DNA from: Neoconidiobolus thromboides FSU 785 | Taxonomy: Eukaryota; Fungi; Entomophthoromycota | Reading direction: 5' to 3' | NCBI GenBank assembly: GCA_025603075.1 | Contig: MU626376.1 | Coordinates: 495 to 64,494, forward strand | Length of the DNA stretch: 64,000 nt | Shown: positions 1 to 64,000 of the stretch, in pieces | How the letters are laid out: each line of letters starts with the position of its first letter | Numbering within the stretch: position 1 is the stretch's first letter | Notes under the pieces: generated by a model | Databases searched by the model: none | The model's input: only the letters and a program-made list of their open reading frames with translations | What the model was told of the DNA's origin: nothing | Translations under genes and position numbers: made by a program

Positions 1-947
1 CTAATGAATTTTTAAACACGCCGACTTTACTAGTAAAATTAATGCTATTTGATATTCAAACCAAGGTGGTAAAGACAATTTATCAACCACCTGAAAGATT
101 TTGTATAAAGCAGCTTTTTGTTGATAACAATCAATTTTATTTTCTTAAAAGACAGCTTAAGTTAGAGTATTATATGAATTAGATTTAACAAACTATAAAA
201 TAAAAAATAGAATTGATTTTAAATATGGTATAGGTTTTTCTATTATAAAATTTGATAAATCAGTTTATTTTATTTTGAAAGACAGTAAAGTTCAAGTCAA
301 TATTTATGAGTTCTGTTCCAATTTAAACAATTAAACGCTATAGTTGCATTAAATAATGGAGGATGCTTTACTGCTTATAATGATTATTTGATAAAAACTC
401 GTTTGGTTATACTTTAATTAATATAAATAATCCTAATCATTCATCTAATAATAAATCATCTAAACTTATTTTTGATGTACTCTTTCAAGGGTCAAATGCC
501 AATACAGATATTTCATATCACTAGTTGGGACTAAATAAGCGGTATGTTGGCATTGACTATTAATATAAATATAAATACAAGTAAGAATAAGAACAAAGAT
601 AAGGAGATAAATAAAACAGGTTATAAGAACAATGATAGCTTGTTGATTGGAGGAATTGTGGGAGGAATAAGTAAAGTTATTTTAATTTCAATAGCTGTAT
701 TACCCACATTATATAAATATCAAATAAAGAGAGACCTCTAAGTATGATTACTGAGCCTGTACATATTGAGTCAATCAATCCACTAGATGTTAACGATGAT
801 CATTATAGTACTGAAATGTTTTCTTACTCATAAAAGATTAATGATAGCATCACTATACTACCTATGAAAACGTACGTCAAAGCTGCAAGAAATATAAATT
901 TAATCAACCACGAGAATATGACTGGTAAATGTAAGGATATTAATTAA
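1..947 (+). pseudogene. Decayed Kelch-like type I membrane protein, family copy 1 (5' end cut by window edge)
   Basis: Frameshifted translation gives PTLLVKLMLFDIQTKVVKTIYQP..QLFVDNNQFYF, a TM segment GGIVGGISKVILISIAVL and a tail ITEPVHIESINPLDVNDDHYSTEMFSYS*KINDSITILPMKTYVKAA. All align by eye to the intact ORF at 57556-58986. Internal stops and frameshifts are present. Confidence 0.85.
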
Positions 948-967
948 ATATCAATAAATAACATTAA

Positions 968-1070
968 ATGGGGCTGTTTTTTTTGGCTTCATTATTTTTT
1001 CCATCTTTTAAGCGTTATTTGGGTGGAAAAATTGTTAGTAAAATTCCTAAATACAGAAATACATCCCCAA
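968..1070 (-). mobile_element. ~100-bp MITE family A copy
   Basis: ATGGGGCTGTTTTT...AATACATCCCC termini and shared internal sequence; about 20 bp after the stop of pseudogene copy 1. Confidence 0.85.
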
Positions 1071-1491
1071 ATGTTCTTCCAATTTACAATTTTACTAAAT
1101 ATTGTGAATCGACTTATTAGCCTTAATTAGTTTAAGGGAGTTTCTATTTTAATTCAAAATTGAACACGTATAAAGAAAAAAGTGATGATAAATTGTTTAT
1201 TAATATTATCATTAAACTATGATAACTAAAGCCAAACTTTGTTTTATAATAATTAAATTACTTTTGTTTATATTTGGAGTATTTTTAATTTAGTTTACAA
1301 AATATAGTTTATAGTTTATTATTATACAGGGTTTTCAACCTAAAATTGAAGTTTATTTTTGTAACAGTAATTTAAAAGAAATTTTAGACCAAATTTTAAA
1401 CATTTAAATTAGAATCAAATTTAAATATTTAAGTTTGCTGACTTTATTAATTCCAGAGCTAAAATGTTTTTAATAGAATAAAAATTGATCT

Positions 1492-1593
1492 ATGGGGATG
1501 TATTTTTGTGTTTAAGAATTTTACTAACAGTCTTTCCGTTCAAATAGCGTTTAAAAATGGAAAAAGTGATGAATCCAAAAAATATATCCCCAT
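1492..1593 (+). mobile_element. MITE family A copy
   Basis: ATGGGGATGTATTTTTGTGTTTAAGAATTTTACTAAC...AAAAAATATATCCCCAT, near consensus. Confidence 0.9.
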
Positions 1594-1860
1594 ATTTAAT
1601 TTCAAATGGTAATAAATTTAAAAAACCGGCCTAAATTTTTGTAAACCTGTGGCAACTTGAGTTGAAAGTGTTATATAAATTTTATCAGGAATTCGTTTTT
1701 CCAGACTAGAAGTATCTAAGCTATAAAATACGAGGTAATTGAAAAGTTTTTAAATCTTTAACTAAATAAATAAAAGGATGGTAGCACTATCTTGAAAATG
1801 AATATATTTTAGTAATATTTCACTAATAATGTTTTTGAATTTTCAAATATTAAGCAATAA

Positions 1861-1953
1861 ATGGGTTTTTTATTTCCACTTTTTCCATTTTTTAAGCGTT
1901 ATTTGAATAGAAAGACTCTCAGTAAAATTCTTAAATAAGAAAATACATCCCAA
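1861..1953 (-). mobile_element. MITE family A copy (degenerate)
   Basis: TTTTTCCATTTTTTAAGCGTTATTTGAA core and AAAATACATCCC end. Confidence 0.8.
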
Positions 1954-3105
1954 ATAGTTCTTTTAAATCGGCATAATTATGTTAAAAATAAATTCAAAAT
2001 ATTCAACTATTTTTCAAAAATAAACTCGGTCTTTAAAAAACAAAATTTTTATCAAGTATTTGAAAAAATTTATTAATAATATTATATTTTTCAACTTTCA
2101 AAACATAGCTTAGAAAGTACTATTTATTCGTTTACGATATGTTAAAATAGGAATTCAAACATCGAACTATACGGTTTTGAATATTTAAAGATAAAGCCTT
2201 GTCTTTAAATTTTTGCTATTGTTAATAAATTATTTTACATGTATTAAACTTAGTGATAAATTGATAGCCTAAAGTGGAATATTATAAGAATAAATTATTT
2301 AAAATTCATTATTAACAAATATATAAAATGAGGATTTAATAACACAAGTAATATTATTAATACATACAAAAAAAGTGATCCTTTAATTTAAAATAAAGCA
2401 ATATAATATCGATATAGAGTTTATTTAAGGTGGGATTGCGTGATATTATATTTTCTTATAGAATCTTTAATGACAATGGGCGGATTATTCTTAGTATTAT
2501 AAAAAGGGATTTTTTACTAGTATTTTTTGCACAGTTATATAGCTTTATTAAAATGTTGAAGATAAGAATCTTTCCACATGTAAATTTACTAAGTAGTTAT
2601 CTTTTATTTTACTTAATGTGCACAGATTATTGGCATTCTGGTATATTCCTGGTATTATTATTTACTCAATGAGATTAAAATAGAATAACTTTTGTAAATA
2701 ATAAATATGACAAGTTTTTAGTTTAATTATAATTTTATTTGCACAAAAAGATGAATTTAATATAAAGATAAAATAAAGGAGAATTTTGATCTAAAAATAA
2801 ATATAGCAAATATGATAGAAAGGTTCAAACGTTTAATAAAAGGTTCAATGCTCGTATTTATAGTTTCAGCTGTAATTTATAAAAGGGTGATGTTATTTTT
2901 ACAATAGATTTTATTATATTTTTAAATATGATGTAAATATCAGGGTGAAATGTTAAATCATGATAAAAATATTTGAAAATTAAACAATTTGATGGAAACT
3001 TGTAAAAATTTTATTAACATTAAATATACAGGGAGTTTTATGTAAACCAAATAATTATGGTACATTGATTCAGTTAAATAATAAAGTAGAAGGAAATTTA
3101 GATAT

Positions 3106-3525
3106 TCAATATGGAATAACTTTAGAGCATGACATCGTTGTCATCCAATATTCGGATATTCTTTGTTTAGGCTCATTATCGGATTCGCTGCTTAAAAGAG
3201 AGCTTAAATTAGGTGTCTTGGAGGAATAGTTAGAGTGATCTTTAGCTAATTTTTGTGTTCTTTGAGTGGTGACAGGTTCATTTATTTTGACAGATTTAGC
3301 TCTACGATTTTGAAACCAAATCTGAATGGCTCTTTGTGGTAAATTTAATCGTTTGCCGAGATCCCTTCTAATAGCTAATAAAGGATTACAATCCTTCTTA
3401 TATAAGGCTTCCAAAATCTCGAATTGCTCTTCAGTGAGCTTTGTCCTTGCTCTAACTACATTAGGAATGTAGGTACGTGGTTTAAATGGTTTAAGATTAT
3501 CGACTTGGTTAAAAGAAACTTTCAT
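3106..3525 (-). CDS. Small homeodomain transcription factor (139 aa)
   Basis: Homeodomain RARTKLTEEQFEILEALYKKDCNP...IQIWFQNRRAK with the helix-3 WFQNRR motif; intronless ORF. Confidence 0.92.
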   Translation of the reverse strand: MKVSFNQVDNLKPFKPRTYIPNVVRARTKLTEEQFEILEALYKKDCNPLLAIRRDLGKRLNLPQRAIQIWFQNRRAKSVKINEPVTTQRTQKLAKDHSNYSSKTPNLSSLLSSESDNEPKQRISEYWMTTMSCSKVIPY

Positions 3526-3611
3526 TTTGTAACGAAGATTTGAAAAAAGTATTTAAATACTGTTATGATAAATATGCAAATTGTTTTTTAAAATTTTTGT
3601 ATTTTCAGACC

Positions 3612-3619
3612 CTTTATAT
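3612..3619 (-). promoter_or_regulatory. Putative TATA box of homeobox gene 1
   Basis: TATATAAA on the minus strand about 90 bp upstream of the ATG; weak evidence in an AT-rich genome. Confidence 0.3.
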
Positions 3620-6600
3620 ATCATTTCGTTATCTTAGTTAATACCAATTTTAAAGAGTTAATAAAACTTGACCAATCAAATAAAACGTTTAGATTAACAT
3701 TATTTTTAGATAAGCATGATCAAGTAAAAAGCTATGACTTTAGCAATACAAATTTGGTATTTCTCTTAACTTACACAGAATTATTCATTTTATTTTGGTG
3801 ATTTTATAAAATTCCTGTTTTGATCACACTCTTCGTTTTGATATGAAAAGAATTTATAGATAATAATTAAAATAGTAAGTAAAACCCCTCATCCTTATTT
3901 GTTTAAATGCCTATTCGCCCTATCAAATCATTTCATTTATATTTGTTTTTATAGTCTATTTGTAATTGAAAGTCTTAATGTAGTAAAGAAATGATAGCTT
4001 AAATATGCATTGTTTATTTTACTTTAAGTCATATTTATAATATAACTTGTAATACGTAGCAGATATACATGTTATCATACTTAACCTGGAAGAATTACTT
4101 ATAAGCTATAAAAGCATAGTGGTTTAGGTCCCGATTTGGCACTGAGATAGCTAAATGTGCTTGATTAGCGCTCATTACATTATGAATAAATGATAAAAAC
4201 TGCAAAATTCTAAATTAGAGTGGGGAAAACATATTACTATATTTAGCTTCAAGGTTTTATATGAGCCTATTTTAATTTATAATATTTCTAGACCTTTCAA
4301 TATATTAAGCTCTAATTGCAAAGCTTTTAAAGATTAGGGGGAATGAAACTCAATAGGTTAACAACTGTGTATTTATGAAAATAAGGATTATATAATTTAA
4401 GTTTAAAGTAAAACATTAACCTTACTCTCTGTTGAAAGGGTGCTACAAATGCCAAGAAGGCTTAAAATAAGCTAGCCTACCTTTTTCACCCATATTTATT
4501 TAGGCTTAGTTGTACCAGTTACTGGTAAAATAGGCTTGAAATAATTATCTACAAGTTTTCGAATGCCATATTGCTTAAATGAGGAAAATTTTGATTTTAT
4601 AGAGCTTATTTAGATATCTTCTGCTATGAGGAAAATAAAGTATTAGTAGGCAATGGAGTATAATCTCAGTAATAATTTTCTAGTGCAATTTTGTTAATAT
4701 TGATATTTTAGTTTATGTTAAATATTATATTTAAAGTATTTAATAGTATTACAAAAAATATTTTGATTTCTTAAGTGCTTTCAAATTCGGCCCGTTTTTT
4801 ATGCTTAAAATAGCAATAAATTTCAACTCAGGCCATTTTATAGAAGTTTACTTAAGCTACTTTAAAACGCTTACAAACTGAGAACCCTGAGAATAGTTCT
4901 ACCAAAGCTTCGCTCTTTTGATATAGTATTAGAAAAAATATTAACTTTAATGTTACTTAAAGCCAAGATTTATTACAACTGATAAAATTTATGATAGAAT
5001 AGTTTTATCTTTCAGTATTAAATAAATAGAACTTTGCATTTCTAGAATAATAGTGCATCAATTACATTAATAATAACAGTATTGACCATCAGCTTTATTA
5101 GCTTTTAAACAATGAGTTCATTAGCCATCAGGTGAAATTTACTACAGAATACATATTAGAAAGATATTTTGAATTTAGCGAATTCGTGTATTATAGATAA
5201 AAAAGTATTGGTTTATCCGCTTAGATAAGAAATAAAACTTTTATACCACATTAGTATGCTCAATATTATGGGCTACGTGGGCATCTAAAATGCGAACATA
5301 AATTACCATCACACTATGTAAGGAATAAATAAATATATCATTTTAAAATATACCCAATCAATGTATTATTACTTATCTTAAATGATGCTCAACCTAGTGA
5401 TATTGAACGAATATTAATTTATTAGACCTCACAAGCAGCTTAAATAACCTTAGTTGTGATATATATGACTATATTATAAGATTTATAAATTGATTTAATA
5501 TATAATCCTACGAAGAAGCGATAAACAGTGGTGTCTATTTAAAACCATAGTAAGTTTGCAATAAACGCAATTTTTGAGTATTTTTAAATTAGTACTTAGA
5601 TTTAATTTGATTATAACGCATGGTATGGAGCTTTATTCATGTTCTTATGATACCAAAGCACCTTTAGCTTAAAACATACCAAATGAGATTTTGAATTATA
5701 TCATTAGTAATAAAAAATTTCAAAAGAGCAATTAATATATTTTGTTATAGAAAATGTATTACTCTGTTTTTAGTAATTTTGAATATTTTGATAAATAATT
5801 TATTAGTTTAATAAAAATAAAGGTTTAATGTCTAATAAACTGATAATTTATTTCATAATGATTTAGATTTCTTATCACACAGCTTTTTAAAAAGTAGAGC
5901 TTAAGGTTAAAGCAATTTGTTCAAAAATATTATTTGAGAAAATTGAATAAAATTTACATACAAACCTTTGCATATTCTAAAGATTTATTTATATCTATTA
6001 TTCTGAACTACTTATATTATTTATATCAATTATGTTTTATATCATAGTGTAGCACTTTATATATACATCATAGTGAAGTTGATAAAGTAATCATGTTAAA
6101 ATGATATATTGTAAAATAACTATAATAGATTTTACTTTCGGCTTAAAGATTAAACAAAAAATTATTGATTTCTTTGTAAAGTTTCTGTTAAGAGGAAAAA
6201 CGATGAAGGGGGGAGATTATTAGACTTAAACCATTATAATATTACCAAAAAATTATGTACTTTCATCATATCAAGATAAAAAGTTTTAAACCCAAAAACC
6301 CTTTGGAAGTGACCTGTCATTAGTTCACAATCCGCATTTTATCTATTAAATATTTTATTATATGATACAAATGTTCAATTGAGTAAGTCAACAAACAATA
6401 TGAGCTATCAGGGGGAAGATTTGACAGATTTTTATGAAATAAAAAAATATAAACCCACTTAACCTTAAAAATTGTAGAGATCACATTGTGAGTTAAAAAT
6501 AAATGTACATTATAAACTATTCTAAAAATATATTATTAAATTATGGAGTAATTGCCTTTATCGTAAAGATAGAGAAAGACGCTGACAGAAATAATTGGAT

Positions 6601-8284
6601 ATGTTTTTGGTATGACTTTTAGTATAGGTAAAATGTTAATCCTTATCTATTGAAATGAAATTATTATTATCGAAATAAAACTTCAGGAATATATTTATTT
6701 TATAATTCATGTAAATTTCTACAATATGTTATGCAATAAACATTACCTTATTTTATAAAATTATCATGTAAAAGTCAAATTTTATATGGTTCATAGCTTT
6801 ACATTTAAATTAGAATGTTATAAACTTTACAAAATAATGTATTAGATATTTAGGTACTGTAGTTCCGATAAAATAGTATAGTCTGTTTATATCTTTTAAC
6901 TTAAAAGCGGAGTATTATATATTACTTTTTGCAGTTTTTATAAAGTAAACATTAATTTAATAGGCCAATTAGTAGAAAATGGATAAATTGCAATTTTATT
7001 GTTTCAAACTATTTGTGAGCTATCTAGCGGTAGTTTTTGTAGTAAAAAAATTTGTCTAACTGAATTTCTGAAGCCTGATATTCTTATTCCAAATATTTCA
7101 ACTTAACTTTTTATCAAATAAACAGTTGAGTAATTCGCAAAGGAATTGAATTATCTGCAATGCTGCAAAATTTAATTTTATTTTACCAACCCCCGCTTTC
7201 AAGTAATGGTAAATGAAATTACATCATAGGTCAAAAAATCGAAATTCATATTACTTTATTTAGTATTATTCGGAATTTTTCTAAAAGCTAATACCATTTT
7301 TTTTAATATTACCTTTTTAACCAATTTATCCTCAATAATAATTTAAAAAGTTAAAAATAAATGTTAAAAAAATCAGGTGAATTTTAAAATAAATATTCAA
7401 GATTGGGCAAACGATATATAATATGAGCTATTGTTTTATTGTTTTGTAGCTCAGTTTTAGAAGTGTATATAAATTAATTGAAATTTTAAAAAGTGTTTCA
7501 AAAACATTGGTTTATCTAGCAACGAAATGTGATAAATGTATCAGCTTCATTAAACCTTAATGTTGGAAGCTAAACAGCTTTTAGTTCTATTATTTATAGG
7601 GAATATTTTATACTTTTTAACGTTTGTATCTCATATGAAGCGATCGATATTTAATAATAATATATTTAGTATTGATTTAGTTTTAGTATTTCAAACTGGA
7701 GATAAAGATTTAAAAGATACTTCTTTTGTAAAAATCTTGGAAGGGTTAAATTCCCAAGTGATTTATTGGTGGAGGTAAGAAAAGTTTAACATTGAAATAT
7801 TAGATAATACAAATGAGAAGCAAGGAAGTAGCGAGAGGGGAAAATGGAAAAAATAATCCCTTCTTGCTAAATTAAAATTAGTTAGGTAAAGTTACATACA
7901 CTTAAAACTTGAACATCTTACTTAGGCAAATAATATAAAATAACAGTCTTTAAACACTTAATGAAAACAATCATTGTATTTATTTTTTAATAACCATGGT
8001 AAATGACAAATAAGTATAATAAAATACAAGTGATTTGATTTTAAAAAATATGGCTTAAAGAATTAACGAAAAGCGATTTTTAACTTAATTTTATTATCTT
8101 AATATTAACTTGTATATTTAAAAAACATTAACTAGAAATCCAAATATAAAAGCCATATCTTTATGTTTTTATGATAACAAAATCTAAACGTTCCCCTGTT
8201 TAAACTAACTACTTTGTATTTTTGTACTTATAACTTACAATAAACTTAACTTTTTTAACTTGATTGTAATTTTATTTTTACAAT

Positions 8285-8393
8285 ATGGGGATATATTTTT
8301 GTGTTAAAGAATTTCATTATTTTTCCATCTTTTAAGCACTATTTGAACGGAAAAATTAGTAATGAAATTCTTAACACAAAAATACATCCCCAT
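8285..8393. mobile_element. MITE family A copy with symmetrised (chimeric) ends
   Basis: Both ends are the same terminus type, (AT)ATGGGGAT(A/G)TATTTTTGTGTTAA(A)GAATTTCATT, giving a ~35-bp near-perfect inverted repeat. Confidence 0.85.
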
Positions 8394-8640
8394 ATTTTAT
8401 TAGGGGCGATTTTTAACTTTTAATATTTTTTAAAGCTTATTTAAATAAGGAATTCCTTTAGATATAACTTAATAAATAGTTCAAAGCTCAAAGTTTTATA
8501 ATATTGTAAGGATTAATGAACTTATATAATGTTGAACAGGCTGTTATAAAACAAACAAATTTACTGAAACTACTTTTCATTAATAGCTAAATAAAAGACG
8601 ATACTGTACTAAACTAAGTATAATTCGACCAATTGGATTA

Positions 8641-8710
8641 ATTTTATTAACAATCTTTCCATTTAACGTTTAAAAAATGGAAAAACTGATGAAATCAAAG
8701 CACTCATTCT
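8641..8710 (+). mobile_element. Partial MITE family A fragment
   Basis: Core ACAATCTTTCCA...TAAAAAATGGAAAAACTGATGAAATCAAA without intact termini. Confidence 0.6.
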
Positions 8711-8764
8711 AACACAGTTTTTAGCTTAAAAAAATCATATATATTTTTATTAGTAACTTATTTT

Positions 8765-10166
8765 ATGAAGCTAATGAAGTATTGTCAAGAGTATTTGGTG
8801 GCAGATGTGGTGTATTGTAGTAGGAGGTGATTTGTATTAATTTGGTGAATATATAACCATTTCGAATTTAAATATATATAATAGGGAAATGTTTAAGATT
8901 TAAAAAAAGGAGTGAAATTAGTTGATAATACTATAGAATGGACTGTATATAATACAACTAATTTATCAAACCTTGTTCGCTTTTCATATGGAATTTTCTA
9001 TAAAGAATAAAACGTTGATGGTTTTTAACAATATTCATAGTGCAAATGTAAAGTATAATCAATTTAATATCAAAAAAAATGAGTGGGGAGCGAATATGCA
9101 ATCAAGAAGGTCTATGAATTTGATTTTTCACCTAATTATGAAAAAGATAGGGTTAGTGACTATGTTTATTATAACATTTTATAGAGTGAGAAAAATTAAA
9201 GAAGACTTTGCATTACTAACAAATTTTATTCAGCAGCATTTCCAACAAAAATAGTATCATTTGATATTCAAACTGAAGAAGTGAAAACAATCTATCAACC
9301 AAAAAGAGCCAATTCCATGATATTGCTATTTAGCAATAACAATAAAGTATATTATTTTAAAAACGTACCAGGGTTGGCTTCATATGCCATTATCGATATA
9401 TTATATGAATTGGATTTGACAACTTATAAAATAGACAAGTATAATACTAAATCCAGTAATCATACCAGCTTATCTATTGTAAAATTTAGTGGTTCGGTAT
9501 ATTTCATCCTTGATGGTGATAGTGTCTAAACTGAGATTTGTGCGTTTCAATTTCCATTATTAAAATTTAAACAATCAAACATAAAACTTTTAATTAAAAA
9601 TGAAAGACGTCTTCTAAATATAACAACTATTTGGTAAATTCATCTGGCTCTATTCGACTTAATCAAAGCATTTTTGATAATACAAAAGATTCTACCAGAT
9701 ATAGAGGAACTGAAGATGAGATCTCAAATAAAGTCCAAGCGTTTGGTGTGAATACTTTCGAGGAAGTAGGCGGTATACCTCCGTTAAATAACAGTAATAT
9801 TGGTAATAGTATATAAATTAAAGGAATAGGTAATGTTCGAAATAATAGTATTTCGACAATTGGGGGTATCTTAGGGGGGATCATTTCAATTAGAGCGGTC
9901 GTGTTATTTGTATCATATAAACACAAATCAAAGAAAAGACCTTCAAGTTATACTATTGATCATATTGTTATCGATCCAATCAATTGTTAGATGCTAATAG
10001 TGATTATTACAATACTGCAATATTCAGCCATTCACAAGAAATTGACAAAGCTACTTCTATGTTATCTATAAAAGCGCTCATCAAAGCTTTAAGAGATGTA
10101 AATATAGATAAAACAAAACAAAATAAAACTGAACTGTTATTAAATTACATTTTATTTTTGTGCTAA
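8765..10166 (+). pseudogene. Decayed Kelch-like type I membrane protein, family copy 2
   Basis: Fragments SRVFGGRC..IVVGGDLY, DLKKGVKLVDNTIEW, NNNKVYYFKN, TM GGILGGIISIRAVVLFVSY and tail YYNTAIFSHSQEIDKATSMLSIKALIKA match the intact copy. Multiple stops and frameshifts; track ORFs 9281-9529, 9631-9816 and 9984-10166 are pieces of it. Confidence 0.85.
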
Positions 10167-10378
10167 TTTTGATTTTTTTATTTATTGCATCTTTGGGTAA
10201 AGGTAAACTAACCTTGAACTATTAAGAGTTATAAGAAGCAAACGCTATCAATGGTTAATAGTAAAACAAAAAGCCAGTACACCGTCATACTCATAAAGGT
10301 TAACAAAGTACTAGAAGTTCAAGCTTATAAAATTTAAATGCAACATTTGATTTCTGCTCTGATATTAGCACAAAATTA

Positions 10379-10478
10379 TAGGGATGTTTTTTTTGATTTT
10401 ATCATTTTTTCCATTTTTTAAGCGTTATTTGAGTGGAAAGATTGTTAGTAAAATTAAACAAAAAAATACATCTTCACT
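10379..10478 (-). mobile_element. MITE family A copy
   Basis: GGGATGTTTTTTTTG...TTTTTCCATTTTTTAAGCGTTATTTGAGTGGAAAG...AAAATACATC. Confidence 0.85.
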
Positions 10479-11409
10479 ATAGTGAATTAAATTCTAAAAT
10501 CTTCTTCAAAGTAGGGTCCTTACTATCCCTATTATAAATGATTACTTTAAATATTTTAATAAATTAAATGATGTCATAAGGGGGAAATTTAAGTATATAT
10601 ATATAACATAATGTCTTTTTTGTAAAAAAGAAATCATAGTTGATAAATATTGACCCTATTTGTCATACTAGTAAAAGTCAGAGTTTATGCTATACTTTTC
10701 TTCTTATATAGACGTCTAAAGGCCTTTACAATTGCCAATGGTAATACACCTTGAAGAATTTAACGACTGTATTGATAATTGTCATCAATAACTCCTACAT
10801 TAAGTATTTTATCATGGTAAAACATTCAGAAATAGCTTAGTTGTATTTTGATTATATTATAAATACAGTTAGATATATAAATCGTACTCTGTTATTATAA
10901 ACTTGAAATTGAAAGCGTAATATAGCCACATAAGTTTATTAGCCTTATTATTGATATATTCATTAGCTTTATCATATAATACATATGCTGATACGAACCT
11001 TATATGCTCTTTAATGTATGTGCTAACGTATAAATCCGCAATATAATATGAAAATATACACTTAAACATTTAGTTATATCAAACTCATGATTTAAAGTGT
11101 AATAATCTATTTTTTATTTCATTATCTTCTTTAAATCTAGTGATAATGAAAACATTTAAAATGGAAACAAAAGAGTCAGTAGTCTTTACTTTTAATTTTT
11201 TTAAAAATTAGATGCTTATGAATCAAACTGATAAAAAGGTTTGGGTGATGACAAAGGGGACTTTGGTGGATTGGTTGTATGATGTGCCATCCGTTAGGCG
11301 TTTTATAAGCTAATTTCACTCTTTTCTATAAACCTAGTTTAAATAGCTATTTATTACCATCATTAAATATGGAATATGTAGTACATGAATCAACTCATCT
11401 AAATATCAT

Positions 11410-11512
11410 ATGAGGATGTATTTTTGTGCTTAAGAACTTTACTAATAAATTTTCCACTCAAATAGCGCTTAAAAAATGGAAAAAATAATGAAATCAAAAA
11501 AACACTCCCAAT
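11410..11512 (+). mobile_element. MITE family A copy
   Basis: ATGAGGATGTATTTTTGTG...CAAATAGCGCTTAAAAAATGGAAAAA...ACACTCCCA. Confidence 0.88.
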
Positions 11513-11708
11513 ATAGTATTTTAACCACATACATCTACCACTATCAACTCTTAGTGCTACTACTTTAATTTATAAAAAAACAACCAAAAAATAATAGAAA
11601 TAGCAGTAGCTTAAAAATAAAATTGAGAAAATATTTGGCTGTGTTAGTGTATATTTTTGTATTTATTAAATGTCCCGCATGTTCTTATAGTATATCATAA
11701 TTTATTAA

Positions 11709-11809
11709 ATAGAAGTGTTTTTTTTGACTTCATTATTTTTTCCATTTTTAAGCGCTATTTAAGCGGAAAAACTGTTAGTAAAATTCTTAAACATAAAATA
11801 TATCCCCAA
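11709..11809 (-). mobile_element. MITE family A copy
   Basis: Reverse-orientation copy ending AAAATATATCCCC; inverted relative to the copy at 11410. Confidence 0.85.
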
Positions 11810-12755
11810 ATTATTAGGTTCAATAGTTGATTATAAAGATAAATTTTATCAATAAGATGTATTCTTACATATAACCTCTATTCCTTACCAGTTTTTAAAA
11901 CTTTGCTAAATCTCAATATTAACATTTATTATTACATACTTTTTATGCTTAAGCCTTGGTACTTATAATTAATATATAAAAAGGTAAAATTCAACGATAT
12001 AGTTGCTTAAGTCATATAAGACACATTTTATTAAATAAAGATATTTTTATTATAACTTTGTAACACATTATCAAAGCCTTTATTTTTGTTCTTGGATAAC
12101 TTTTGTCAGATAACTAATAAAACAATACTATTTTGCTAAATGGTCAACTCATAAGAAGTTTTGAATAAAATTATTCAAAAACATATGGCAGTTTGCTTTA
12201 AGTTCAAGATAAAATTGTTATTTAAAATAACAATTTGTTTATTATTAAACCAACTTCAAAACTTTTACTTGGTCAAAATATCAAATTATTAGTACTATAC
12301 AAATAGTATTTGGCTTTAGCAAATACTAATATTGTTTTAACAATTAATAAGTCTAATATTAGCTAAGAAAACATGAAATTTTATAAGTTTAAATAAAGAT
12401 GTGTGACAAGAAAAATACAGTTATGCTAGTTTAAACTATAGAATGGGATCAATTTAAGGCCATGAAACGTTTTAACCTTTTAATCAAATGTGCACCTGGA
12501 GCTATTATTAGCATACAGTTATAAAAGTGAATAAATTCTATTGGTTAAATAAAATGCAGGACATGCTTTAAGGGATTGGCGATGAATTACTAAATTAAGC
12601 CATATAATGTGGTTGAACTAATTTACTACCTATTAAAATGATTTTTAAAACACCGTTTCTTTGGTTTTCAGTCCCCCAGATTCTAATTGTATTCACACTA
12701 TTATAAAATAATTTTTTCTAAGTTCAATATCTATCTGTAAGCAATATCTGTAAAC

Positions 12756-14358
12756 ATGTATGTAGGCGATATTACTAGCGAATTAAAAACTAATGCAAAT
12801 GGCTCAAAACGATTACCAGAACCACCAAATAGCAAAGGGCCAAAAAATAAAACATCTCCTTATAAAAATCAATATCCAAAATCAACTCCACAGTTGAGCA
12901 ATAGTTCTGTGAGGGATGTAACCAACAGTAATACCAATAGCTCATATCCGAATTCAATGAACTCTTCACCAAGGAAAGTACTTTCTCCAGATTACAATTA
13001 TCAACGAGGAATGTCACCAAGTTTTATTGGAAATAATAAAATCAGTCAGAGCCCATATAACCAAATGAGTAATACACAAAGAACTTCTTATTATAGAGAT
13101 TATAATCAAGACTTTAATGATTATAGACCGGAAAGCAATTATGGTAATCATTATTACGTTAAAAACCAATATACTTCACCACCCAATAATATGGATTATA
13201 TACACTATGATGGACACAACAGGATGAGCAACTATAGCCATAATATTCAATATGAGCAAACTATGCACTTTAATAATGCTTACAACATACCTCCTGGAAA
13301 ATATTCATCTCGAAGAAGTAGTCAGTGTTCAACACCAAATAAAGCCGATTTTGTCGAGCTAAACAATCTTCCAAATCATGTTCGAGCAGCTGGGCAAAAA
13401 GAAGATTTAGAATTAATGTCAAATAAGTTTTCATCAAACTCAAATCAATCTTTAAATGAATATAAGCCTTTTATAGCCAATAATAGTGAGGAGTATGGAG
13501 GGTTTGATCCAAGGCCACCTGCCCATGTTTTAAGACCAGAATCCCAATTTTACGATCAAAGATTAGTTACTAGAGCCAATTTACCTAATCATGTAAATGC
13601 TACTAATTTAAAACATCAAGATAATCAATTTGCTTCACCATCTACTACCTTTGATCCAGCAAGCCATAGAGTTCCAAGCCATGCTAAAACCCCTATAAAA
13701 GAAAAAAGGAGATCATGCTTTGGTTTATGTGGTTGCTCTGGTAAAATGTGTGTTATTGTTACTACCGCTGCCTGTTTCTTTATTGGGTTGATTCTTTTCT
13801 TTTTATGGGTGAGAATTCCTGGCATTTCTCCTAGTTCTGAGTTTAGAATTATATCTGGACCAACTACTACGGTAAATGAAACAATATCTACATTTAAAGC
13901 TCAATTGCAGATAGAACTAAGAATCAATAATCCTAATTTCTATCCACTTTGGCTAAATGAACTAAATGGAAAGGTAGTATCTTTAATTTGTATTTATGGG
14001 TTGATGTTAATTTTATTTAGGTGTATGATATAGGCACCAATAACCAGATAGGAAATGGCAATGTTAAACCGCTTTATGTCCCAATTCAAGGAGAGGCTTT
14101 CACTAATTATACGATAGATATAAATTATTATACATCATCACAACAGGTAAGCTAATTCTAGGGTAATTTAACAGGTTATTAATATTTCTTTAGGATAGAA
14201 CCTTTTTAGATATAATGGCAGCTTGTCCACATGAAGACCAAACAACTACTAGATATCCTCTTGGTTTGTCAACTATTGTTGAAGCAAAATTCAACCTTTT
14301 TACTTGGGCTAACATTATACCTAAAGACTCGTTCAATAGAAATATAGTTTGTCAATAA
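12756..14358 (+). CDS. Type II membrane protein with long N/S/P/Y-rich cytosolic N-terminus and C-terminal LEA_2/WHy-like domain (2 introns)
   Basis: 425-aa ORF with a basic/Cys patch (KRRSCFGLCGC), a TM segment, then LRINNPNFYPL (NPN motif typical of LEA_2). GT-AG introns 13974-14020 and 14147-14193 restore the frame to the TAA at 14356-14358. Confidence 0.75.
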
Positions 14359-14755
14359 TATTTTACACTTTATTAAAATTAATTAGTAATATATATATAA
14401 TATTTAAATATTTATATTTCATGGTTTTATTTATAAAGTGATTTTAAAAGTGACATTAATTTATCTTAATCTTAAATTGCTTTTATTATTATCTAATTTA
14501 GTTTATAAATTATAGTAAAATAAACTATTTTTTAAATAACTCTTGTAAATTCTAAAAATCCTAATCTGGGTAAATTTAAGTCATAATTGCCTCAGTTCAA
14601 ATATAAAAATGGAGGCTTTAAAAGTTTTGGAGTTAAATTAAAACTATTAATTCTGTATCATTATTTATATAATCAGTTTTATTAATTATCATATTTTATA
14701 AAATTTGAACTATCTGGATAATTTACTCGATTGTTCTATTAATTGTATATCTTTC

Positions 14756-17700
14756 TTAATGTTTTGGAGTACTACCGTTATAAGTTGGGTCAAAAATGGA
14801 GTGACGTAGAATATCACGATTGGATCCATTGTTAGCTAATGATAACCTTGAAACATTCAAAGCAGATGTGCTTGCTCTAGGGTTACCTAAAGATCCCATA
14901 GATCTCCAAGGAAGAGATACCTGTCCATTTTGGTCACAAAGAACCATATGTTCACCCATACCTGGGCTATAATTATCGGCTAAAATTGAGTTGATTTCTT
15001 CTTCAGCAGCAACTACTTTAGAAACTCTCCTTAAAGCTATTGGCGACATATAGCCCATATTATCCAAGTTACCAGGATGGTTACTATTTTGAGAGTCTAA
15101 TGTATATTTTGAATTGGCAGCTTCAGGTACATTCAACAAGTTTTTACTGCTATTTCCATACTTATAAGGCTCATTACGAACAGTAGATGGTAAAGAGACT
15201 TGTGTACCATATTGACTTAACACTGCAACAGTTCTTCTACGTTTCTCTCTTTCAAATTCTTCCCAACGTTTCATAACAATGTTACTCGAGTCAAACTCTC
15301 CTTCGTTACTACCGTGTCCAGATTTATCCCCTCCAGCAATCATACGTGTTTGACCCCAACTAAAGTCATCAAAATGCCAGAATGAGTAAATAGGAAGAAT
15401 AAAATTCCAAATAGGTAAAGCTAATAAATAGATAAACATCCAAAAAATATATCCAATTTGGCGAGTAGTTAAAACAATCAAAATAGCAGGAAGACCAAGA
15501 ATTAAAGCTAAAATCACTAATGGAATAGTTGGTGGATTAGGTGCTAAAAAGGCTCTTACTAACAGATAAATAGTGAAGCATATGGCAGACGGTAAAACTA
15601 TTGTACCAATCAATTCCATAAATACAATGAATTGCATTGAAAAACAAAAGGTACCACATAAATCCCTAGTTATTACTAATTCTAATAGATTATGAACAGT
15701 AGAGTTAATCCAACGACGACGTTGAGATAACAAAACGAAGAATGAATCAGGGACAATAGTTTTACAAACAGCTTGAGGAACAAAAATAAGTTTACGCTTT
15801 GGAAATGTACGTAACATGAGAGTTGTTAAATAACGATCTTCACCTAGCAATAGAAGATTCTTTTGATGTAAAGAAATGACTACATTTTCGGAATACTGCT
15901 GTAAAATTTCTGGATTACAAAGAACAGGAACCCAATCTCCGTTACTTTTTGGGGCTTTGATCCGGTACATTGAAAAACAACCTGGGAGACAAGTAACACC
16001 ACCAAAAATAGATTCAAAGGCTTTTGAAAGATGATGGGATATATAGTATTCAAACACTTGAATAGCTGTGACCCAAGATTGAGATTTGTTTGCAATTTTT
16101 GTTTCACCACATAAACCCATCACTTTAGGATCTCTTGAAAAACAAGCTACCATTCTAGTAATAGAATCAGGAGCAACCACAGTATCTGCATCTACCATAA
16201 GTACAGTTTCATAAACATCTGGAGTAACTCCAGAAACATTCCAAAACCCGTTAAAGAGCTCATATTCTAACTCGCTCATACGGTCATCAAATATAGCTTT
16301 TTGTAAAAAGGACATCAATATTACTTGAGAATCTCTTTTACCACGATTACCAGGTTTGGGCCCATTGGCTTCTTCTGGAGTACCGCATTTGACTATTAAA
16401 ACCATAGGAACTCGATTCTTTGAAGGACTATCTGTTTTCTCATTTGCGTCACCTTTCTTTTTATTAGTTTGGTAATAGTAACCAGCATACACTTTAGCCA
16501 TATTGTGTCGTTTAGAACCTTCAGCTATAGCAACATAAGAGTAAGGTTGCACCATATCCGGAGGAATAACAAAATCTTTCATTAAAGATAAACAAATGTC
16601 AGGTGTAGATTTCTCATTTCCTGCACCAGTAATAAGACCATCACAAATTACAAATAATAATTGTCGATTATTTGGATAATTAGTATTTGCTAATGAATCA
16701 AGAGTAGCCTTTATACCAGAAAATCCTTCAGAATAACAAGTCACTAATGAAATAGTATAATGTAATGCAAATCCAAGGTCAGAGTCAATCCCAGGAGGAA
16801 CAAATATGGGTGGACGGTCATAATTGAAGCTTCCTCTTGATTTCATTTCTCCTTCATGAGAATGAATTCCAATTCCTCTAGGTGTAGATAAACAATTAGA
16901 AGAGTTTCTCGCTGAGGGTACTTGTCCAGTACCCATTCTAGAACTAGTGTTATTGATTGGTGTGAAATCTGTAGTAAGTTCTACAGGTAAAGAAGTATCT
17001 GATTCTGTAACACTACTATCCTCACGATCTTCAGCCCAAGCCTCCATTTGGTCATATCTCTTTAATTTATCTTGATAAGTACGTTCATTTAACGATCCTA
17101 ATCTCCAGCTTACAATCCAACTAAAGAAAATAGCCATAAAAAATTTAGAAATTACAACAGCAACAATGACAATTAATATAATATATTGAATCGCAGATGA
17201 AGTTAAACATCCAATGGTACTGGTATCTATCATACCAACTCTTAAAATATCAATCAAACATTTACCAACGCTTGGATCTTCATTAAGCAAAAAATAACTA
17301 ACATCTTTACCAAGATATGGCCTATCTTCTCTTCTAAGATCTGCAACAAAACTGGACATTGCAACAGTACCCGTAAGCCATTTTAATCTATTAAGATCAA
17401 TAACATTACCACCATAAACTACTAATCCATTATTTTTATCTTCTACTTCTTTCCATGTAAAAAACACATTTCCAACTTTTTTTAGCTTTGATAAGGACTC
17501 TTTATGATTAACTGAAAAATGGCAAGAACCATCCGAATTACTTCCTTGTATTGGTGCAGAAGAAAATGGATCAATGGGGAGACATGGAAAATATCTTTGA
17601 GGTTCATCATTATTTGACCCTTCAAAAAATAAGATATCTTTGCAACTACCAGGATTTTGACGCGTTAATGCTTGAAATAGAAAAGAAAGATCTTTTGTAC

Positions 17701-18412
17701 CAGCATTAATTGATTCATTATCCAAAGCAAAACCACCTTCATAACGAATTTTGCCTACCAAAGCTTCTGGATGGACAAAATTTTTAATATTATAAATAAC
17801 CCCATTGATACTTACCATCTCTTTAGTTAGTGTTTTATAAGCCATCTTATTTGTATTTGTATCACCACAAAGAACAGCTTCTAGTGCAAATGTTAAGAAA
17901 CCAAGTGCACCTGAAATTACTACAATAATAAATACTAAACTAATTTTTTCTCTCCATGCTTGTTGTACTTGTCGATTTTTCATACCACACCATTTTAATA
18001 AAAAGGGTGGGAAACAACATGTTACGAGCCAAGAAAATAAGGTCCAAGCTCCGATGGCTTTAGAGCGTTCCCTATCTATCATACGCGATTTTTTTCTAGC
18101 TAAATTCGGATGCCTAGAAGAATTACTTGATACCCATCGTCGAAGCTTAGTTCCGCTTTCTGGTCCATTCGAATCTCTTCTTGCTCTACTTCTTCCTGAT
18201 GCTTTTCTAGAAGGTGTGGCATCTTGTTTCTTTGGCCGAGGTCGAAATGTTTCCCTTTCATTAGGCATGGTTCTTAACTCTAAACTTTGAGGTGATAGTC
18301 CATCCCTATTTGTTAAATCGGTATCAAAATGAAGTGTATCCGCAGAATTAATTAAGCTATTGTTGACTTCATTTGAACCTATATTGACATCTTTTTTTTC
18401 GCTGCTCTTCAT
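14756..18412 (-). CDS. CHS3: Chitin synthase, division 2, class IV (Chs3-like), 1218 aa
   Basis: GT2 motifs DADT, CLPGCF, LGEDRYL and LSQRRRWINST; N-terminal TM pair and cytochrome-b5-like region; no myosin motor. The symbol reflects class similarity, not proven orthology. Confidence 0.95.
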   Translation of the reverse strand: MKSSEKKDVNIGSNEVNNSLINSADTLHFDTDLTNRDGLSPQSLELRTMPNERETFRPRPKKQDATPSRKASGRSRARRDSNGPESGTKLRRWVSSNSSRHPNLARKKSRMIDRERSKAIGAWTLFSWLVTCCFPPFLLKWCGMKNRQVQQAWREKISLVFIIVVISGALGFLTFALEAVLCGDTNTNKMAYKTLTKEMVSINGVIYNIKNFVHPEALVGKIRYEGGFALDNESINAGTKDLSFLFQALTRQNPGSCKDILFFEGSNNDEPQRYFPCLPIDPFSSAPIQGSNSDGSCHFSVNHKESLSKLKKVGNVFFTWKEVEDKNNGLVVYGGNVIDLNRLKWLTGTVAMSSFVADLRREDRPYLGKDVSYFLLNEDPSVGKCLIDILRVGMIDTSTIGCLTSSAIQYIILIVIVAVVISKFFMAIFFSWIVSWRLGSLNERTYQDKLKRYDQMEAWAEDREDSSVTESDTSLPVELTTDFTPINNTSSRMGTGQVPSARNSSNCLSTPRGIGIHSHEGEMKSRGSFNYDRPPIFVPPGIDSDLGFALHYTISLVTCYSEGFSGIKATLDSLANTNYPNNRQLLFVICDGLITGAGNEKSTPDICLSLMKDFVIPPDMVQPYSYVAIAEGSKRHNMAKVYAGYYYQTNKKKGDANEKTDSPSKNRVPMVLIVKCGTPEEANGPKPGNRGKRDSQVILMSFLQKAIFDDRMSELEYELFNGFWNVSGVTPDVYETVLMVDADTVVAPDSITRMVACFSRDPKVMGLCGETKIANKSQSWVTAIQVFEYYISHHLSKAFESIFGGVTCLPGCFSMYRIKAPKSNGDWVPVLCNPEILQQYSENVVISLHQKNLLLLGEDRYLTTLMLRTFPKRKLIFVPQAVCKTIVPDSFFVLLSQRRRWINSTVHNLLELVITRDLCGTFCFSMQFIVFMELIGTIVLPSAICFTIYLLVRAFLAPNPPTIPLVILALILGLPAILIVLTTRQIGYIFWMFIYLLALPIWNFILPIYSFWHFDDFSWGQTRMIAGGDKSGHGSNEGEFDSSNIVMKRWEEFEREKRRRTVAVLSQYGTQVSLPSTVRNEPYKYGNSSKNLLNVPEAANSKYTLDSQNSNHPGNLDNMGYMSPIALRRVSKVVAAEEEINSILADNYSPGMGEHMVLCDQNGQVSLPWRSMGSLGNPRASTSALNVSRLSLANNGSNRDILRHSIFDPTYNGSTPKH

Positions 18413-20065
18413 CTTTTAATTTATATAAATGAAGATATGGATCCAATTTTAAATTTAGTTAAGTAAACTAGTAGTTAAATAAGAATTAAATGAGTATGTA
18501 AAATAATGAAATTAATATAAATGTAAAAGTATGAAAGTAGAAACTAAAATAAATTAAATCTTTTAAGATATAAAAGTTCTCTTTTTAAAAAATTTAAGGA
18601 AATAAATTTATGAGTTATTTTGGGTGTTTGAAGTTTTTAATTTGATTTGAAACTTTTTATTTTTTATTTATATTCTGGGCAATATAAAAAGTTACACAAT
18701 TTTCCATTTTTAAGGAGAGCTTTCCGTATTTTTGCACCACAACTTTCTTAATTTAGTTGTTGTCAATTTCAAAGTTACCAGAACATTGAGTAGTTCCCAT
18801 TAAGATTATCTTAACAAATTAAATGCTGTCATTTTAAAAATAAAAATCATAAGTATAATAAGTTTTCATAACTTTTTAATGAATAAAATAAAAATTAAAC
18901 AGTAAATAGTAAAATCAGTTATTTTTAGCCTTTTAATTCTATGAATAGGTAGTGAAATTCACGATTGGCGGACACGTATTAAAAAACATGAACATAATTG
19001 TACTTTAGAAAGTTCAGTTGAAAATAAGAAGGCTTAATTTTGGGCTGTTAATCTTGTCAGTAAAAGACTATCTATTTTTGATTTCTCCTAAATCATATTA
19101 CTAAATACAGTTAAAAAATTATTAAAAAATGCAACATTTTAGCTATTTTCCAATCTATTCTATTTTACAACTACGTAATGAATCATTTTAATTAGTCTTA
19201 TTTTAAATATACTCTAATAGATATTCACCCAAAATCCATGGATTTATGTTAAATAGTTTTAAATCTTATGTTTTTTGGTAATAAGAATTATGATTATACA
19301 TTTTTAAAAATTCAATTAGATTTTTAAGTTCCAGTTTTCAACTTTGAAAGGCAAATTATATTGGAACTAAGGTCATTGAGTGTATAATTTCCATTTTTAG
19401 AACTTTCATCACTTTCAAAGTAGAAACATATCAACACTTAAATGAATAAATATTTTACGATATTTTGTACACAATCTATTGAAATTCATTATTACACTTT
19501 AATTACAATATTACATATAATCATAACTATATTATTTTTAATAGGGTAAATTGGACTTCAAGTTGAGTTTTACTTGAGAACCTGAAATTGAGCCATCTAC
19601 TTAAAAATACTATATTAATACAAGTAAATATTGTTGTTAAAATAAGAACTATTCTCTAATTATATTCAAAATATTGATAGCTATTTAAATACATCTAATT
19701 AATTCCAAGCTTGGCAAAGATTTCAATTTAATAGTTTAATGATAAAAAAGGATCTATCTCAATAATTGTATATTTGAGTTTCGAATATAATTATAAAGTT
19801 CAGCCATGGATAGTTTTCTAATATAGATTTCGAAGACATCATGAGTTAACCCTATACAAACATTATTTTTTTATAATATTATATTAAATTAGTCTATTCC
19901 AATAATTAAAATGACTTTATTTTCAATGTTTATTTACTTTTATCTTTAATCATTTTTATCTATCATTCTTTAAAATTATATATTCTTTAATATTTCTGAT
20001 AATACAAAAAATAATAGTTTAGCGATCTTAAGTGATATATTCAATACAAATCCTTAACTGTTTAA

Positions 20066-21391
20066 TTACTCATTTCCTTGCTCCACTTTGATCCAGTTTA
20101 ACATAGGCATGTTTATTATTAAATCGTAAAACTCTTTACTTAATGGCACATTATAGGGTAGAATAAGTAATAAGGGATCAGTAAACTCACAATCAATGTT
20201 GATATTGGAATTTTCAAGTAAATTAAACTGTTTGATATGAATTTTTTCTAAGTTTGGGAATAAAGATAGAAAACAAAAAAATTGTAAGGGAGTAAAGGAA
20301 ATAGCATTAACATTAATTTGTTTAATAAATGAGCATTGAATTGGAAAAGGTTCATTGTTTTTTAAACATAATATACAATTAGAAATAATAGAATCTATAT
20401 TGAGAAATAAAGAATCAAAAGTAAGTATTTGTATATTTGATAATCTACTAATTTCATCTAATAATAAGGATGATAACCTTTTCATACTAATCTCCCTTAA
20501 ATTGGTTAATCTTAACATCTTAATATTATCTGAATCTTCTAGAAAACTAAATGAGCCTAATTTAATAATAGTATTACCTTGCTTTAATAATATATTCATA
20601 TTGCTTTCGTTATTTAATTTAAAAAGTGAACTTGAAAGATCATTTAATTTAATATTATTTAATTTACTTAAATTACCAAAACAATTAATATTAAAATCAT
20701 TATCAAAATAACCTTCAATTATTAACTTTAAGTTTGAATTGAAATTAAGTTTGGAATCAAATTCAATAGAGGTTATTATACTTCCTTTGCTTTTTAAATG
20801 TAATAATTTTAACTTATTAAATTCTCTTTTAATTATATCTAATCCATCTACATATATATCATAACTGAAATTTAATTTAAAACTCTCTAACTTCTCCGGA
20901 TTTAGATAATTAATAAAACTTGTAATATCGCCATTGACTGTTTGAAGTTCAAATTGTTCAATTTGATTTAAATACTTACTAATTGGTTTGAAAATTTTAT
21001 TATAATCTCTATTTAAACTATAAATACTTAATCTCTTTAACTTTAATAAATCAATTTCTAATTTATTATTGATATTCTCATCATAGCAAACATAGTAAAA
21101 AATAGATTCAATATTAGGACAATAATTCAAGTAATCTATATTATCACTTGATATGTTTATGTGCTTCATTAGGTTTCCATTACACTTTATATATTCTTGT
21201 TGTAAATTGGAATATGCTTTATATTTATCGTCGTTATAAATTGATAATTTCAAATTGAAATCAATTACTTTATATATAGTTTGATAGAAATGTTTATTTA
21301 AAAAACAATATTGAAAGAGTTCAACTGGATTAATTAATTGGAATACATCGACTAATAATTCATCAGGTAAGTGTTCTAATTTTATAGTCAT
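20066..21391 (-). CDS. F-box protein with LRR-like/RNI-like C-terminus (441 aa)
   Basis: N-terminal LEHLPDELLVDVFQLI..L..C.LNK F-box pattern and recurring LxxLxL motifs (LKLKRLSI, LKLLHL, LREISM, LEKIHI). Confidence 0.8.
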   Translation of the reverse strand: MTIKLEHLPDELLVDVFQLINPVELFQYCFLNKHFYQTIYKVIDFNLKLSIYNDDKYKAYSNLQQEYIKCNGNLMKHINISSDNIDYLNYCPNIESIFYYVCYDENINNKLEIDLLKLKRLSIYSLNRDYNKIFKPISKYLNQIEQFELQTVNGDITSFINYLNPEKLESFKLNFSYDIYVDGLDIIKREFNKLKLLHLKSKGSIITSIEFDSKLNFNSNLKLIIEGYFDNDFNINCFGNLSKLNNIKLNDLSSSLFKLNNESNMNILLKQGNTIIKLGSFSFLEDSDNIKMLRLTNLREISMKRLSSLLLDEISRLSNIQILTFDSLFLNIDSIISNCILCLKNNEPFPIQCSFIKQINVNAISFTPLQFFCFLSLFPNLEKIHIKQFNLLENSNINIDCEFTDPLLLILPYNVPLSKEFYDLIINMPMLNWIKVEQGNE

Positions 21392-21566
21392 CTTTAAATA
21401 TAAAGTGATAAAGAAGTAATGATTATTTTTTCATTTTTAAAATTATTAGTTGAAATTTTGCTTTTAAAAGCATCACGTCATTTGAACAAGTCATAAGTTA
21501 TTTTAATCTAATAATGCTTGTTTATGCATATTGACAAACAATTAAATATCATTTAAAATAAATATA

Positions 21567-21676
21567 TTAAAATTAAGCAAAAATGTAACTATTTTTGTAG
21601 CATTTGATGTTCAATATGTAATTTTTGCTAAAAATCAAAATTGAGTAAAATTTGAATTAAGTTGAACTAAATCCAT
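21567..21676 (+). repeat. Repeat family B copy 1 (~110 bp)
   Basis: Its reverse complement matches 24262-24370 (TTTACTCAATTTTGATTTTTAGCAAAAATTACAT...CAAATGCTACAAAAATAGTTACATTTTTGCTTAATTTTAA). Confidence 0.85.
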
Positions 21677-21677
21677 A

Positions 21678-21772
21678 TAGGGGGTGTATTTTAAGAATTT
21701 TGCTAAAAATCTTTCTGTTCAAATAGCGCTTAAAAAATGGAAAAAGTAATGAAGCAAAAAGAACATCCCCAT
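21678..21772 (+). mobile_element. MITE family A copy
   Basis: AGGGGGTGTATTTTAAGAATTTTG...AAATAGCGCTTAAAAAATGGAAAAAG...ACATCCCCAT; abuts repeat B copy 1. Confidence 0.85.
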
Positions 21773-21952
21773 ATTATTATTCTATAATTAATTTATATTA
21801 TTTATTAAAATTTTGTTGTAACTGAACCACTAACAAATCTATTTCAAACTGTTAAAAAGATTCAAACATAAAAAAATAGATTATTCAGTTAAATTAAAAA
21901 AGAGCGATTATTCAAAGCAAAAGGGGTCGTATAAACAACTTCAATAAACAGC

Positions 21953-23080
21953 TTAATTTATTTCATTTACTAAACCAAGGTTAACATTGGGAATAAAATA
22001 CACTGGTAACATTAAACATAAACTTAAAAGTAAAGAATAAAGTAAAAACCTAAGTTTAAATGTGCAACTTAAACTAGGAATATGAACATTATCCACGGAC
22101 TCATATGGATCTTTAAATATGGAACATTGGCCATTAATTTGACATGTTTTATTATTAGCGGTATGATTTAATAAATAACGATAAAATGGATCTTTACCCC
22201 ATTGAGAAATAGGGGAGGATGGTACAGGTGCTTTTTCAGATGGTGTCATAGTAACTTGTGATTTTTCATCTGAACAACAAGCTTCATTCTTGTTATTAGA
22301 ACAATTTCGACTGGTATGCTTAAATTGATTAACTAATTGAATTGGACAAGAACTAACTACAGTTATAAAGGGTAATAGGTTAGCTAAAAATAATAAAGGT
22401 AAAATAACTAATCGAATTAATGGATCAAGTTGAAATAAGATGAAATTAATTAACATAATAATAATTATTATATATAATAAAATACTTGGAGATAATCTTT
22501 TGACAGTACCACATTGACATTTTAACTTGGAATTATGTAATAGGAATTTAGAATAAGATTGAGATAATATTTCATAACAATGATTAGCAATTGGACTTAA
22601 ACGTTCTGGATTAGTTTCTAAGTAATTATTTAATAAGACTCCTTTCTTTATTGAATAAGCTAAATTCAATTCCATTGGTGCATTAGGTACTAAAAACAGG
22701 TTTAAAATGTCTTGTAATTCATCACAAAATGGAGAAGTTTGTTTACAAAATTGAACTAATTGATCTTCAATGACGATATTATTAGTATTAATAGTAAGTT
22801 GATTTGGGATTAAGTTCTTATCACCTATTGGAATTAAACTCAATATTGAGTTGGGTAAATTACTTGCATCGACTAAAATCTTATATTGCTTGTGATATTG
22901 CTTTTGATTATATCGAATCAAATAGTTATCATACCAAAATAAGAACTCTAAGTTTTCTAAAGTATGTTCATAATAAAATAAATAGTTTCGAAAGTCATGT
23001 AAGGAATAAGGTGGTAAACTGGAATTACTCAAGATATCTTCTAAGCTGGGTTTAGAACTAAATAATTTATTGAAAAACAT
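21953..23080 (-). CDS. RGS-domain protein with C-terminal transmembrane helices (375 aa)
   Basis: SLEDILSNSSLPPYSLHDFRNYLFYYEHTLENLEFLFWYDNY matches the fungal RGS N-terminal pattern; hydrophobic segments follow near residues 200-240 and at the C-terminus. Confidence 0.8.
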   Translation of the reverse strand: MFFNKLFSSKPSLEDILSNSSLPPYSLHDFRNYLFYYEHTLENLEFLFWYDNYLIRYNQKQYHKQYKILVDASNLPNSILSLIPIGDKNLIPNQLTINTNNIVIEDQLVQFCKQTSPFCDELQDILNLFLVPNAPMELNLAYSIKKGVLLNNYLETNPERLSPIANHCYEILSQSYSKFLLHNSKLKCQCGTVKRLSPSILLYIIIIIMLINFILFQLDPLIRLVILPLLFLANLLPFITVVSSCPIQLVNQFKHTSRNCSNNKNEACCSDEKSQVTMTPSEKAPVPSSPISQWGKDPFYRYLLNHTANNKTCQINGQCSIFKDPYESVDNVHIPSLSCTFKLRFLLYSLLLSLCLMLPVYFIPNVNLGLVNEIN

Positions 23081-23090
23081 TGAATGTCCT

Positions 23091-23118
23091 TGTTAATTGT
23101 TAATTGTTAATTGTTAAT
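23091..23118. repeat. (TGTTAAT)x4 tandem repeat immediately upstream of the RGS ATG
   Basis: Four perfect 7-bp units read directly. Confidence 0.9.
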
Positions 23119-23778
23119 TTTTGACTGTTAAGTGTATTATTTAATAAATTATAAAATTATAAAAATTTAAAAGAGAGAGTATTGATGAAAGTTAGAAAGC
23201 ACAGCTTTTAAACAGAGTTGAGAATTAGATGTTGAAAAAGTGTAAATAATAAAGAATAAAAAAGATCTGATTTTATTAGGATCATATTTTTTAGAGCCTC
23301 TAGTTAATTCTCCAATGAAATTTCATGTTCTTTTATTACCCTTAGTTAATAAATTAATAACTAAGGATTTAAAATAAAAATCATCAACTAACTTTATTTT
23401 TAGTAATTTTACAATGTTTAATTTAAAATTTACAAACATAAACTAACATACTTAACCTCTCTTTTGATATCAATTTCAAGTTATTAGAGGTTCTTTAGTC
23501 AATTTTAATTAATCTTTTTCTTTACTTTTATTTTTTTACTTTCATTTTTTTACTTTCATTTTTAAAGTCCCCAACTCCGTTTCAAATTCTTATCTTCTTT
23601 AAATCCTCTAAGGTAAAGTTGTCAACTTTGAAAATGACTACAAAGAGATTCTTTTTAAGAAACAAGAGGCTAATTGAAACCATTGAAAGAAAATTATAAA
23701 TCTGTACTTAAAAAGCTTGGTAACTCTAAAAATAATAGAATAGTGAATAAGATATTATAATTATTATCACCTTATGTT

Positions 23779-23815
23779 TAATAATATTAATAATATTAAT
23801 AATATTAATAATATC
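23779..23815. repeat. (AATAATATT)x4 microsatellite
   Basis: Read directly. Confidence 0.8.
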
Positions 23816-24261
23816 TTGTATTTTTTATTTGAAAATGCTATCAAAAGTATTGTTAATAAATTATGATTGTTAATTTTATTTATACTTTTCTTTTGAAAAA
23901 TGTTTTAATCAATAATAAAACCTTAATTAACTTGAGTATTATTTTTAAATTTTAGTTAAATTGTTAATCTTTAATATAATATTAACACTGAAATAAACTG
24001 AATGTTTGTATGCTTATTGCCAGTTATTTTCTAACTATCAAAAATAATTGGAAATTAAAATAATTAAAAAAAATAGCTTTATGATAAATAAATAAACTAT
24101 TTTCAAATAAATTAGATTATCAAAAAATATTGATATATTAGCAATATAAAGTTACTTATATTAATATTTGTAGCTTAAGTTTTAATTAATTTGATATAAT
24201 AAATTACTCTAACAGTTTAAATATCAAATTTTTAAAACTTGAGTAAAAATAAAAAAAGATG

Positions 24262-24370
24262 TGGGTTAGTTTAGAAGCTTAATTCAAACTTTACTCAATT
24301 TTGATTTTTAGCAAAAATTACATTAAACACCAAATGCTACAAAAATAGTTACATTTTTGCTTAATTTTAA
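24262..24370 (-). repeat. Repeat family B copy 2 (inverted relative to 21567-21676)
   Basis: High identity by eye over about 95-110 bp. Confidence 0.85.
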
Positions 24371-24833
24371 ATTACATTAAAACGTTTTGTCTATTATTTA
24401 ACTAATATATATTTTTAAATTTATGCTACATAAAAAATAATCAAAATGAAATTAAAATCTTTTATTTCTACTTAATCAAGTTTTTAAACTTATTTATACT
24501 AAAAGTTAGAATTTGTTATTAATTGTACTATTAATTAAACCAAATTGTTTTTTAGTTATTAATTAAAACATTTTAATTGCTTCATTTTAATAAATTATTT
24601 ATATATTATTACTAAATTTTACTAAACATAGAATTGGGCATTTTTGATTTTACATTTACTGAGTTGAATCGTATTAATTTTATCTATTTTTGTATTTAGC
24701 AATTACGAGTTAAAAATGCCCAATTTTACGCTTAAAAAAACTAGTTAAATTAAGAACCCAGTCTCAAATTTTCAAGAAAATAGATTTTTTTATTTCAATC
24801 TTTCATAGTTATATCAAGAAAAGTATTGAACAA

Positions 24834-24936
24834 ATGAGAGTGTTTTTTTTGGCTTCATTACTTTTTCTATCTTTTAAGCACTATTTGTGTGGAAAGATTG
24901 TTAGTAAAATTGTTAAACACAAAAACACATCTTCAT
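24834..24936 (-). mobile_element. MITE family A copy
   Basis: ATGAGAGTGTTTTTTTTGGCTTCATTAC...AAAAACACATCTTCAT. Confidence 0.85.
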
Positions 24937-25290
24937 ATAGTCATGAAAGATTGAAGATATCGTGTTAAAAAGTGTAATAAAGTAAATGTAATTTAAAGAG
25001 CAGTTTATAATTAGTTATAATTATAATTAAAAATCAATTAAAAATTGTAAAAACTAATGACTAAAACTTTAATCTAATTATATAATATATCTACAATTGG
25101 TTTTAAAATATTAATATCAAAATAAATCCAATATTGAGTATATACTTTATAAATAGATTTTAATTAACAAAGTCATTTAAAATGTTGTAATAAATAACTA
25201 AGGTATATTACACATAAGAAAGTATAGTTTTCCCTCTTTTTTTATAATTGCCTCAGAGTCCCCTTGTGACTATAAAGGATTTAGCAATAT

Positions 25291-25391
25291 ATAGGGATGT
25301 ATTTTTGTATTTGAAAATTTTACCAACAATCTTTCCACTCAAATAGTGTTTAAAAGATAGAAGAAGTAATAAACCCAAAAAACACCCCCAT
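25291..25391 (+). mobile_element. MITE family A copy
   Basis: ATAGGGATGTATTTTTG...AAAAAACACCCCCAT. Confidence 0.88.
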
Positions 25392-25731
25392 ATATTACAT
25401 AAATAAAATAGTCAACTGATAATATTGTAACTCCACTTAATATTGTTTAAACTTTACTTTAAATTGGAATGTTTTAATATAAATTTAAATTGTGAGCAAT
25501 GAAGTGGAGCTTTTTTAAATCCATGATTGGTGGTCATCCATTTGAAATTTACTGTTTCCATCAATTGTACACTTAATCCTCTAGCATGCTAGCCATTTTT
25601 TAAATTTTTATCCCTCTAACATTTAGTTTTTCTATTTCTAATTAAAATTACTTGGGTCCTCATCGCCTTTAAATTTTATTTAAAAGGTGGAATTAATTTA
25701 AGCTAAATTTCCATTTGTTTTTATAAAATAT

Positions 25732-25834
25732 ATGGCGGTGTATTTTTTTTGTTAAGAATTTTACTAACAATTTTTCCACACAAATAGTGTTTAAAAGATA
25801 GAAAAAGTTATGAAGCCAAAAAAACATCCCCCAT
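25732..25834 (+). mobile_element. MITE family A copy
   Basis: ATGGCGGTGTATTTTT...AAAAAACATCCCCCAT. Confidence 0.88.
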
Positions 25835-26253
25835 ATTATAAAATAAAATTAAGCTCAAGCTAGTTAATAGTTAATAAAAATTAATAAGTAATTTCAGAAC
25901 TAAATTTTCATTTTTTTATATGAAAAATATTGGTAAAAGTATATAATTGTAACAATAAAAAAAGAGTAATGTTTTTAGATAAAATAATTGTTAATTGAAA
26001 AAGTTTCTGTATTAAAAATTTAAATCTAAAAATTATTACTGTGATCAATAGCTTTATCTCTTTTAAGCATCATTATTTATTTACAAGCAAAAAATAAACT
26101 TAACTCACTTATTTAGAACTATAACCTCACTTTAACCTTTGTAAGATAACTTTACTCCACCCAAACGCCCCTTATTTACTAAATTTCCTTTTAATATAAT
26201 AGAGTGTCTCAACTTCTATTGTAAATCTTATTCATCCTCTCTTTCACTCAATT

Positions 26254-29200
26254 CTACTTTGAAATCGTTGAATAAGGAGTTAAGTTATTGTTAATATTTA
26301 TCCATTTACTACTTTTAAATTTTCCCGTTTTAAAATAATTATTATAAGCTTCATAGTTTCGATCAAATACAATTTCTTTATTGAAATTAATAAATGAATC
26401 ATATAAACCTTGATCTTGATGTGGGATTACAATGTTATCATTGTTTTTACTGATATTGGAATAATAAGAGTATTCAAAATCATCATTAATAATATTGTTT
26501 ATGTTACTAATGTCGTTGTTATTTGTGTTACTATTATCATTATTATTTATATTATTATTATTCATTTTTCCTATATTTAAATATTGTTTATAAATATCTA
26601 ATTGTTTATCATCTAATTCATTATTTAAATTTTCAACAATCATTTTAATTTCAGATTCTGGTAAACTTAATAATTCCTGTCTTTGATTACTCAGTATTTT
26701 TTCCTCTTTATTTAATATTATATTAGATCTTCTACCTTTCCCATCTTTAACAGTTTTGTTACTATTAGATAAAGAAAACCATTTACCAAATCGAACTATA
26801 TTGTTTTCTTTATTTAAATGTTCATTACTATTATTATTACTACTATCAATTATATTATCTTCATTATTGAAGTTCTCTAAAGTATTGAGCTTGTTTTTGT
26901 AAACAATAAATGGGGAATAACACATGTCTCTTATTTCACTCCCATTATTATTATTAGTTTCATGACTATTTCTAATAATATCCGTTCCATTCAAATTAAA
27001 ACATAATAATTTATTAAATGAACTAAATTGATAGGGTTTATAATATTCTAACCAGTATATAGGATAATTATTCATTTTCATTGTTAATATTTTATCTTTT
27101 TTTAAAAATGTAGCTATTTGTAGTGTTATTCTATATTCGATTTCTTGATTATTTAACCAGTTAATGTAACTAAATTAAATCAAATTATCATTATTATATT
27201 ATTATTACTAAAGTACTTACTTTCTGTATTTAAATTTCATAGAAGGCGGGTTATGTAAATAATAATCTGTAGGAAGTTCCCATAACTTTGGTCCTTTCTT
27301 ACCATTCACTTTAAATTTACCTAAAAATAAATTCATACCATCTTGTTTATCTGCATCCACAAATGAATTTGTATAGAATCTTCTAATAGCTTCGACAATA
27401 TCTCTTGAATGAGATGACCAATTACGATTATTATTTCTATAAGTTGCCATAGTATTAACTAAATTAGATCCTCCATATTGTAATGCCAAAGTATCCCCGT
27501 GATCATGATACATTTCTGTTAACATATCAACTGCATCACAGTCAAATGGTAAATAAGTATCCATTATAATTCCTAATGCATGTAATTGGTGAGATAAAGC
27601 ACATTTGCCTAAATAAATGGATTATTATCATTATTATTATTAGCCTATATCAATATACCAATTAAAAACTGAGCTGCATTAGTACGATCAATACAATCAA
27701 TACAATTGGTACGTACGATACCATTCTGTAATAAAAATTTATATTGTTGTTGATTATTATTACTTCTAATGTTAAAATAAAATGATTTCATTAGAATATA
27801 TTATTATATAAATAATAATAATAACAAAAACGTACTCCTTCTCTTTCTCTTTCTCTTTCTCTTTATTATTACTCCAAGCGTATAATTCCGCCCCTGAATG
27901 AAAAAAGTTGGTTTGTTGTAAAGCATCTTCAGCAAAATTCTCTAAGTATTCAATAACATCTTCATCTGGGCTAAATAAACAAATAATTCAATTTGAACAA
28001 TCAATCTTCCATTTAATTTTCATAAAGAAAAGTATTATTACCTTTTAGATGCTCTCGACATATCCCATTCCACATAATATAATTGATTTTTGTTTTTTTC
28101 TTCAACACAAGATTTCAAATATTTAATAGCTTGATTAAACTCTTTTAGTAATTTACTTTCCCTTGGTGTTTTTTCTTTTCTTTTAATTAAATTTAACACA
28201 ATAACCTTGTTCCCATATCTCAAAAACAAATCATTAAAATGACCAGCTGCCATTGTTGCAAAAGGATCTCTCTTTAATATATGTATGCTTGGTTTAGGTG
28301 CCATATTTGAGTTGTCTTGACCCCAACACAAAGGAATGGAACCACGGTGTTGTAAATAAGAGGTATAGTTTGGATTGAGTTGATTATTTACAATGAGACT
28401 AGTGATAGTACTATCATTTACAATTTGTTCTGTTTCTACTTCATTGGCTACTTGACCTTCTTCATTACTACCACGCTTTAAAAAACGCGCTCCAGCAAAA
28501 TAACGTGATCGTCGAGCTATGAGAGTTATATAAATACTACGACCTAAAATAGAAATCCCTATAATTAAAGTTAAGGGGTTGGATAAAATGAACAAAATAA
28601 CATATGATAAATAGATTACTAGCTTGATCCAGAAAACCATGAATTAGAGGTAATATCCAAGGAGAAGAATTTAATAAACATTTTTTACCAAAACCATTTT
28701 TTAATAGGTGATGGTTCCAAACAAACCGAGTATTTATATTAAAATCATTATTAATTAAATCATTAATGTTATTTTGTAAACTTTGAGTTAAATTATAATT
28801 ATAACTAAAATAAAAATTTTTTGAGAGATCAACATTAGAGAAAATATTAATGTATCTAAAGAAAGATTATGATTTAATCAAAAGTGAATTATTATTACTG
28901 CTTGTTACCTTTCTTCTTCGGATTTATTTTCAATTTTATTAAATGGCTCTGAAATATCTAACATTGTTGTATCTTCAATATGATAAATATAACTACCACC
29001 AATACAAGCAATGGCTTTTCTTTTTGTTATCAAGCATATGTAATAGCCTTGTGTAAATTTAACAAACCCTTGAATTAAAAGTCAATTATAGTTTTTAATT
29101 ATAAAAATTTAAACTTTTATAAAATAAATAAACTTACCAACCAACCCAAAACAATTAAGAACTCTGGTCAAACCACCAATATGTTGATTACCCAAATGAA

Positions 29201-29441
29201 TTCTTAACAATAAATCACTACATTCTTTAGATGTATAATCTACGTTATCAAAACTTAAATTTAGTTCTTTAGGAGTAGTTCGGTCGATTTTTAATATTCG
29301 ATAATTTTCATAATAATTGGAGCCAACGATATACAGTCGAGTTTTCGTTTCATAAATCGTAATTTTGTTAAAGGTTTCCATTCTTTTAAATCTTCGTGGT
29401 TTAGTTATTGGAGAAGATTTTTCACTATGTGTGGATGGCAT
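26254..29441 (-). CDS. FIG4: SAC-domain polyphosphoinositide 5-phosphatase FIG4 (multi-exon)
   Basis: Exons give [56 protein letters not shown], the catalytic [18 protein letters not shown] (~27670-27728), [18 protein letters not shown] and [13 protein letters not shown]. Short GT-AG introns lie between them. Confidence 0.93.
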
Positions 29442-29654
29442 CTTTTGTTGGTGATGTTTATTGAATATTGTTGTTTGATATTATTTTGAGTTGAAATAAA
29501 TATAAAAAATCTTAAGATTGAATTTTATGACGTGATAAAGATTCTTAGTCCAATAAAATTGAAGATAAAATATAACGATCCACATTCAATTGAGATATAA
29601 ATTATTTGATTGATTTTATTTTTCAAAGCCATCTTTTTATTAAAACAAAGAAAA

Positions 29655-30650
29655 ATGGCAACCCAAACAACTAAAGACCATGGCCAACCAATCCATGAAC
29701 GTATGATTTCCTTCCTCACTGATTTACAAGATCGGATTGTGGACGAACTTAAACTTCTCGAACCCACTCTCACTCCCAAAGTAGACGAATGGACCCGAGG
29801 GGACCATCGAGGACGCATCATCGTTTTCCAAGATGGTAGCGCCTTTGAAAAAGCAGGTGTGACCATGTCGATTGTCAAAGATAAACTCAGGGAAGCCAGA
29901 AGACAACAATTGAATGCCCGTGGGTGGAAAATCCCAGAAGGAGAGCATCCCTATTTAGCTACTGGATTATCTTTAGTATTTCATCCAGTGAATCCATTTG
30001 CCCCAACAGTTCATTTAAATTATCGTTATTTTGAAGTAACTGATAAAGATAGTGAAGAGCCATTAGTTTGGTGGTTCGGTGGAGGTAGTGATTTAACACC
30101 GAGTTATTATTTTGAAGAAGATGCAATTCATTTTCATAAGGAGATTAAAAATGCATTAGACAAACATGGGGAACAACATTATCCTAAATTTAAAAAATGG
30201 TGTGATGAGTATTTTTATTTACCTCATAGAGAAGAACATCGTGGTATTGGCGGTATTTTTTTTGATGATTTGACAGGTGAAGAGCTGAATAAAGATGGTC
30301 TTAAAGGTGGAAAAGAGGCCGTTTTTAGTTTAGTTAAAGATAGTGCTAATGCTTTTATACCCGCTTATTTCCCAATAGTTAAAAGAAGAAAGGAGATGGA
30401 ATATAATGAGAATAATAAAGTATGGCAACAATTGAGACGTGGTAGATATGTGGAATTTAATTTAGTTTATGATAGGGGTACTCATTTTGGTTTAAAAGTG
30501 CCAGGTATTAGAGCGGAAAACATATTGGTTTCTTTGCCTTTAACAGCTAGATGGGAATTTGATCATCAACCTGAAGAAGATTCAGAAGAAGAAAAAAGTT
30601 TATTGGCATTGAAAAAAGCTCATGATTGGTTAAAATTGGAAAATGAATAA
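29655..30650 (+). CDS. HEM13: Oxygen-dependent coproporphyrinogen III oxidase
   Basis: FEKAGV, HPVNPFAPTVHLNYRYF, WWFGGGSDLTP, FKKWCDEYF, RGIGGIFFDD and RRGRYVEFNLVYDRGT motifs; first ATG at 29655; intronless. Confidence 0.97.
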   Translation: MATQTTKDHGQPIHERMISFLTDLQDRIVDELKLLEPTLTPKVDEWTRGDHRGRIIVFQDGSAFEKAGVTMSIVKDKLREARRQQLNARGWKIPEGEHPYLATGLSLVFHPVNPFAPTVHLNYRYFEVTDKDSEEPLVWWFGGGSDLTPSYYFEEDAIHFHKEIKNALDKHGEQHYPKFKKWCDEYFYLPHREEHRGIGGIFFDDLTGEELNKDGLKGGKEAVFSLVKDSANAFIPAYFPIVKRRKEMEYNENNKVWQQLRRGRYVEFNLVYDRGTHFGLKVPGIRAENILVSLPLTARWEFDHQPEEDSEEEKSLLALKKAHDWLKLENE

Positions 30651-30772
30651 GATAAATAATAATATTAAAATATATTAAAAAATAAATAAATTGTAGTGAT
30701 AAATATTCTAAATTTTCATTAGTGTATATGTTATATTTTATTCTATCTTTATTTATTTTTATTACTATATGA

Positions 30773-31251
30773 TTAACCTCCATGTAAAGTAGAAATAAAT
30801 ACAATATCATCTTTATCTTGAATTTCATAATCCGTTTCACCTTCTAATTCCCAATCACAATCGTTGATAAGGACTAAGATACCAGGACGACTAGAAAAAT
30901 TGTTATATCAATAAAAAATACAAATAAATGATTAGATTAAAAAAGAATGTATATAAATAAATTATGATAATAATAGCTTACACAGTATCATCCATAACAA
31001 ATAATTCTTCTCTTTCTTTCAATAAATTATCTTTAACAAAATGAATCAAATCTTTCATTGTAAAAGCAGAACCTTGGGAATTTTTTGATGGAGTAGTGAT
31101 GCTGACTTTGGTTTGATTATCAAACAGTAATTCCATACCACCACTGAGTTATTAAAGATGAATAAAATAAGAGGGATTAGTTATGATAAGAATTGGTATA
31201 ATAATATTAAAAGTACCTAAAATTCACAGTTATCTTTAATTCAGCTTCCAT
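30773..31251 (-). CDS. URM1: Ubiquitin-related modifier 1 (3 exons, 104 aa)
   Basis: Exons 31251-31217, 31143-30982 and 30890-30773 splice (GT-AG) to [19 protein letters not shown]...LLKEREELF...[19 protein letters not shown]...FISTLHGG*. Not in the ORF track. Confidence 0.95.
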
Positions 31252-31427
31252 TTTTTATATCTTTATAAAATCCAAAATAATAAAAAGTAAAATACTTCAA
31301 TGAGTTATCTAACCCTATTAATTTTTGAAAAAAACTGAAATTCCAATCAAAAAATCCTGGAATTATGCAAATAAAAGCGCTTTTATTAAGCTCATCATAA
31401 CTCTAGCTCACTAATCTCTTCTTTTGA

Positions 31428-32860
31428 ATGATCTTGGAAATCATCCTTAGCATCCTATTAACGCCAATAATAATCTTGTATAAAATATATCAAGCCTTTG
31501 GAGATCAAATGAAAAATAATCAATCCATATCAGCGAATCCTAGCCAACAAGAGTTACGTAAAAAAATACAAGCTATTTATAATGATCAATCAATAAAGAA
31601 TGAAGAAAAAGCAAAGTTAGTTCAAGTAAGATATCTATTTGTTTTAGATTTGTAAATGTAAAATGAAATTTGATTTTGATATAATTAAACTAGAAATTGA
31701 TGAGTGGTAATAAAGCTATCAAAAGACAAACTTCAGAAGGAGAATGGGAAGATATACTGGACGAAGATGATGTAAGTTTATTAATAGCAATAAATTTTCT
31801 TCAATAAACTTTGAATTCTTACTATAGTCCGACTATTCCAATCCATTGGGATGCAAACATTATAGGAGAGGAGCAAGGATGTTAGCTCCATGTTGTAATA
31901 AATTATATTCTTGTCGATTATGCCATGATGAAGTTAATAACCATGTCATGGATAGGTAAGTTTTAATATAACATATCAGCTATAAAAAAAAACTAATTTT
32001 ATTCTTTAATTTGAAAAACAATAGACACCAAGTGGTTGAGATGATGTGTAATTATTGTCATTTACAACAATCAAGTTCCCAAACTTGTACTGGATGTAAG
32101 AAATCTCTTGGTTATTATTATTGTAATAAATGTAACTTTTGGGATGATGATCAAACAAAGGATATTTATCATTGTAATGATTGTGGTATTTGTAGAATGG
32201 GAAAAGGGTTAGGTATTGATTTTCAACATTGTGATAAGTGCAATTTGTGTATGGCCAAACAATTATTTAATGGTCATAAATGTATTGAAAATAACAGCAA
32301 ATCGAATTGTCCAGTTTGTGGGGAATATTTATTTACATCAACTAAAGAAAGTATTTTTATGGTAAGTGATTTATATTAATTAAATTCCTTTATGGTTTAA
32401 GCTTAATTTCATATTTCTCTAGAACTGCCAACATATGATCCACAGTTTATGCTTCCAACAATTAATAAGAGAATCTTATCAATGTCCGATCTGTTCTAAA
32501 TCACTCGGTGATATGACGAGATATTTCGAATTAATCGACAAAGAACTCGAAAACCCAATGCCTTTAGAGTTTCGAACTAAAAGAAGTAATATAATATGCT
32601 GTGATTGTGAAAAAAAGAGTGTAACTAAGTATCATTTTATTTATCATGCTTGCCAACATTGTGGCTCTTATGCAACAAAGGTAATGAATACTTTTGTCTC
32701 AAACCATCCAAAGGCAGTGGAGTATGGGGACTTGGAAGAGGGAGTCAAGTATTGTTATAAAGGTAGAAGGGGGGAGGATTTTGAGGATGAAAGCTCAGAG
32801 GATGAACTAGAGGGGGAAACAGATGGCCAAGTGGATGATGATGTTGATTCACTGGATTAA
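31428..32860 (+). CDS. RCHY1: CHY-zinc finger/CTCHY/RING-H2 E3 ligase, Pirh2/RCHY1-like (multi-exon)
   Basis: Exons give GCKHYRRGARMLAPCCNKLYSCRLCHDE, YYCNKCNFWDDD...YHCNDCGICRMG, RING CPVC...C.HMIHSLC...CPIC and a C-terminal zinc ribbon CCDC...CQHCGSY, followed by an acidic tail. Confidence 0.9.
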
Positions 32861-34043
32861 CAATTTTTCATATATGATTTGTATAGTTATAGTCCTTTTT
32901 CAAGTTTCTTAAAATATTAATAAATTTTTTCAAGTGTTTTATAAAGATTAGTGTTATATAATTATGTAGGGAAGTTAGCTTACTTTGAAATAGGGTCAAA
33001 TAGCAAAAGATAACAATTAAGAGGATTTTTTTAATCATGTTAATGTTAATCAAACTAGCAGTAAAAGCGGTTTTATAATAATATAATAATATAGTAATTT
33101 ATTGTTAAATTAGGATATGGGAAGGTTATTATATTTTGTTATATTGTCCACTTTTTGGATTTTTTAAAATAAAGAACAGTTGTACTAAAAAAATCGGCAT
33201 CCCCTTTTTTAAAATTATTGGCATATTTCCAGAAATTTATAACAAATATTTTAACTATAATTGGCAGACTTTTCTTTATCAAAACAAACAAATTGATTTT
33301 ATCAAGATAGGGCAAAATTGAGATATAAGTATCATATTGCCTTTCAACTAAATATGAGTATGATTTAAATATTAGAAATATGTATACTATAAAACGAAAA
33401 AATAACGTGATTTAATTGAAAAACAACAAAATGATATAAAGTACGCTATATTTTTATTTTTGGCTTATCATTATGGAGTTGATGTCTTAATCAAGCTTTA
33501 CTTTATAATATTTAAGTTAATAGCGATATATTATCGTTGTTTTGAGCTTAATATAAACTCACGATATGTTAACTTTAAGAATATTCTTCTTTTTCTGATG
33601 ATAACAACTAAACCAAATAAACACAACAGTAAGAATTTTCTTATTATCAGTTACAGTAGCACATTTATAAAGCATGAATTAACGTCAATAATTTAAAAAA
33701 AATAAACAGTTCCTGTCTTTAAGGCTTTTAATGAATTTCAAAAGTTTATAATCAATTAACAAATTTTAATTTAGTGATAACCAATCACTATTGGCAATGA
33801 AGTGCATACTTCCAAAGCCATAAAAATAAAATAAAATTTCAAATAAATTAGTTTTCGAACCAAAGCAGTTTATTGGTCACTAAAAATATAAAATAAAATC
33901 TAATTTAAATTATAACTGAAAATAAATTAATAGGAATAAAAACAAGTGATTTAATCCTCATTTTTTAATATATCTAAATAATCTTTTTTTACTTTTATTC
34001 TACTTAATCTTTGCCTTAAATTTATCTACTTATTTTTACCATC

Positions 34044-35252
34044 ATGTACAATCAAAATGATAATAATGTTACTTTAAGTCCCCCACCACTCGCATATAAT
34101 CGAAGACCTTCAAATTCGAGTTCCAACTTATCAGTTAATTCACAAAGTTCAAACAAATCACCTATTACGCCAACTACTGACAAGCTAGATTCTAATGTAA
34201 GTACAGAAAGTACTGAAACTAGTAGTCCTAAAAGTACCACTAAGAAAACCAAAGGCTTTTTATCTAGTTTATGGTCTTCTTTTATACCAAAAAGAGAAGA
34301 AAAAGAAATGTATGAGGGTCCTATTTTAGAATCGAATTATGAAATTAAAAAAAGAATAATAGCTAGAGGATCCACTGGATTAATCGGTTTAGTGACTTCA
34401 TTAAAGGAAGGGAATTCCGGAAAAGTAATGATTGTTAAACGATTTTCAAAGCCTCGATGGGGAGAAACTTATAAAGACATAGAACAAAGAGTAGGCAATG
34501 AATATTGTATATCGTCAGCTCTAAATCATAAGAATATTGTCAAAGTTTATGATTTGGTAAAAGATAGTAATTCTCATTGGTGTCAAATTATGGAATATTG
34601 TTCAGGTGGTGATATGTGCCATATAATATCAAATGGTATTTTAAATAAGCCAGAAGCCAATTGTTGTTTTAAACAACTATTAAATGGGATCAAATACTTG
34701 CATGAAACTGGTATTGCACATTGTGATATTAAACCAGAAAACTTAGTCATGGATAGAAATTGTGTACTAAAAATAACAGATTTTGGTTGTGCTGTTTCTT
34801 TTTGTTCTGGTTTTAATACCCCTTGTGATGTAGTTATGGGTATCCGTGGGTCATTACCTTATATGGCCCCTGAAATGATTACTAAAACTTCAGATTCTGA
34901 TAAAGGATATGATGCTAGACTCATCGATGTTTGGTCTTGTGCTATAGCTTATTTAACGATGATTAATTTAAGAATACCATTTAGTAAAGCCGATGAACAA
35001 GACAGAAGTTATAAAGAATACATTAACACAAGGTTTGATAGTAAAAAATGTAAGATATTTGAAAAGCTTAATAAAGATGCTAGGGAAGTTATTGTAAAAA
35101 TGCTTGAACCTAGCCCTAATTTTAGAAGTGGCCTTAAGGAGATTATGGACTCAAACTGGTTCAACTACTTAGAAGTTTGTGAATATGGTCAATCTAAAAG
35201 TAGTCATCATCAACATTTTGCTTGCGATTATCGACCTGGAAATTGTCATTAA
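34044..35252 (+). CDS. Ser/Thr protein kinase, HAL/NPR1-like family (402 aa)
   Basis: NEYCISSALNHKNIV (HAL-family hallmark), IMEYCSGGD, HCDIKPEN, KITDFG, GSLPYMAPE and DVWSC; Ser-rich N-terminus. Confidence 0.9.
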   Translation: MYNQNDNNVTLSPPPLAYNRRPSNSSSNLSVNSQSSNKSPITPTTDKLDSNVSTESTETSSPKSTTKKTKGFLSSLWSSFIPKREEKEMYEGPILESNYEIKKRIIARGSTGLIGLVTSLKEGNSGKVMIVKRFSKPRWGETYKDIEQRVGNEYCISSALNHKNIVKVYDLVKDSNSHWCQIMEYCSGGDMCHIISNGILNKPEANCCFKQLLNGIKYLHETGIAHCDIKPENLVMDRNCVLKITDFGCAVSFCSGFNTPCDVVMGIRGSLPYMAPEMITKTSDSDKGYDARLIDVWSCAIAYLTMINLRIPFSKADEQDRSYKEYINTRFDSKKCKIFEKLNKDAREVIVKMLEPSPNFRSGLKEIMDSNWFNYLEVCEYGQSKSSHHQHFACDYRPGNCH

Positions 35253-35767
35253 AACCAATGTTAATTTTGTAACTTGTTCAATTTTTTTGTAATTATTTAA
35301 TAGAACTAAAATTAAATAATAATTTATTGACTCAATAATATTTACTTATCCTGTTATGTCTATATTCATCGATTTATTATCATTTGTTTTATTAATAAAT
35401 AGTGTTATTTTTAAATATTCTGGTCATTTATATTTTGTTGATATTTGCTTTTTATATCTTGTTATTCCAACTTGGCTTAGATTACATAAACTATTTAGTC
35501 AAATAGTCAAATAAAAATTGTCGACTAACAATTAAATTTGAACAAGTATTATTTAAAGTTAACAAAACAAAGCTCTTTAATTGGTACTTTTTACACTCCT
35601 TTAATCACGCTTCATTTATGACGTAATTGACATTAACTGAGTTCATAAAATAAGGAGCTAGTTTTTAAGTATTTTAGTTATATAAGAGAAACTTCGATAT
35701 TTGATGTGAGTAGTTTATGTAAAACTGATATATTAAAAATAAATAACATTGATCTTATTAGTTAGCA

Positions 35768-37361
35768 ATGGGGGATAATACCGAATTTAACATATATGAT
35801 GATGTAGGTTTTGATGCAGAAGGGTTGGAGGATCTAGTAAAATTAAATACAAATATTTGATTAAGATTAACGACTAAATTAATAATAGGATAATACTTAT
35901 GATGAGCCAGCAGTTTTTAAATATGAGAAAGAGGAAAAGCCAGATATACAAGAAACTACAAAGGTGATTTGTGTTTTTTAATTTTACAAACTTTTTACAG
36001 CTAGCTTAAAATTTCTTGTTTTCATTCTTCTTTATTTTTCTTTAATTATATTATTTTATTCATCTTATTTTCCCTTCATTTATCGGCTTATTATAGCCCA
36101 CTACATCCACCTTAGACCAACCTTTGAGTACCCATGCTTCATATAATGACAAGAAAGAGATGAATGTTTCTAATGATAGAAAGCATTCTTATCCCAGTAA
36201 TACCTCACAGAACGACTATAATCGCGATCAAAACAGATCATATAATTCTAATCAATCACACTCTCAACATCATAATGGTAGTTTAATTTAACAGTTAATA
36301 AATGAATATTCATACTAAATTTGTAGAATCGCCTCAAAATCATACTTTTGTAAGAGGCTCAGTTTCAGCAGCTCTACACCTTGGAAATTTGCATTGGGTA
36401 AACTAAATATACTAACCTATTTATAGATTATTTTTATAATTAAATTTTTTATATTAACTATTTTGAATTAGTGGATTACTGAAGATGATATACGCAAAAT
36501 AGTTAGCGCCATTGTGGATGAGAGATCTTTAGTCAATTTAACATTTCAAGAGTTAAGAGTTAATGGAAAATCTAGAGGCTTGGCTTATTTACAATTTAAG
36601 GATCCAGAGACTTGTAAAATTGTTAAAGAAAAATTAGAAAACTAGTAAGTTGAAAGTTCAATTTTATATCAAAGGTTGAAACATGTTTATTTAGTCCTAT
36701 CGATGGTCGTAATTGTACAACTAATTATACAGCTGTAACTACTCATCCTTTTAAAGCATCAAATAATAGTATGTTTTAGTATATCATTTATTCTTTTTTA
36801 TTAATCATTTAATTAGCTAATGGACGTCAAAAGGATAACAATGGACAAAACCAAAACAATATACGTAATCGTACGAATGTTAGCAATAATAACAACCAAA
36901 ACCAATCCAACTCAGGATATCAGCAGCGTAATCGAGTTCATAATAATAATAACCTAAACCAAGGTAGCAGTTATGGGCAATTAAACGGTATTTCACAAAA
37001 TGCAGGAGGTTCTTATATAGGAAATTCAACTTCTAACAACTGGAATCAACAAGGAACTAGTGGTACAAGAGATGTTTCAAACAATAGTTATGGGGATGTA
37101 AACTTGGGAAACAATAATCATCGTTATAATTCAAGTGTTCAAAGTAATCATAGTTATAACGGATCAAATGATAGATATAACTCACATAACAATTTAAATC
37201 CTAACCGCAATCAAGGTTATAACCATGGTCAACATAGAGATGAATATAATAATAAGTAAGTTACTAACTATAACCTGTTTTTTGTATTGAGTTTAATATT
37301 GTATTTAAGGCGAAGCTTAGCCAATGATAATTCCCGTAGTTCACGTCGTCGATATGATTAA
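35768..37361 (+). CDS. RRM protein similar to CPSF6/CFIm68 (intron-rich, about 8 exons)
   Basis: Splicing gives ALHLGNLHW|WITEDDIRKIV...LTFQELRVNGKSRGLAYLQF, matching the CFIm68 RRM pattern (YIGNLTWWTTDED...FFENRANGQSKG), then an N/Q/G/Y-rich tail ending SSRRRYD*. ATG at 35768, TAA at 37359-37361. Not in the ORF track. Confidence 0.8.
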
Positions 37362-39302
37362 GTTTTTAAAAAATAGGAACTCAATTATTTAAGTGTTAAC
37401 TTTACCATCTGTCAGCTTAAGCCTAAGCCTTAAAGTCTATTTTTTAAGGATAATTTATTTCACCTCCATTTTTTATAATAATACTATTTTTATTGAGCTT
37501 ACATTTTTTATTACCTTCATTCTATTTCCGAAACTTAATTAATTATCTTGTTTTCTTTTAATTTGATGTTCTAATAAATTTAAGTGCGTTGCGCAGACAC
37601 TGCTGTTGATTTGGAAGTCAGGGCTATAAAAATGAGTTGTTTAAAATACAACTTAAAAGAATGGCATTTTGAAGTGATATAGTTTCACTTAAAGTAAGCA
37701 AGATTTTTCCTGGGTTGGAATAATTCAATAAGAAAGTTATAGTTAAATAAGTATAACGCTACTATTGTAAATTGATTTATCATTTTAAAGTCAAATTGCT
37801 CCCTGTTTTATTTATAAAACTTCTTTATATTATTTTATTCAACAATTTTCGATTTTAAAGACCCCTGTAGTGGAACTATTAAGTGACTAAAGCCTCCAAC
37901 TACTAACCATATTCTTCTAAAGGCCTTGAATTTAAGTCTTAGTATAAGTCAGGAAAAGTCAGCTTCTTAAATCAATGATATTTTGATGCCTATTTTAATA
38001 GCTTTGACAAATTTAAGTAAAAAACACATATTAATAGCTTTTATTGAAGGTTTCAGTAAAGCTTTAGAAAACTTTGGTAAAATTTCAATATTGCTTTAAA
38101 GTATTTGTTAGTTCTGATAAACTAGTTAAGTCTCAAGTTATCCGGAAGCGTTTTGGAATTAAAGTACCATCTACTTTTATTTAAACTCTTCAAACCTACA
38201 AGTGGGAAAGATTATTGGGTTCAACCCCTACCCTTCCAGAACGCTCTCGTTGATGCATGAGTTCCTTAGGTTAGCTGATTTAAGCTTTTATTTTTTATGC
38301 CAATAAACTAGACACTTAGAGTTAATCCCTTTCAGAGAAAAAAGTGCTCTATTTAAGGATTGGTAACAGCCCCTCCGATCCTTTTTTAGAGGGATGCTAT
38401 TAACTGAACTAAAATTAAAGCAGAAGTTTATAAAAATCAAGGTATAGAATTGTTCAAAATTTGTGAGATAATATTATAATATTGATCACTACTATAGTTA
38501 ACGGATGTTAAGGAATTAATAAATAGCTAATTGATTATATTGGTGGAATAGCTCATTAAATATTGTTAGTATGAGAAAGCAAATATTTATAAATCAGTGT
38601 TATTTAAGTTTTAAACTTTCTATTAAAAGACAAAAGTTTGAATCATTAAAAAAAGAACTATTGTTAAATTATATATCATATTTAGTTTAATGTTTGTATT
38701 AAGGCGACAAACTTCTATCCAATAACTTTGGTGTTCTCACAATATATGAAATTCTAAACAATTGAAGTCATTTACTAAGTATAAATTGATAACCGCTTGA
38801 AGTAAACAGCAAATTAATGTACAATAGAGGGCTAAGATATAAGAACATAATATTACATTTATAAGTTTTGAATTGAACTTAAAGGTCATAAGCTTCTAAA
38901 AAAAGACAAAAATGATACAAGGCTTTTTCGAAAGTTCCCATGCATTTTTAAGCAGCGTTGAAAATAATTTGCATACACCAAAATGTACAAAATTAGCTGC
39001 AAATAATTTTCCTAGAATTTCTAAACTTTAATATATTTGAATTTTATATATCTGACAGATACGAAACCATTTTCCATTCAACGAAATATACATAATTTAT
39101 TAAAAAGCCTTGTATAAACCTAAGCTTAATATCGAATATTGAAATGTATTATTTTTAATATTCATAATTTATAATTCCAAACTTTACTTTAGGTAGAAGG
39201 AATATTATTTAAATATTCTATTTCAATATATGAAAATATAATTATAGAACAATTGTCTTATAACTATTATATTTGCAATCATGAAGAAAATGAAGCAAAA
39301 GC

Positions 39303-39309
39303 CTATAAA
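39303..39309 (+). promoter_or_regulatory. Putative TATA box of deacetylase gene 1
   Basis: GCCTATAAAAACCC about 110 bp upstream of the ATG, in a locally GC-richer context. Confidence 0.35.
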
Positions 39310-39417
39310 AACCCTCGGATCCCACCTCAATAATACCATAGAATATTTTCTATTAATTGTTGATTGATTGATACTACTTTGTAATAAATTTAACTCTAAT
39401 TATTGACTAATTAAAAA

Positions 39418-40122
39418 ATGAAATTCGTTAGCTTATTCTTTGTGATCTTTGTCGACTCCTTCTTACAGATTGTAACCTCCCAGATGATTACTCAATGTAC
39501 TCAAAATGGTGTATTTGCTTTAACTTTTGATGATGGTGTAACTCAATATAGCGAACAGATGCTAGATATCTTAAAAGAAAAAGGCGTTAAGGCTACTTTC
39601 TTTTATATTGGTTCTAACTTAGAATCCGATAAACAGAAAAAAACAGCTAAACGTGCTTTTGATGAAGGTCATCAGATTGCTTCCCACACTTGGAGTCATC
39701 CTGAGTTATCAAAATTATCTGCTGGAAAAGTAAAAGAAGAAATGCAAAAAACAGAGGATAATATTGAGGAAGCTATTGGAAAGAAAGTCCGATATATGAG
39801 AAATCCATTTTTAGATTCTAGTGAAGCAGTTGATAATATCTTAAGAGGGATGGATTATATTCAAGTTGGCGTTAATTTAGATACCTTTGATTGGAAAGTG
39901 AAAGATATTGACCCAGATAGAATTTTCTCAATAATTGATGATACTATGAAAACAGTCGATGTTAATACTCAATCATTTATCTCTCTACAACATGATTTAA
40001 CGGACCCTAAAGTAGCTAAAATTAGCGAAATCATTGATTTAGTTCGTTCTAAAAACTTTAGATTTGTTACTTCGGAAGAATGTTTGGACAAAGGACCTGC
40101 TTATAGAGATTTTTTTACTTAG
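39418..40122 (+). CDS. Secreted CE4/NodB polysaccharide (chitin) deacetylase, paralog 1 (234 aa)
   Basis: Signal peptide; all five CE4 motifs: TFDD, HTWSH, RNPF, DTFDW and LQH. Confidence 0.92.
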   Translation: MKFVSLFFVIFVDSFLQIVTSQMITQCTQNGVFALTFDDGVTQYSEQMLDILKEKGVKATFFYIGSNLESDKQKKTAKRAFDEGHQIASHTWSHPELSKLSAGKVKEEMQKTEDNIEEAIGKKVRYMRNPFLDSSEAVDNILRGMDYIQVGVNLDTFDWKVKDIDPDRIFSIIDDTMKTVDVNTQSFISLQHDLTDPKVAKISEIIDLVRSKNFRFVTSEECLDKGPAYRDFFT

Positions 40123-40405
40123 TCCCTCTGTTCAAGTAATTCAAGAACAAACTGTTCCTCAATTTCAGGCTGGTGTCGATGCTTTAGTTACTCAAGAACA
40201 AGGTGTTGTTCAATAATAAGCTACTTCTCAGGAGCAAGCTTTTCTAGCACTTGAGGACTCTCAAGCTAACAATGATTGCAGTGAAGATGAGACGAAGGAG
40301 ATCCGATTAAGAAAACTTAACTATTGTAAACATAGCAGACCAACTCAAACTCATAAACCGCATCCTAAAGGGTTACCAACTTCTATTACAAGTATTTGTT
40401 AGCCG
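40123..40405 (+). pseudogene. Out-of-frame, decayed former C-terminal extension of deacetylase paralog 1
   Basis: The +1 frame reads PSVQVIQEQTVPQ...VVQ**ATSQEQ...HKPHPKGLPTSITSIC*; its end resembles paralog 2's KPHGSRKCKPTSI. The frame breaks at a T run just before the TAG. Confidence 0.6.
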
Positions 40406-40572
40406 TAATTAAAGTTTAGTTTATCATACTTTTGTTTTTGGATTGTTTAAATTGTTTTTATATAAGTTAATACATATACTTTAATATAGTAAGATATCAA
40501 TGTCTTTGGTTGGATGTTTATAGTCTTTCAAATAGCCTTTATGGTATTTGTACAAACCTTTCTCGATAATAA

Positions 40573-40673
40573 TTGGGGATGTTTTTTTTTATTTCATTAC
40601 TTTTTCCATTTTTAAGCGTTATTTGAGCGAAAAGATTTTTGGTAAATTCTTAAACAAAAAAATACATTCCCAT
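40573..40673 (-). mobile_element. MITE family A copy
   Basis: TGGGGATGTTTTTTTTT...AATACATTCCCAT. Confidence 0.87.
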
Positions 40674-40873
40674 TATTTGGAAAAAGTGGTTAAATTTATA
40701 ACATACGTTTAATTAATATACATTTTATAGAAAATTATATTTATGATACCATTAGTTGTAAATACTTTATACATATCAAAAGGAAAAAACCTTACATAAT
40801 CAACTACTAATTTATTGAAAACTATCAAAATTGAATTTTATTACAAATAGCATTAATACTCTAAAAATAAAAC

Positions 40874-40972
40874 AGGAGAATATATTTTTCTGTTTAAGAA
40901 CTTTACTAACAATTTTTCTGCACGAATAGCACTTAAAAGATAGAAAAGTGATAAAGCCAAAAAACACCGCAT
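40874..40972 (+). mobile_element. MITE family A copy (degenerate)
   Basis: GGAGAATATATTTTTCTGTTTAAGAACTTTACTAAC...GCCAAAAAACACCGCAT. Confidence 0.8.
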
Positions 40973-43589
40973 ATAATATTTAGATTTAAAAAACTAAAAC
41001 TGAGGTAAATAAATAGCTAGAGGCCAAATCCTTAGAGTTATAAAGTTTAGCACTACTTAACTTAATGTATTTAAAAGGATGATTAGATATTTTACGAAAG
41101 TAGTGTCAGTATCTCGACTGTTAAAATCTTTTTACTTCAGAATAAACGTGAGCTACCCAAAACCTCTATTACCAAGCCTTATAATATTTTCAAAATTTTA
41201 TTAATGTCAGACCTTTATAAAAGTCTAAAATACTTGTTCAGAATTCGCTAGTTGTAAGATAAAACTATGCAATTATCTTGGTAAAAAGGAAAAAATAGTT
41301 AATATGTTCAAATATTTGGAAAAGTTCAAACACTTTGTTAAACATATGACAATATACATATATAAAACAACTTAAAATAAAGCCGTTTTAGAGTAACTTA
41401 TTTTAAAAAGTGACAATTAAATATAATTAAGGTCATATAATGAAATCTTAAAATACTTTAAAAAATTCAATCATAAAAATGTGGTTTTAAATGTAACAGC
41501 TTTTAAGTTTATTTTATTTTGTAGTAACTATTTTACTTTTAAATTGATTTATAACAAAATATAAAAATCACATAACAGATGTTTTATAAATTTTTCATAT
41601 GTAAAAATCACTATATTTATGATATATTAATTTCAACTCTTATTGAAATTTAAGTCATATCTTTAAAACTACTTTTGTAATTCTATATGAATGCTACTCT
41701 CTCATTCCAAAGGATTTTTCTTAGTTTTTGGCAAATTGAAAATCTTATCAACAGGAATCAAGTTTCTTAATCTTGCCTCTCTTGATACAAGGGTTTCAAT
41801 GGTAAATGACTATCCTGTTCTTTCACCTCAAAGCTTTTCCGTAACTCTAATTCCTTTCTCTTTTCTTACTTTTGCCTTTATCTCTTTGGAATCCACCTTT
41901 TGTTGCTAGTTCCTCTTTTTATTGTTATCTTATTATGGTTCTTTATATGAAGCAAGGCACTTTCCAGTTCAGGTAAGGATAAAAGCTCTTTCAAATTGAT
42001 TGCTTTTAACCTACTAACTTATTTGAAATTTAATGTTATTCTTAAATGCCTACTACGACCCAATTGAATTATTTCTTCCCTGCTTTTTTCAAACATAACC
42101 AACCTGGTATCTAACTACTTTCACTGTTGTTACCCTATTTAATGTGTACTTTTTATAAGGGTATATACCACCACTTTACTAAGGGTTTAATATCATTATC
42201 TAATAAAGATAGTTCTATGACTATAAATAATATTTTTTATCAACGTTAGACGGTATCTTATTTCAAGTCAGAATTCTCTAAAGACTTTAGCGAATAATAA
42301 TGCTAACTTGGTATTTACTCAGTAAGGTTGTGATTTAACTAAATATTTGAAGAAAATATTCCTATCTCAGTACCTGGTTTAAGCTCTTAATTTTTGATAT
42401 ACTACTTTAAAATGATTTAATATCAAAAAGCTTATTTAGAGTTTGGATGTTTATTGATTTACCTTTACTGTAATATATTCCTTTGGTTATCATGCTTTTG
42501 CTTTATTAAATTTAGGTATACCTTTAAACAAAAATTCATGATAATAATCCCATATTTATGATAGCTTGTAATATCATAAGTGAAAAGTCCAATATCATTG
42601 AAAAAGACACCAACAGTTTTCGAAAAACATACGTTCTGAAAATAGTAAAAATTATAACTTAATCAATTGCCTTCAATATTTTATTAATTTAGGCAATGGG
42701 AACAAATGCCAGGGATATGCTATTGGATTAAATTTTCAAGTGGTTTTGATTTAAGTTATACATTATTTAAGTTCTCAAAGATATTTCGCAGTTTATATAA
42801 ATAATAAAAGAAAAGTTCATATGAGAATAGATTATGTCACTTGAAAACCATATAATCACCAAATAGTGTTGGCTTGTGGTATATACTATCATAAGATATC
42901 ATCAAAATAAACCTTATATGATTGCTCAAATAAAAGTTCTCTGAAGCATCATACCATTCTTAAAGAATATATTTTTATGAGTATTTTTAATGTTGTTTTA
43001 TTGGATAATATGTGGGAAATACTAAAGACGAGAATTTCGAAGATTATGTACCACTTTAAATGGGGCCTTTCAAGAACACACTTAGGCAGCATGTTTTTCA
43101 TACATAACTTAAACCTTATTTATGTTGAAAGTATGTAGAACATTGTCTTTTCACCTAAAATGGGACTTAATATGCTTGTCATCTTTAAAACTGTGAACAT
43201 ATTAAAGGAGTCTGGTTTTATCAATAAACCTAAAGTATGGTATTCTTTTTATTAATAAATTCTCAAGGATTACACTTAGAACTAGCTACTCACTAGTTGA
43301 TATAAAAATATACTTTATCTATTTAATTATGGCTTTAGTTTTATCTTTTTGTCCAAATAACTCTTCCTTAATAGGGATATAATTATTAATTTTCCTGTGC
43401 ATAAATAAATAATATTCTGTACCAATATGTACTAAATTTGATTGGTATTTCTAGAGTTATATATAATTGTAACATTTTTAATCACATCAATATAGTATAA
43501 ATAGCTATACCGAGCACTATTTTCCTTTGGAAATCATTTATTAATTAATTTCTTTTAACATATCACTATTAGCATCCTTAATCTAAATC

Positions 43590-44585
43590 ATGAAGTTCTT
43601 TACTATTACTCCTGTATTACTCATTAGTTCTATCTTCCAATCCATTAGTTCACAGTCTATTTCCAAATGTACCCAAAATGGTGTATTTGCTTTAACTTTT
43701 GATGATGGTGTTACAGACTATACTGGTGAAATGTTGGATATATTGAAGGTGAAAGGTGTTAAAGCTACTTTTTTCTATATTGGTTCTAACCTTGAATCTG
43801 AGGATCACAAAGTGATTGCTAAACGTGCTTTTGATGAAGGCCACCAAATCGCTTCTCATACTTGGACCCATCCTTCACTCACTTCTTTATCTCCTGAAGA
43901 AGTAAAAAATGAAATGAAAAAGACCGAAGACGTCCTTGAGAAAACTATTGGAAAGAAAGTGAGATATATGAGAAGCCCATACCTTGCATCTAATGATGCA
44001 GTAAATGCTTTATTGAAAGGAATGGATTATGTTCAAGTTGGAGTTAATTTAGATAGTAACGACTGGAAACATAGAGATACTGCACCACAAAAGATTTTTG
44101 ACGCTTTCAAAGATGCTATGAATGCCCCAGGAGTTGAATCCCAATCTTTTATCTCTTTACAACATGACTTGACTAACCCTTCAGTAGCTAAAATTGGAGA
44201 AATCATTGATTTAGTTCGTTCTAAAAATTTCAGGTTTGTTACTGTCGAAGAATGTTTAAGAAAGGGCCCAGCCTATAGGGATTCCCAAGCTACTCCATCT
44301 ATTACATCTACTCCATCCAGTACATCTACTCCATCCAGTACATCTACTCCATCCAGTACATCTACTACATCCAGTACATCTACTCCATCCAGTACATCTA
44401 CTCCATCCAGTACATCTACTCCATCCAGTACATCTCTATCCAGTACATCTACTCCATCCAGTACATCTACTCAATCTGTTCCTTTAAACCAAGGTAAACC
44501 CCAAGGTGAAAAATATGAAGTTATTACACCAAAACCTCATGGTTCTCGTAAATGTAAACCTACCTCTATTCCAAAACGTAATTAA
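43590..44585 (+). CDS. Secreted CE4/NodB polysaccharide (chitin) deacetylase, paralog 2, with S/T/P stalk (331 aa)
   Basis: Signal peptide; TFDD, HTWTH, RSPY, DSNDW and LQH motifs; catalytic domain closely similar to paralog 1; TPSSTS repeats; basic C-terminus. Confidence 0.93.
   Translation: MKFFTITPVLLISSIFQSISSQSISKCTQNGVFALTFDDGVTDYTGEMLDILKVKGVKATFFYIGSNLESEDHKVIAKRAFDEGHQIASHTWTHPSLTSLSPEEVKNEMKKTEDVLEKTIGKKVRYMRSPYLASNDAVNALLKGMDYVQVGVNLDSNDWKHRDTAPQKIFDAFKDAMNAPGVESQSFISLQHDLTNPSVAKIGEIIDLVRSKNFRFVTVEECLRKGPAYRDSQATPSITSTPSSTSTPSSTSTPSSTSTTSSTSTPSSTSTPSSTSTPSSTSLSSTSTPSSTSTQSVPLNQGKPQGEKYEVITPKPHGSRKCKPTSIPKRN
44292..44471 (+). repeat. Coding minisatellite, 18-bp unit ACTCCATCCAGTACATCT x~10 (TPSSTS)
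   Basis: About ten near-identical units, one shortened to 15 bp so the frame is preserved. Confidence 0.95.
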
Positions 44586-45338
44586 TATGTTATAAATAAT
44601 TTGTAATGTAGATTTGATTAATTTTATTTTGACTTCTTATCATGTAAAATAAAAATATAACACATAATACAATACACTAAAAAGCATTTTCAATTGCTAA
44701 AATATACCAAACACTATTCATATTTTAACTGGATTGCTGATTAGATTATAGTCTAATAAATTTGCCCTTTAATATAATGGGTAAAGTTATATATCCAAGT
44801 TTACTTGTCACGCTTCATTATGTGAGATCGATTTCTAACTTTCTTTTATCGTATGTTGACAACATCACAATATTTTAATGCTAAGCTTTCAAAAGTCAAT
44901 AATTATAAAGGAGTTTTTCACTTAATTGGAGTAACTGATTTTCAATATTCTTCACAAAAGAATTGTAGAATCTTCATGAATTTTATGTTCATCAATAAAG
45001 CAAATATCGTCTGCATTATATTTAAATACTGTTTAATTATATAGCGCATATACAAATGGGCTATAAATTCCCTATATTTTAAGACAAATTTAGAGTATAA
45101 ATCTATAGTATTTTTAAAAACAAAAGGGGGGATTAAAGCATCAAATCAGAAAGGATGAAGAAAGAATAGAAAACACATTTTTCTATAAAAACTTGTTTAG
45201 ATTTTATACACAAGAACCATTCATATATCGCACAGGAATTAGATACTTTAACACAATTCAATTGGTAGAGATTTTATTAAATGATTGCATGAGTATAAGT
45301 GGAAACTGATTTGTGATTTAAGATTATTATTATACTAT

Positions 45339-45437
45339 ATGAGGATCTATTTTTTGTTTAAGAATTTTACTAACAATTTTTCCACTCAAATAGCACTTAA
45401 AAAATGGAAAAGTAACGAGATAAAAAAACATCCCCAT
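45339..45437 (+). mobile_element. MITE family A copy
   Basis: ATGAGGATCTATTTTTTG...AAAAAACATCCCCAT. Confidence 0.88.
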
Positions 45438-46319
45438 ATTATGTATTCGAATGAATGATTGACCAAGGGAACTACTGGGCTCGCCAATGTTACAAACATG
45501 TTTTGCTAATTTGCAAAGACTGATGATAATTTTAGTAAATCAATCTGCTTTCTATGCCAGTCAGTCATATAGCTCTAAAATTACCTTAGAAATAGCTGAA
45601 AATACGACGAATGCTATGAAAACTCGTACCTTTCTATCAGATGTTTCTATCTCATATATATCAATAAGCTTAGTATATATGGTAAGCTAATACAACACTT
45701 TTACTACAATTTTATAGTTGAGCATATTTTACTCTTCAGTATTCAATTATGTTTCGGAGTTTTCACATATAATAAGACTTTTAAAAGTTAATTGTTTATA
45801 TTTTTTATAAGTCGACATTAAAATAGACTAAAGTTTGGAATAATAGAGTGTCTCTAAGAATTGTCCCAAAAATTTAAACACTAAACTCTAGACGTTAGTT
45901 TCTCAATAACTAGCAATTGAAAAGCATTCATACTTTGGGATAATTTACAGAGATACTATACGGGGATATCCGAATTAGGTTCATTTTTTTATTTAATTTA
46001 AATATTTTATGTTTTAAAAATTTTGCTTAAAATTCTATGAAAATAAAATCTTTATTAAGTAGTAAAGGTACCCAAGATAGCTTCAAATTGTTTTATTATA
46101 ATCTATATTGTAGATTAGCAAAATTTCTATTAAATTTAGTAGAAAATTCCCGGATTAGCAAGACTTTTGCTAATATAATATACATGTTAATATTAATCAA
46201 AGTTGTATTATGTAAATAAATACGTGTTCTTATAAAACTTCATTGAGAGATATTTATTGTTGACTGCTTTATAGCCAACATTGCAGATTTACTATCAAAT
46301 AAATAAATTATTTTAATGT

Positions 46320-46782
46320 TGTGAAATCTGGTACTCAGGGTTTGGAGTCAAGAACAGCTATTACTGGGTTGACTACACTATAAGTCCAAAGGTCTTAGTT
46401 TATGTGACTAAGATAGACTTGCATTATGAGAAATAGCACGTAATAGGTTACAAGCTATATAAGACAGATAGAATAGACAATATTAATGTAAATCTACGTA
46501 AAATACTATTAAGGAAACTTAGTGGCTTTATTAAATGTTCGAGATATCAGGGAATAATTCAGTTAAGAAGCCTCGAACAGCTATACTCTGTAAACTCTTT
46601 TATATTCTGAAAAGTATAAATATCAAAATGAGAAGATAATACTCTTTGTAATGGAGCTAGAAATTCTCATAGTAAATCAAACTAAGAACGTGGAATTGAT
46701 TTTCTCTAAACTCGGGAACACAACAACTTAAGTGCTTATTATGTTATAATCAATCATGGAGCTGAAAAAGCGATATTTCACA
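46320..46782. mobile_element. Solo-LTR-like element, family L copy 1 (no matching TSD)
   Basis: TGTGAAAT...ATTTCACA inverted termini; high similarity to 61617-62118 (inverted) and 63777-64000; flanks AATGT and GCTAA do not match. Confidence 0.8.
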
Positions 46783-47537
46783 GCTAAGTTTATTATTGTA
46801 AACAGTTATTAAAATTAGTGTAAATGAACTACAATGTTTATATAATGTGCTTTTCTTTGCTATGTTAAAACTTTTAAAAATTCCATTTTGAATTTTAGTT
46901 ACAAAAACTTGCATCTTATTCTTATTTTAATAAAAATGAACTTAAATAGCTATATATTTGTATATTATACATCTATTAAATATTTAATAAAAATAGTATA
47001 AAACATAATTGAAAAAAGTGATTATTTAAATAATAGAACAATAGGTCTTTTAAGCTAAATTTTTCATTTAATTTCAAGCTTTTTAAATTCAATTATACAT
47101 TAAAAACTTACAACTTTGAAAACTTAAAATTCTAATTAATTTCTAGGTAAATTCTGAAACTAATTCAGATACCTCTATATATTAGCTTTTAACCAGTACT
47201 TACATAAAGCTTTAGGTTTTGAATTAAGTATCAGTAACATAAAAAACAATGACTGTTTGAGTAGAAAATAGTGTAAAAAGCTAAACAATCAAACGAAAAC
47301 AGCTTTTAGAACTAACTAATATAAATACTGATGATATCCTATCAAAAAATAATGTTTGATTTATGAGCTATGTCTTAATAGAAACAGAGAAAGGCTAATT
47401 ATAATGTTTATTTTGAAAAATCAAAAAATTAAAAAATCCAAAATTAGGAATTTAGTTTCATCATTTTATCTGAGGTTATATTTAGCTTTATTATTTCTCC
47501 TTAGGAATATAGCTCAAGCCACTAACTTTTCATTAAT

Positions 47538-47635
47538 ATGGAGATATATTTTTTCATTTAGCAATTTTACTAGCAATCTTTTCGCTCAAATGGCGCTTAA
47601 AAATGAAAAAAGTAATGAAACCAAAAAATCCACAT
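47538..47635 (+). mobile_element. MITE family A copy (degenerate)
   Basis: ATGGAGATATATTTTTT...CTCAAATGGCGCTTAAAAATGAAAAAAGTAATGAAACCAAAAAATCCACAT. Confidence 0.8.
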
Positions 47636-49719
47636 ATAATATCGTAAATATTTATACAATGAAATCAAGCATTAATAAAAAGTATAGATAAATTTTGCTC
47701 AATAAATATATACTATATATTAAATAAAACCAATAAGTGTCAATAGACGTTAACGTTTCGATTTAAAAAGCTAACATAATATTATTTTTAACAACTTGAT
47801 TATGTAAGATTGTTTTTTATTAGCCTAATTCAATACTTTTTTAATTTTTTTTCTAAAAAGGAATTCTTTAGTCACAATAACACTTCGGCTACTTATTTAG
47901 CTTAATATTATTAAAAAGCAATTATAATAAATTCTTTTTGGCTATATTAATTTCATGCAAATGTCTAATTTTGGGTTCATCAGTTTAATAGATTTTAACA
48001 TACAAACTTAATATACAAAGTATCAACAATCTTAAACTTTATAATCATTGAGATCAAATTTCAATAACTTTACCATCTTGTCCTTTGTCTATAATAATAT
48101 TAAATATCATTGTGCTCTGGTAAATCAAAAACTTATGGTTGTATACGCTTATTCATGCCGTTTAAAAGCAAATTAAAATATTTAATTTAAATATGTGTTA
48201 TAGTGACTTAGTTTGCTAGATTATTCTAAGTTTATTGTAAATATTTGATACAAAATCTCGATGTCTGGAATTTAAATTTATTAATAGAAAATCAAACTTA
48301 CAAATTACTATTTTTTTTATTTCAGTACTAGCTTTTAATGCCCCATTATATTTAGTAACGCTTATATATTAATATTCAGAATGATAAAAATACATATTCA
48401 ATTTCTATTTGCTCAAAATGGGGTTGACTGATGATGTTTTAATTAGACAAAATGCTTTGAATAGCTATAGAATGTTTATTTTAACAAAAACATTAGACTA
48501 AGCATATAAAGGTATAAGTAATGATTTTATATCTCTTTCATAACAACAGTTATTTAAAAAAGTAAGCAACTATATTGTATAAATTTATTAAATACTTTGC
48601 ATCTTCTATAGATTTAAGCTACACACTATTTTTTAATACTTTTTACTTCAAACTAAATTGAGCACTATACAAATGATTATTTAAAGGGTATTTTTCTGGT
48701 TAAATTATTTAAGAATATTATTGATTAAGCGAGTAGAAGATTTCTCTTACTACAAAGGGCAATCTGGATTTATTCAAGTATTACTAAAAAAATACTTATA
48801 AATAAATTTTAAGCTGTGGGGTCCCGAGACAACCACTTCAGCTTAAAACCCTGATAGTTTACAATAGTTCATGTTGCTAACAAAGCAAACTGTTGTTTAT
48901 TAGTAAATTGCGGCTATTTGTCAGTAAGATACCAAGTAGGCTTTTAATACATATTTTAAAATACTTATTAAGCTAAAATTGCTTACCAAATAATCTTACT
49001 CCGATTTTTATAATAAAGCTAAACATTCTAAAATGTATTTGACTGGGATAAACTATTAGCCAAAAATTCAGAGACCATATAGCTTTTTTCAAATACTCAA
49101 CACAAACTTATTTTTAAAATAGTAGCCGCGTTTATTTATTTTGCTATTTTATTTAGAAACTATAACAATTTATAGAATTTTATTCATGAAATTCATCATT
49201 TATGTAACTTGATGCTTTTAGATTAAATAAACAAACATAAAGTAAAATGAAAACTTATAATATAGGTATGATGAAGGTATTATTTAAATTATATTGAATC
49301 TATCAAATTCCTCACTGTTTTGACAAATGTTAAGAAAAATTAAAAATCTATAATATCATATGATTAAAGAGGGATCTTAGGGAATTTGATTAGGCTAATT
49401 ATTTATTAACAAAAAAAAGAATAAACTATTATTTTTAATTAAAAAAACGTTACAGAAAATGTACTATTTTATCTATTCGGGGCGTCAGTTGCTGCAAATA
49501 ATAATTGATTATGTAAAGTTAAAATTTATTTTTGTATCAAAGTATCTTTAGGCTAATAGTGATATAAAATGAAATGAATTTGGAACACATATTTGGTATT
49601 TTACGTTTAATAAAACTATTAAATAATGATTGTGAGTTGTATCATAACCTAATTAATGCTAATTAAATTTTAAGTTGGCTGAATACTAATATTTCTAAAT
49701 TAATAAATAGAGATGTTGC

Positions 49720-49917
49720 TACGGGGGCTTTTTTAACTTGAATCTAGTGTATTCGGTTGAGCTTTAATATAAAAACAATTATAATGTCTATTATTTATAG
49801 GACTCCAAGGTGTAAAAAAAGATTAATGTTTCATAGTAAAGGATATAAAGTTAATTTTCATGGGAGTATTTAGGCTCTAAATTAAATGAAAATGTAAGTA
49901 TGTACGAATCCCCCGTA
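49720..49917. mobile_element. Candidate ~200-bp TIR element (TA-flanked)
   Basis: TA-CGGGGGCTT ... AATCCCCCG-TA: 8/9 inverted match between rare GC-rich words. Single copy in the window. Confidence 0.4.
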
Positions 49918-50415
49918 CCCCTATAGAACAAAAATATTAGGATAATAATTAATATATATATATTAGTATTGGTTTTTTTAAAGCAAATTTCCATTATGGG
50001 AATTTAGACGAAATAAACTTATTGTACAAAAATGGGATTAGTAGTAACCAATTAAGGAAAACTCTCACTAATGACGCATTATTCTTTTGAATATGTGAGC
50101 TAAAACGTCAAAGCGATAAATTAAGCATAGCTTAAATTGGAATCCATACCAAAATTGTCAGATTAGCCTAAAAGTTAATATTAGAAGTAATTACTCCCTA
50201 TTTTCACTATTAATCTCAGTTAGATTAAGAAATAAAGCATGTTTAAATCATAACTAATATCTAAATTATTTAAAAAATTATTCTTTTCACAATTTTATAA
50301 TGGTGTTAATAGTGACTAGCTGTGAAAGAAAAGTATAAATACAACAAAAAATATACAATAGCAACTATTCAAAAAGATTAATAAATTATATTAAATTAAA
50401 CCAAAAAATACAAAA

Positions 50416-50808
50416 ATGCAGCAAACACAGGAATCTCGTTTTAGATTAGCAAAAAGTCATATCAATATTTTAGAAACTTTATATAAAGAAAGCCCAAGGC
50501 CGTGCTTAAGAGTACGTAAAGAGTTGGCTTTAAGGATGGGAATAGAACAACGAAAAGTGCAAATTTGGTTCCAAAATCGTAGAGCTAAAGATGTTAGGGA
50601 GGCACAATCAACTACAGCTAACTTGGCACATTTGAATGTTAAAAGCAAAGATTTATACGAAAGCTCTGATGTAAGTTCAATTAGCTCTGAGAGATCATCA
50701 CCAGAGACCAGTAGAATGAACATTCAAAACGACAACCCAAGTTCGAAAAAAGTATTATCTCATTATTGGGCGTCAACTATGAACAGCTGCAAAATTCTTC
50801 AATTTTAG
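50416..50808 (+). CDS. Small homeodomain transcription factor (130 aa), paralog of 3106-3525
   Basis: RFRLAKSHINILETLYKESPRP...VQIWFQNRRAK; shares a C-terminal motif with homeobox gene 1. Confidence 0.92.
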   Translation: MQQTQESRFRLAKSHINILETLYKESPRPCLRVRKELALRMGIEQRKVQIWFQNRRAKDVREAQSTTANLAHLNVKSKDLYESSDVSSISSERSSPETSRMNIQNDNPSSKKVLSHYWASTMNSCKILQF

Positions 50809-52627
50809 TTTTATTTCTCTAAATTTATTTAACCCTTTTTCGCTTCACTTTCATGTAATTCCATTTAATAAATTTCATTTTAAAAAGTTTGTTTTATTTA
50901 AACTATGTTCAAATTAATTTATTTAATAGTATTGTTTTTAAATTCAATAGCAATTAATATGGTTTTTGTATGAATAATAGTGATGGCTTAATCATTTTGC
51001 CACATATAATAGATGGATTAAATAATCTATCGTAAAGTACCTTTAAGAGGCCATTTTATGTTGATATCCTTCTATAAAACCTCCATAAAATCTATTGTAT
51101 TTGACTTTAAGCTTTAGCATTAAACTTTGTTAAGATCCTGATCTTATATTTATTTAATGCTTGGTTATCTAATGGGAAAGCTTAAAAATGAGGGGTAGGG
51201 TATTAATGAGTATTAGAGATCGTTTGATATGTCAATTAAGCTCAACAGAAACTGGGTTCATATTGGAGCGGTAAATTTTTAACTTTCACTTAACCAACAC
51301 AGCTTTTACTTTGGTAATTTAGCCAGCTAATTCTGCCGCGTCTAATTATTTCTCTCTATTAGGTTTCTTACTAGCTATTTGTAAGATTCAATATTAAATT
51401 ACCCGATGGGTTAGCAATTTTATTAGGCTTATTAATTAAAATCATAAGGTTGATAGTTTTGTTCTCTGTTAATACATTTTATTTAATTCTTGATATGAAC
51501 TCTTGAAATAGTGTGTTAAATACAAAAATATATTTATATTGCTCTGTGATGTTCAAAGATAAACTCTAGTTTGTATTGAAACGGTACTAAATTTTAAATA
51601 TGGAGGATCTAAGTATAACAATAATAAATTATAAGAACTCAGAATAAAATCGTAAATTTACAAATTTGAAAAGGTAGCAAAAAATAAAAAATATTAATAA
51701 AGTGGATATTAATAAAAGTTATTCTTGTTGTTATATTAATTTGACTTTAATAAAGGCGGCTAGCTAAAATAAATTTGCCATTTTTTTCTATAATAAGATC
51801 CATATTTTAACTCCTTGGACACTTTGTACAAATAAAGGTTTTGTTAATATTCGTTTTGCTATAAATAGTCTATAAAATGGTTTACACTTAGCATAATTTG
51901 TGCTTTTTTATATCAAATTCTAAATTACCTAATATTCAAACTTAGGTTAAAAGTAGTGTTGTTATTAATTTGTAAATTTAGAATAAACGCAGATTTCTAA
52001 AAATGTAAATGTACATTGCATGTTAGTAATTTATTCGGTTGATAGATACTTTCTATTTTTATGATTTTATAATAATGATTTATAATTAATGATATCTCAT
52101 GAGTATGTCATGTAAATTTAAATCAATTGATATTTGTTTCTTGTATACAGTTATTAGATTCGAACGTTGTAAGCTTAAGAAGATTTATTTACTTAAAGCG
52201 ATAAATAAATACTGTATACCAGTTTGAAAGTATTCAATATGCTATTGAAGAATTATAATGCGTTTACTTATCTACATTTTAGCTCATTTAATATTATAAC
52301 TAAATTTCTTTAAAGGTTAATTATAGTACAAGTTTTGTGTATAATTTATGTTTATATTTTTTCAAACTTCAAAAAATTAATATAGTACTCTGAAAATATT
52401 GTAACGCTCCTTTGAATATGTAAAACAGTAATTTATAAATGATAAGAATTGAATATTAGTAATAAGATTACACACTAATTTTGATTTTTAAAGTAGTAAA
52501 CAATAGAGTATATTTTTAATGTTACTATCAAATAAAAGCTATCAATTTAAATTTATAGGAATATAAAAATTGGTAAAGAAAGAAGTATTACTCATCTTAT
52601 TAACACGTATAAAGTTGAAAGCCATAT

Positions 52628-52722
52628 AAGGTGAATGTATTTTGTGTTTAAGAATTTTAATAACAACTTTCCTGTTCAAATAGCATCTAAAAGAGAAAAG
52701 TGATGAAGCCGAAAAAACCCAT
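52628..52722 (+). mobile_element. MITE family A copy (degenerate)
   Basis: ATGTATTTTGTGTTTAAGAATTTTAATAAC...GAAGCCGAAAAAACCCAT. Confidence 0.78.
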
Positions 52723-54309
52723 ATGATTGTAATATAGAAGTAAATCAGTTATTTTCTTAAGAAACTTGAAGGAACAACTCTAAATGCTTTATTAACGGAG
52801 GAAAAAAAGATATTAGTCTGATTGATAACCAGATCAAGTAGAGATGGTAAAGTTAAGGAAAAAGAGAAATCAAACAATTCCCAAAAAATTCTAATCCAGT
52901 TTTACTAGGTTTAATTTCAATAGATCGTACTTAATGACTTGAACTTACATTTTGTATAAAGAAATCCGAAGATAGGATAGTGTGAGGAGGCATTGGATGA
53001 TATAATTTGATATTAATTGGAAGTATTATGGATATTTAATATATAAGGTGCATGTCAATAGGCATAAAAAAGGTTTGGTGTAAGGACAAGCATGATAGAA
53101 ATGCCAGGCGCAGCTAATCGAGGTCAGTCAAGGATATGTATTATAACCAATTGTTTTTTCAATAATATTTTATAATTTACCCTTGCTTTCTCCAAGTGGT
53201 TTTCCTGGATCTAATTTTAACTATTAAATTCAAATACCATAATATCTAAAAGCATTTATAATGAATACAAATGTAATATACAATTCTTTTAGTAAAATAA
53301 ACTATCTCAAAGTTGACATGCAGATTTTCTTACTTAAAATTCAGATAATGGTTGTTACATTTTGAGCTGTTTAAAAGGAAATATGCAATGTAAAATAGCT
53401 TTTGTAGTAGGATTAATATTTTTCAATAGGTAATTTTTAGAGGAAAAGGCAGTGGATTCAATTTAAAAAAAAAACAAGCTTACATGTTTGGAGAAAATTT
53501 ATTAAAGTTAATCTTTTATAAGATCCAAGAGGAACAATATGTCTAGTTTAAAGCAATCAGTTTTCTTTTTTTTCCTGAAAAGCTATTGGGTAGTAAAACT
53601 ATTTGGCACTAATAGTTCTCTTACTCCTTTATCAGGCTTTCTGGAAATACCAGCGGAAAGGAAGCCCTGACTAGGAAGCCCAGTTCTCCGCTTCTTGCCT
53701 TCTAATTCTTGTGTTCATTCTTTACTAGCAAAGGATTTGAGGATTTCGACCTTTTTAAAGGTTTTTAAAAAGAGTACCAAATGCCCAATAAAAGTAAAAT
53801 CCTAATTATAAGAAAACAAAGGCAAAGTTCTTTAACCAAAATAGAGCTACAGGTTTAACTCTTACATGTTTGGCTTATAATTGCTATATCAACTATTGTA
53901 TATTGCCATAGTATTTGATATTGGTACAAATTTTATATTTTTGTTTGCCACTTATTATTTTCTATAAACTTTTAAAAGCAGATTATTTAAATAATTTAAA
54001 AAACATATGTGATAAACTTACTTTTGTTTATAGTTCAAATTTCAAAGACTGTAGAAGAGGAGTAATTTGATGTTTCTGGTTCATGAAACAAATAAATTCA
54101 AATCTAATCCATTCTTTCCAATTTAATCCCTTTAACTATGCTACTCCACAAGCTCCAACTAGCAACTATTTTTATTGTTAAAGATGATAACTGTGGCCAC
54201 ATGGTCATTTAAAAAATATCCAAACTTTACATGAGAAGACAATCTCAATCCTTTTTATTTTTATTGTGTTGACTTTTTATTTTTTGTTAATTTATTACTC
54301 TGTAGAGTT

Positions 54310-55550
54310 AATGTGATAATTCTAAGATTATTTGTTGGTGGACGCATCGGTAGTGGAAGACAAATTGTATTATTTAGGTGGTTATATTTGAATACCGAAT
54401 ATAGTTATAGATGAAGAAAATAAATAGCTTTTAAATTAGATTTTAAAAAAGGGGTAAAGTTAATTAATAGTGCTATGGAATGGGAGGCGCACAAAATGAT
54501 TCATTAAGGTTCCTCGAGCCGTATACCAATATGATATATATACCAAATGATACAGTCGTGCATTTTCATAGTAATACTTTAAATGAAATCCTAAACTTTG
54601 ATTGATATTGAAAAGAAGGAATAGTATGGCGAATCTCTCATCAAAAGTTTATTCAGGAATATAACATATCTGGCTCAGAAATAAAAGATACATAATACAC
54701 TTAACACATTGGTATTTTATAAGGTAACGAGAATTTAAATAAATTCTATATTGCTAATGAAATACAGCTGTCATAACTTTTATCAACAAAATCGATATCA
54801 TTTGACATTCAAACCAAAGCGAAAACAATTTGTCAATCAAAAAAAGGTCACATATAAAATAACTTCATAATAATAAATTGTATTTTTTGAAAAGTCAGGT
54901 AACTTAAGATTAGGATTCAACGATAAAGTATTGTATGAGTTAAATTTAACATAATGTAAAATAAAAAGATATGAAACTGGTTTTACAGAATGTCCTTATA
55001 TATCAATCCCAAAACGGAATCATTCTGCTTATTTTAATTCAGATGGCGATGATGCTGAAGCTGAAATTTATAAGTTTTCCTTTCAATCTTTTGATTTTGA
55101 ACAAACAAACCAGTAATATCAGGTAGTTGTGGACGTGTTACTATTTATAAAAATCATTCGATAAATTCATTTAGCTACAATAGTATTGGCCTTTATAAAT
55201 TTATTAATGTAACAAGCAATATTGAGGATATATTTTTGTGTTTAAGAATTTTACTAATTTTCTACTTAAATAGCTCTTAAAAAACGGAAAAAATAATGAA
55301 GTTAAAAAAAATACTCCCATTGCTATTGAAATAAGGATAAATCAAAGCTCAAATAAAACTCAAGTATTTATATATATCAAATACTTGGAAACAATTAGAT
55401 GATATATCCCTATTAAATGATCATAACAACAGAAATACAAAAGTAATAGAAAATCCCATGGAAATGATAAATAGCAATAACACTAATTTACTAATAAGGA
55501 TATTGTAGGTCGAATAGATGGAGTAATTTTAATAACAGCTAGTATAGTAT
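54310..55550 (+). pseudogene. Decayed Kelch-like type I membrane protein, family copy 3
   Basis: Fragments VVEDKLYYLGGY, LDFKKGVKLINSAMEWEA, KSISFDIQTKAKTI, SAYFNSDGDDAEAEIYKFSFQ and a TM remnant; a MITE is inserted at 55221. Confidence 0.8.
55221..55320 (+). mobile_element. MITE family A copy inside pseudogene copy 3
   Basis: ATTGAGGATATATTTTTGTG...AAAAATACTCCCAT. Confidence 0.85.
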
Positions 55551-55695
55551 TATAATATATGAATTTAAATTTAAAAAAGAAAGGTTCCTAAACTTTATTA
55601 TTGATCTCTGATTTATATAAGTAAAGAAAGATAATATTACATTATTTCTAAAATAATTTTATTTTATATTAAATTCTATTGTTAAACATTAATTA

Positions 55696-55798
55696 TTTGG
55701 ATGTGTTTTTATATTTAAAATTTTTACTAACAATTTTTCCGCTCAAATAATGCTTAAAAGATAGAAAAAGTAATGAAGCCATAAAAAACAACTCCAAA
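55696..55798 (+). mobile_element. MITE family A copy (degenerate)
   Basis: GGATGTGTTTTTATATTTAAAATTTTTACTAAC...GAAGCCATAAAAAACAACTCCA. Confidence 0.8.
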
Positions 55799-55974
55799 TA
55801 TTTTTTAGTATTAAATATTACAAAAGTTTAATCTTCATGTTTAATATTAACTGAAAGCCTATTTGAAAGCTTAAAAATTGGTTTAAAACAGATGGAATAA
55901 ATATTTTTAAAAAAATAGTAAATAAAAATTGCAGTGTTATTTGAATTATGTTGCTTTTTCTTTATTTACATCTG

Positions 55975-57377
55975 GGGCTTTTAAAACTTCAACACTTATT
56001 TCTATCGGTAGGATCTTAATGATATCACTGATCTCTCGCGAATAACTGAATGTTTCAGTATTATAATAGTTACTGTTAGTACCTTATATATTAATTAGTT
56101 TTATATGAATTGGATCAATAAGAAAGCTTGGGGGCCTTTTCTTCTTAATTTATACTTGTATACTATAAATATAATGACCAACACTATTAGAATTACGCCT
56201 ATTATTCTTCCTGTAACATCTTCTATTGATCAGTTACTGCTATTGTTATTTATAGTGCGAGTAGGGTTATCTTTTACTTTTATCTTTTTATCTTCATTTT
56301 TATTTAATGAAGACATATTATCTAACTGCTCTCAGCTAGTTAAATTATAAATATAAACTCAATTTGAACCCTTCAAAAGGTGCCTAGGACGAAAGGTACT
56401 TATCATGTTATCATACCCTTGATTATTAGTTAGGTAGTAATCCAGAGAGCTTATTGAATAATCCTTGTAGGTAGTCAAATATCAAATTTTTTAAAGAAAA
56501 TCGTACTATTTAATTGTCTAAAAGTTGATGCTTGAAACTAAAACTTGTAAACGTCACTGTGAGCACTACTCCTGGTATATATAATAATATAAGCTGAATG
56601 ATTGTATTTTATTGTATAAAGGATTCTGATTCCCGTGAAATTAATTTTATAGATTTGCACTTTACATGGTATTGAATTCAATTCATATAATAGCAGCTAT
56701 ACATTATTAATTAGACCTAAAAAATTTCTTGATCTTTCATAAAAGTATAGCTTATTATCATTAATGGATTGCTGGTCAATAAAGTAAGCTGTGTTTGATT
56801 CATAAATTGCCTTCATTTCTTTAGTTTCGATATTGAATGATATTAATTTTGATGGGAAAATTGATGAATCATATACAAGTAAAATGAAATTTATTTAAGT
56901 TATATTCGTCTTGCAAAATATTGAACATGCTAGTACTCTTTAAAGTCCTTTTTTCAGAAATTGGCATATTATACTTATAATAAAATCCATTAGTAGTGCA
57001 TTTACCATACCATTCTTTCCTTTCAATATCAAAACGACTGTATGCTAACACTGGACCCGAACTATATCGAGAAAAGTGTAATAATGTTTTATTTTCAACA
57101 GAAAACAATTTGCTTCCTGAGTTATGAGACTCTAACGGGTTTGTTGTATTACATACTCCCCTTTCCGTAGTATTGATAACTAACTTTATTCCTTTGTTTA
57201 AATCTAACTTAAACAATTCTTTATTGTGTTCTTATATACTTACATTCGGTATATCAATAAACTCTTGTGAATATTATAGTTCATTTTTACTATAATACAA
57301 TTACCATCCCGTGCTCTCGGTATTGTCATATTGGTTCCATAAAATAAAAGATCAGTAAAAAACAAAATTAAAAACAT
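55975..57377 (-). pseudogene. Full-length decayed Kelch-like type I membrane protein, family copy 4
   Basis: MFLILFFTDLLFYGTNMTIPRARDGNCIIVKNEL*, LFKLDLNKGIKLV, YSRFDIERKEWY, IYNLTS*EQ, TM IIGVILIVLVIIFIVYKYKLRRK and tail NYYNTETFSYSREI; several stops and frameshifts. Confidence 0.88.
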
Positions 57378-57555
57378 AGAAAAAGGTAAGATGCCAATTA
57401 GAATCTAAAGAGCATTTCTAGCAATTGGGTACCTCAGGAGTTATTTCAGCCTATTTTATTACATTGATTTAAAGTCAACTTGAAAATTTATTAAAACTAA
57501 TTTAACAGAAATGCTAGAGATAAAAATGCCAACATCATTAAAATTATTAACTTGC

Positions 57556-58986
57556 TTATTCTTTATTTCCATCCGTTGCTGCTGAAGCTTTGATATATGT
57601 TTTTATACGCAACATTGTAATAGCTTCATCGATTTCTTGTGAATGGCTAAAAATTTCTGTATTATAATAATTATTTTGGACATCTGATAGGTCAATCGGT
57701 TCAATAAAAATAGGATCGATAATAAAACTTGGAGGTTTATTTTTTCTTAATTTGTGTTTGTATACTATAAATACTATAACTGCTGTTATTAATATTACTA
57801 AGCCTATTCCACTTAAAGTTCCTCTAATTAGCATGCTGGTATTATCATTATCACTTATGACGCCTATATAATCCTTTTTACTGGTTTCTTTTATCTCATT
57901 GACTTCGCTTTTCTTTGAAGGTATGCCCTGTACTTGTTCCCAACTAGTTAAATTGTAAATTTGAACTTTATTTGAACTTTCTAAAGAATAGTCATGAGGA
58001 TGTGTATTTATATTATTTTTACCAGCGTACGTGCTAATTTTATAATAACCAAGAGAGCTTATCAAATAGTTTTTATAAGTGGTAAAACACTCTTGACCAT
58101 TAAATAGAACTGTTTTACTTACTTGTTTAAACTCCGATGATTGAAAATCAAACTTATGAATTTCAGCTGTGGAATTACCACCAGGATTCAAAATAAAATA
58201 AGCAGAATCATTGGATTTTATTACTGATAATCTCAAATGTTTTAAAAAGTCCATTTTGTGTTTTTGTATCTTACGTGATGATAAATCTAATTCGTTTAAT
58301 ATCTTGATGTCACTAAATGTATTTGTAGATTCTCTTGATCGTTCAAAAAAGTATAATTTATTATTATTAACAAACTGTTGATATATTGAATAGCCTTTAT
58401 TTGATTCATGAATTGTTTTCATTTCTTTAGTTTTGATATCAAATGATATTAACTTTGTTGGTAGAGTTGGCAGATAAAATACATTAGTAATATAAAACTT
58501 ATTTAAATTGTGTTCATCTTGTAACACATTAAAGTGGGGATCATAGTCAATGGATTTTTTTTTAGAAATAGATATATTGTATTCATGGTAAAATTCATTA
58601 ATATAATATTCATCAAACCAATCTTTGTTTTCAATATTAAAGCTATTGTAAGATAATGCTGGTTCTGATCTGTATCCATCAAAGTGAACTAATATTTTAT
58701 CTCCAATATAAAACATCTTAGTTAATGGATACCGAAAGTCCGGTGAATTTGTCATATTATATGCCTCCCATTCTGCGATGTTAACAGCTAGCTTTACCCC
58801 TTCTTTTAAATTCAACTTAAACAACTGTTTGTTATATTCTAATACATCTATATTCGGGATATAAGTCATCCCACCTAAATAATACAATTCATCCTCTACC
58901 ACAATACATTTACCACCATCTACTCTTGGTGCTATTCCATTAGTTCTATAAAACAAAAGACTAACAAAAAACAAAAACAAAGACAT
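57556..58986 (-). CDS. Kelch-like beta-propeller type I membrane protein, intact family copy 5 (476 aa from first ATG)
   Basis: Signal peptide MSLFLFFVSLLFYRTNG; Kelch-like blade PRVDGGKCIVVEDELYYLGG plus degenerate blades; TM GTLSGIGLVILITAVIVFIVY; basic KHKLRKNK; 67-aa cytosolic tail. The track start at 59040 is a TTG. The fold assignment is inferred from motif resemblance. Confidence 0.8.
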   Translation of the reverse strand: MSLFLFFVSLLFYRTNGIAPRVDGGKCIVVEDELYYLGGMTYIPNIDVLEYNKQLFKLNLKEGVKLAVNIAEWEAYNMTNSPDFRYPLTKMFYIGDKILVHFDGYRSEPALSYNSFNIENKDWFDEYYINEFYHEYNISISKKKSIDYDPHFNVLQDEHNLNKFYITNVFYLPTLPTKLISFDIKTKEMKTIHESNKGYSIYQQFVNNNKLYFFERSRESTNTFSDIKILNELDLSSRKIQKHKMDFLKHLRLSVIKSNDSAYFILNPGGNSTAEIHKFDFQSSEFKQVSKTVLFNGQECFTTYKNYLISSLGYYKISTYAGKNNINTHPHDYSLESSNKVQIYNLTSWEQVQGIPSKKSEVNEIKETSKKDYIGVISDNDNTSMLIRGTLSGIGLVILITAVIVFIVYKHKLRKNKPPSFIIDPIFIEPIDLSDVQNNYYNTEIFSHSQEIDEAITMLRIKTYIKASAATDGNKE

Positions 58987-59216
58987 GGTTAAAAAAACTA
59001 TCTTAATAACTGTTTTTGTTTTGGGAAATGTAAAATCCAATTAGAATCCGCAGAATATTTTTAGCAATTAAATATTTGAAATACTATTGCAACACATTTT
59101 ATCATATATTTTAGGCCAATTTAAAAATAGATTAAAAGTTATTTAGTGTAATTGCTATTTGGCAATCAATTATTATAGTTTGAATGATAAATTTACTTTC
59201 TTTTTATCCTTACATT

Positions 59217-61100
59217 TCATAGATTCTTATCGTGTGTTTCTATCGATAGTATGGTAATAACATTGCTAATCTCTTGAATGATCAAAAATTCCAGTACTAT
59301 TATAATAATTATTGGTATCCAATAGATTAATTGATTCTATATAAGTAGATTTAATAATAAAACTTGGAGATCTTTTTTTCTTTAACTTATGTTTATAATT
59401 AACTGATACAATAACTACTGTTACTATAGTAACACTACTATTCTAATTATACTATCTCCAATTAATGAGCCAATATTTTCATCAATTATGTCGTTTATAG
59501 AACAATTCTTACTCATTAAAAATATATCATCTACTTGCTATCAATTAGTTAAATTGTACATTTAAACTCTATTTAAATTTTTAATAAGATCTTTATGTAA
59601 TTAGAACTATTTTTCATATTACTATACTCAAGTTGAGATCAGTTAAAAAAATTAAAAGAGTTTGTTAAATAATTCTTATAAGTAGCAAAGCATCACTTAC
59701 TATTGAACTAGATTGTTTTATTAGATGGCTTAAAGCCTAATAATCGAAATAAAAACTCATGGATTTTAGTTTGAATGCTATTATCATTATCAAAAGAAAA
59801 ATACCCAAAATGATTGGACTTTATTATTGGTAGTTCTAAATACCTCATAAAGTTAATATTGCATTCTTCTAATTTATGTGATATTAAATCTAATCAACAT
59901 GCTAATTTAATATCACTAACTGGTTTTGAAATATCGCTTGAAATTTCAAAATAGTACGTTTTGTTATCAGTGTTGTTTTTGAGTTTCATCACTGGAATGG
60001 CTTAGTTTTTCTGAAGTCTTCCGTTCTAGATGCTGCCTCTTATCCTTTGGTAACATAAATTCAATTACCTTGTGGTAGTATTTAATAGTCAATAAGATAA
60101 GTTTAAAAATAACAAAAGTAAGAATACTAAATGAGTTTTATTTATAATTGTTTGATATTTATTTGGTTAACTGAGTCAGATTTATATACATTCGGAGTGC
60201 CATGTGGCACCTAATTATAGGCTATAAAGAGTACTAAGCCTAATGTTCACAGTTATTTTCTCCTGGATCACCTTGATGAGTCCCTTGATGGTTTCTTTTT
60301 GTTGTGCTCTAGTTGATTGAATTTTAACTTCATTGTAATGATTAATTAAATTCACTTGATTTGCTGCAGGTTCTCACTTAATTTTAAGTCAATCGTAAAG
60401 GTAAATTTTATCATGTAGTAAAGACTGAAGATTTCTGGATTTCCATTTACCAGTCAGTAATCATTAAGAAATAGTTAATATATAGAGCTATTTTCATTTG
60501 GTTCATAAAATGTTTTTAATTCTTCATTTTCAATATTAGATAATATTAATATTGTTAATAAAGTTAATAAAGTTAATAAAGTTAATAAATAGATTACCGT
60601 AACAATATAAAATTGATTTAAATTGATTTTATCTTGTATAAAATTAGGGTATGTACCGTAATGAACCTGTTCTCTTTTAGAATTAGAGATTTCGTATTCA
60701 TGATAGAGTTCATTGGCAAAATAGATATCGTACCATCCTTTCTTTTCAATGTCAAAACAGCTATAAACTAATATTGGCTCTGGGCTATATCAATAGAATA
60801 AATTGTTGGATCATTTCCAATTAAAAAAGATTGGTATATGGGTCACAAAAATCAAGAGGGTTTTTCATATTGTATTACTTCCATTCAAGAGTATCAACAA
60901 TCAACTTTATTCCCTTTTTTAAATCTAACTTAAACAATCGCTTATTTTCTTTAGATAAGTTTACATTTGGCATGTAAGACATTGACCTAAAATAGTTTAA
61001 TTCATCTTTCACTATGATATAACTATTATTATCTAGCCTTAGTACCATAATATCAAGCTTACAAAATATAATACTAATAAAAAATATGTATAAGGACGTG
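59217..61100 (-). pseudogene. Decayed Kelch-like type I membrane protein, family copy 6, split by an insertion
   Basis: IIVKDELNYF..LFKLDLKKGIKLIVDTLEW, YSCFDIEKKGWYD, KTYYFEIS..SDIK..LDL, a TM remnant and YKHKLKKK; contains a (AATAAAGTT)x4 expansion at ~60557-60590. Confidence 0.85.
59971..60456. mobile_element. ~486-bp TG...CA insertion in pseudogene copy 6
   Basis: Removing it rejoins LFLND(Y/N)|KTYYFE, homologous to FVNNNKLYFFE; flanks GTTATCAG and GTAATCAT match at 6 of 8 positions. Confidence 0.55.
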
Positions 61101-61616
61101 TTTATAAAAACAGTTCTCAAACATTAAAAAGTATTTATTTCAAAAACTAAAGCTCTGATTAGAGCCTACAGAGTGTTTATGAAATTTGTGGCATTTGGTT
61201 TTTTTAATAATAAAGAATGTAATAAACAAAAGATTATAACTCATCAAGCTCTGATTTATAAAGTGTATTTCAAAATAAATCAATTATTGGCATCATATTT
61301 TGACACTACTGAAATCATTAAGCTGACTTTTGTTTATCTTCAACCATGGGTTTTGAAAGTTTGATATGGGCTTCTATAGGTATTATGGGAACAAAACCAC
61401 CAGTTTCTTGTAAATAGTTGAATATATTGGTATTATACTAATCAATATAAGGATCTAATGGGTCTATTAGTTTAATAAAAATAGGCTCAGTGATAAAACT
61501 AGAAAGCCTTTCTTTCTTTAAGTTGTATTTATAATCCATAAAAAGTATAACCTATGTTATTAAAATTGCGCCTCCAATTCCTCTTACAGTATCTTCAATT
61601 AATGAATTATTATTAT

Positions 61617-62118
61617 TGTGAAATATCGCTTCGTCAGTCCCATGGTTAATTATTTTGATTTGTTATGAGAATTTCTAGTTCCACCCAAAAGAATATGGGG
61701 ATGTATTTTTGTATTTAAGAATTTTACTAACAATTTTTCCACATAAATAGCGCTTAAAAAATGGAAAAATAATGAAACTAAAAAAAACAGCCCCATATTA
61801 TCTTCTCATTTTGATACTTATACTTTTCAGAGTATAAAAGAGTTTACAGAGTATAATAGTTCGAGGCTTTTTAACTGAATTAATCCCTGATATCTCGAAC
61901 ATTTAATAAAGCCACTAAGTTTTCTTAATAGTATTTTACATAGATTTTACATTAGTATTCTCTATTCTATTTGTCTTATATAGCTTGTAACCTATTACGT
62001 GCTATTCCTCATAATGCAAGTCTATCTTAGTCACATAAACTAAGACCTTTGGACTTATAGTGTAGTCAACCCAGCAATAGCTGTTCTTGACTCCAAACCC
62101 TGAGTACCAGATTTCACA
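61617..62118. mobile_element. Solo LTR, family L copy 2, with 5-bp TSD (ATTAT)
   Basis: TGTGAAAT...ATTTCACA termini; ATTAT directly on both sides (61612-61616 and 62119-62123); interrupts pseudogene copy 7; carries a nested MITE. Confidence 0.88.
61695..61796 (+). mobile_element. MITE family A copy nested in solo LTR
   Basis: ATGGGGATGTATTTTTGTATTTAAG...AAAACAGCCCCAT; absent from the homologous position of the 46.3-kb LTR copy. Confidence 0.92.
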
Positions 62119-63776
62119 ATTATTACTATTATTTATAATATTCATATGATCCTTATCATTAGTCTCTTTTAACTTCTTATCTTGATTTTTGTTTAATGAA
62201 GCTGTACCATCTACCTGTTCCCAACTAGTCAAATTATAAATATAAACTCTATTTGGGCTTTTAAGAAGTAGCTTAGGAAGCGAGTTTTTCACTATATCAC
62301 TATACCTAGGTCTAGTGATAATATAAAAACCAAGAAAATCTATCAAAAAGTTCTTATAAATAATAAAACATTTAAGTCCATGAAGCAAAAATGTATAATT
62401 TAATTGGCTAAAAGTTGATGTTTGAAATTGAAGCTTGTGAATGTCACTTTGAGAAGTGTTTCCAGTGTAAGAATAAAATAAACTGATCAATTGACTTTGT
62501 AAAACAAAAATCTCTCATAAAGCTAGTATTATAATTTTGTATTTTATGAGAAGTTGAGTCAAATTCGTAAAAAACCATTCATTACTGATTGGCTTTGAGG
62601 CTTTTCTCAATCTTTTGAGAAAATATAACTTATTATCACTAATAAATTGTCAATCTATAAAATTCCCTAAATATGGCTCATAAGTTGGTTCTATTTCTCT
62701 AATTCAGATACTGAATGACATTAAGTTAGGTGCCAAATTTGGAAATTTAGGTGTTAATACTATAAAATCCAAATTCTTTTCATCTTATAAAATGTTAAAC
62801 AAAGTAACCCGTGAAAACTCTTTTTTAGAAAAATGTGTATTACAAATATAATAAATTTTACTAATATCATATTCATCATATTACTCCTTCCTTTCAATAT
62901 TAAAATATCTGCATGAAAATTCTTTTCTCAATTGTTTCAATCAAAATAGACTAATATTTTGTCTCCAATGTAAAATAAAATTTTAAAATCTAATGAATTT
63001 GCCATATTGTATTCCTTCCATTCTACGGTATTGTCAATTGATTTTATCACTTTTTTAAATCTAGTTTAAACGGTTATTTATTTTATATTAATATATTTAA
63101 GTTTGGCATAGAAGTTGCTCCACTCAAATAATATAATTCATCTTCTACTATAGTATATTTATATTTTTAGCATTTTGAAAATCATCAAAATACTAAACAA
63201 AGTTAAAGTAAAAAAACTAATTGGATTTAGTTATAAATATAAAAGCAAATTAGTAAAAAATCATACTCTGGTTCTGAACAGCTGTCGTGTTTTTCAATAT
63301 TTCTATATCAAGTTTAATTTATTAATAAAAAGTATAACTAAGCTAATATATGTGTCGATATTATAATTCTAAAAATTGTTTGCAGCTAAAGCTTGTTTTT
63401 ATGTTACTTTTTATAAACTGCACAGAAACTTAAAGTTTGAATTAATTTCTAAGTAAATTCTGAAACCAATCCGAACAACCCCATATAATTTTAGGAGTAA
63501 AGAGCATTAATCATTATAGCTGTTTAAATTAAGCATGCACTAATTAGCGATGATTTCTATAACTGGCTTCTGAATCATTACGCTGACTCGAAGCTTAATG
63601 CTTAAATGTTTATTTTTAACTGAATAGATAACTAGTGCATACTTAAACTTAAACAGTTGTAAAACAATGAATTAGATTTAGTTAGAAAACTAATTAAATT
63701 CAATTATTGTAAACAGTAATATATTAGCAGAGAATCAGCTTCTAATTAAGATCGTACTAAGTATTATAAGATATAT

Positions 63777-64000
63777 TGTGAAATCTGGTACTCAGGGTTT
63801 GGAGTCAAGAACAGCTATTACTGGGTTGACTACACTATAAGTCCAAAGGTCTTAGTTTATGTGACTAAGATAGACTTGCATTATGAGGAATAGCACGTAA
63901 TAGGTTACAAGCTATATAAGACAAATAGAATAGAGAATACTAATGTAAAATCTATGTAAAATACTATTAAGAAAACTTAGTGGCTTTATTAAATGTTCGA
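63777..64000. mobile_element. LTR family L copy 3 (cut by window end)
   Basis: Begins TGTGAAATCTGG; by eye it differs at one position from the reverse complement of the 61617-62118 copy over the visible 224 bp. Confidence 0.9.

Follow-up and report, generated by a model that had tools for sequence, protein, structure and literature searches.

A family of predicted type I membrane proteins with a derived Kelch propeller, and a cluster of its mostly decayed genes, in Neoconidiobolus thromboides

Seven gene copies in one window

The window considered here is a stretch of 64,000 nucleotides (positions 495 to 64,494, forward strand) of contig C119 (MU626376.1) from the insect-pathogenic fungus Neoconidiobolus thromboides FSU 785, which has a genome of 24.6 Mb with 25% G+C; the end of the window coincides with the end of the contig. 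Searches by tblastn, with the intact protein and 23 intact paralogs as queries, revealed seven copies of one gene family, at E-values from 1e-12 to 1e-64, far beyond chance (Table 1). One copy on the plus strand and four in tandem on the minus strand lie within 9 kb, and two further copies are found close to the window start. A preliminary description, drawn up from the letters of the DNA, had proposed this number and strand layout with a single intact copy at 57556-58986, and was confirmed on each point. All seven group most closely with either the intact gene of the window or that gene's sister, on contig C154.

The six copies that are not intact each carry three to five frame changes and at least four in-frame stops within well-aligned blocks, and because all 23 intact paralogs are single uninterrupted open reading frames, these breaks are lesions and not introns. 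Several of the stops fall at positions where the paralogs keep a conserved Q, W or Y. A RIP-like origin of the stops is unsupported, as they align with Q, W, Y, L, E, S and other residues with no dominant class, and the G+C content of the pseudogenes (0.23-0.28), near the 0.28 of the intact gene, also counts against it. Copy A extends upstream beyond the window, its match beginning at C119:422. In copy B the frame changes and 11 stops occur at distinct places (8838-9814), and a public gene model, P0011, has been built from a piece of this copy. Copy C is without its 3' part, i.e. the last blade, transmembrane (TM) helix and tail, and copy D contains four frame changes and at least nine stops.

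Table 1. Family copies, repeats and domains of the intact protein in the window (window coordinates).
Feature	Position	Strand	Description
Copy A	1-947 (matched 21-887)	+	pseudogene fragment, residues ~173-468; four HSPs, three frames, 4 stops
Copy B	8746-10088	+	near full-length pseudogene, residues 7-467; summed E 2e-43
Copy C	54274-55220	+	heavily decayed pseudogene, residues ~4-330; many stops, best HSPs in three frames
Two ~100-bp MITE-like units	55223-55320 and 55694-55797		right after truncated copy C; repeat families D7-D9, shared with 61694-61796
Copy D	55958-57377	-	full-length pseudogene, residues 1-476, E 3e-64; directly downstream of intact copy E
Copy E	57556-58986	-	intact gene, 476 codons + stop, no intron; tblastn match 57559-58986, 100%
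Copy E, cytosolic tail	57559-57762	-	residues 409-476, predicted
Copy E, TM helix	57763-57831	-	residues ~386-408; hydropathy peak 390-408, AF2 helix 382-415
Copy E, low-complexity stalk	57832-57936	-	residues ~351-385; pLDDT below 50
Copy E, Kelch-type beta-propeller ectodomain	57937-58929	-	six blades, residues ~20-350 (AF2 + Foldseek)
Copy E, signal peptide	58936-58986	-	residues 1-17, MSLFLFFVSLLFYRTNG; AF2 models helix 2-18
Copy F	59179-61096	-	pseudogene: frame changes, stops, 491-bp insert
Copy G	61330-63160	-	pseudogene, split by abundant repeat at 61621-62097
Copy G insert	61621-62097		477 bp; ~380-bp high-copy element with nested ~105-bp MITE-like unit
Nested MITE-like unit in copy G insert	61687-61804		~105 bp, terminal inverted repeats
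Inverted repeat copy at contig end	63775-64000		226 nt, perfect inverted copy of 61895-62120 (part of copy G repeat), ends exactly at contig end

Insertions of both MITE and LTR type had been suspected in the pseudogenes; mobile repeats are indeed present, as the MITE-like units and the copy G element, while no insert could be identified as an LTR. The insert in copy G returned 3308 first-look candidates across the genome, of which 40 were scored and proved mostly 96-98% identical over about 300 bp. In other copies across the genome its pieces 1-76 and 175-477 directly adjoin each other, and the ~105-bp MITE-like unit occurs alone too, at many genomic sites. The 491-bp insert of copy F (59969-60459) occurs only once in the genome, which rules it out as a repeat.

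Some sequencing data, presumed to derive from RNA, cover the array: a 3046-nt contig of depth 97 from run X1 spans 55910-58955, taking in copies E and D, and three runs of a second study gave fragments on the same two copies. Copy F has no contig in any of these four probable-RNA runs. Pseudogene copy D is probably transcribed.

From its residue 21 on, the NCBI model K502DRAFT_350759 agrees with the product of copy E at 100% identity, but it has a spurious upstream exon in place of the signal peptide; similarly, the public model of the sister gene begins 17 residues into its open reading frame. Since public models lose the N-terminus in this way, secretome and membrane screens would miss these proteins.

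Anatomy and fold of the encoded protein

The features of the intact protein, which begins with a signal peptide of the cleavable type, recur through the family. Of the 23 intact paralogs, 22 start with a hydrophobic N-terminus and 20 have a single TM helix, all but one of these 20 showing both. Positive charges are distributed unevenly about this helix, with five K/R after it versus one before in the intact protein, and 3-8 versus 0-3 in the single-TM paralogs, in which sequons of the N-x-S/T type number 1-10 and the ectodomain usually has exactly two cysteines. In the window protein these cysteines are the conserved C27 and C300, in blades 1 and 6, and there are six sequons. The stalk, a disordered region, is the least conserved part (20% over residues 361-380), and the TM helix follows a glycine-zipper consensus, LIGGIxGGIxGxILI. 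In the tail a basic YKxKLKK is followed by PPSxIxDPIxIxP, with conserved P425-I426, and then by an acidic YYNxxxFxHSHEID. A luminal propeller in an internal compartment would show identical topology.

The AlphaFold2 (AF2) model has a mean pLDDT of 76, mostly 80-96 in the propeller, and its 25 strands were grouped by hand into six four-stranded blades. The top Foldseek matches in the PDB are all Kelch domains at probability 1.00, viz. KLHDC10, NS1-BP, KLHDC2 and LZTR1 (E 3e-10 to 1e-8; TM by target 0.54-0.67), a few other propeller-type chains appearing lower in the list, and the ESM Atlas rows all carry Kelch families. The architecture first proposed (signal peptide, degenerate Kelch-like propeller, one TM helix and cytosolic tail) is therefore borne out by AF2, Foldseek, the ESM Atlas, the paralog profile and the topology analysis, structure prediction having been the check suggested for the propeller.

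Recognition of the domain by sequence is far less direct. The intact window protein has no Pfam match of its own and no Kelch match even at E up to 10, in keeping with the earlier remark that this is not a named family, and NCBI lists it as ‘hypothetical protein’; two weak matches, to Pol_BBD and BatA, are below threshold, lie inside the propeller and are regarded as chance. Among the paralogs, PF24681 is matched by 14 of 23 (best 4.7e-25), PF24981, the Attractin/LZTR1 propeller, is the best-scoring Pfam family, and less derived members score up to 1e-25 on the Kelch models PF24681, PF24981 and PF01344. A profile of the 23 paralogs finds LZTR1 (3e-15), KLHDC3 (2e-14) and, weakly, YjhT (6e-4). 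The core clade is barely detectable, with PF24681 in 3 of its 12 members, and its profile retrieved no Kelch structure from the PDB; the matches to APP C99 and syndecan are chance-level TM look-alikes (E 0.05 or worse). Membership of the Kelch superfamily is thus established through intermediates, the fold and the less derived paralogs carrying a link that the sequence of the window protein alone does not show.

The canonical per-blade GG/Y/W motif is clear only in blade 1 (LYYLGG ... W73), with remnants at W123, FYI near residue 165, YYF near residue 212 and SxG near residue 313. Most GG doublets have been lost in the core clade, and C27, Y35, G39 and W123 are the only invariant columns over the 23 paralogs.

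A further reading of such a propeller, as a membrane-bound copper-radical oxidase of the galactose or glyoxal oxidase type, is suggested by the NCBI name ‘galactose oxidase’ for paralog P0019 and by matches of five to seven paralogs to the Pfam ‘Galactose oxidase, central domain’ entries (Kelch_3/Kelch_4), which are repeat models and not enzyme models. AA5 copper-radical oxidases have a seven-bladed propeller with conserved copper ligands, namely two His, two Tyr and a Cys-Tyr cross-link, and galactose oxidase combines its seven blades with extra domains. Against this, the model here groups into six blades with Kelch domains as top matches, and as no histidine is conserved among the 23 paralogs there is no copper site; we consider this enzyme activity exceedingly improbable and the name of P0019 misleading.

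Taken together with the evolutionary evidence below, it is highly probable that these are type I membrane glycoproteins, as predicted, with a six-bladed derived Kelch propeller, forming a lineage family. We see in them a known fold in a new and strongly derived form, set on a type I membrane scaffold.

Expansion, decay and selection

Genome-wide, 90 matches were grouped by hand into about 58 loci, of which about 21 are open and full-length and about 35 are dead, and many are clustered, on contigs C154, C91, C355, C117, C131 and C119. The lineage expansion with heavy pseudogenisation that had been supposed from the window therefore holds, more than half of the loci being dead. A phmmer search over 1.84 billion representative proteins gave 19 matches, all consistent with N. 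thromboides paralogs and none from another species; 16 of them map onto the examined DNA of the genome, 13 at 100% over the whole or nearly the whole length, and the remaining three (P0012, P0018 and P0020) are 41-54% identical to examined loci and unplaced. In two word-indexed searches the matches were the public model of the window protein itself, paralogs from N. thromboides and, weakly, a single Kelch protein, P0021, at 65 bits over 18% of the query; searches of this kind, including those with the profile and a less derived paralog, reached only weak F-box/Kelch or other Kelch proteins (P0021-P0025) beyond the species. No relative emerged from a metagenome pattern scan, or for the tail alone from ESM Atlas features, and literature searches turned up neither this family nor any fungal type I membrane protein of the Kelch kind. 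In every search run the family thus appears restricted to N. thromboides, absence elsewhere being judged at the sensitivity of single-sequence and word-indexed methods. As in lineage-specific birth-and-death evolution, the paralogs are clustered, a large share are pseudogenes and no orthologs were found elsewhere.

Whether the ectodomains have been driven apart by positive selection, with a signalling tail held constant, bears on the idea that the family is a diversifying repertoire for host or non-self recognition. That the family is large, clustered and rich in pseudogenes, in a fungus that infects insects, speaks for such a repertoire, and the preliminary description saw strongly diverged ectodomains beside an alignable tail. 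This contrast did not hold up: across 11 core paralogs identity is 37% in the ectodomain versus 40% in the cytosolic part, and the best conserved stretch is in the first propeller blade (residues 21-40, 63%). Codon models gave omega of 0.18 for the ectodomain and 0.22 for the TM helix plus tail (0.18-0.22 in all partitions), where synonymous sites are saturated and a tree length of about 23 substitutions per codon makes absolute dN/dS unreliable, so that only the comparison between partitions was used. The per-domain comparison recommended earlier shows largely uniform purifying selection with no ectodomain excess, an outcome that the preliminary description had named as counting against its proposal.

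Some signal in the expected direction does exist, as the closest intact pair has omega of 0.60 in the middle blades versus 0.26 in the tail, a mild rise, and residues 221-300 are the most variable stretch of the propeller; however, a second close pair is flat at 0.26-0.30, and all pairwise values (0.26-0.60) are below 1. The duplicates are also old and not fast-churning, with dS of 0.7-0.9 in the closest pairs and DNA identity of about 65-75% within the array. Purifying selection of moderate strength acts on the surviving open copies, at much the same level in the ectodomain as in the tail, which weakens the case for a diversifying recognition receptor and leaves it unlikely.

A different view of the same data is that the family is evolutionary debris, amplified passively with repeat-rich regions, without current function, the open copies being merely those that have yet to decay. 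The large dead fraction, the position of copies beside mobile repeats and at contig ends, and the apparent transcription of pseudogene D, owing to which transcription alone is no proof of function, would all fit. Yet about 21 reading frames of about 1.4 kb stay open at 25% G+C, where stops arise easily, omega is 0.2-0.4 and not about 1, and paralogs only 17-55% identical keep the signal peptide, cysteine pair, TM helix and tail motif. Between two strains, moreover, the covered parts of the intact gene have three differences, two of them synonymous, versus eight in the neighbouring pseudogene. Passive persistence is very unlikely on this evidence.

Possible roles and relation to known systems

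The explanation we favour is that the window cluster represents a local tandem array in a family that grew by local duplication, with turnover by ordinary decay through point stops, frameshifts and mobile-repeat insertion. The propeller may face outward from the plasma membrane, a localisation that is predicted, and bind a ligand; the most plausible ligands are glycans or proteins that belong to the wall of the fungus itself, to its substrate or to the insect host. The glycine zipper could support oligomerisation and the conserved tail motif could dock a cytosolic adaptor. A role as surface sensors or adhesins is put forward tentatively, in the manner of Wsc/Mid2-type fungal sensors or attractin-type Kelch receptors but outside both of those families. 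A fungal wall is thicker than a stalk of ~35 residues can span, so an outward ligand site would be reachable only in the inner wall or in thin-walled or wall-less stages. We give this explanation as a whole, anatomy and evolution weighed jointly with sensor or adhesin function, a probability of roughly 0.55.

The topology fits equally well a type I protein of internal membranes (ER, Golgi or vacuole), in which a luminal propeller would serve, much like a lectin, as a receptor for cargo or quality control, and the tail as a sorting signal. The short tail with conserved linear motifs resembles such signals, and five of 23 paralogs match the sugar-binding NanM Kelch family PF24996 (best E 4.7e-11). 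Among fungi, housekeeping sorting receptors tend to be widely conserved and to exist in few copies, which is at odds with about 58 loci, none found outside the species, that decay freely; the C-termini are also variable among paralogs, with no conserved KKxx- or KDEL-type signal, and we judge an internal location rather unlikely.

To our knowledge, annotation of the early-diverging fungi that infect insects is poor, and hardly anything is known of how they perceive hosts and attach to them. About 21 open genes for predicted surface proteins are invisible here to standard annotation, with no Pfam match, uninformative or misleading names and faulty models, and they give studies of how N. thromboides adheres and senses a concrete set of candidates. 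They also exemplify a Kelch propeller that has drifted past sequence recognition while keeping its fold. A bolder proposal, that they form a species-specific plasma-membrane repertoire of receptors or adhesins for reading or binding insect surfaces or haemolymph components, is distinctly unlikely; if true, the Kelch propeller would have been turned anew into a module for recognition outside the cell, with a signalling tail of its own (PPSxIxDPI), a fungal counterpart to the expanded surface-receptor families of animals and plants. If this is merely an ordinary lineage-specific expansion without a host role, its value is limited to better annotation.

Considering how the favoured surface-protein reading relates to known systems, the general design is shared with Wsc1-3, Mid2 and Msb2, the fungal type I sensors of wall and surface: a signal peptide comes first, then an extracellular module for sensing, raised on a stalk of low complexity, a single TM helix and a short cytosolic tail through which a partner would be recruited. 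Those sensors use a cysteine-rich WSC domain or a Ser/Thr-rich mucin rod as the module. In N. thromboides it is instead a Kelch propeller, with no WSC match, usually two ectodomain cysteines and no sequence similarity found to Wsc or Mid2. NanM and YjhT are also six-bladed Kelch propellers, and NanM likewise lies outside the cytoplasm, in the periplasm, but these are bacterial, soluble and enzymatic (mutarotase), unlike the present family.

The nearest language-model neighbours are Kelch proteins of similar length (370-550 aa) from Mucoromycota and Ascomycota (0.92 and 0.81-0.84), with similar Kelch Pfam content, a likeness of features only, and phmmer did not reach them; on the strength of these neighbours, distant kin with a like architecture may exist. 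Their ESM Atlas clusters are named ‘putative galactose oxidase’, ‘Kelch repeat protein’ and ‘cell wall anchored protein’.

Attractin and MEGF8 of animals also combine an extracellular Kelch propeller with one TM helix and a cytosolic tail that is both short and conserved, an arrangement that is predicted here. They possess CUB, EGF, PSI and C-type lectin domains, none of which was found by Pfam in the 23 paralogs, whereas the N. thromboides proteins are a third of their size, have an unrelated tail and were confined to one species in our searches, and so are not members of that group. With the wider Kelch superfamily (PF24681 of KLHDC2, KLHL20 and DRC7, PF24981, and PF01344, Kelch_1) the family shares the fold, six blades of four strands, even though no Pfam Kelch threshold is reached by the window protein or by most of the core clade; characterised Kelch proteins are for the most part adaptors in the cytosol, in contrast to the predicted extracellular and TM-anchored propeller of this family.

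A decayed array around one intact gene

Neoconidiobolus thromboides is an entomophthoralean fungus (Zoopagomycota) that infects aphids. The window, C119:495-64494, has a G+C content of 25%, its downstream edge is the end of contig C119, and copies of the Kelch-membrane family lie at both ends of this contig. Mid-contig, ordinary genes encode a chitin synthase, a SacI-domain protein, a coproporphyrinogen oxidase, a protein kinase and two polysaccharide deacetylases. The chitin synthase and both deacetylase genes fall between the two groups of family copies, possibly by coincidence, and two further ORFs, of 441 and 375 aa, are adjacent to each other on the same strand.

Searching the window by tblastn, with the intact protein E and then with 23 intact paralogs, recovered all seven copies where the preliminary description had placed them. 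Its count of a single intact copy was also borne out: E alone is free of lesions, forming the one long ORF of its region (57556–58986, minus strand, 476 codons), and each of the other six carries several frame changes and multiple stops. The stops in A, B, C, D, F and G fall within well-aligned blocks, several of them at positions where the paralogs keep a conserved Q, W or Y, and since each of the 23 open paralogs reads through as one ORF without interruption, the breaks in the dead copies are lesions and not introns. For all six the nearest intact protein is either E or its sister gene product on contig C154, so the array arose via local duplication. These duplications are old, as judged from a between-copy DNA identity in the window of only ~63–82% and a dS of ~0.7 separating E from its nearest intact relative.

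It had also been proposed that MITE or LTR insertions interrupt the copies; a repeat and a MITE-like unit are indeed found in copy G. The 477-bp insert in G matches an abundant genomic repeat (3308 first-look candidates; among the 40 scored, mostly 96–98% identical across ~300 bp) and is a high-copy, young element, which could be a solo LTR, a SINE or a MITE. Pieces 1–76 and 175–477 of the insert are contiguous in other genomic copies, showing that it holds a nested MITE-like unit, which is also present twice directly after the truncated copy C. Copy F contains a single-copy insert of 491 bp that matches nothing else in the genome and does not resemble the family. A perfect inverted repeat of 226 nt, whose second arm stops exactly at the contig end, is part of the abundant ~380-bp repeat seen in the insert of G, and the assembly therefore probably breaks there.

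Table. Positions of family copies, inserted elements and selected neighbouring genes in the window
Feature	Position	Strand	Remarks
Copy A	21-887	+	tblastn; decayed
Copy B	8746-10088	+	tblastn; decayed
Chitin synthase	14759-18412	-	PF03142, 8.8e-267
ORF, 441 aa	20069-21391	-	weak F-box match, 7e-5
ORF, 375 aa	21956-23080	-	no Pfam match
Polysaccharide (chitin) deacetylase	39418-40119	+	
Polysaccharide (chitin) deacetylase	43590-44582	+	
Copy C	54274-55220	+	tblastn; decayed, truncated
Copy D	55958-57377	-	tblastn; decayed
Copy E	57559-58986	-	tblastn; intact
Copy F	59179-61096	-	tblastn; decayed
Insert in F	59969-60459		491 bp
Copy G	61330-63160	-	tblastn; decayed
Insert in G	61621-62097		477 bp
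Nested MITE-like unit	61687-61804		~105 bp, terminal inverted repeats
Inverted repeat, first arm	61895-62120		226 nt
Inverted repeat, second arm	63775-64000		226 nt

A membrane-anchored Kelch propeller under purifying selection

The family is a membrane-anchored, glycosylation-competent Kelch propeller with ~21 open copies under purifying selection. The earlier reading of a degenerate Kelch-like propeller followed by a TM helix and a tail is right, judged by the predicted structure, its Foldseek matches and the predicted topology. An AlphaFold2 model of the E protein, built on the 23-paralog alignment, has a mean pLDDT of 76, with most of residues 20–350 at 80–96; manual grouping of its 25 strands gives six blades of four strands, and the model also has a disordered segment and, at 382–415, a long helix. 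The top Foldseek matches in the PDB are Kelch domains (KLHDC10, NS1-BP, KLHDC2, LZTR1, KEAP1 and KLHLs; E-values 3e-10 to 1e-8, probability 1.00), with a few other propeller-type chains lower in the list, and all ESM Atlas rows carry Kelch families. One paralog bears the NCBI name ‘galactose oxidase’; an oxidase role is excluded, since no histidine is conserved and the fold has six blades.

By sequence, the E protein has no Kelch match whatever, PF24681 is reached by just three of 12 members of the core clade (the paralogs grouping with E), and a core-clade profile found no Kelch structure in the PDB. Among all 23 paralogs, PF24681 is matched by 14 (best 4.7e-25) and the Attractin/LZTR1 propeller by eight (best 1.2e-25), while the 23-member profile matches LZTR1 at 3e-15. 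The tree splits a core clade of 11, including E, from more canonical Kelch-like paralogs, and it is via such less derived paralogs that E appears to be linked to Kelch proteins at the sequence level.

Twenty of the 23 paralogs are predicted to be type I proteins with one TM segment; in 19 of the twenty the N-terminus is hydrophobic as well. In these single-TM paralogs, three to eight K/R residues just after the TM segment compare with zero to three before it, and one to 10 N-x-S/T sequons are present. Ectodomain cysteines usually number exactly two, the invariant C27 and the C300 conserved in at least 90%, which lie in blades 1 and 6 and may form a ring-closing disulfide. The TM segments share the glycine-zipper consensus LIGGIxGGIxGxILI, and the tail runs from YKxKLKK through PPSxIxDPIxIxP, with an invariant P425–I426, to an acidic FxHSHEID block.

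The preliminary description had envisaged a variable ectodomain on a conserved tail, but no such signal exists at the domain scale: mean pairwise identity across 11 core paralogs is 37% for the ectodomain and 40% for the cytosolic part. Conservation is highest in the first blade (residues 21–40, 63%), followed at ~45–49% by residues 61–80, the juxtamembrane tail and residues 301–320, and is lowest in residues 221–300 and the stalk. Goldman–Yang omega on a fixed tree is 0.18 in both the ectodomain (thirds: 0.14–0.22) and the stalk, and 0.22 in the TM helix plus tail; because the codon tree is saturated, at ~23 substitutions per codon, these values are meaningful only relative to one another across partitions. 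Overall Nei–Gojobori omega for the two least diverged pairs is 0.43 and 0.29. The pair of E and its C154 sister shows 0.60 in the middle blades and 0.26 in the tail, and the second pair is flat across regions. The argument for a diversifying recognition receptor thus fails at the domain scale, where selection is moderate and purifying in all partitions; positive selection at individual sites is possible.

Probable transcription, gene models and family range

Five small public sequencing runs, whose RNA type is a guess, contain parts of the stretch. In the first, a single 3046-nt contig (depth 97, no mismatch) spans 55910–58955, that is E and the downstream pseudogene D, and 59086–61200 (copy F) is uncovered. 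Three runs from a second study, of a slightly different strain, give the same pattern, with depth peaking over the 3' half of E; the covered sequence shows three strain differences in E (A469G and two synonymous changes) and eight in D. A 2-kb hole common to all four runs, together with the size of the first (15.5 Mb, 73,625 short records), suggests that these runs are probably transcriptomes rather than DNA. As D shares a contig with E, this dead copy may be transcribed, either by read-through or independently.

E is 100% identical, from model residue 21 onwards, to the NCBI ‘hypothetical protein K502DRAFT_350759’ of N. thromboides FSU 785. This public model splices an upstream exon onto 58947 (region 58940–59060, minus strand), placing 20 unrelated residues where the signal peptide should be. 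The 3046-nt contig is colinear with the genome for 9 nt beyond that acceptor and the hydrophobic N-terminus is encoded contiguously in 22 of 23 paralogs, which makes an intronless ORF with a signal peptide the better model. The public model of the sister, P0002, begins 17 residues into its ORF, and P0008, P0010, P0011 and P0015–P0017 are public ‘proteins’ assembled from pseudogene pieces.

A six-frame search of the entire 24.6-Mb assembly gave 90 matches, grouped by hand into ~58 loci: ~21 full-length open ORFs, two to three shorter ORFs in which the TM helix or the tail is absent, and ~35 decayed copies, all as lower bounds. Many are clustered (C154, C91, C355, C117, C131 and C303) and close to contig ends. 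When 1.84 billion representative proteins were scanned in full with phmmer, only 19 matches were returned, several of them public gene models assembled from pieces of pseudogenes; 16 map to fetched N. thromboides DNA (13 at 100%, over the whole length or nearly), and the remaining three, not placed (P0012, P0018 and P0020; 41–54% to fetched loci), look like further copies of the family. Three word-indexed searches and a metagenome scan added just weak matches to other Kelch proteins, including four of the F-box/Kelch type. The family has no name and, among the searches run, was found in N. thromboides alone. Language-model neighbours, a lead only, are Kelch proteins of similar length from Mucoromycota and Ascomycota, so more remote relatives sharing this design may exist.

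Possible role and known systems

Of the roles considered, that of a putative surface sensor or adhesin is the likeliest. The propeller would be exposed on the outside of the plasma membrane and bind a ligand, the glycine zipper could promote oligomerisation, and the conserved tail motif may recruit a cytosolic partner. A lectin-like receptor of an internal compartment is possible at lower odds, as is a largely functionless, drifting family. As a surface sensor or adhesin, the family would resemble in working mode both the Wsc/Mid2-type fungal sensors and the attractin-type Kelch receptors, but it belongs to neither, as it lacks WSC, CUB and EGF domains and its tail is unrelated; it represents a known fold, strongly derived, carried on a type I membrane scaffold.
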